From Dicyema japonicum (lineage: Eukaryota > Animalia > Dicyemida), in NCBI GenBank assembly GCA_011109175.1, contig RDEW01000077.1:121133-165531 (forward strand): 44,399 nucleotides of DNA, given 5' to 3'. Shown here piece by piece: positions 1 through 44,399 of the stretch; within the stretch, counting starts at the first letter, position 1; each line of letters starts with the position of its first letter. The notes beneath the pieces were generated by a model. The model saw only the letters and a program-made list of their open reading frames with translations. It was not told where the DNA came from and searched no databases. Both the position numbers and the translations under genes were made by a program.

Positions 1-2140
1 GAAAAGTTGAACTACAACGCATCTTGTTAACTTACTCACCAGACGCAAAGGCCACGTGCAACGGGAATGACATATATGTACAATTATTTTCCCTTAATCT
101 AGGCCTCATTGGAATCGAACATGCTTTTAGTTCTATACAGTTTTTCCTATAACCAAAGAGTGAAAAGATGGTTGCATATGGAACTAAATGGGAGACTTTG
201 TTTCAAAGTTACAAACTGAAAATATTGAAAGTGACTTTGAACAACTATTTGAAGAACGTTCTGATGAGTGACCTTAAAAAATTAAATTTTATAAGTGATG
301 TCGACCGCAAGAGGATTCGTCAGTTATGCAATATATCCAACTCGTAAAACCAGCGTTTAAATATGCACGTGTCTCTTACACCACATTCACGACAAATAAC
401 GTCAAACTTAACTCCTAAGAATAAAATGTTTTGCATAACGAGTTACCTGGAGACTTTTTCCTGCCTTTATTATAAGATTTTCTATCAATAACGACACTTC
501 GTCAACCAATAACGATAATAGTCAATCGTCTCATCAATCAAAACAGTGAGGCTTGTTTCCAGCAAACAATCAAATCGATTCCATCAGTTAGGAATAAAAG
601 CCGAAGAGTCTAGAGAACTTCAAGAGGTCACAACATTCGCAAATCGCCTAAATAAAAAACATCGCAAATATGGGAAAAATTTGGAGACGTTGAAGGACAC
701 CAAAAATTTATTGTTTTTGTTACATTTTATTACCTCAGGATCACTGGATTGAAAGAAAAAAAGAATGTCCTCAGCTAACTAAGTGGTCCCAGAACACGGG
801 GGTCTTGAACTTTCATTGAGTAAGGAGTCAACCTAGATTTTTGGGGGTTTTCAAGTTATTTGAGAATGATTTTCAGAGAGCCCTTTTGAAAGGCTGACCA
901 CTATACAAATTTCCTTCGTGGTTCAAGTAGAAGTGCTTCAGGAAAAATAAACTCAAAATTATGACCGATGACTCTAATGGCGTTTTCCTGAATTGCGGAT
1001 AACTTATGCAGGGAAAAAGAGGAAATTAGCATAGATCCGTTTTGACGTCATAAATTGACTTAGATAGTGGAGCAGCGTCTAGTGTTTATTTTGAGAGTTT
1101 TGAGATGATCTTTAGAACTGTCATTCTCCCAGTATGCGGCCACCAGCTTTTCGGCATTTCTCGCAAAAGATAGTTCTGGGTAGAATATTACTCACTATTA
1201 TGTTCTGCGTGATATTTAGGAAGATGTTTAGCTTTGTGTTGTAGTGCTTTTACATGTAGAAGGACTTCGTTGGGATACTTTGAGTCGTAATTGAGCAAAC
1301 CATTGGATCAGAGTGTCCAACTACCTATTGGCTGCTAGATGATCATCGGCGATGAGGACTATACCATCAGGGACACTAGGATTATATTTTTGTCAGTAGA
1401 TCGTGTCATCTCATGTTGCATGGATAGAAAGATGTCGTTGAAAGTGGAGAACCTTGGGGAATTTCTTATCAGAGAGGTGTCTTCACAAAATTGCATGATG
1501 TTCTTGTGAATCGATGTGTTGAAGGTTATAGTTATCAGTCTAGGATTCGAGGACCATCTGCTTTTGTTCAATGATGGAATCAAAATATATTGAGTTATTG
1601 ATTTATAGACTTCCGGAAGACATGATCCAACTATTGGATCCTTTTTCTTAATATTCTCTAGATCTTTGTGTCTTGGAAAAGTTTTTGAGATGCAGAGGCA
1701 TTTAATTTGATTGGAATATTTGAATGAAGATAGATCCATTTTGAGGTTCAACAGTTGATCTCCTGAGAGACTTATTTTGTGTTCCCAACCTATTTCTTAT
1801 AAGGTTTTCAAATGAGAAGTCAAAGGGGTTTATCAATATGTCACGTGGGAACTATTTGGATACTCAGGTTGACATTTAAAAATTTTCCTTTCTTATCATT
1901 GGCTTGTCCCAGGAACTAGACGGGATGATTAGCATTAAAGTCTTTGCAAATGAACAGGTAAGGTAAGAAATATCAAAGTGATGTCTTACTAAGTTTAGGA
2001 TCGTGCTATTAACCTCCTTTATATTCAGTTGAAGATTGGGCATGAGTTTGCACTTATGTCATTGACATAGGCTCTCTTTAGGATCAATCCATTTTAAAGG
2101 ATAGGGAAAGTACGCCAACACATCTGTGACACACGTGACA
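1..2140 (-). mobile_element. Decayed APE+RT LINE (copy A), runs off the left edge
   Basis: Minus-strand remnants with many stops and frameshifts: FICKDFNANHP (APE GDFNAHH motif) near 1910-1950, KKSPGN near 440-465, FGYRKN-type RT domain 2-3 remnant at 1-170. Confidence 0.7.
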
Positions 2141-2149
2141 TTAATATTT

Positions 2150-2410
2150 ATTTAATAGCCACGGATATACTGGAATAAGTTAAGAGCTAATCAACGTCAA
2201 TTAAGGTATATCCAGTTTTCATGGTCAGACTAAAAAGTATCCTTTCCAAGCATCACGTTCATCTATATTCCACATCTGATGGAGTATGGAGGAAAGTGAT
2301 TATTTTTTGGATGTCTAAAGGCACAAGACGTCTCCTAGACAGATGGGTGACATTACGCCTCTTAAGGCTCAGAATGAAGGCAATCTTCAATTCCTTAACA
2401 ATTAATATTT
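2150..2410 (-). mobile_element. Older diverged copy of the SINE-like family (second copy ~21640-21890)
   Basis: Shares aattaaggtatatccagttt, cctagacagatgg and the 3' tail gtatatccgtggctattaaataaat with the 10735-11036 family. Confidence 0.4.
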
Positions 2411-2432
2411 TTTGCATTTTCCTGATATTTAT

Positions 2433-3804
2433 TGTCACCGTCCGTACGTGGAACTCCGCCATACGTGGAACTCGACAAGAACCAATCAAAATAATAATTA
2501 ATTCTCTGGATAATTCAGATTTTTCTGAGTTTAATGGTGTAATTTTTAGTTAAAGTCGTTATTATTTAAAAAACATAAAGTAGCAAAAAAGACAGTCAAT
2601 AGGAATAGAGTGTCAATTTAATGATATTTTATTATTCTTAATTAACAAAAAACTTTATTAATATTAAAAAAAATTATTTTATTTCTACACATGGTTTTAA
2701 GCTTCAAGTTGAACATTGATGAGTTGAGTCAGATAATCGAATATTTTGAAAATGGATATCTTGATGCGTCGCTTTCAAGAAAGAGTATATTTTTGGAATA
2801 CCAAGATTACCATGGGTTCAAGGCCAGTTTGAGAGTTATCATTTATAAAATAATGTATAGTTAAATCAATATCTTAAAAAATGGTTATCATCCGTTTCTT
2901 CTACTGAAGGAATTCTAGGAAAATATCAATGCAGTCTGGGAGATATTGTATTCAGCTACAATATTACCAATCACGAGACCTCCAAACATCTCCCTTCAAG
3001 ATTTCTAATGGAGTGGATTATCCGCCACAAATATCTGATGAACGTTTAAATAGATTACTACAGTATGTAGAAGATGAAGACTTATCTTTGTCACGGGATT
3101 TTGCACGAAGGCATACTTTGGAAACTGTAGAAAAAATGCGAAAGAAAAAAAGATGGAAAATGACGAAGAATCGTTGAATGTAGTAGCAGAGTCATTCTAC
3201 GCAATGGACTGTGATTACAATCAAACAACGAAAAATAGTCTATTATATGAGCAATTGACACTACAGGTTATCTAGTAGTGGATATAAAAGGGATTATGGT
3301 CCACATAGATGGTGGCAACTCTGGAATAATGATAGTCCACCATAGCCGAGTTAAAAATTATTTTAATTGACTTTCCTTCCAAGAAATATTTTTTAATCAT
3401 TTTGGCTTAACGTGGAGATTAGATTTAGTTGTTGATTAGGCATTGATTATTGTTGAAAATTGCTTTAGGGATGAGATCACACTTAGGTATTTTTATGAAA
3501 GGGATTTGAATTCGTCAACGTTATGGTTATAATTAGACTTGGATAGTCAAGGGATAGGGTTTATGATATTTTTAGGTTTATGAATAAAAATTACGGTTTA
3601 AAGTTAGGGTTTATATTTAGGGATAAGGATTAGGTTTAGGCATTAAAATTAGGGATAAGGGTTTAGTTTAGGGTTAGGTTTTGGGTTTAACGGAATATTT
3701 AACTAAATAAATTGGTTTTTTTAACTAAATAAAATGATTAGAGTCAGGAAAAATGTTATAAAAATGCAATAAAATCGATAGAGTTCCACGTACGGACGAT
3801 GACA
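2433..3804 (+). mobile_element. Ginger/TDD-like non-autonomous DNA transposon (TGT...ACA), family 1, copy A
   Basis: 24-bp TIR tgtca(c/t)cgtccgtacgtggaactc with 1 mismatch; 5-bp TSD TTTAT at 2428-2432 and 3805-3809. Internal remnant GDIVFSYNITNHETSKHLPSRF resembles the integrase C-terminal AYNTxxHxTTxxSPF motif. Confidence 0.85.
3596..3690 (+). repeat. Degenerate TTAGGG-like tract inside the Ginger-like element
   Basis: C-poor G/T tract with perfect ttaggg at 3604, 3617, 3649 and 3668 plus variants; about 115 bp inside the right TIR. Confidence 0.7.
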
Positions 3805-3952
3805 TTTATTATTTCAGGAACCCCCAAATGGTAGGGAGAAGTTGATGCCTATTTTCGTTCTTTTCGGAGAGGATGATACTTTTCGGGTGAGCCATAAGAC
3901 ACTAAGTTAAGCACAATTCTAAATTTTTGCCCTAATTTTTTTAAAAGCAAAG

Positions 3953-6900
3953 TAATAATAATAATAACAACACAGAGACCACGGTTACAAAAACTCAGTA
4001 CGCGCTATCTGAGACCTCAACTTGGCTCGATGTTCCTCCCTCGGCCCTCCGATGGTCACATCATCCAGGAACCACACAAGCAAGTATCGGCCGAATGATT
4101 GGATCTATGTAGTCACGACGGCGCCTTCCACATTGGGAGAGAAAGACATTTGAATGTCAAAAGTCACTCCAAGGATTTTTTGAGATCTGCTAAAAGAGAT
4201 AACTCTATGATTTGCTTTCTGATCGACCGTCCGTCTTTCCAGTCTCTTGCCTGATGTAAATAGAGTTGTCGTGGATTTTTCACTGCTGGTAGCTGGCGAT
4301 TTTTCGATAGCCTTTATACAAGACTGTCCAGATTTTGTGCAATATCGAACTACTAATCTGGATGTACTGTTTACGTTACATAATGACATCGTCGTCGGCA
4401 TAAATCAGAAAAATATCATTTTCTAGGTCCGGTGTGGGGGTGATCCTCCATGAATAGATTATTATTATTATTTAAGCCAAAGAAACACCGTCTTAACCAA
4501 TAACTAATATTCAGGTGATCCCGGCATCTCTCAATAATCGGGCCATTTTTTCTCGATGCTCCGACCGTGACCCCACGCATTTTCTATACGGACGGGGTCT
4601 TTTTCCTTTCCTCTTCTGAAATTGCCTCCAGTTGCCTCTATGATAGACTCGAGTGCTCTGTGGGCAATTTCTTTATCTGTATATTTTTCTAGTAACTTTT
4701 TTGCTCTTGACTGGATATCTTGAATTTTTGTTAGGTTCGTTGCCGACAGGTTAGATCCCCATGCAGCACATGCATAGCCTATTGTTTGCTCGACATACTG
4801 CTTGTAGAGGGTCCCGATACCTGGCGGATAAATTCCTCCACAGTTCCAAAGGAAGGCCTTTACAAAATTGATCTTCTTTGCACAGGTTGATATGATAGAT
4901 TCCACATGGGCTGAGAAGCAGAGGAAAGTATCAAAAGTTACTCCCAGTATCTTCTGCGATTTCTTTTGTGGTATAGGTACTCCATTTAACGTGACATCAA
5001 TTGTTTGCGTTCCCATCTTTCTATTCTTAGTAAATAGATTGAATAGTAATGGAGACAAAGGGGATCCTTGGAATATCCTCCTCTGAATGATAATTTTTTA
5101 TAATTAAAAACTTGAATTTATAATTAAATTAAAATAATATTTTAAATCTAAAAAAATTGTTGGTAGTGAATTAACTAAAGAATACGTCCCTCCCTTCATA
5201 ATTGAACGTACAACCTATTTTTGCGAGAAATGCCAGACAATTGTAGACAAATGTATCAAAATTGACAATGAACTTAGTGACATCAACGGAAAATTCAACT
5301 AAAAGTGCGGTGATTTCTCTAAATGGTTGGATTCGCACATTTTGGTTATGAGAGACCAGTTGGATCCCTTTCTTGTGGCATCTACTTAGCCAACGAATGT
5401 ATTTATCATTTCATTTACAAGTAGATGATATGTTCTGTATTTGATGCTATTTCATTCATATCCAAACTGGAGTCGTTCATGAAACTTTTTTAATCCATTG
5501 CATTTTTTTGTATCTAGAAAGAGGAATTGTTCACTATGTGGATCAACATGAAAGGATATCTTTTAAATTATAGCTTTATGTTGATTCGAGGGAATAGTAA
5601 AATAAATGTTCTCAAGTTCAATTTGTTATCCAATGTCCTCATCTAGTGCTCGATAGTACTCAGTATCCACTAATGGATTGGTTTCCTGAACTGCAAGGAC
5701 TGGTTATCCAACCTTTCTCCTGGTTCTGGATGGACTTCTAAGAAAACTATTAACTTTTTTCATGTATTCGAATTTACCTTACGGAGGAGATGCTCAATGC
5801 CTGGCCGGAATCAAGAGGATCCAACTATTCTTCCCCAAGGGACAACGTCGAATAACTCTCACCAAATATAGCCATGGTGGGCTAAGATGTGTTCGAGGTG
5901 GACACTTCCATGGAAGACCAAGCATAACTCACCATTATAACCTGATTTTGTTGCACATGTGTGGTTATAAGTATTATGACTCGTGAAAGTTCTTATTACT
6001 GCTCAGTGCTAACTGGTCACAAAAACCATTCGATTTTCACTTTATTGAGATGGCTTTGTGATATCCCTTTCTCTTCAGACTCCTTTCTAACAATCCTCAG
6101 GATAAATGTTCACTATCCGCAACACCTATCGATTGTAAATCCCAAAGTGAAAATTGCACTTATATATTGGTCGAAGCTTTCTAAAATAGTCCCTACTCCT
6201 GTTTTCTAGGATACTCTTTACTCATGAAATGATCGGCTGGAGGATCTGGTAAAATATTCTTTACAATCGTGAGGAACGGACCGATGGTTGGGGAATATAT
6301 TCTGATTGCTGAACGAACTGGATCTTTAAACGATCGAAATGCTCATTTCAGTACCCCAATCCGAAGAAAGGATAGCTCTACTTTTCTAGATATGTCATCT
6401 TTGGCAAGTATCTTTCATGGAGCGTCTGATATGCTTTCTCTTATGGTCATAACTTGCTTAAGTTAAGGTTCCAAAGATCTCTTTGTGTGCAGAGGTTCAT
6501 TCCGAAACTACCTTCTCACTTGGCCTCATAAGAGAAAGATTTACAAGAACGTAGATGGAGAACTAATACTCTGTAGGTTTCGTGTAGTCACTCAATTCGA
6601 TGATCTCCTAGATAATCAGTTAACCACATTCACAAGTCGAGTCGCATCACTAATGTTTTTGACGTAAAAACTGGTTTCGGTGTTGTGGACATATTACATT
6701 CCTTCGACTTTTCAACCTCTCGGCATACTCGAGCCACAAACTATGGATTGCAACTTTCTCATCCGGGCAACGTGAAATGGCTTTTTATTATAAAAAAGTC
6801 AAGATCTCGACTATCATCAAATAAAGATCCTCATAGCCCCCCACTTTCACCTATACTTCCAACTTATACCATGAATTTATGGATCAGAGTTCTTTGTGTG

Positions 6901-7090
6901 GCTCGGTTAATATGTGGCTTAGTGTATAAAGTTCCGGAAAAAAAACGTAAGATCTCTGTTCGAATCCCGCTGCTGTCCACTCAGCTGAAAGTTCCACGCA
7001 TCTGCAATGCTTTGGGGTTGACGAGTGACGCCGTTATCAGTGTCTCATCACTGTGGAACTGGATTGTCTTCGTGACTCACACACAATAAG
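3953..7090 (-). mobile_element. Decayed APE+RT LINE with (TTA)n-type 3' tail (copy A), interrupted by a younger LINE
   Basis: Tail tgtaaccgtggtctctgtgttgttattattattattac (reverse complement of 3953-3996); KSTTTLFT...QKILGVTFD at 4105-4401; RIFQGSxLSPLLFNL at ~5035-5085; VLRIVNIY APE-like remnant near 6100-6130. Confidence 0.7.
4461..5032 (-). mobile_element. Young 5'-truncated LINE (RT thumb to C-terminus), present only in copy A
   Basis: 8-bp TSD aatagatt at 4453-4460 and 5033-5040; (TAA)n tail; open frame LNGVPIPQKKSQKILGVTFD...YACAAWGSNLS. Copy B shows the empty site ccatgaatagattgaatag at ~23929-23947. Confidence 0.9.
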
Positions 7091-7899
7091 TCAATAATAC
7101 TTTCAATGTCTCTGATATGGCTTGGATTAATTAATTAACATTACTCTTTTTAAAATAAAGCGCGAGTTCTGCCTAAGGTGGGATTACGTAATGGAAACAT
7201 TACCCACTCTTGCCGGGAGGGCTGTTTAAAAAAATTCTTCTTTTATTCGTAAGTGAAATCAAGATATCAAAAGATCCTTGATTTCACTTACTATAATTAA
7301 GGACTTTTCACCTCATCTTGAAAAAGTCATGACTACCTCCTAAAAACTGCGTTGACCCTTGAACGCTCTAATGATAGGATACTCCTGATCTGCATGGAAT
7401 TTCGACCTTTCCCTTCGAGGATTGAGAATACCAATTTAATCCAATGGAAACCTTCCGTCTTCCTTTATTCCCCATCTCTCGTCAACCTTATATCAGAAGA
7501 GTCCACAAGAAACAACGGTCTTTTATACGTCTCTGCAAACAACCAGGAAACCTATTTTGAAACAAAATCGATCATGCAGATGAACACTAATAGAAACTTC
7601 ATAGTTAAAAGCAACACAGTTAAATTATAAATCAAAGATTTAATTGATAAAGGTTTGATAAATCCTGCACTTTCAATAATGAAGAAATATTAATATAAAC
7701 AAATATTATTTTATCTTATTTAAAATATAAGAATATATCAAAATATAAAGCGTACGCCCACAAGGAGCAATGATAACGTTTATGTAATAAATTATTGATG
7801 ATGGTTGACCATATTAAAATATATATTTTAATTAATATAATTAAATAAATTATTTTATTAATTTGAGTCATTATTGTGGCTATTGTTAATTTTGTATGT

Positions 7900-9400
7900 T
7901 TGTCAATTCACTAATAGATAGCCACCGGTTTCATTTGATCCATAGAAAATTTAAATATATAGACAACAAGAAATACATTTTTTATCTATACTCAGACAGA
8001 GAAATCTAAGAATTTCGGGACTCTCATGTATCTCTCCTCTCTTTTTCTAAACATATACTTTCAGTCGAAAAGTAGATTTAAAGGCATTTTTAATGTCAAG
8101 GATCCAGTTCTAACAAGAATTTGTATCCACCTTGTACAATCAACTCCTAAAACTGACGGTGAAGCACGTCTGTGACTCCTGGGTTTATGTAGTCACAGTT
8201 TATATTTATGACAATATAAATTCTTCAGAAGGAATTTGTCAATCAAACTGTCCTACTTAATTCTTCTCTCTCCTTTTTGACCAGTTTGCAATCCAAATAT
8301 ACTGGGTCTGTTTTCTTTAGTCTCTTCTATGTTGAATGATTTTTCTTTCGATCAGAGATAAAAATTAAAAAGGTATAGCAGAATGCAAGTAAAGAACGTG
8401 TTTGACAACAATACAATCCACAGTGGTGTTGCTCTTCGGATTGGCCTTGTCGTCTATTTGGAACACCGATGTCGATGTTGTTGCATGGTTGACAAGAAAA
8501 GACTACACCTGCTGTCATGCAGATGGAACCCCGGAGATTTCCTCTGAGAGCTATCGAAGACGCCGTGTTTATAATCTTCAAATTTTTTTAGTAAGAGGGC
8601 TTTCAATAAATTCGCAATTTCGTGCAATATTGAATGAGTTATTAAAAGCTCTAAAAATCATGAGAAGAGAGAAATCGAAGAGGAACCGCAAAAGAGTGGA
8701 TCATATTACCCCTTACATAGTAATAGCCCCATTGGAAAAGTCAGATTGTGAGCGGATATGCCTGTAACGCTAAGGAAGGCCAATTCCTGGACGTAGCCTT
8801 TCCACCTTTGTTGGGGTATTCTCTCTCTTGAGATGTAATAAGAACAAAATGCGAGTTCTTCTTATTCCCCCGTCGTCTGGGGTGAACTCCAAGACACCAC
8901 ATAAAATTATTGAGAGAAGGAGATATGCAGCACTATACGACTGATCAACTCTTATCATTATAGGAGTGAGCACAAGAGTCGAGTTGAAGAGGTCCACATG
9001 ACACAAGAACATTGTCTCAGTAGGGACTTGTCAATCCGAGAGTTACCCCTCCTAAGTTTTTTTCCTATTACCCCGACACATAATTTTTATTCTGACAGTT
9101 GCGTGAAGAATCATAAGAGGCCACGTGGAAAGGCTATCGAGAAGTTAAGGTGTATTACCACTGAGTCTGTAAGACAAGGATATGCCGACTATCAGCCTTT
9201 ATGGGAAATACTAGTTCTGTCTCTTTGATCTATCGTTGCAGGTGATCGAAATATTGTTCTCCTCGATCTGTTTATGCTCTCGTTTGGTAAATTAAAGAGG
9301 ACATCAGGAGGTGAGTTACAATAACAAGCGGCGAAAACGTAGAGACACGCACCGGATATGCTTACTCACTGGTCACATAATAGACAACTCATTGGTCACA
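7900..9400 (-). mobile_element. Heavily decayed RT element, possibly the N-terminal/RT part of a CRE-like element
   Basis: LDIKNAFKS (RT domain 3, LDxxNAFNS type) at ~8085-8110, followed by SPEILRF; a CxxC remnant near 9370-9390. Many stops. Confidence 0.35.
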
Positions 9401-10329
9401 TCGAGCAAGTCATAGTTACCCCCTCCTAATTGACATAGTCATAAACCCCTGTTTGATGTTTACGTCATTAATAAATTGTGTGGAAAACCAAGATGAGTGA
9501 GAGGTTGCCTACATCGAGGCTGTGACTAACATCGAGCGGTTTTGTGCTGCGATGACGTACAATGATTACAAATAAACTCGGTTTTTGAAAGTTTTTGTGA
9601 AAAATAGAAGCATAATGTATGGTTTATGGTTAAATTCAATTTTGGTTCACCATAGACTTATGTGACTTGTTGATCTCTTGAGCATTCAATAGAATTCCAG
9701 ACCTTTTCAAAGAGGGGTTTCTCGTGTGGACTTTCTAAACAAATGGGTGTTACTTTTTTGGCAAAGAAAACTTGAGCATCGTATAGAACAAGTTTTGTAA
9801 CTCCGATTGACTATTCAATCATATGTTCTCCAGTCTCATCTTGTTCAATCTATAAACTGCAAAAAATCCTCTTCAGAACGATAAACGAGTGAACAAGGAT
9901 CAAATAAAGTGGAACAACCGTGCTTATTAATGTCTCGAGTAACTCGGACATAAAGAAGCGGGAAAATTTTTCTTTATTGATCAAACTTTGTAATAGTTAT
10001 CCCAAGAATTTGTAATAAGCATTCCCGAAGAAACGAAAGTCTATGAAACTGATGACAGCAAGGAAAGCTTTTTCCAAAATTTGTTTTTAAAATTAGTTAC
10101 TTGTAGTGTTTCTTAATTAATAGGGTCACTTTTTCAATCAATAGCGTAAAAAACAAGCAGTTAGTTGACTAAACAATGCAACAAACAACACGGCAAGAAT
10201 GAATATGATCATTATAGATTGATTTATTAAGTCTAGTCAAATTTTGATTTAACTAAATTAATATTAATTTATTTCTAAAAATTGTTTTTAGCATAAGGCG
10301 AACCTTTTAATACATCAATATCAAAAATT

Positions 10330-10630
10330 TTGGAAAAGCTAAATTTTGAACTATTCAAACCATACCTTCCTGATGCACTTTTTCAACACGGATTCAGTAA
10401 AGGGCACTTCACAGAAATGCATCTTACTTGCCTTACAAATTTCATCAAGAATGACCTAAAACGCAAACCTCATCAGAAGTCACTGATGTGCTTTATCGAT
10501 GTAGAAAAACTTTCGACACTGTCCCAAGAAAGCTTTTGATAAAAAAGATCTTTACGTCAAAAATCCCAAACAACCTGAAAGTCTGGATTGCTAATTTCCT
10601 ATATGGAAAAAAGAGAAAGAGTGACTGCTG
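10330..10630 (+). mobile_element. LINE RT fragment (domains 2-3)
   Basis: FQHGFSKGH...MCFIDVEK, then a frameshift to LKVWIANFLYGK. Confidence 0.75.
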
Positions 10631-10734
10631 GAAAAACCTTACCTGTTTTTATTGTTAACACAGCCAAAATCAACATGTTTTGAATTTTGATCGCCAAAAA
10701 CAACGTAATTGGGGTTTTTGTCAAAAACTGTCTT

Positions 10735-11036
10735 AATTTATTTATTTATTAACCCGGATACACCGAGAAAAAAGTTAAAGTAAACAACTAATTAAGTGTA
10801 TCCAGTTTCCACTTCTACAGAAACAGTGTACATCCGGAATCAGCATAAAAGGTAAGACGTCCATTACATGCAGTTGTGGAAACCCCTCCAGTGGAGTGGG
10901 GAAGAGCAAATGAGCCTTTTTCATGCCGGCCTGGCACTGGGCGTCACCTAGACAGGTGGATCACATGACACCACTCTATTAGGAAGAGAGAGGAGGAACA
11001 GAGAAGCAAGCAGAAAACTTCAACCAATTAACCACG
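10735..11036 (-). mobile_element. Full-length SINE-like element (~300 bp) with a candidate tRNA-derived head
   Basis: 7-bp TSD ctgtctt at 10728-10734 and 11037-11043; (AATA)n tail; 5' end cgtggttaattggttgaag shared with the copy ending at ~28827; at least 4 clear copies in the window. Confidence 0.8.
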
Positions 11037-11169
11037 CTGTCTTCCACAACAGTTTAATGTGATCTTTACACACCACAACAGTTTAATGTGATCCTTACAA
11101 AATAATTTTTCCGTTAATTTTAAATTTTTTTTATTTTAGTGACAATTTATTAATTACAATTAAAAAGAG

Positions 11170-11400
11170 GGCAAATGGTCATACAGTATGTAGATCCAGT
11201 CAAATGTCGTTTAGTAATGGCTGTCAAAAGGTAAAGCATTAATAAGAGTTTTCGAGTTAAAGAATAAGATGTCGAGAAATTCTGAAAATATTTTATCGTC
11301 GAAGACAAATTGAATTCTTTAAAAATGAAAATCAGTTTTTGGAGAAAAAGGTTTTAGATGGAGATGAGAGATTATACAATGTTTCCTAATTCTAATGGTT
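11170..11400 (+). mobile_element. hAT (Charlie/ZBED5-FAM200-like) transposase fragment
   Basis: WLSKGKALIRVFELKNKM and KLNSLKMKISFWRKR...YTMFP remnants. Confidence 0.6.
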
Positions 11401-11439
11401 TATTTTATATGTTTTTTTAAATTAATTAATTATTTAACA

Positions 11440-11707
11440 AAGAAACAAATGTTATTTAGGGAAGCCGGCTGCGTGGATTGCGAACGAGTTCCGTCGGAGA
11501 ATGGCCATTCCATTTTTTGTCTCAGCCATAACCCTTCTCGTTGATCCCTTTTCTTTCTGGCAAGCATTCCTCCGAGTTCGCGCAAGAACTCAGCCGTCAT
11601 TGGACCAACGGCTCTCGATGACTCGACCTCAACAGGAGTAAATCGGTCCCCGAGGAAAGAATATTTCTTGATTTTTAGGTTTTCCGTGGTCGAAGCAGCT
11701 GCTCCAG
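11440..11707 (-). mobile_element. CRE-like non-LTR element 3' end (RLE domain)
   Basis: KIKKYSFLGDRFTPVEVESSRAVGPMTAEFLRELGGMLARKKRDQREGLWLRQK, then a frameshift to MAILRRNSFAIHAAG. Confidence 0.75.
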
Positions 11708-11944
11708 GCGTTTAATTTGTCCATTAAATTACCAATTTTGTCCTCACTTTTACGTATCTGAAAAAATTTAATATTTTATTTTTGATGTGTGCCGTGGATT
11801 ATTTTTTACGATATTAGTGTGTCCAATAATCATTTTCTGAAAACCTCTTGTCTACAGGCATCACAAGCAAAAATTACGTTAAGAACATTTTTTGTCTTTC
11901 TTTAATGATTAGTCCTTGTCCTTATAACTGTTCTTTACTCTAAA

Positions 11945-12200
11945 ATAAGGTGTGTGTCATGCGAATCACCTGTCCCAGGTAGCAATCACAACAGGCTGGC
12001 ATGTAAATGATCATTTGCTCTCCCCCACGCCACTGGAGGGGTTTCCACAATTCAAGGAATGGACGTCTTCTACTTTTATGCTGCTTCCGGATAGAGTTGT
12101 GTGATATTGGAAGGATTCTGTTTCTGTGACAGTAGGAACTGGATACACTTAATTGGTTGTTTACTATTTAAGTTTCTGAGTGCATTTTGGGTTAATAATA
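11945..12200 (+). mobile_element. SINE-like family, diverged copy
   Basis: Reverse complement matches 10735-10970 (ccactggaggggtttccacaa, ggaactggatacacttaattggttgtttact, gggttaataataat tail). Confidence 0.7.
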
Positions 12201-12289
12201 ATCTCCTCAATGTGGATATAGACACTTTTCTCCCTTCTTAATGGACTGTTGTGATGATTCAACCTTCCAAGCAGGCCTCTCTGCATAAT

Positions 12290-12650
12290 TAAATTTATTT
12301 ATTGAACCAGAAAACACCATCATAGCCAGAATAAAAAAATCAGATTATCCCGGTCTCCCACAGCAATCGGACATGAGGAAAGTGCCGTCCAGGGGAACTT
12401 CTCTGGATGGTTGTTGACTAATGGTCCTTTTTGGATATAATTTATGATTATATCTGTCGCCACCAGAGATGGTGAATCTCATGACGCACGCTAACAATTC
12501 AAGCTCCCTGGAGCCAAAAGGTTAAAGGAGGAACAGATGAAACTAAAAACTTTCAATTCAGGTAGTCATACACACCACTCTAACGTTGCAGACACGTGGA
12601 ATAGTTGGTGCCACATTGAATTATAAAATATTGATTAAAAAGATTTAAGA
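12290..12650 (-). mobile_element. Decayed LINE 3' end related to the 4461-5032 family
   Basis: 3' UTR aaccagaaaacaccatcatagcc...cagattatcccgg resembles agccaaagaaacaccgtcttaacc...caggtgatcccgg at 4475-4525; (AATA)n tail. Confidence 0.45.
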
Positions 12651-12729
12651 TTAACTTGAAATTTATTAATAAAATTAAATTATTAAAAAATATTAAACTC
12701 CGATAGAATTCCATTGCAGAAATAAAAGA

Positions 12730-12890
12730 AGACTCTTTAGAAACGTGTTGGTTCACTGGCGGAGCATTTGAAGAGAATTCGAGAGATGCTGGAGGCTGGG
12801 ATCACTTAATTTAGCGAGTTAATTCTTTCTTTCTTGGTTGTCTTGGGGTTTTAGAATAAAAAAATAAAAAATAAATAAATAAATGTTAAT
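12730..12890 (+). mobile_element. Short 5'-truncated retroelement tail family (also 30355-30470 and 20491-20594)
   Basis: ggttcactggcgg...gagaattcgagagatgctggaggctgggatcacttaatttagcgagtt recurs at 30364; A-rich tail. Confidence 0.55.
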
Positions 12891-13049
12891 ATCGTCTGAA
12901 ATAATTAGCTAGAAAATCGTTAGGAAATTAACGTTAAGAGGTTCCTTAGAAAATAAACTTATTGTTACTGACTAAAGATTGTAAATTAAAAAAGATGTAC
13001 AAAAAATTTTCCTAGTTTTATTGAGCCATACGTGTGCTCGGGAGATAAA

Positions 13050-14480
13050 AGAAGAATGTTAGAACTAAAAGGTATTATTATCAGCAACAAGGATAATCCT
13101 GGTTTTTCCAATTGCATTGTTATATGTAATCCTTCTCACCACATATCGGGCGTATATGCTGTATCTCTCGACCACGTGGTTTAATCTATGCTCTGATTAG
13201 AATGGAGACTAAAGGTTATGTGCGTCATAAGAAGTTAATTGGTCGAAAGTTAAGATGGTGACTTATCTACTCATCTAATTAAGGATGAAACCCTTGTCTT
13301 CCTTATTTTCTTGACTATGGAGGACATGACAAACTTAAAAGACATCATAAATTAGATTTTCTAAACGAAGGAAGCGTCGGGTGCATGAAGGATTCGAGTT
13401 AGAATCTAAACTGAAGACAGTAGACTCAATGTCTTCATATATTATTAAGGACGAGTAGGATTTTTTGTTTGTTCCACTCGCCAGTGAGACGTCTGGTTTC
13501 CTTGCTTTTTCGATGCTGGAATTTTTGAGTCGAATAGGATTTCTACACTATCGGGAGACCATATAAGAAAATATTCATTTGAATATAAAAGAAACTGGCA
13601 CTAAAAGCCCTTAGACAGCGGGATACATGAGATTTTAATAATGTAGTAAGTAATCTCATGTTCTACTGCAGACAGTATTATAAGCAGCATTACATTTTGA
13701 TTACACACATCATCTATCGACATATTATCTTCAAAGAGATTTGAACCTGGATCTCACATGCACCCGACGAATTTTAGTTAAGAATTTTGGATTTCTGTTG
13801 TCATATGAATTTGTCACCCTGTCCATGCTCCGAGAAGTAAAACAACGGTTTCCATTTGCCATCAAACAAACAGTTAACAAAAACTAGAAGTTACTGTCAA
13901 ACCAGACTGTTCTAATAAAAGCAATAATGTTTCAAAATGGAGCAAAAATACGTTGAAAGTCACGTGGACAGGTTCACAAGTTAGAAAAAATCTATTTTCC
14001 TATTAATATTAAAATAAGATTTTAATTATCAATTTGAGGATTCAATTTTTGGTTATTCTGGAGTACTCCAGAGTTCAATAAGATCTCCATCACGTTTCAA
14101 TTATTCTAGGTGACACTCCCAAACCCAGTGGAGAAAACGACCTCTCTTGGTTTATGCAGACGAAATGATTCTAGCATCCCGGGATCAATACGTCCAGCCT
14201 TTCACGGAGAGAATTGACTTTTGTATGCATGGGCTATACGTGATTTTTTCCCACAGTATATTTTGTGGTCCACACATATATGATGTTCAGTTACTTCTAA
14301 CCACTTTTCTGTAAAATTTTTATCTCTTCTTGAGAAAATATTTTCATATTATTGTAAAAAAAGGTTCGTGGCATAAGTTACCATAGATGTTTTTGACTGA
14401 CAAATATACACTTTTGGGTATTTTCCACTCAACCTGGTCAAAGATCTGATATTCCTTGCAAAATACCTATTGATATCTCC
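13050..14480 (-). mobile_element. Heavily decayed LINE RT/C-terminal region
   Basis: Remnants DPGSNLFEDNMS (DLGVxFD-like), NEYFLIWSP (EYxxxWSP-like) and ICGEKD (terminal zinc knuckle). Confidence 0.4.
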
Positions 14481-14526
14481 ACTGTTCATATTTCATGTTA
14501 GTTAGAATTTAATTTGTTCATATTTC

Positions 14527-14895
14527 ATGTTAGTTGATCTATACAAAGTATGTAATACAAGACCATTGAGTCTGGATATCCTTGAATCAAGATGGCGTCT
14601 GTTTGGTCACATCCTTCGAATGAGCCAGATGACGCCTGCTAAAATAGCAATAGAGAACTATTTCTGCCCAGAAGTGAATACCTCGTTCCGTGGAAGACCT
14701 CGCATAACTTTGCCAGAAATTCTACACAAGGACCTGACCAATGTAGGACGAAAGCTGAAAACAGTAGATGATCTGGATACGCTCAGAATAACTGTCAGTA
14801 ACCGCGGAGCATGGAGGAAGTTAGTTAAGAAAATTGTGGGAGAAAGAATAACCTGAAGAAAAATACGGCACAAGCGGAACCTTAATTAAATAAAT
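14527..14895 (+). mobile_element. RTE-clade LINE 3' end
   Basis: Open frame RWRLFGHILRM...PAKIAIENYF...RGRPRITLP...DL...NRGAWRKLV. Confidence 0.85.
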
Positions 14896-14999
14896 TACAT
14901 TTTTGGTTCTTGAAAGTGCTATTAATAGTAATAACTCATAACTAGACATCTGATGGAATTAATCATCCAACGAGCAAGTCAACAACATTCCAGAATTTG

Positions 15000-15592
15000 A
15001 AATAAAATTGTGACTGATCGAGTCAAATGATTTGTTTCACTACCAGAGAAGAACGTTTAGAGTTATCAAGTGATCGACTCCTAGAATGTAATGTTCCAAA
15101 CAACTCATCAGGAATACGCAACTCGTTAGAACCAAGGATTGCGGCTATGTTCCATGATAAACGATTATACTCTCAATACGTTATTGTTTGGGCTCGAGAA
15201 AAAAACATGAAGTCGCTGCTGGAACGTGCTTGTGGCGGCAGAGGTCAAGTCCGCCATATCTGAACTTTGGACTGCAAAATGCTAAGTCATTAACGTTGCT
15301 TGCGCAGAGGACGACTTAAACCAAGCACTGGCTATGATTTCGACTTACTTCCATTTTATCTGAATTAGAAGTGTTAATTTGAAATAACCTCAACGTCTTC
15401 TCACGAAAGGAACAAACTTTGACACCATTCACGTCTTCATGCTTGCAGTACAGGGAGTTTTCAACTCTTTCAAAACTTTAAGCGAGTAATACCACCATGT
15501 ACGTGAGTCGCGCGACACATTAATGAGCGTGCTGGGATCATGTGATTAGTTATTTTGTGTAACCGTGGTCTCTGGTGTTATTTTTATTACTG
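15000..15592 (+). mobile_element. Decayed retroelement ending in the same 3' tail as the 3953-7090 LINE
   Basis: tgtaaccgtggtctctggtgttattttttattac at ~15558-15591 matches the tail at 3953-3996; the upstream part is unresolved. Confidence 0.35.
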
Positions 15593-16517
15593 ACAGAACG
15601 AACGATAATGATCCAAAAGTGACGTAATAAACCATACTTTCTCACGTCTCTATATTCAATGTTCCCGTTGTCCAAATCATGGACACCTTGGTCGAAATAA
15701 GCTTAGAACCGCACAATCTCTGCATCTCTGCCAAATTGGTCATACCTCTCATGCCTTGAGAATCACAGAAGGCAGAAGGAGCCCTCCTCTGGACCTGTCC
15801 TGGGCCTATATAACACGGATGAATGTCTACGCCGTTTGATTCAGCTTGAGTCGGAGAGGGTAACCTACTTAGGATTCCAAGGTCTGCGCGTCTACAGCTA
15901 CCTCCTGTCTTTCAAAGCTAATCCCAAGGCAGTCGATGACAAAGCTCAAATGCCTGGATATGCCTTCTCTGATTTGCACCTCTTGTCGCCTGATTACATC
16001 TGATCTCGATAATTTGGACACAAAATCCTTGTACTGTCTTCATTTTGTATGTCAAAGTGAATTCGATCTCACATAAATGGAAAAATTCGAGTATCACTCC
16101 TAATTTAAAACTAGACAACCTAGAGTCTCATCTTCTTCCCATCACCCGATATCCATGACAACTGTCTATCACACCTCCTGGAGAAACTCGTGTTGTGAGA
16201 AATTACTTATGACTTGTTTAAGTACCCTTCCAACACGGTTTCAAATCGAAAGGTTGAACTACAACGCATCTTGCTAACTTACTCACCGGGTGCAAAGGTC
16301 ACGTGCATCGGGAACGACATATATGTACAATCATTTTCCCTTAATCTAGACCTCATTGGAATCGAACATGCTTTTAGTGTTCTATAGTATTTCCTATAAT
16401 CAAAGAGTGAAAGGATGGTTGGATATGGAACTAAATGGGGGACTTTGTTTCAAAGCTACAAACTGAAAATATTGAAAGTGACTTTGAATCACCATATGAA
16501 GAACGTTCTGATAAGTG

Positions 16518-18196
16518 ATAAACGATAACGATAAAACACTTTATTAAGCAAAAAATAATAGTAAGTAATTAGGGAAGAACTATTTAAGGGCTTTTTAACC
16601 GCCTTGCGGCAGCGTTTTCGTCCCATTTCTTTCGTCTTCTCCGTGCCTCCTTCTTTAGTTAAATTTTAATATCTTTTTGATCACTTCCTCCGGGTCCTTA
16701 AAATCAAGGTATCCTCTTTCCGGCAGCGGCGCTCTATAAGACATTCCTAGAGAATACCGTATTGTCCGCCGCCGAACCTTCCTAAGGTTCGTGAGGCACT
16801 TTTCGCGTTCCTCAGTGCGATACCAGGAGTGCGCACCATAATTGTCAGCATAGGCAGCACCATGGCGTTGAACACTTTGGCCCAGGCATCGCGGCTCAGC
16901 TGAAAAGCCCTCAGCGCTCCTAGTATTTGCACAGCCCGCCTCTTAACGAGGGCGGTGTGCTCCTGGAAACTACACTTGGAGTTGAACGTCACTCCAAGGT
17001 AGCTCGTCCGCCCAGTGACCTCTATAGGTACCCCATATATGGTCACTCTAGGTATTAAATTATTAGACCGCTTAGGGCGGCCAAAACTAATAACCTGCAT
17101 TTCTCGGTCTCAGCCTGAGTCCTCTGCTCCCACACCGGCGTATGATTTCATCGACAGCGACTTGAATCCTCCGACACGCCACATCTGGTTTCCACGAGTG
17201 ATCTCAGAGTACTATGTCGTCCGCATAGACAGCCATCTCCGTCCTCACATTGGCTGGGTGAGGGAGTGTAGACAGGTATATGTTAAAAGGGTAGGGCTCA
17301 GAACCGACCCTTGAGGAACTCCCCGGTTAGATCTAAACAAACTAAATCGGCAACCTTTATGCCTTACGTAGTTCATCCGATCCTCTAAGAAGCTTGACAA
17401 CCAGCTCCTTAGTTCCAGGGGAATTCCTCCTTCAACAAGGGCGCATCGGAAGCCGTCATGCCAGACCGAGTCGAACGCTCTCTCCACATCCAGAACAGTG
17501 CGGCTGTGCACTCCTTCTTACTCCTTTCACGAATCTGAGAGCTCAACCTCCAAAGGCAGTCCCCAGGAACGCCCCTCACGGAATCCCATCTGAAGGTCCG
17601 AGAGGGTGTTTCTTATTATGCATTCCTGGGTTAACCTCTGGTGTATCACTCTCTCTAAGATTTTAGCAACGGCAGGCAACAGGATTATAGAGCGGTAGCT
17701 ACTAGGGTCTTCAGGAGGTTTTCCTGGTTTCCTTACAAAAACCAGTTCCGCTTCTTTCCAACGCCTAGGAACGTAACCCAACCTGAAGCTACCGTTGTAC
17801 AACCTTACCAAGGTCGCTAGAAGACTTGCAGGCCCTTTCTTGAAAAGGGCCATAGGGATCTTGTCCTGGCTCGGTGCGTTGTTCTTCGACCGGACCTCCT
17901 CCTCAGTTATATACGTCATGTTCGGGTTCCCTCGAAAGTGGCTCCGCTTGCGCCTTTCCGTAGAGATGACGTCCTCAATACTTTGGCGGGCAGACCTTTC
18001 GACGAATTTGTCCGGTCGAACTGCAGTGACTGCCTCAAAGCTACCTGCGAAGATGCGAGGTTTTAGAACCATCCACACGACACAGGGTACGCGAAGACGA
18101 CTCTTCCCCTCTGCCCGACAGGCGCTTCAGTTGAATCCAGAAGTCCGGCCATGCGGGGTTCACCCTCTCGCAGGCCCCCTCCATTTGTCGCTATGG
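16518..18196 (-). mobile_element. Jockey-like LINE, 5'-truncated, frameshifted RT
   Basis: VPRRWKEAELVFVRKPGKPPEDPSSYRSIILL, QMGFREGRS, LDVERAFDSVWHDG, GVPQGSVLSP, YLGVTFN; AATAAA followed by a (TTATCG)n tail at 16518-16545. Confidence 0.9.
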
Positions 18197-18968
18197 AATT
18201 TATTATAACATAATAATCTTATAATTTACAAGATTTCCTATCGATAACGACAATAGTCAACCAATAACGACAATAGTCGATCAATAAATGACTCATCAAC
18301 CAAAAACAGTGGGGCCTGTTTACAGCAAACAATCAGATCGATTCCATCAGTTAGAAATAGAAGCCGAAGAGTCAGGAAATACTTCAAGAGGTCACAACAT
18401 TCGCAAATCGCCTAAAAAGAGAACATCGCAAAAATAGAAGAATTGTGGGGACGTTGAAAGACACCAAAAATTTATTTTGTTTTTTATATATTTATTACCT
18501 CAGGATCACTAGATTAAAAGAAAAAGGAATGTCCTCAGCTAACTAAGTGGTCTCAAAAACAACTTGTGAGGACGGGGATCATGAACTTTCATTGAGTAAG
18601 GAGTCAACCTAGATTTTTGGGGGTTTTCAAGTTATTTGAGAATAATTTTCAGGGAGCCCTTTTGAAAGGCTGACCACTTTACAAATTTCCTTCGTCGTTC
18701 AAGTAGAAGTGCTTCAAGAAAAATAAACTTCAAAATTATGACCGATGACTCTAATGGCGTTTTCCTGAATTGCGGATAACTTATGCAGGGAAAAAGGGGA
18801 AATTAGCATAGATCCGTTTTGACGTCATAAATGACTTAGATAGTAGAGAAGCGTCTAGTGTTTATTTTGAGAGTTTTTGAGATGATCTTTAGAACTGTCA
18901 TTCTCCCAGTATGCGGCCACCAGCTTTTTGGCATTTCTCGCAAAAAGATAGTTTTGGGTAGAATATTA

Positions 18969-20675
18969 TGTCACATGGGCCAAGCGTTACCTATGGGCAG
19001 CCTGTTACATTAACCTTGAACCAAGATTAACTTCAATTAATTTTATAAATAATTTATTAACCACAAAAAATTAAATTTAAGTAACTTTTTTTAGTCTACT
19101 CATTAATACACTCGATATTTCTCCTTTCGAATTTTTTATCTATCAAATTAAACTATTTAAAACTACCTCCACGCGATTATTCGATAAAATATTAATTATT
19201 TATGCAACTGGATAATACTGAGACTCAAACTTATCCAGTCGCAATGAGGGATTTGTTCCAAAGTCCTTTTTAGCCCGAACCTATTTATTAATGTTTTTGA
19301 TTCATACTTTATCTCCCATGTTAAAAGTATATTTACTATTATGAACATTCATTTTCCTGTTCATAGCTTTGTAATAATTCAAATTTTCTTCAATCGATTT
19401 AATTTCGAATTGAATCTCTTCGCATTCGGACACAAATTATCTGACTGGGAATTATCTAGATATAAATTTTTTAAATCAAACTACGTGAATTTTCAATAGA
19501 TTCTGGAGTCGAACAATTAACCAAATCGTCAATTTGTTCTGGAATCGCACACTCATCACTTAAATTATCTAAGTCATAATGTGATATAAGTATAACCATT
19601 AATTATTGAATTTATTCCCTTAATTCCTCGATATCTTTCGAAAGGACTTTCGTTAGAAAATGAATGGACCGATATGTTGTAACTGTAGACAGCACTTTCT
19701 AATTCATCAAGCCACTTTTTTTCACTGTTATCCAGCATTTTTGACAACTTCCTCGTGATCGTCTGATTCTTTCGACAATTCCTTGTGCTCGTGGATTGTT
19801 AGGCCTTCCGTGAATTTGCTTAATGTTAAAATCTCCGCAAAGTTTTGTTATTTCTTGATTTTTAAATTCAGAACCATTGTCCGACTGAAGAAATTTACAT
19901 GGCCCATTCAGGCGGAACAAAGATCTTAAGTTTTCACATACTTCTTTACCAGCGAAAATTTGCAGACTTCACAATTTCGAATGACTTTTCTGATAATCTC
20001 ATTCTTTACAGTGAAGTATCTGTGTCGACATTCATACTCAATTTTATTGACTCCTCCGTGTGAAAACTTGTGCAACGATTTCGCAACATGCTCCATTTCG
20101 GTTTCATTATCCAGGGATATGACTAACTTGGGATCAGTTGATTTAAGATAGTCTAAAATTATTGAAAATTTACAATACCTGTCATTGATAATAGAAAAAT
20201 TCTCTATCTTCTTTACAAGCCTATATTTTCGGTGTCTCGGAAGATTTTCGGGAAATTTATCAGCAAAGCATCTTTTAAAGTTTGATATTCAACGCAATCT
20301 TTCACAAAACCCTTGTAAGAAGCCATTGCAACAAAATAATCTTCCATGCTATAAATCACGCTAGAAATCTAGGTTTACCGCTATAAAAAAATAAAATCTT
20401 TATAATCATAACATTTATGAATAAAAAACTAATTTAACAGAATTAAATCACGATATAAATCGGATATATAAAATTAAATGTCGGATAATCCAATAAGTGA
20501 CTCATCCTCACCTTTGTCGGTCTGGGATCACTTAGTTAGATGAGAATTTTTATTTCTTTCTTTTTGACCCAGTGATCCTGGGGGTAATAATAATAATGTC
20601 GGATAATCAAAAGACCTTTTCAAGGTCGAAAAAATGTAACAGGCTGTCCATGCGTTACGCGCCGCCCATGTGACA
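18969..20675 (-). mobile_element. Ginger2/TDD-like integrase DNA transposon (TGT...ACA), family 2, internally deleted
   Basis: 43-bp TIR (36/43 identical) starting tgtcacatgggc; 5-bp TSD TATTA at 18964-18968 and 20676-20680; empty site gaatattactc in copy A (~1183-1193). Integrase HHCC (HKFSHGGVNK...CEVC) and core LQSDNGSEFKN...GRPNNPRAQGIVER. Confidence 0.9.
20491..20594 (+). mobile_element. 104-bp truncated retroelement tail nested in the Ginger-like element
   Basis: Flanked by the direct repeat aatgtcggataatc (20477-20490, 20595-20608); ends in (TAA)n; contains ctgggatcactta shared with the 12730 family. Confidence 0.65.
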
Positions 20676-21915
20676 TATTACTCCCATTATGTTTCTGCGT
20701 GATATTTAGGAAGATGTTTAGCTTTGTGTTGTAGTGTCTTTTACATGTAGAAGGACTTCGTTGGGATACTTTGAGTCGTAATTGAGCAAACCATTGGATC
20801 AGTGTCCAACTACCTATTGGCTGCTAGATGATCACTGGCAGTGAGGACTATACCATCAGGGACACCAGGATTATATTTTTATCAGTAGATCGTGTCATCT
20901 CATGTTGCATGGATAGAAGATGTCGTTGAAAGTGGAAAACTTTGGAGAATTTCTTATCAGAGAGATGTCTTCACTAAATCGCATGACGTTCTTGTGAATC
21001 GATGTATCAAAGGTTATAGTTATCAGTCTTAGGATTCAGGGACCATCTGCTTTTGTTCCATGATGGAATCAAAATATATTGAGTTATTTATTTATAGACT
21101 TCTGGAAGACATGATACAACTATTGGATCCTTTTGTCTTAATATTCTCTAGATCTTTGTGGTCTTGGAAAAATTTTTGAGATGCAGAGGCATATAATTTG
21201 ATCGGAATATTTGAATGAAGATCCATTTTGAGGTTCAACAGTTGATCTCTTGAGAGACTTATTTTGTGTTCCCAACCTATTTTATAAGGATTTCAAATGA
21301 GAAGTCAAAGGGGTTTATCAATATGTCACGTGGGAACTATTTGGATACTCAGGTTGACATTTAAAAATTTTCCTTTCTTATCATTGGCTTGTCCCAGGAA
21401 CTAGACGGGATGATTAGCATTAAAGTCTTTGCAAATGAACAGGTAAGGTAAGAAATATCAAAGTGATGTCTTACTAAGTTTAGGATCGTGCTATTAACCT
21501 CCTTTATATTCAATTGAAAGATTGGGCATGAGTTTGCACTTATGTCATTGACATAGGCTCTCTTTAGGATCAATCCATTTTAAAGGATAGGAAAGTACGT
21601 CAACACATCAGTGACACACGTGACATTAATATTATTTTAATAGCCACGGATATACTGGAATGAGTTAAGAGCTAATCAACGTCAATTTAGGTATATCCAG
21701 TTTTCATGATCAGACTAAGAAGTATCCTTTCCAAGCATCACGTTCATCCATATTCCACATCTGATGGAGTATGGAGGAAAGTGATCATTTTTTGGATGTC
21801 TAAAGGCACAAGACGTCTCTAGAAAGATGATGACATTACGCCTCTTAAGGCTCAGAATGAAGGCAATCCTCAATTCCTTAACAATTAATATTTTTTGCAT
21901 TTTCCTGATATTTAT

Positions 21916-23305
21916 TGTCACCGTCCGTACGTGGAACTCCGCTATACGTGGAACTCGACAAGAACCAATCAAAATAATAATTAATTCTCTGGATAATTCA
22001 GATTTTTCTGAGTTAATGGTGTAATTTTTAGTTAAAGTCTCGTTAATATTTAAAAAACATAAAGTAGCAAAAAAGACATTCAATATGAATAGAGTGTCAA
22101 TTTAATGATATTTTATTATTCTTAATTAACAAAAAACTTTATTAATATTTAAAAAAAATTATTTTATTTCTGCACATGGTTTTAAGCTTCAAGTTTAACA
22201 TTGATGATTGGCGTCAAATAATCGAATATCTAAAAAATGGATATTTTGATGCTTCGCTTTCAAGAAAGAGTATATTTTTGGAATACCAAGATTACCATGG
22301 GTTCAAGGCCAGGTTGAGAGTTATCATTTATATAATAGTGTATAGGTTAAATCAATATCTTAAAAAATGGTTATCATCTTTTTCTTCTACTGAAGGAATT
22401 CTAGGAAAATATCAATGCAGTCTGGGAGATATTGTATTCAGCTATAATATTACCAATCACGAGACCTCCAAACATCTCATTTCAAGATTTTTAATGGAGT
22501 GGATTATCCGCCACAAATATCTGATGAACGCTTAAATAGATTACTACAGTATGTAGAAGATGAAGACTTATCTTTGTCACGGGATTTTGCATGAAGGCAT
22601 ACTTTGGTAGCTCCAGAAAAAATGCGAAAGAAAAAAGATGGAAAAATGACGAAGAATCGTTGAATGTAGGACAGTCATTCTACGAATGGACTGTGATTAC
22701 AATCAAACAACGAAAAATGGTCCATTATATGAGCAATTGACACTACAGTTTATCTAGTAGTGGATATAAAAGGAATTATGGTCCACATAGATGGTGGCAA
22801 CTATGAAATAATGATAGTCCACCATAGCCGAGTTAAAGATTATTTTAATTGACTTTCCTTCCAAGAAATATTTTTAATCATTTTGGCTTAACGTGGAGAT
22901 TAGATTTAGTTGTTGATTAGGTATTGATTATTGTTGAAAATTGCTTTAGGGATGAGATCACACTTAGGTATTTTTATGAAAGGGATTTGAATTCGTCAAC
23001 GTTATGGTTATAATTAGACTTGGATAGTCAAGGGATAGGGTTTATGATATTTTTAGGTTTATGAATTAAAATTACGGTTTAAAGTTAGGGTTTATATTTA
23101 GGGATAAGGGATTAGGTTAGGTTTAGGGGTTTGGGATAAGGTTTAGGGTTTGGGATTAGGGTTAGGGATTAAGGATACGTTTTGGGATTAACGGAATATT
23201 TAACTAAATAAATTGGTTTTTTTAACTAAATAAAATAATTAGAGTCAGGAAAAATGTTATAAAACTCCAATAAAATCGATAGAGTTCCACGTACGGACGA
23301 TGACA
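21916..23305 (+). mobile_element. Ginger/TDD-like family 1, copy B
   Basis: Same 24-bp TIRs and TTTAT TSD (21911-21915, 23306-23310) as 2433-3804. Confidence 0.85.
23075..23192 (+). repeat. Degenerate TTAGGG-like, G-run-rich tract (copy B)
   Basis: gttagggtttatatttagggataagggattaggttaggtttaggggtttgggataaggtttagggtttgggattagggttaggg. Confidence 0.7.
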
Positions 23306-23454
23306 TTTATTATTCAGGAACCCCCAAATGGTAGGGAGAAGTTGATGCCTATTTTCGTTCCTTTCGGGAATGGATGATACCTTTTCGGTTGAGCCATAAG
23401 ACACTAAGTTAAGCACAATTTCACATTTTTGCCCTAATTTTTTTAAAAGCAAAG

Positions 23455-25975
23455 TAATAATAATAATAACAACAACAGAGACCACGGTTACAAAAACTCA
23501 GTACTCGCTATCTGAGACCTCAACTTGGCTCTATGTTCCTCCCTCGGCCCTCCGATGGTCACATCATCCAGGAACCACACAAACAAGTATCGGCCGAATG
23601 ATTGGATCTATGTAGTCACGACGGCGCCTTCCACATTGGAGAGAAAGACATTTGAATGTCAAAAGTCACTCCAAGGATCCTTTGAGATCTGCTAAAAGGG
23701 ATAACTCCATGATTTGCTTTCTGATCGACCGTCCGTCTTTCCAGTCTCTTGCCTGATGTAAATAGAGTTGTCGTGGATTTCTCACTGCTGGTAGCTGGCG
23801 ATTCTTCGATAGCCTTTAGACAAGACTGTCCAGATATTGTGCAATATAGAAGCACGTTACGTAATGACAACGTCGTCGGCATAAGTCAGAAAAATATCAT
23901 TTTCTACGTCCGGCGTGGGGGTGATCCTCCATGAATAGATTGAATAGTAATGGAGACAAAGGGGATCCTTGGAATATCTTCCTCTGAATGATAATTTTTT
24001 ATAATTAAAAACTTGAATTTATAATTAAATTAAAAATAATATTTTAAATCTAAGAAATTTGTTGGTAGTGAATTAACTAAAGAATACGTCCCTCCCTTCA
24101 TAATTGAACGTACAACCTATCTTTTGCGAGAAATGCCAGACAAATGTATCAAAATTGACAAAGTGACATCAACGGAAAATTCAACTAAAAGTGGGGGTGA
24201 TTTCTCTAAATGGTTGGATTCGCACATTTTGGTTATGAGAGACCAGTTGGATCCCTTTCTTGTGGCATCTACTTAGCCAACGAATGTATTTATCATTTCA
24301 TTTTCAAGTAGATGATATGTTCTGAATTTGATGCCCCTTCATTCATATCCAAACTGGAGTCGTTCAGGAAACTTTTTGAATCCATGTATTTGCATTTTTT
24401 GTATTTAAGAAGTGGAATTGTTCACTATGTGGATCAACATGAAAGGATAGCTTCTAAATGATAGCTTTATGTTGATTCGAGAGAATAGTAAAGTAAATGT
24501 TCTTAAGTTCCACTTGTTATTCAATGTCCACATCTAGTGCTCGATGGTGCTCAGTATCCACTAATGGATTGGTTTCCTGAACTGCAAGGACTGGTTATCT
24601 AATCTTTCTCCTGGTTCTGGATGGAGTTCTGAGAAAACTATTAACTTTTTTATGTATTCGGATTCACCTTACGGAGGAGATGCCCAATGCCTGGCCGGAA
24701 TCAAGAGGATCCAACTATTATTTTCCTGGGGACATGTCGAATAACTCTCAACCAAATATATCCATGGTGGGCTAAGATGTGTTCGAGCTGGACACTTCCA
24801 TGGAAGACCAAGCATAACTCACCATTATAACCTGATTTTGTTGCACATGTGTTGTTATAAGTATTATGACTCGTGAAAGTTCTTATTACTGCTCAGTGTT
24901 AACTTGCCACAAAAACCATTCGATTTTCATTTCATTGAGATGGCTTTGTGATATCACTTTCTCTTCAGACTCCTCTCTAACAATCCTCAGTCTAAATGTT
25001 GACTGTATCCGCAACACCTATCGACTGTGAATCCCAAAGTGAAATTGCACTTATATATTGGTCGAAGCTTTCTAAAACAGTCCCTACTCCTTGTTTTCTT
25101 GGATACTCTTTACTCATCAAATGATCGGTTGGAGGATCTGGTGAAATATTCTTTACAATCATGAGGAACTGACCGATGGTTGGGGAATATATTCTGCTGG
25201 CTGAACGAACTGGATCTTTAAACGATCGAAATGCTCATTTCAGTACCCCAATCCGAAGAAAGGATAGCTCTACTTTTCTAGATATGTCATCTTTGGCAAG
25301 TATCTTTCATGGAGCCGTCTGATGCTTTCTCTTATGATCATAACTTGTTTAAGTTAAGTTCCAAAGATCTCTTTGTGTGCAGAGGTTCATTCCGAAACTA
25401 CCTTCTCACTTGGCCTCTTAAGAGAAAGATTTACAAGAACGTAGATGGAGAACTAATACTCTGTAGCTTCCGTGTAATCATTCAATTCGATAATCTCCTA
25501 GATAATCAGTCAACCACATTTACAAATGAAGTTGATCACTAATGTGATTGACGTAAAAACTGGTTTCAGTGTTGTAGACATATTACATGCTTTCGACTTT
25601 TCCAATCTCTCGGCATACTCGAGCCACAAACCATGGATTGCAACTTTATCTTCCGGGCAACGTGAAATGGCTTTTTATTATAAAAAAGTCAAGATCTCGA
25701 CTATCATCAAATAAAGATCCTCATAGCCCCCCACTTTCACCTATACTTCCAACTTATACCATGAATTTATGGATCAGAGTTCTTTGTGTGGCTCGGTTAA
25801 TAAGTGGCTTAGTGTAAAAAGTTCCGGACAAAAAACGTGAGATCTCTGTTCGAATCCCGCTGCTGTCCACTCAGCTGAAAGTTCCACGCATCTGCAATGC
25901 TTTGGGGTTGACGAGTGACGCCGTTATCAGTGTCTCATCACTGTGGAACTGGATTGGCTTCGTGACACACAAAAA
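23455..25975 (-). mobile_element. Decayed LINE, copy B of 3953-7090 (uninterrupted)
   Basis: Colinear with copy A; reads RIFQGSPLSPLLFNLFMEDHP across the site that is interrupted in copy A. Confidence 0.7.
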
Positions 25976-26199
25976 GTCAATAATACTTTCAATGTCTCTG
26001 ATATGGCTTGGATTAATTAATTAACATTACTCTTCTTAAAATAAAGTGTGAGTTCTGCCTAAGGTGGGATTACGTAATGGAAACATTACCCACTCTTGCC
26101 GGGAGGGCTGTTTAAAAAAATTCTTCTTTTATTCGTAAGTGAAATCAAGATATCAAAAGATCCTTGATTTCACTTACTATAATTAAGGACTTTTCACCT

Positions 26200-27250
26200 C
26201 ATCTTGAAAAAGTCATGACTACCTCCTAAAACCTGCGTTGACCCTTGAACGCTCTAATGATAGGATACTCCTGATCTGCATGGAATTTCGACCTTTCCCT
26301 ATCGAGGATTGAGAATACCAATTTAATCGAATGGAAAACCTTCCGTCTTCCTTTATTCCCCATCTCTCGTCAACCTTATATCAGAAGAGTCCACAAGAAA
26401 CAACAGCTTTTTATACGTCTCTGCAAATAACCAGGAAACCTATTTTGAAACAAAATTGATCATGCAGATGAACACTAATAGAAACGCCCTTAGTAGAGCT
26501 ACTTTGATCGAGTTCTTTCCAGACGTATTGCCTTGAAATAATGTGATTGTTGATGTACTGAATGAGAGGAGTCTGAAAATTGAATTTATCCTTATTGGAT
26601 TCAACTGAAGACTCTTATCTCTTCTGTGATATTCGCAAAGTGTTCGACGTCGTTTCTGGTAGAAACTAACTTAAAAAATCCTAATCGGAAATCCTTGGAA
26701 ACTTTAAACTCACGTTGGAAAATTTTTCATTACTTGAAGGGACCGAGGTAAATAAATAAATGATATCTTTCTTGTTTGAATTCTACATGATTGCAGCTGA
26801 GTTGGCCACTGTCGATGACCTGAGAACTTTTTTTCTTACGTATTTAGGAACGAATTCTCATTTAAAGAGTTACTTCCTGTTAAAATTAATATCCATGCAA
26901 AACAGGATCGTTAGACCGACATGATGGATAGACTCATTGACTTTATAGATGTTTTATGTAATCTGAGGTCAAAATTGTCTCTATCTCTCTTGGAGAAACA
27001 AATTGAGTGCATCTTTTGAGGTACTAAATCGACATATCACATATATAGTTGAAGACCAACTGAGTTAAATCGAGGTAACTCATAAATTATGAAAATTTTG
27101 AAGTCAAGGGGTCAACATCAAAACAAGTGAGTCCCTCATTGACCTGTTATAACTTTGTTGATGTGAAGCAAACTATTACGGAGCGTCTAGGATTTAGTAC
27201 AATACCGTGAAGCTACCTTGATGTTATGTCTGATTCACGACTTTTCTTAA
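26200..27250 (+). mobile_element. Decayed LINE RT (its 5' part is also at ~7310-7597)
   Basis: CDIRKVFDVV (RT domain 3) near 26625-26655, with downstream degenerate RT remnants. Confidence 0.5.
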
Positions 27251-27450
27251 GGATTATGCTTTATAACTTTCCAACCATTATTTGCTTATATTAATGCTTA
27301 TTTCGACGTCAGTAGCATTCCAAAAATCGTAAATACTAACACTTTCTTAGATTAAGGGAGATCAGTTTTAATAGGATTAATAAAGTTATTAATATCTCCT
27401 CTCCTTTTCTAACTCGTCTTTATCGGACTCTTTTCAACCACAGCTTTATG

Positions 27451-27630
27451 TTATGTTGTCCAATTAAGTCGTGTCCGACCCTTGTATATCTCATGAACGA
27501 GTTTCCTCCACTCTCCCCGATCCGTTGCATTTTGGAGTAGCCTTGATGTAGGCATTCCCGTGACGTCTTCCACCGTGGATAGCCACCAGTCCTCGGTTGG
27601 CCAGGTCTTCTCTCCAGTATAGGGAAACAT
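27451..27630 (-). mobile_element. RTE 3' end of BovB-like type
   Basis: RRPGQPRT / WLSTVEDVTGMPTSRLLQNATDRGEWRKLVHEIYKGRTRLNWTT*. Confidence 0.7.
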
Positions 27631-27769
27631 GGAAAAAGTTGAATGAAAGAAACTAGTTGAAATAATAATGGGGAGAACAACACAAGCGAAACCATAAGTA
27701 TTCACATGCTTATAGTGCCTTAAACTAATTAATTTTTGTGTCATTCCTTTAATCTCTTTCAGGTCTTCT

Positions 27770-27900
27770 GGATATAGTAACTTTTATTTTAGACTGCGAT
27801 TGTAAAGAAAAGCGACGCACGTCAGATCGAGCGGCTTCTCCAGTTGATTTCTGTTGCAATCGTAAGAGGCAACGTTGATAATGTCGCGAAGACCACTTTG
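27770..27900 (-). mobile_element. CRE-like RLE 3' fragment
   Basis: KSTGEAARSDVRRFSLQ resembles the TGExRxxxFLxQRISIA terminus. Confidence 0.4.
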
Positions 27901-27962
27901 GATGGATTATTTGTTTATTTCTTAAAGTAAACAACTAATTAAGTGTATCCAGTTTCCACTTA

Positions 27963-28608
27963 CACTCTATCCCATAAATGATGACCCAATTCCCATAAAT
28001 GTTGACCCAATTCCAATAAATGATGACCAATTCCCATAAATGATGACCCAATTCCAATAAATGATGACCCAATTCCAATAAATGATGACCCAATTCCCAT
28101 AATGATGACCCAATTCCCATAAATGATGTCCAAGTTATACTAATTAAATAATTTAGGAAAAAGTATTTTATTCAATTAATCTGTTATTAATTCCATGTAC
28201 CCTTTCCCAAAAACTGTTGTAATATGAGGACAAATTCTCGGATTCGAGACCACTCATAACAAATCCGATATTTTTTAGCAATTCTCCTCTTACAGTTGCT
28301 TTTGGTACATTTCTTTATTTTTCTTTTTTCGGCCTACTTTCTTGTAAAGATCACGGAAAGTAGGATCCTCGAGTTCACAGCTTTCGATTTTTTGAATACA
28401 CCTGTTCAAACTCTTTTTGCTGATCGAGGTGATCTCAATCAACTCTTCTTTTGTTTTAACTTTATAAAGTCTTTTAATTTGATTAAATAGACTTTCGTTC
28501 ATAAAAAACCTTGCGACTTCTCATATCTGTATTAGTTGATACCATAATAGGGGAAATTAAAATATAGATTTACTCGTGTATTATATATATAACTTGGACA
28601 TCATTTTA
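27963..28608 (-). mobile_element. Tc1/IS630-like non-autonomous element at a TA site, right terminus defective
   Basis: TA at 27961-27962 and 28609-28610; inverted match aaatgatgtccaagttata (28121-28139) vs tataacttggacatcattt (28588-28606). ORF 28290-28502 is HTH-like (ELIEITSISKKSLNRCIQK...KVGRKKK). Confidence 0.55.
27971..28136 (+). repeat. Minisatellite, ~8 x 21 bp (cccataaatgatgacccaatt)
   Basis: Head-to-tail units of 20-21 bp with no spacers. Confidence 0.92.
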
Positions 28609-28969
28609 TACAGAAACAGAGTCCATCCGGAATCAGCATAAAAGGTAAGACGTCCATTACATGCAGTTGTGGAAACCCCTCCAGTGCAGTGGGGAAGAGC
28701 AAATGATCCTTTTTCGTGCCGGACTGGTACTGGGCGTCACCTAGACAGGTGGATCACATGACGCCACTCTATTAGGAAGAGAGGAGGAGCAGAGAAGCAA
28801 GCAGAAAACTTCAACCAATTAACCACGCAGCACCACATGACGCCACGAGGCGTGAGATAACTTTGGATGAATGACTGTATTATTATTATTATTAAGCCAA
28901 GAGCACCAATAGTTAAGTTAATTAATTATTTATTAATTTTAATTAAATAAAAATTAATAAAATTATTAA

Positions 28970-29800
28970 TTCTTCGAAACGTAGCTTTTTGTATGCTAGT
29001 GTAATTCTGAGTTCGATTTCAGGGTCAAGAGCGTATCGGTATTTATTTTTTATATATAGTAGAGATGAAAAATCCAGATTCACATAGTCAAGTCGTTGCA
29101 AATGGAACTAGAACTTGCAATAAACTCAAATTTCTAACCGTATCAATAAACATCCAAAGAATTTGAGTCGTTACAACGTTTTCAGTGATGTAGACGCTTG
29201 CATTTCAATCAAACTGTCTTTATCCTCATCTCTATAGCCCATATTCTCTATTTTGAAAGCAAATTGGTAACAATAAAGGCAGAAGCTTTAATGTTTAAAA
29301 TTGAAAATTATCCATCAAATGAATTTTAAGCCTTTAAGATGATTGTTGATTTCTGTTTTAATATTTTTATCAAAGGTCGAGTTGGATTCAATGGCGATTT
29401 CATTAATTGTTGGAAAATTGGATAAGTCGAGTCCAAACAACAGTTTATTCCTGAAGGCACGTAGATTGTCAAAAGCATTAATATTGCTCATCCTTTCCCT
29501 TGAATTGAAAGATTAATTGAAATGTCAGCCAAATATGCCAAAAATAACAAAATTTGGAGATTTGAAACAATCAGGTAGTTAGAGTTTTTTTCAAATGAAA
29601 ATTGTTCGATTTCAAGTCTGAGAATAAAAATCTTGTTAAAACACGACCTCTTGACAGCTATAAAACACGACCTCTTGACAGATATCTAACATCGGTATGA
29701 TACAAGAGAACAGTGACGTCTGCCTCCAATGAAATTCACGATTTTGATACACGAATTTAAGACATCTTTTAACTTAATCGGCAAAGATTTCGATTTTTTG
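28970..29800 (-). mobile_element. hAT (Charlie/FAM200-like) transposase, C-terminal half
   Basis: LKDVLNSCIKIVNFI, KIFILRLEIEQF and the dimerisation-domain remnant DFSSLLYIKNKYRYALDPEIELRITL. Confidence 0.8.
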
Positions 29801-29929
29801 TTTTTAGTATTGAATAATAAATTATTAAAAATATAAATGTATTTAAATTCTCTTATATATTTTATTTAAGATCATTTGCATGCATGTACGAGTATTCATG
29901 ATTTTTAAAATTATTTCTCGCACCACTAG

Positions 29930-30190
29930 GGGGAGGTGTTGGACTAATAGGTCATCAGCATATGATAAGAGGAAATTGTCTTTATTATCGGGTTGTGGTA
30001 AATCGGACATATATAAGTTAAATAAAGCGGGTGATAAAAAAGAACCTTGTGGGACACCATTGAGAAGTAATCTTGAAACTGATTTGGTTCCATCCATTTA
30101 TTCTCGAGTCCTTCTTCCAATGATGAAGTTAGCAACCCAGAGTTTTATATTTGGGTACCGTGGAGCCAAGTTTTTATGGTTCTTTTAGAT
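29930..30190 (-). mobile_element. LINE RT fragment (domains 4-5)
   Basis: NGVPQGSFLSPALFNLYMSDLP...SYADDLL. Confidence 0.85.
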
Positions 30191-30206
30191 GGCTGACGAT
30201 TTAAAT

Positions 30207-31352
30207 CAGTATTTCTCAACGAGGGGCGATTTTTAAATTACTATTTTTTTAATTATGAAGTATTTATTGCAACTTTTTGATGCTACCTGTTAAAATATAA
30301 AAAATAGAAAACTAAAAAATTAAATCCAAAAAAATTAAAATCCAATGATACATTACCGTGTAATGGTTCACTGGCGGTGGATTCAAAGAGAATTCGAGAG
30401 ATGTTGGAGGCTGGGATCACTTAATTTAGCGAGTTGTTTCTTTTTTAATGGTCTTGGGGTTTTAAAATAAATTGCCATGTGATGTTGAGTTTTCTAACGA
30501 AGCGCTTATTCCATCTCGTTTATTAGAACGCGCGCAACGCAAGCATCGTGAATCACAATGAAAAGATATTGAATTAAAAACCTAAAGCAAAAAAGATAAA
30601 AATTACTTTATTAATAAATGCCAAAAATACGCAATCTATTCATGATTTTTTATTCATATAAAGCCGCAGAAATTGTCGTCAATGCTTGTTTTTTATTATA
30701 AACGACCCTCTTTGTCTAGTGTGTCATACTTCCCTGTGTAGAAATGTCTATAAAACATATTCCCCATCTGTCGAAAGAATATTCAAATCCCTAATTTATT
30801 AAGAAGTGAATGAAACCTGAATTTAAAACATGGATGATTAAAAGTTTAAAGTAATGGATTTAAATCAAGCAAGCATCATGTGAGTCATAATACAGAGTTA
30901 ATCTTAGAAGATAGCGTCTTTGGCCTGAAGACTCCGCTCTTCTCGACGACTACAGGCTGTTTATAGAATCTAGTTGAGAGGCTGTCATATTTTCTTATTT
31001 TGAAATTCACTAAAGTTTAATCAGCCTCACCAGCTTTCAGCCTAAAAGTCTTGACTGTAAAAAGGTGTCAATGCATACCCCATCGTAAATCAAGCATTTC
31101 CCCGAAATAGGGGGAAGATAGTTTCTCTGGCGTTTTCATCTCCACGGTCCAGACTCACCGGTTCCACCTCAATAGAGCGCTTCACAACCCTGTTGAAGGC
31201 GGCATCCCTCGGGAACCGGCCACTGGTGAGATGCAAGATACCGTGTGAAGCCCTTGTAACATTACTATAATTATCATTAGGGTAGGCGATAAATTATTGA
31301 CAGGGGTGAAAATTATTTCATACAGGCAATTAAAAAAAATTGAGAAGCACTG
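30207..31352 (+). mobile_element. Non-autonomous hAT element with nested retroelement fragments
   Basis: TIRs cagtatttctcaa / ttgagaagcactg (11/13); 8-bp TSD atttaaat (30199-30206) / attcaaat (31353-31360); remnant YSYKAAEIV...VILPC...KHIP. Confidence 0.75.
30900..31260 (-). mobile_element. CRE-like RLE fragment nested in the hAT element
   Basis: VKRSIEVEPVSLDRGD...TIFP and KIRKYDSLSTRFYKQPVVVEKSGVF remnants. Confidence 0.65.
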
Positions 31353-31669
31353 ATTCAAATAATTTAAATAAAAAAATATTCTGTTTTAATTAACAATAAA
31401 ATATTATTTATTAACTATGGGAGAGAGCGGCTGCTGACATTACGAAGTAAGCGTTTCCGCGGAAAACTGTGATCCCAATTCGTTGCCTCAGCCAGACCGC
31501 TTCCCGCACGTCTTTATTATGGGGCCAATTTCCCCCGATTTCCTTTAGGTAAGAGGCTGTAATACTGTAATACTAGTAATTTAAATAAATAATTAAAAAA
31601 ATTAAATTATTCCAAAGACCAAGGAAATAACCAAAAAAATGTCGTTGACGAGGACCTCTGAAATTTCAA

Positions 31670-31990
31670 ATGAAATTCTGGATACACGATGGAGGCTTTT
31701 CGGTCATATTCTGCGACTGACCTAGATGTCCCCGCGAACTTAGCCATGGAAAATTACTTCATGTTGGAAGCCCCCCGTTCCCGTGGTCGCCCAAGGACGA
31801 CACTGCCAGTCGTTCTCGACGAGGACTTCAAAGATATGGGACGCCATCTTGGAAGTGGAGAGGATCTTTACTGGTTACGCACTGAGGCTTCGAATAGGAG
31901 GAAGTAGATGAAACTAACTAGTGATTTGCTAACTCGTGTTGTACATGCTTTGTCGAGTCCTATGACATGGTGATAAATTCAAATAATAAT
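31670..31990 (+). mobile_element. RTE-clade LINE 3' end
   Basis: DTRWRLFGHIL / DVPANLAMENYF...RGRPRTTLPVVLDEDF. Confidence 0.8.
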
Positions 31991-32277
31991 AAGGATATAA
32001 CCAAAAAAACTAATTATTTGACTCAACGCGTTCTAGCAGACTTTCGCAAGTACAGTGATCCAGAGGACAATGTCCGTGGGGCTGAGGTCGATTTCAGAAC
32101 ACTTCTTCAGGAACCGAAATTGTTTCGCTGAAATGAATAGAGGATCCGTTTTAATGCCGCCTGCCTTGGCGTCTCCTGATAAGTGGATCCAATGACGCCA
32201 CCAGAAGAAAGGAAGTGATATCTTCAAACAAGTAGCCACAGTGAGCACCACATAGCACACAATAAATGAAATGATAA

Positions 32278-33476
32278 CAGTCCGACCCTTAATTGGGGCA
32301 CAAGTGCCCCAAAAACAGGGGTTTAATAAAAACAGAGATTTTAAACATCAAAAATCAATTTTAGAATAATAATCAGTTAATTTATCCCCAGTTATCCTTT
32401 TACTTCTTACATTTTTCATAAAATTAAGTCGAAAATCGTAAAATTCTTTGAGCATTTCAGGAGATATTTAAAAAATTTTCTTCTCTAACTGATCAAAAGA
32501 ATCTTGAATTTTAAAAAGCTCATTGATGTAAGTCAAGTCACATGAATTTTTTTCTCCACAAATTGATTTGAATTTCAGTTCATGTCGCTTTTTTAAATCT
32601 GTCAAGCAGCCGTTAAAGCTTTGAAAGTATCAAAATCCAATTTTGAAGCCATATATAAGGCAATTTTCTTTATGAAAAGGACCTGATATTGGAACCTTAT
32701 CTTCGCGTAGATTCTGAAATATTTCAAAAACTTGATCATCGAATTTAGATTCTCACAATAAGGCATAAGATCCTCATCCTTGTTCAGAAAGGTACACTTG
32801 TTTTTTTTGAAATCATGCCTTTACTAGTTTTGTATTTTTTATTATCTGTCTTTCAGATAATTTGTTTTTCAATATCAATTTAGCAATCGTTAATTTTGTT
32901 TCGTAGTTAATAACCATTCACAACAAAAAATGTAAATAAACGTGTAAATTAAAATTATATATTTATTAATAAATATAATTTTATTTACTTATTTGGTTGC
33001 TTCTGCTTCAGACCCAGGACATGCTTCGAGCAGGCCGAGGAACGAAAGAGGAGGAAGTACCAGAGAATTTCGGAGGAGTATATATTTGTTCCATTCGCGG
33101 TGGAAACGTCAGGAATCCTTGGCCCCCAAGCAGATGAGTTGGTTCGTAAGATCGGCTCCATGATTCAAGCTGTGACCAAGGATCCGCGAGAGACTGGTTG
33201 GTTCCGAGAACGTATCTCGTTGGCTATTGTTAGGGAAATAGCATGGCCATTCAGATGCCTTAATTTAATTTTTATTCATTTGATAATAAAATTTCTTTTT
33301 TATTAAAAAAAAAAAAAAACTTATAATTTCATTCCCCACAATTTTATAGTGCCCCAAAATTTCCATATTTTTTATCGATTTCCCATTTTACTCTGCCAAA
33401 AATGTTGGCCAAAAATATGCCCCAAAATGCGGGGGTGCCCCACCCCTGGGGTCTGCCCCAATTCGGGGTCGGACTG
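32278..33476 (-). mobile_element. pogo/Tigger-like DNA transposon, deleted, with a nested CRE-like fragment
   Basis: 23-bp TIR cagtccgaccc(tt/cg)aattggggca (21/23); TA at the right flank only; CENP-B-type HTH remnant DDQVFEIFQNLREDKVPISGPFHKKIALYMASKL. Confidence 0.8.
32993..33318 (+). mobile_element. CRE-like RLE 3' end with poly(A)
   Basis: EERKRRKYQRISEEYIFVPFAVETSGILGPQA...DPRETGWFRERISLAIVRE; A15 tail; possible TSD acttat (32987-32992, 33319-33324). Confidence 0.8.
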
Positions 33477-33568
33477 TATTTGTGGAGATTAATTAAATTT
33501 CACTTTTATTCTGTTAAATTTACGAATTAATTTTTTTATTTTTAACAAATTGACTCTGATTGCTATAT

Positions 33569-33688
33569 TAGTTTTTTTTTTTTTTATTAACAAAATTTTT
33601 TTTAACAATTAAACAAATGTCAGTTGAGGAAGCCTGCTGCGTGGATTGCGAACGAGTTCCCTCGGAGTATGGCTATTCCGATCTTTTG
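33569..33688 (-). mobile_element. Very short CRE-like 3' end, same family as 11440-11707
   Basis: ctgcgtggattgcgaacgagttcc shared with 11469; T14 run as tail; tattagttttttt on both flanks. Confidence 0.6.
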
Positions 33689-33999
33689 TCTATTAGTTTT
33701 TTTCCCAAATTTTCCTTATTACTTCTAACACTTTCATCAACTGACATTCTTTTACAATGAAAGGACAGCTTCTGCAACAAAGCATAGTATTCGCCGGTGA
33801 TTGAGGAAACTTTATGTAAAATCACTTTATATTGAAGAGGGACACTTTCTACTGACAGTGAACACTTCAACTCGTATTTTTTCAAAGCCACATTTTTTAG
33901 GAAAATAACATATCTGTTGTTTAATCCAAATAAAACGCAGTTGCAAAATATGGTGGGAATAATCATGTTCTTCACTGGTTCGTACAGCTGAGGAGTTAC

Positions 34000-34340
34000 T
34001 TTGAAGTTTTTCCGAGAGAATTGAGGTCGAATAAAACTAAAAACTTTGATTCTTCAGTTTAATTGGTCAGTTTATGATCTTTGATTTTATGAATGACTAT
34101 TATTTGTCCCAGTGGCCATTTGAGTTTGCGATAATACTTAGAGGACGCATCGTAGATCATAAAATTTACGGAATCGAGAAATGTCACATAATTTTTAGTA
34201 AGCTGAGGATGCGGGGGACAATCCCCAATATATTTCACAGTTCTTAGTTATTATCTTTACTTGTCGAGATCTGCTGGCCGATTCTATTCAACAAAATTTC
34301 TGGAATCAGTCTGCAGCATGTGATTCCACAGAAAATGGGA
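34000..34340 (-). mobile_element. Possible BEL/Pao LTR-retrotransposon integrase C-terminal remnant
   Basis: NSHFL...YRKLKWPLGQIIVIHKIKD resembles the BEL/Pao KWPLGRIxEVHPGKD motif; no LTRs seen. Confidence 0.45.
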
Positions 34341-34399
34341 ATTAAGGAGAAAAGTGAGTTTGAATGATAAGTNTAAAAAAAGTTAATAAAAAAGTTAAT

Positions 34400-34745
34400 A
34401 TATTTAATAATCAACAACCTTTCTCGCCTGCCTGTTCGCCAGCCTCCTCAGGCAGGTTCGATTCTGGTTGCTGAAACAACTCGAGAGCGCCTTATCCAAT
34501 TGAACCCTCTGCCCACATGGCATCTCCGGGCTCTGCCTCCTATACTCCAGTGTCAGGCTCTCTAGGGTGTGCTTTAACACAGTGGACTGTAGATAGGCCT
34601 GGAGCTTTCTATTTACCCCCAACTGCTTCAGATAACCCTTTTGGTACTTTGTTGCAATTCCTTCCCACGTCATTACTATAGGAATAACGAGGACTTTGCA
34701 ACCAAGCATCTGCCCCATCTCGTTTGCAAGAAAGTCCTTTTTTTC
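34400..34745 (-). mobile_element. RLE-type non-LTR element 3' end (R2/NeSL-like)
   Basis: EKKDFLANEMGQMLGCKVLVIPIVMTWEGIATKYQKGYLKQLGVNRKLQAYLQSTVLKHTLESL, an open frame to the stop. Confidence 0.7.
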
Positions 34746-34899
34746 TCCACCTCCACAGTCTGCAAACGTAAATTTGATAAATATATTCATTTTGTATTTT
34801 TATACATCATTTGAATATTTTTGGATTTATGTGGAAATATTAAAAAAGTTTGTCTTCACTAACCCTACAAAAGTTTTCAAGATTTGTGAAAAGAACAAT

Positions 34900-35265
34900 T
34901 CCCTTTGAAGTGATTGTTAGGAAAATACCGCCTAGATCTGATAGCATATTAGAGTACGTGGGATTCCGAGAATAACACCGAGTGAAAATTAAGAGGTTAT
35001 TGAGAATGACAAGGTTTGGTCCAACAATAATTTAATTTACTTCTCTACGAATCACCATAAAGAATAATAGTGTTCTGTATTCGATCTATTAACCTCGAAC
35101 CCACAAGAAAATAAAATTTATCGTCTAATTAAGTGATTTCTGTATCCATACCAAGCTTTCTTCTGTGGTTAGTTTTTGAAACCTGGTTTCTGCAAAGGGA
35201 AAGGTTTCTTCTCCCATCTTAGGCAGGCTTCTAGATATGGCTCAACTTCCGGTCTGAGTTAATTT
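34900..35265 (-). mobile_element. Decayed LINE C-terminal fragment
   Basis: RPEVEPYLEACLRW...PQKKA resembles the RPxLEYAxxxW...VQRRA segment. Confidence 0.35.
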
Positions 35266-35269
35266 TCTT

Positions 35270-35417
35270 GGTAATTTAATTTATTAACCCCGGATACACC
35301 GAGAAAGAAGTTAAAGTAAACAACTAATTAAGTGCATCCAGTTTCCACTTCTACAGAAACAGAGTCCATCCGGAATCGACATAAAAGGTAAGACGTCCAT
35401 AATTGCAGTTGTGGAAA
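35270..35417 (-). mobile_element. SINE-like family, 5'-truncated copy
   Basis: Near-identical to 10745-10880 (ccggatacaccgaga...gcagttgtggaaa). Confidence 0.8.
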
Positions 35418-35809
35418 TTACTGGCTCATTTCCAAGTTCTAATAAAATCAATGAACTGTTATAAATTACCCAAAGCTGATGCAAGTGTCATAAAAGCTAA
35501 GAATGAAGCTATGGGGGATAATTTGACTATTTTCATGGGGTCTACAAATCTCGACAACTTCAGTAGCATTACAGATTGTCACTGCAATTCTAAAAATGTG
35601 GATTTTTTAAAGCTTTCCTCCTACTTTTATTTCCAGATGTTGAATTTGGGCCTGACAGAATCTGCGCTTTCATACTATTAACGTTGTCGAACAATTACTC
35701 CAGATTTTTAAAAATTGTTTTTTTGAAGACTGTTTTTACAGTTTTAACGGGCTGAAATTTTTATTGCATAGAAAAAAAAGATTTATGGAATAAAATACAT
35801 CAAAAATAA

Positions 35810-36090
35810 GCCAACAGCTTATCCAAAAGATCGGTGAGAATTACACATTTGAACCAGTCGCAGTCGAAACTTCGGGAGTCATAGGAAGCAGGTCGTTAGC
35901 CCTACTCAACAAAATTGGATCGTTAGTCGCTAAAAGGAAGAGGGATGTCAGAGAGAAGGGCTGGCTCATTGAGCGCATCTTCTTATAGATCGTAAGGGGA
36001 AATGCGCTCTCAATCCTGAGAGCTGCCAGTAGCCTTTAACTATTTGGTTTTATTCTTCAATAAATTGTTATTGGTTTTAAAAAAAAAAGA
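35810..36090 (+). mobile_element. CRE-like RLE 3' end with poly(A)
   Basis: YTFEPVAVETSGVIGSRSLALLNKIG...REKGWLIERIFL*IVRGNALSIL; A10 tail. Confidence 0.75.
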
Positions 36091-36679
36091 TGAAATTAAT
36101 TTGAATATACAAAATATGATTGATAAGTTAAAAGAAGTTGGATGTGGATGTGCAACAAAAAGAACTGGAAAAACTTGCTAATGAGGAAGAAATAACTCAA
36201 ACAGAAACGCTTTACAAAAACAAAATCGTTACCCTATTTTTTATAAGGATTATAATATCGACGAGCAAATTATTGATGCTGAAAATGAAGAGAACGATGG
36301 AGAATTTTCACCAATAAAATTATTAAATGCAATTAAAAAAAGTACAAAATTCAGAAATAATAGAATCTGGAGCATTTAAAAATTTAAATACAATAAAGAA
36401 GATAGAAGTGTTAATTTAAAGAAAAAAAATCAATTTTTGTCAAACAGATCCTACCCGTGAGGCGAAGAATCCTTCTGGCACGACACAGTAGTTAAAAGGG
36501 ATCTTTTTATTTCTCCTTGACCAAATCTTATAATGAAGATTACCTTAATAATCAACTATCAAATAGTTTGCTTGGTAATGGATGAGCTCTTGTGGTTATT
36601 AGTACTTAATGACAAAAATAAATGATAAATAATGATTAATTTTTATATTAAATTAAAGTTATTTTACAGATTGAATAAT

Positions 36680-37540
36680 ACTAACAGGAGTACTATGGTC
36701 AACTGGCTTCCTAAGAAAATTTTACTTCAAGATACACATGTTTTCAATGTTCAGGACTGGCAACGACAAATTCACGGTATTCATGCCTTTTAAGCCAAAC
36801 AGTTTTTCAACCTTTGCCTATGAAATAATGAAAACTCACGTGGATAAATTATTATTTTTCTTTTCTCATGACAGCAGTAACAATTATAAGAAAAATCAAA
36901 ACGACAGCTACAACACTTGGCGCAAGAATATGATTACGATAGTTGAAGGCGTCTTCTATGATCTCTGCAACTGATTACTTTGAGACTAACCTTCACCGAG
37001 GACTTATAGGGCCATACTTTTAGTAATAAGTGATCGTGCTTTGAACATACACTAATAAATTCCGGTGTCAGTTGTTGAAGGCGTCTTCTATGATCTCTGC
37101 AACTGATTACTTTGAGACTAACCTTCACCGAGGACTTATAGGGCCATACTTTTAGTAATAAGTGATCGTGCTTTGAACATACACTAATAAATTCCGGTGT
37201 CAGTTGAGTTTCTTGAGTGGTTGATCTTTAGAAAGCTACGATTAACTTTGAATCAGTTAAGTGGCTAATGTTTTTTTAGCTGTTCTTAGTTGATACAACT
37301 CCGTCCTTGGTCCACCACATGATTGGTTCCTCATCTCCCGAAAATTTAACTCTGGCTGTGTATTACAAAGTCGAGACATTTGAGTTTATATTGATGGTTG
37401 GAGGAAGGTGAATAATGAAGTATGAAGGTTCTATCAGGTGGTTATAAGGTGCTTACGAGTATAATTAGCGTGAGCTAAGTAATTTGTGCCCCCAAATTGT
37501 TGCTAATGACGGTTTGAATGTTACCGAATATTGAAAGTGT
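36680..37540 (-). pseudogene. Ig-superfamily (I-set-like) single-pass membrane protein pseudogene with tiny introns
   Basis: SNNLG (end of one Ig domain); 26-nt GT-AG at 37431-37456; PSYFIIHLPP...FSGDEEPIMWWTKDG; FKVNRSFLKINHSRNSTDTGIY*C...AL*VL; phase-1 20-nt GT-AG at 37103-37122 (duplicate 36971-36990); TM ILAPSVVAVVLIFLIIVTAVM followed by RKEK (36855-36929); 22-nt GT-AG at 36818-36839. Many stops. Confidence 0.65.
36942..37205. repeat. Perfect tandem duplication, 2 x 132 bp
   Basis: gttgaaggcgtcttctatg...ccggtgtcagtt at 36942-37073 and 37074-37205; no differences seen. Confidence 0.95.
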
Positions 37541-38340
37541 CAAAAGGCTTGGAGCCGCAGAGACATGGTAGGCCTGGAGCCGTTCTTATCAGCTTTCCCT
37601 GCCTTTCGCGTTCTCTAAGAATAATGCTATATGCTGGAATTCTTTCAATGATTTGCTAGTGTCATCTAGTCAACATCGCCGTGCCTGTTTGTTGTCAGGA
37701 GCATCTGCCTAGTTCAACGCCATTCCGAATGGAGTTTTGGGTACCTTTCTAGATGATGAATGCATCCGTGTTGGAATCTAATTACGACTGGGATTTAAAG
37801 TCTGTGTTCCATATCCATGCCGATGTGGAGACTGATAGACTGTTTTGGCCTCTCCTGCAGGAAGAGTGCAGGCAGATTTCCCAAACACATGGCCGAAGTC
37901 GCTAGGCAAGCATTGGACGCCGCCGGACAGCCCTCTATGCTTGAACCAGTCAGTATTTGCAGGCGGGATGGAAAAGACCAGCTGAGATGACAATATTCTC
38001 TTTTGAAGACGGGAAACCTCTTGTCTGGGACGTCACCTGCACCGACACGTTTTCCCCTTGCAACCTGCAATAATAATAACCTACTCAAGAGTGCTTCTGG
38101 AGCCTGTTCTGCCACTGAGAAGGCCGAGAGGTTGAAATTGGTAAGGTACACGATTCTACCCAAGGATTTTTTGTTAGCTCTATTCGCCGTTGAGACGTCT
38201 GGTTCCCTCGCGTCTGCGACGCTGGAATTCTTGAGTCGTCTAGGGAATCCGATTGCTACACAATCAGGAGACCCTCGTGAGTAACCTTCACTTCCCTCTT
38301 AAATGATTAATCTTTTCAGGATTATCAAATCGGTAAACTC
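37540..38340 (+). mobile_element. CRE-like element, 3' part (CCHC + RLE), frameshifted
   Basis: [71 protein letters not shown]...GDPRE. Confidence 0.8.
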
Positions 38341-38399
38341 TGGAAAGCTAGAATCGAATATCTTTCTAAAATTAATAAACGTACTGACTTTATTTCTAC

Positions 38400-39250
38400 T
38401 CTAAATCCTTATACTGGAGCTCAAATCTTTTGGAGAACCCTTCAAGAGGATAAATTTCGGACAGACGTTCCCTCAAGTGGTCTCTCTAAAAAAAATTGTG
38501 TCATCCTTCCGTGACCAAGCCAACTTATTAATGGGTCGTTATGTGAAGATGAACCACCTCCCTACCCCAAAAGGACTCCACTGTAAGAGGCCGTATGCTC
38601 TGAGGTCAACAGACTTTTTCATTATTCCGCAATCTCTAATTACTCAACTTGTTAACAACTCTCGAAACTTGAATGCAAGAGGGTCTGACGGTCTTGCCAT
38701 AGATCATCAAAAAATCTATGACCGAACGGGCTTTGCTTTAACCAATTTAATCTACCACTCAATTAATCACGGATCAGTACCTATGATCTGAAAGAAATCC
38801 CTGATCATTACTATTTTGAAACCTAACCGCAACCCTTCTGATCCTTCCTAACGTCCTATTTTTTTGTCTGTTGTATCGAAATTTTTGAGAATTCTACTAT
38901 TTTTAATCAAACCTTACTTGTCATTTTCCGAATTCAGCTCATCTTTCAGAACTGACTCAATTTATTGCCGATGGATGAGCGTATTCCGCCTATTGTTGAC
39001 GGAAGAGAAACTTCCTTATTGTTCCGTCCACTTGGACCGCCTACGTTGTGGTCATCACTTGAATTTACATTCATATCTGTACAGGATTGGACGATCGTCC
39101 CCTCCACCATGTCCATCGTCCCTTCTTGAAGACCAGAAGATGGGTCACCTCTTCTCTTGTCCGGGTCCACCGACTGGTTCTTTTCAGAACCAAATATACC
39201 TGTCGGGTCTCTAGGAGCGTCTGCTCTTGATTGTAACGTTTTTGTTACCC
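38400..39250 (+). mobile_element. Internally deleted LINE (RT N-terminus joined to the terminal CCHC)
   Basis: NARGSDGL...GSVPMI*KKSLIITILKPNRNPSDPS*RPI, then directly RLRCGHHLNLHSYLYRIGRSSPPPCP...HLFSCP. Confidence 0.75.
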
Positions 39251-39449
39251 ACCTGTTTCTCTCACTTGAATGGACTGGGGGTAAATAAATTAAATGTCCC
39301 CTGAGTCTGTTACTTCGTCCACGTTAACATGAAGAAGGAAATACGAGCTTGAACAAAAGAACATNTGGACTGGGGGTAAATAAATTAAATGTCCCCTGAG
39401 TCTGTTACTTCGTCCACGTTAACAGGAAGAAGGAAATACGAGCTTGAAC

Positions 39450-40230
39450 AAAAGACATTTCTCGCATTAGTGTACCACTTCAACCTTCAGACCCCCAATA
39501 TATTCAAAAGAAGTTAAGAATTCGTTAGGGAGTCCGATTTCAATAACAATAGCTTCCCTCTCGTATCGGCCTGTTGGGTTAACAACCATAATTGATGCTT
39601 TCCATTTAAATCTCCACAAATGATGATCTTATCGTAGATAGCCAATCTTGATAGGTTTGAAATAACATAGTCCTTTGGGCAGGAGCCGGGAGGAGGCAAA
39701 TACATATTCACGAGGCACAGACTTCCTTTCGTTGTCTTAAGCGAGATTCCAATTGCCTCAGTAACCTCGTCATTTCCAACAAGTTTTTTCACTTCCGAAG
39801 TAATGTCTCTGTATTTCAGGTTCTTTTTGAATAGAGTAAGTAGTCCACCCCCTCTTCTCTTTTTACGGTCCATCCTGATAGCCTCGTATCCAGGGAATAA
39901 ATGAGTGGGATTATTCATGCGGAGTTTAGTTTCTTGAATCATGGCCACGTCGATCTTCTGATTTGCCAGGATTGAATAAAGTTCCCTGACCTTGTTTTTA
40001 ATTCCGTTGATGTTCAATTGGAGAGTAGTAAATTTCCTTTCTCCACAGTGGGCTGAGGGTTTACGCCGGGAATATTTGGACTTTTTTGAAGCACATCGCC
40101 GGGGGTCGATAATGACCCCGGGAGGAAATGGTCTAATGGTCCTTTTTGGGAGGGCATTAGAAGCCCTCTAGGCGTTGCCAAATCCTTTTGAATTTTTTGA
40201 ATTGGTGGACCACATAACGCCACGCTACAG
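39450..40230 (-). mobile_element. LINE 5' part with a well-preserved APE endonuclease domain
   Basis: LQLNINGIKNK...DVAMIQETKL...RMDRKKRRGGGLL...LVNMYLPP...ICGDLNGKHQLW. Confidence 0.9.
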
Positions 40231-40610
40231 TTATTTAAACAATTTCAGATAGACCCTACATCCCTAAGCCGCCTTCGGTCGCTGTTCTTCAGATAGACAC
40301 AGCGTTCATCAATCAAAGTATGATTTTCCGTAATTCGTGGATTATCATAACTTGCATTAATATCAATTTTGGTGAATTAGTGGGTTGATTGGGTTGAAAA
40401 CCATTTACAGTTTGCCTGATCAGAAATTTGGAAACGGTATCTTGGTTCTCATCCAATTGCCACACAAACTATTTGATAAAAAAAAAAGTTAGACCTGTTG
40501 ACAACACATGCAGGCGACCCACATTAAAATCTTGTCTTGATGTCATAATATATCCCATATGATAGATAAACTGCGACGAGCACAAATTTGAGTTAAAAGA
40601 GTAAATTTTT

Positions 40611-40885
40611 TTAAGAAAAATCCGTGTTAAGCGGAATCTGAAGGGAAAATAAGTCATCCGTACGCAATGTTGCATGGGGAATTTTTCTAAAGGAGTCGAC
40701 AATCCGACCACGTGGAAGTGAGTGCACTCCGCATTCATTGAAAGAAATTTATCAGCCTTAAGGACTTTGTTATTGCAAAATGTAATTTGAGCAGATCTCC
40801 CACTGAGATAATTTAACGAGTGAAGAAAATCATTACATAATTTACCTGCTAATTCTTTTTTTTGAATTTTGTCAACAGTCAACAT
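40611..40885 (-). CDS. GEMIN7: Gemin7-like SMN-complex protein, intronless, with a 1-nt frameshift at ~40681-40686 (pseudogene or indel error)
   Basis: MLTVDKIQKKELAGKLCNDFLHSLNYLSGRSAQITFCNNKVLKADKFLSMNAECTHFHVVGLSTPLEK, then +1 nt gives IPHATLRTDDLFSLQIPLNTDFS*. By eye this aligns to remembered human Gemin7 YLRSLLAMVG...F...FYVSQLQTPIG...ALLRCSDIIS. Length 275 nt = 3n-1. Confidence 0.7.
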
Positions 40886-40989
40886 TAATTGCCACAAAGT
40901 AAAAATATTTAAAATTCAAATTTTACATATCAAAATAACATATATTATAAATAGAAGATAAAGATTATTGTGTTATCGTTTTTAAATGG

Positions 40990-41170
40990 GGAGACAACAA
41001 TGTCTCCAACAATAGCTTGATCATAACTATTCCGCCAGACAATTGCGCCGACCGTGGAATATGCCTCTGTGAGTGTAGATTCGCGTTATCAGAGGCCACT
41101 ATCCAAAAACTAAACTTACTGCAAAGGAAAACAATCCGTATGTTGGGACCACAATGTGGAACAAAAATAC
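40990..41170 (+). mobile_element. LINE C-terminal fragment
   Basis: APTVEYASV / ALSEATIQKLNLLQRKTIRM. Confidence 0.5.
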
Positions 41171-41179
41171 CTCCCCTGC

Positions 41180-41810
41180 TGACGGAATCTACAACTCGTA
41201 GATGTGCTTCCGGATTGTTTTGGCATGCTTGAGATCAGTATCACAAGGAGTATGATTCGCAGGCGTCCACATAAACGTGATCCAGTCTCAACAAAGTACT
41301 CCTCCATCGCTATATTAGCTGAGGTATCCATTTTCAATCTCAGTACATGTCCGAAGAGCCTCCATCTCAAATAAGTGATCCCGAGACTCAAAGGACCAGT
41401 GGAACAAACATTATATAAAGCTTTCGTATTTATTTTTCTTGGCTAATTCAATCCGAGCATTGTCCTTAGCTGCCTTTGATGAAAGGAGTCTATTCCCTTT
41501 CCTCAGCCATTGCCCACGTTGATGAATTATATAATAGGACTTGTTTAACAAGGGCATTGAATTATAGCCTTAGCCGAGATGATGTACTTGATCGTCTTTC
41601 GTCAATCCATTTTTTTAACAATGTTCAGTGCAGCTGTAGCAAGGGTCTTTTTTTGAATGAGTTTATTGGGATTTACTTTCAGTAACCGAGTAAGGACTGA
41701 TCTATGTCTCGATATGAAGTCGAATTCGTCATCATAAATGGATTCTGCTATGTCACCATAAAATTTTCGAAGGTCACGTAGCGCCATCTTCAAATACAGT
41801 AAAGTCCCTT
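41180..41810 (-). mobile_element. RTE-clade LINE 3' half, decayed
   Basis: KKTLATAALN, IDSFHQRQLRTML, GPLSLGITYLRWRLFGHVLRL...ANIAMEEYF. Confidence 0.8.
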
Positions 41811-41889
41811 AAATTGGCCCAAAATTGTTCCTGAACTATTTGTGGCCAGTTTGGGAATTTGAAACGTCTGGGTTCTTTTTTTTAATTTT

Positions 41890-42400
41890 AATTTAAAAAC
41901 CAAGAATCACCGACAAAACAAAGGAAGGTAGTCAGATGATCTCGGCCCTTTTGAGCAGTCGCCTCATTTTTCCTCGGTGTTCCTCCCGAGTGCCGACACA
42001 CTTCCTGTACGGACGAATCACTTTTCGGAAGTTTATGGGTTTTGGCTGAGCTTCCGTTCTCCTCACGAGTTCCTCGAACGGAGTTAGTTTTAATGACGAC
42101 GAGGAGGATCTTTGTAGGGTTTTCGTTACTGTCTCTTAGAAGGAGTTTAATTTTTTTAGGTTGGTGTGGGATATGTTAGTACTCCATGCCGCGAGCAGTA
42201 ACTGATTGACGGAAGTATATATTGGTTGACCTTCTACCTGAACAAATCTTCTGGTAGAGGTTACATTATGAAAACTATTGCGCCAAATATTGAAGTTATG
42301 TCCGCGATGGTAGAAATGGAAGAGGTCGGACCTACTTCTCCATCTCTCTTCGGAAGCCTGTAGTGTACTATTGGAGGATGGATTTGGTCGGCACAAGCAA
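41890..42400 (-). mobile_element. LINE 3' fragment related to the 4461-5032 type
   Basis: YILPSISYC / AAWSTNISHTNLKKL parallels YACAAWGSNLSATNLTKI. Confidence 0.55.
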
Positions 42401-42544
42401 ATGTTCTCCCTTGGGTTCCTTCCTTAGAGTGGTCGTTATGACTGTTTGTGCTGGGCTTACCGTAAGCGTGGGGTTAATAATAAACTATACAATACAACTT
42501 AGCTAACACTAAAGATTTACAAGAATGAAAATGTCCCCAATCAA

Positions 42545-43077
42545 TTATGACTTATTTAATCTTTTGTTAGCCAATTCATGACATGTCATTTTCTAATAAT
42601 AATAAATACTACCTTTGTCAGTTTATCCATTTCATCCTTTTGTCTATTTACTGCAATATAATATAAAAACATACACAACTCCTTAATATATAAATGAGGG
42701 GGATATGTGTGGGGGAAGTATACTCTCTATAATAATTATAATATTAACCTGAGGGAAGTTTGATCCATATTCATCAATCTTCAAAAACTGAATAATTTTC
42801 TCATAAATACTGTAATAAGTGCTAATATTACCATGGATTTCTAAAGTCCTTCCTAGACATTGCTTCATTTAAATCATAACCATTCTCTGCATAATTATCA
42901 AATTTATTCTATATTATAATTTTTATTACTTTTAATTCTGATGAAATGTTATTTAATTTATTATTTGACTCACATTCCATTTCATTGCACTCCTCATTAT
43001 GCTGTATCTAATAATAAATAATAATAAACATCATCCATTTCATCCTCGGAATTATATGATATTATTAATTTATCCAT
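42545..43077 (-). CDS. SAP30BP: SAP30-binding protein (HCNGP family), 7 exons, 133 aa
   Basis: Exons 43077-43030, 43007-42930, 42908-42832, 42809-42749, 42726-42675, 42650-42613, 42592-42545; GT-AG introns of 22, 21, 22, 22, 24 and 20 nt. Spliced core RKDFRNPCIYEKIIQFLKIDEYGSNFPQRVYFPH...QKDEMDKL matches remembered HCNGP KKEFRNPSIYEKLIQFCAIDELGTNYPKDMFDPH...QKIEMDKL. Confidence 0.92.
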
Positions 43078-43283
43078 GTCACACAATATTACTTATTTTT
43101 AAATTAATATTATTTTTTAATATATATTTGAGTTTTTATTATTACCAATAATAAATAATAATAAACATCATCAATTTCATCCTCGGAATTATATGATATT
43201 ATTAATTTATCCATGTCACACAATATTACTTATTTTTAAATTAATATTATTTTTTAATATATATTTGAGTTTTTATTATTACC
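43010..43283. repeat. Tandem duplication, 2 x 137 bp, covering the upstream region, exon 1 and most of intron 1 of SAP30BP
   Basis: catcctcgga at 43041 and 43178; one substitution seen (ATG GAT vs ATT GAT). Confidence 0.92.
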
Positions 43284-44010
43284 AAAACTTTAGTTGACTC
43301 TAGTTGACGTTTGAAAAAATCAGTTCATTACAAGAGAAAAATACGTTCTATACGACGTCTAATTGGCACTCGTTCTTTCCTGCTGGAATCGTCAAGAAAC
43401 AGTAAATCCAAATGTGTTTCCATGTCACTACCGGGAAATGGTCAGTTCTTCTTGAGACGTCACCCTTATTTCGATATTTATTAGAAGCTTATCTGAGTCG
43501 CACATGAAGCAATAATGATTATCATGTCTTAGAAGTCTTAATCAAGATATTTTTGGAGGTGGAATGTGATGAAAGTAATTGTAATGATGAGCACTTATAT
43601 TTCTGCATCTACAAACTGTAAATACATCACCCCCAAACATTGAATAGGCCTGTTTCGCGTGGAGATTTGCGATGTCCTCCCCAAGACTGATAAAATAAAC
43701 TCAATCAAACGAAGCACTTTGCATCTTATTCCTGCATCTATCCATCTCGCCCCCACCACTCTCAAATTCAAGAGAAACCATTTGATGATGATGCTAAGCA
43801 AGAAAATGTACTAGTATTAACCGATTGAGTTCCTTTGTATGAATTCACTGTACATTTTATGTAACACATAAAATCCCGCAAGGAGAGTTGTGGATTATTT
43901 GAAACTGTGAACACATAATTATTGGTTATTAATATATTTATTGTTGGTGATTAGGTTTTCTAATAATAATATTGTAAATGACAAGATATTGAATAAAGTA
44001 AAGTGAAAGA

Positions 44011-44399
44011 TTAAGGTGGTCCCCATATAATGACCTTCTCATCATCTGAACAACTAGCAATCATCATGTGATTGATAGGATTCCAGTGAACAGCATTAAC
44101 AGTAGCCTTATGTTGATCAAGTTTAAAAATGGTTTTATTTTTGTGAATATTCCAAATACAAACGTGATTATCTAAAAAGAAAGAAGGTAGAACTTTGAGA
44201 GCCAGAAGCAAAGAATGATTGTCCAAGTCCTCCAAATGATGCTCTAATATTGAATATAGAAATATTAGCACCAATAAAAGTATTAAGTTTAACCTTATTC
44301 CTAAAATCCCACAAAGTAATAGTCTATTGAATAATATAAAATATACAGAATTATTTAAAGAGAGTAAAAGATATTCTTCTAAGGAATCAAACTCAATGG
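44011..44399 (-). CDS. WDR26: WDR26/GID7-like WD40 protein, last three exons (5' part outside the window)
   Basis: Introns 44324-44346 (23 nt) and 44172-44193 (22 nt). Spliced: ITLWDFRNKVKLNTFIG...FNIRASFGGLGQSFFASGSQNNHVCIW...HKATVNAVHWNP...IASCSDDEKVIIWGPP*, matching the WDR26 end (SCFGG...FIASGSEDHKVYIW...GHTRTVNCVSWNP...ASASDDGTVRIWGP). Confidence 0.85.
   Translation of the reverse strand, partial: IEFDSLEEYLLLSLNNSVYFILFNRLLLCGILGIRLNLILLLVLIFLYSILEHHLEDLDNHSLLLALKVLPSFFLDNHVCIWNIHKNKTIFKLDQHKATVNAVHWNPINHMMIASCSDDEKVIIWGPP

Follow-up and report, generated by a model that had tools for sequence, protein, structure and literature searches.

Ultra-short GT-AG introns in a SAP30BP-like gene and a WDR26 orthologue of Dicyema japonicum belong to the published dicyemid micro-intron class

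Introduction

Two genes at one end of a 44,399 nt stretch of Dicyema japonicum DNA (the window in the following; contig C351) contain eight introns of 20–24 nt, which are members of the micro-intron class already published for this species and as such a rediscovery without novelty. We consider both to be ordinary nuclear D. japonicum genes with micro-introns typical of the lineage, which are predicted to be removed by U2-type splicing, and assign a probability of about 90% to this reading. It rests on the anatomy of the introns, on homology over three of the junctions, on 60 introns of the same class at other loci of the genome, and on the presence of U1-like, U2 and U12 snRNA genes. The introns of D. 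japonicum genes have been described as the shortest known among animals.

The D. japonicum assembly comprises 67.5 Mb in 377 scaffolds with 48.9% repeats, and its RNA-seq-guided annotation of 5,012 genes with about 31,000 introns provides 6.2 introns per gene with a mean intron length of 38.2 bp (Lu et al. 2019, PMC6736024). For Dicyema sp. a median intron length of 27 bp was found (Zverkov et al. 2019, PMC6543705). The latter study cites earlier work on 40 genes of D. japonicum for an extreme shortening of the introns (Ogino et al. 2010, Gene 449:70). In a comparison of 51 animal genomes, introns below 30 bp occurred outside the myxobolids in D. japonicum only, where the 5' signal was reduced to GTa and the 3' signal to an AG that is preceded by 2–3 weakly conserved A (Hadjez et al. 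2026, PMC13644364). The reduced consensus, the near-absent polypyrimidine tract and the presence of repeats beside tiny introns have all been published previously.

Results

The SAP30BP-like gene

The reading frame of the first gene, an HCNGP/SAP30BP-like gene on the minus strand (gene 1 in Table 1), was tracked by script through seven exons. These amount to 402 nt including the stop, i.e. 133 codons. The six introns, in order 22, 21, 22, 22, 24 and 20 nt long, carry GT...AG ends in all cases. Together with the 23 and 22 nt of the two introns in the second gene, these lengths obtained by phase tracking match exactly the eight GT-AG introns given in an earlier note on this DNA, and the six introns in 402 coding nucleotides that it had reported for the SAP30BP-like gene were reproduced.

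Table 1. Features of the window (positions on the window; strand where assigned).
Feature	Position	Strand	Remarks
HCNGP/SAP30BP-like gene (gene 1)	42545..43077	-	ATG at 43077, stop ending at 42545; frame tracked exon-wise with split codons carried
Gene 1 exons	43077-43030, 43007-42930, 42908-42832, 42809-42749, 42726-42675, 42650-42613, 42592-42545	-	48, 78, 77, 61, 52, 38 and 48 nt (5' to 3')
Gene 1 intron 1	43008..43029	-	22 nt, GT-AG, phase 0; frame from ATG 43077 needs its removal; without homology support
Gene 1 intron 2	42909..42929	-	21 nt (3n), GT-AG, phase 0; flanking exons without homology support
Gene 1 intron 3	42810..42831	-	22 nt, GT-AG, phase 2, split codon TG/T
Gene 1 intron 4	42727..42748	-	22 nt, GT-AG, phase 0; directly after the HCNGP-matching exon
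Gene 1 intron 5	42651..42674	-	24 nt (3n), GT-AG, phase 1, without in-frame stop
Gene 1 intron 6	42593..42612	-	20 nt, GT-AG, phase 0; frame continuity as sole support
Tandem duplication	43010..43285	.	Two 137-nt units with 99% similarity; spans the 5' flank of gene 1, exon 1 and the greater part of intron 1
WDR26 orthologue, 3' end (gene 2)	44011..44397	-	Exons 44397-44347, 44323-44194, 44171-44011 (stop); enters the window already in frame
WDR26 intron 1	44324..44346	-	23 nt, GT-AG, phase 0
WDR26 intron 2	44172..44193	-	22 nt, GT-AG, phase 1, split codon A/AT
LINE reverse transcriptase, RVT_1	17530-18078		
LINE endonuclease domain	39517-40017		
Internal duplication	1-7597 vs 16248-26485		About 90-94% identity
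Gemin7-like ORF	40472-40897		Host-gene remains

The gene is identified by its fourth exon. With 20 residues, this exon alone aligned to positions 45–64 of the Pfam HCNGP profile (PF07818) with E = 2e-4 and 22.2 bits, compared to a cut-off of 26.3. Among solved structures its sole matches were chains of human SAP30BP, with 14 of the 20 residues identical. Searched singly, the remaining exons, which are too short or too divergent alone, did not match Pfam HCNGP, and exons 2, 3 and 5+6 gave no specific match in Pfam or among solved structures. A genome search revealed one HCNGP-like locus in two near-identical copies. A third, weak HCNGP match on contig C322 was rejected, since the features of the family were not evident.

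Upon removal of intron 3 the Dicyema frame reads KDFRNPCIYEK across the junction. A 2026 cryo-EM paper describes cyclin L as wrapped by SAP30BP residues 98–215, with K157, R160, N161 and K167 contacting CDK11. The K of IYEK corresponds to human K167 by the alignment of exon 4. The three other residues are placed by their spacing, such that K, R, N and K of the Dicyema peptide would occupy the positions of the four human contacts. The modelled protein appears to retain the core motif for binding cyclin L and CDK11. In human SAP30BP the RBM17-binding motif (ULM) is located at W257. Since none of the exon translations of the 133-residue model contains a tryptophan, the model has no counterpart of this motif.

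The two gene 1 introns of 3n length differ in their coding potential. The 21-nt intron (phase 0) ends in a TAG that is an in-frame stop, while the 24-nt intron (phase 1) is stop-free, which confirms a previous observation on both. Retention of the latter, intron 5, would add 8 codons and leave the frame open, such that the reading frame by itself is no proof of its splicing. Exons 5 and 6 together with their split codon provide 30 residues, which would be just the number of HCNGP profile positions that remain past exon 4. For introns 1, 2, 5 and 6 the assignment as introns is a prediction from frame continuity and from the features of the class.

All database queries were single exons or stop-free read-throughs, submitted exon by exon rather than as joined spliced proteins. 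No transcript-derived protein was recovered for either gene, as two of the searches came back blank: among 1.84 billion representative proteins there were 0 matches to exon 5 when read through intron 5 into exon 6, and an 87-residue frame containing the last WDR26 exon had 0 matches in a word search. As the word search reaches only proteins of 0.55–1.75 times the query length, both blanks are uninformative.

A second copy of the locus and its surroundings

Positions 41887–44399 of the window recur on another contig, C90, at 96–98% identity. The second gene, WDR26, is complete there, and the 137-bp tandem duplication of the window is absent from this copy. In the C90 version of gene 1 one nucleotide is deleted in exon 5 and another one in intron 5, while in the window the frame is intact. 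Use of a candidate AG that lies two bases further downstream as the intron-4 acceptor could restore the C90 frame. The exons of the two copies differ by three substitutions, all of which change the amino acid. Copy-specific differences are located at window positions 42996, 42981, 42717 and 42687. The copies on C351 and C90 may be alleles, the result of a duplication or assembly redundancy; as the window copy adjoins an assembly gap, one of the two may be a haplotig or a duplicate in decay.

The remainder of the window had been described in the earlier note as 40 kb of transposable-element debris. This is roughly right as far as LINE fragments and dispersed repeats are concerned (Table 1), and eleven further stretches of the window recur in just 168 kb of sampled genome, but remains of a host gene are present as well. 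The described coexistence of tiny introns with abundant repeats is real and already in the literature. A scan of the whole window against Rfam gave no family match, and the ORFs in the spacer between genes 1 and 2 had no Pfam match.

The WDR26 orthologue

The window copy of WDR26 is cut off by an N run that follows immediately after base 44399. Its homology was assessed with four exons, two from each copy, which align to human WDR26 in collinear order, covering residues 195–323 (E = 3e-11) and 459–519 (E = 3e-8) for the C90 exons, 534–575 for window exon 44323-44194 and 579–627 for window exon 44171-44011. They thereby follow the human protein from the CTLH/CRA region into the WD40 repeats. 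WDR26 was the top or sole significant match for three of these exons: it was the sole significant match of the C90 exons and the best solved-structure match of exon 44323-44194. The last exon also matched Pfam WD40 (E = 1e-6). For this exon generic WD40-repeat proteins scored above WDR26, which was the best match in a single stretch.

Across the 22-nt intron the alignment with human WDR26 is gapless (residues 575/576/577), once two residues outside the alignments and the split codon are counted in. The junction at the 23-nt intron, judged with the help of the C90 copy, is collinear with human WDR26 to within one residue. Checked exon by exon, the claim that each of the eight introns restores a conserved alignment exactly is valid for the 22-nt WDR26 intron and nearly so for the 23-nt one, while gene 1 introns 1, 2, 5 and 6 are supported by frame and class only. 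In the complete gene on C90 a frame-maximising model places six further introns of 22, 23, 22, 21, 24 and 21 nt. The 3' part of this model is wrong, as a shifted frame stays open there, such that the first six introns were used and the rest discarded.

Micro-introns elsewhere in the genome

A set of 60 further introns was obtained by homology, using Pfam matches to chaperonins (Cpn60_TCP1) and proteasome subunits as anchors. For 34 of them, adjacent matches lay in different frames, and the GT...AG pair that best fitted the gap in profile coordinates was taken. Another 23 were marked by an in-frame stop within a single match, i.e. they are 3n introns that had been read through by the search. 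The remaining 3 are stop-free 3n introns, seen as an unexplained insertion in a stop-free match that held an A+T-rich GT...AG segment. Only GT...AG pairs were considered, such that the GT-AG ends of the 60 introns are a condition of the search and not a result.

The length distribution of the 60 introns is narrow, with a mode at 24 nt (21 nt: 3 introns; 22: 9; 23: 13; 24: 20; 25: 10; 26: 1; 27: 3; 29: 1). Matches to HSP70, AAA, DEAD, MCM and ATP-synthase families gave intron lengths that cluster at 22–26 nt, these being estimates from coordinates only. At position +3 the 60 introns have A in 47% and T in 33% of the cases, and at position -3 T in 50%. A weak, branch-point-like A is found at -7 (52%) and -8 (42%). 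Their G+C content is 32%. In the window the introns have 17% G+C versus 29% for the exons, and position +3 is A in 5 of the eight introns and T in the other 3. The window introns thus fit the class of the 60 and lie at its A+T-rich end. The earlier view that there is no consensus beyond GT and neither a branch-point nor a polypyrimidine motif holds for the weak 5' signal and for the near-absent polypyrimidine tract, but it misses the weak A at -7/-8, which becomes apparent in the 60 introns. Its listing of dicyemids among the lineages with ultra-short spliceosomal introns is supported by the literature on D. japonicum.

Searches for spliceosomal RNAs returned at least 17 full-length matches to U2 in the genome and one match to U12 over the Rfam threshold. 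Twelve U1-like matches were obtained, all of which were just below the Rfam threshold (69.0 vs 69.5 bits). With these U2, U12 and U1-like matches, splicing of the conventional U2 type is the likeliest option.

Introns of 3n length and in-frame stops

A depletion test for stop-free 3n introns, as raised before, was carried out on the homology-anchored introns. Introns of 3n length as such are not depleted: they constitute 26 of the 60, and the commonest length, 24 nt, is among them. An in-frame stop was present in 24 of 28 3n introns (the 26 anchored ones and the two of the window) compared to 15.6 expected (P about 4e-4), in a sample that is small and in which stop-free cases are imperfectly counted. 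The expectation was derived from a phase-aware null model, for which 40 non-3n introns were length-adjusted; in this model a stop occurs with a probability of 0.73 in phase 0, 0.28 in phase 1 and 0.58 in phase 2. The excess is fragile: if five stop-free introns had been missed, P would rise to 0.02, and with ten to 0.15. The tables for AAA, HSP70, MCM and ATP-synthase point in the same direction, with at most 5 stop-free candidates versus roughly 28 introns containing a stop. The DEAD-box table was dropped from these insertion counts, because many real loop insertions made it too noisy.

The way in which the introns are found matters for this comparison. A 3n intron that is detected via the reading frame alone must hold a stop, such that a rule by which all 3n introns contain one is in part an artefact. 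With anchors based on homology this bias is largely avoided, since a stop-free 3n intron then becomes visible as some 8 inserted residues. The excess of in-frame stops in D. japonicum 3n introns is suggestive, though not established, and possibly a new point; a literature search found nothing on 3n introns in dicyemids.

Tentatively, the 3n micro-introns of D. japonicum might be not avoided but selected for an in-frame stop, although we would give this somewhat less than even odds. Translation of a transcript that keeps such an intron would then terminate prematurely, and UPF1-dependent surveillance could catch the transcript. Those 3n introns that lack a stop, for example intron 5 of gene 1, would be exceptions that are tolerated, or else alternative coding segments. 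The genome contains a UPF1 gene. Domains of UPF2 and UPF3 were not found in the genome search, which short exons can escape, such that this result is uninformative.

Discussion

From the class as a whole a simple picture of the splicing process can be proposed. The introns have GT-AG ends and lengths of about 20–29 nt and are A+T-rich. Their 5' signal is no more than GT(a/t) and their 3' signal (t)AG, with a weak A located some 7–8 nt ahead of the intron end. Excision from the pre-mRNA by a conventional U2-type spliceosome would be the likeliest mechanism. Recognition would probably occur by intron definition, in which both splice sites and the branch A lie at near-fixed distances. Length and position may thereby stand in for most of the sequence consensus, with specificity arising from the narrow length window. 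A recognition based on length and position is in agreement with the view of Hadjez et al. 2026 (PMC13644364).

Other readings of the locus have to be weighed against this. The introns may be real as a class while the copies in the window are not working genes, the region being either a haplotig that was left uncollapsed or a recent segmental copy of the locus on C90, within repeat-rich DNA. The close similarity of window positions 41887–44399 to C90 would agree with this, as would a WDR26 gene that ends in an N run and adjoins an assembly gap, a tandem duplication found in the window copy alone, and exon substitutions that without exception alter the amino acid. However, it is the window copy that has the intact gene 1 frame, the exon deletion being that of C90, and allelic scaffolds were removed from the assembly with HaploMerger (Lu et al. 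2019, PMC6736024). With about seven differences in the gene, the substitutions are moreover too few for any conclusion about selection. We regard non-working window copies as unlikely, though as deserving some weight.

Doubts of another kind concern the introns themselves. A dynamic programme that permitted GT-AG introns of 20–24 nt found a longest ATG-to-stop frame of 426 nt in the region; this frame corresponds to the 402-nt model plus the 24-nt intron without a stop. Intron 5 might accordingly be translated as 8 additional residues, or a downstream start might leave introns 1 and 2 in untranslated or non-genic sequence, the more so as exons 1, 2, 3, 5 and 6 have no significant match singly. 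That the eight segments include any that are not introns is nevertheless rather improbable: all eight share the length, the ends and the A+T richness of the 60 independent introns, the 24 nt of intron 5 are the modal length in the genome sample, and the number of residues encoded by exons 5 and 6 would fit the remaining HCNGP profile only without intron 5. The same programme addresses whether chance GT...AG pairs in A+T-rich DNA could link open frames into such a pattern. GT and AG are frequent, and 4 of 140 control tiles from the transposon-rich rest of the window did reach 402 nt. Yet in 300 shuffles the longest frame had a mean of 121 nt and a maximum of 345 nt, such that 402 nt was never reached; without splicing the longest frame was 186 nt. 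Furthermore, for three window exons and two C90 exons human SAP30BP or WDR26 is the best or sole specific structure match, in collinear arrangement. A chance origin of the pattern is effectively refuted by this homology. Ordinary genes with lineage-typical micro-introns are thus the reading that we retain.

As a discovery the locus adds little, given that ultra-short introns of dicyemids have been in print since 2010. Its value is that of a clean worked example, with six introns in 402 coding bases of a gene that is homologous to a human short-intron splicing factor. It also shows a route to a genome-wide test of stops in 3n introns that is free of the ascertainment bias of the reading frame. 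Such a rule for 3n introns, if it exists, would be relevant to the control of errors in cells whose splice signals are nearly free of information.

Compared to the published dicyemid micro-introns, nothing essential differs. Organism and assembly are the same, as are the GT-AG introns of about 20–30 nt, the GTa and AG signals, the weak upstream A, the high intron density and the 49% repeats; the mode of 24 nt in conserved genes stands beside the mean of 38 bp (Lu 2019) and the median of 27 bp (Zverkov 2019). Myxobolid myxozoans are similar in that they are a parasitic animal lineage with micro-introns and reduced splice signals, with intron medians of 22–27 bp (Hadjez et al. 2026, PMC13644364). 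Their micro-introns have an independent origin within Cnidaria, and in contrast to their genomes, which have relatively few transposable elements (Hadjez et al. 2026, PMC13644364), half of the D. japonicum genome consists of repeats. A further parallel are the human short introns that depend on RBM17/SPF45 and SAP30BP (Fukumura et al., bioRxiv 10.1101/2022.12.30.522300), given that one of the genes studied here is a SAP30BP homologue; these human introns are, however, much longer than those of Dicyema. That the SAP30BP homologue itself carries micro-introns is a noteworthy coincidence rather than evidence of a functional link. Paramecium likewise has tiny introns and a rule for those of 3n length, which is said to go back to Jaillon and colleagues in Nature in 2008. 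Unlike under the Paramecium rule, 3n introns are not depleted in the D. japonicum sample and stop-free ones exist, intron 5 of gene 1 being an example; like in Paramecium, the introns are tiny, and in this small sample those of 3n length bear in-frame stops above expectation. If selection for such stops applies, D. japonicum would be the second case of the Paramecium safeguard, and one from an animal.

Introns and splicing machinery of D. japonicum

Among 60 introns anchored by homology in chaperonin and proteasome genes of the genome (loci L015-L074), the commonest length was 24 nt, which was found for 20 introns. Upstream of the intron 3' end A was enriched, with 52% at position -7 and 42% at position -8 (n=60). 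The motif CACGTG was seen inside two inferred introns of chaperonin genes and in one exon flank (L031/L043 at C57:263632-263656 and L028 at C157:586272-586294; C57 and C157 are other contigs of the same genome).

For the spliceosomal RNAs at least 17 strong U2 snRNA copies were present in the genome. All 12 U1 snRNA matches were slightly below the Rfam gathering threshold, the best one reaching 69.0 vs 69.5 bits. The minimal 5' splice signal might be connected with a divergent U1. Regarding nonsense surveillance, the genome domain search provided a match to the zinc-binding domain of UPF1. It contains two in-frame stops and about nine extra codons, as expected for a read-through 3n intron, i.e. 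one with a length that is a multiple of three. No match to UPF2 and UPF3 domains was obtained in this search, in which short exons can escape.

Two-gene locus and remaining window

A 137-bp unit comprising the 5' flank, exon 1 and most of intron 1 of the SAP30BP-like gene is repeated in tandem, and its upstream copy carries a separate ATG at 43214. Both the SAP30BP-like and the WDR26 gene have a second copy on contig C90 (window 41887-44399 vs C90:842835-854999, stretches L010 and L013; 96-98% identity), where a single 137-bp unit is found vs two in the window. In the C90 SAP30BP-like gene exon 5 is shortened by 1 nt (deletion at window position 42717) and intron 5 carries another 1-nt deletion. 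The frame of this gene would be kept if splicing of intron 4 shifted to an AG that lies two bases further downstream than the acceptor. The window copy of the locus is bounded by an assembly gap; the presence of two copies may reflect either a haplotig or a duplication of recent origin.

The earlier note described 40 kb of TE debris next to these genes. LINE fragments are indeed present, but a match to the snRNP-assembly factor Gemin7 shows that this region includes host genes as well.

Features located in the window and on contigs C24, C79 and C223 of the same genome
Feature	Location	Strand	Details
UPF1 zinc-binding domain	C223:925975-926400	-	179.5 bits
U1 snRNA match (example)	C24:884201-884347		Rfam
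U12 snRNA gene (one)	C79:163471-163599		85 bits
Tandem duplication	window 43010-43285		137-bp unit x2, copies 99% alike
Gemin7-like ORF	window 40472-40897	-	142 residues; Pfam Gemin7, E = 1e-7, 32.3 bits vs cut-off 25
Large internal duplication	window 1-7597 vs 16248-26485		four collinear pieces, ~90-94% identity
LINE fragment RVT_1	window 17530-18078	-	near internal duplication
LINE fragment Exo_endo_phos	window 39517-40017	-	near internal duplication

Comparison with known systems

The modelled SAP30BP-like protein (window 42545-43077, minus strand) comprises 133 residues vs 308 in human and retains the motif that contacts CDK11/cyclin L. The model contains no tryptophan and therefore lacks the RBM17-binding motif that is present in human SAP30BP. 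While 3n introns are depleted in Paramecium, no depletion was found among the 60 homology-anchored introns of D. japonicum.
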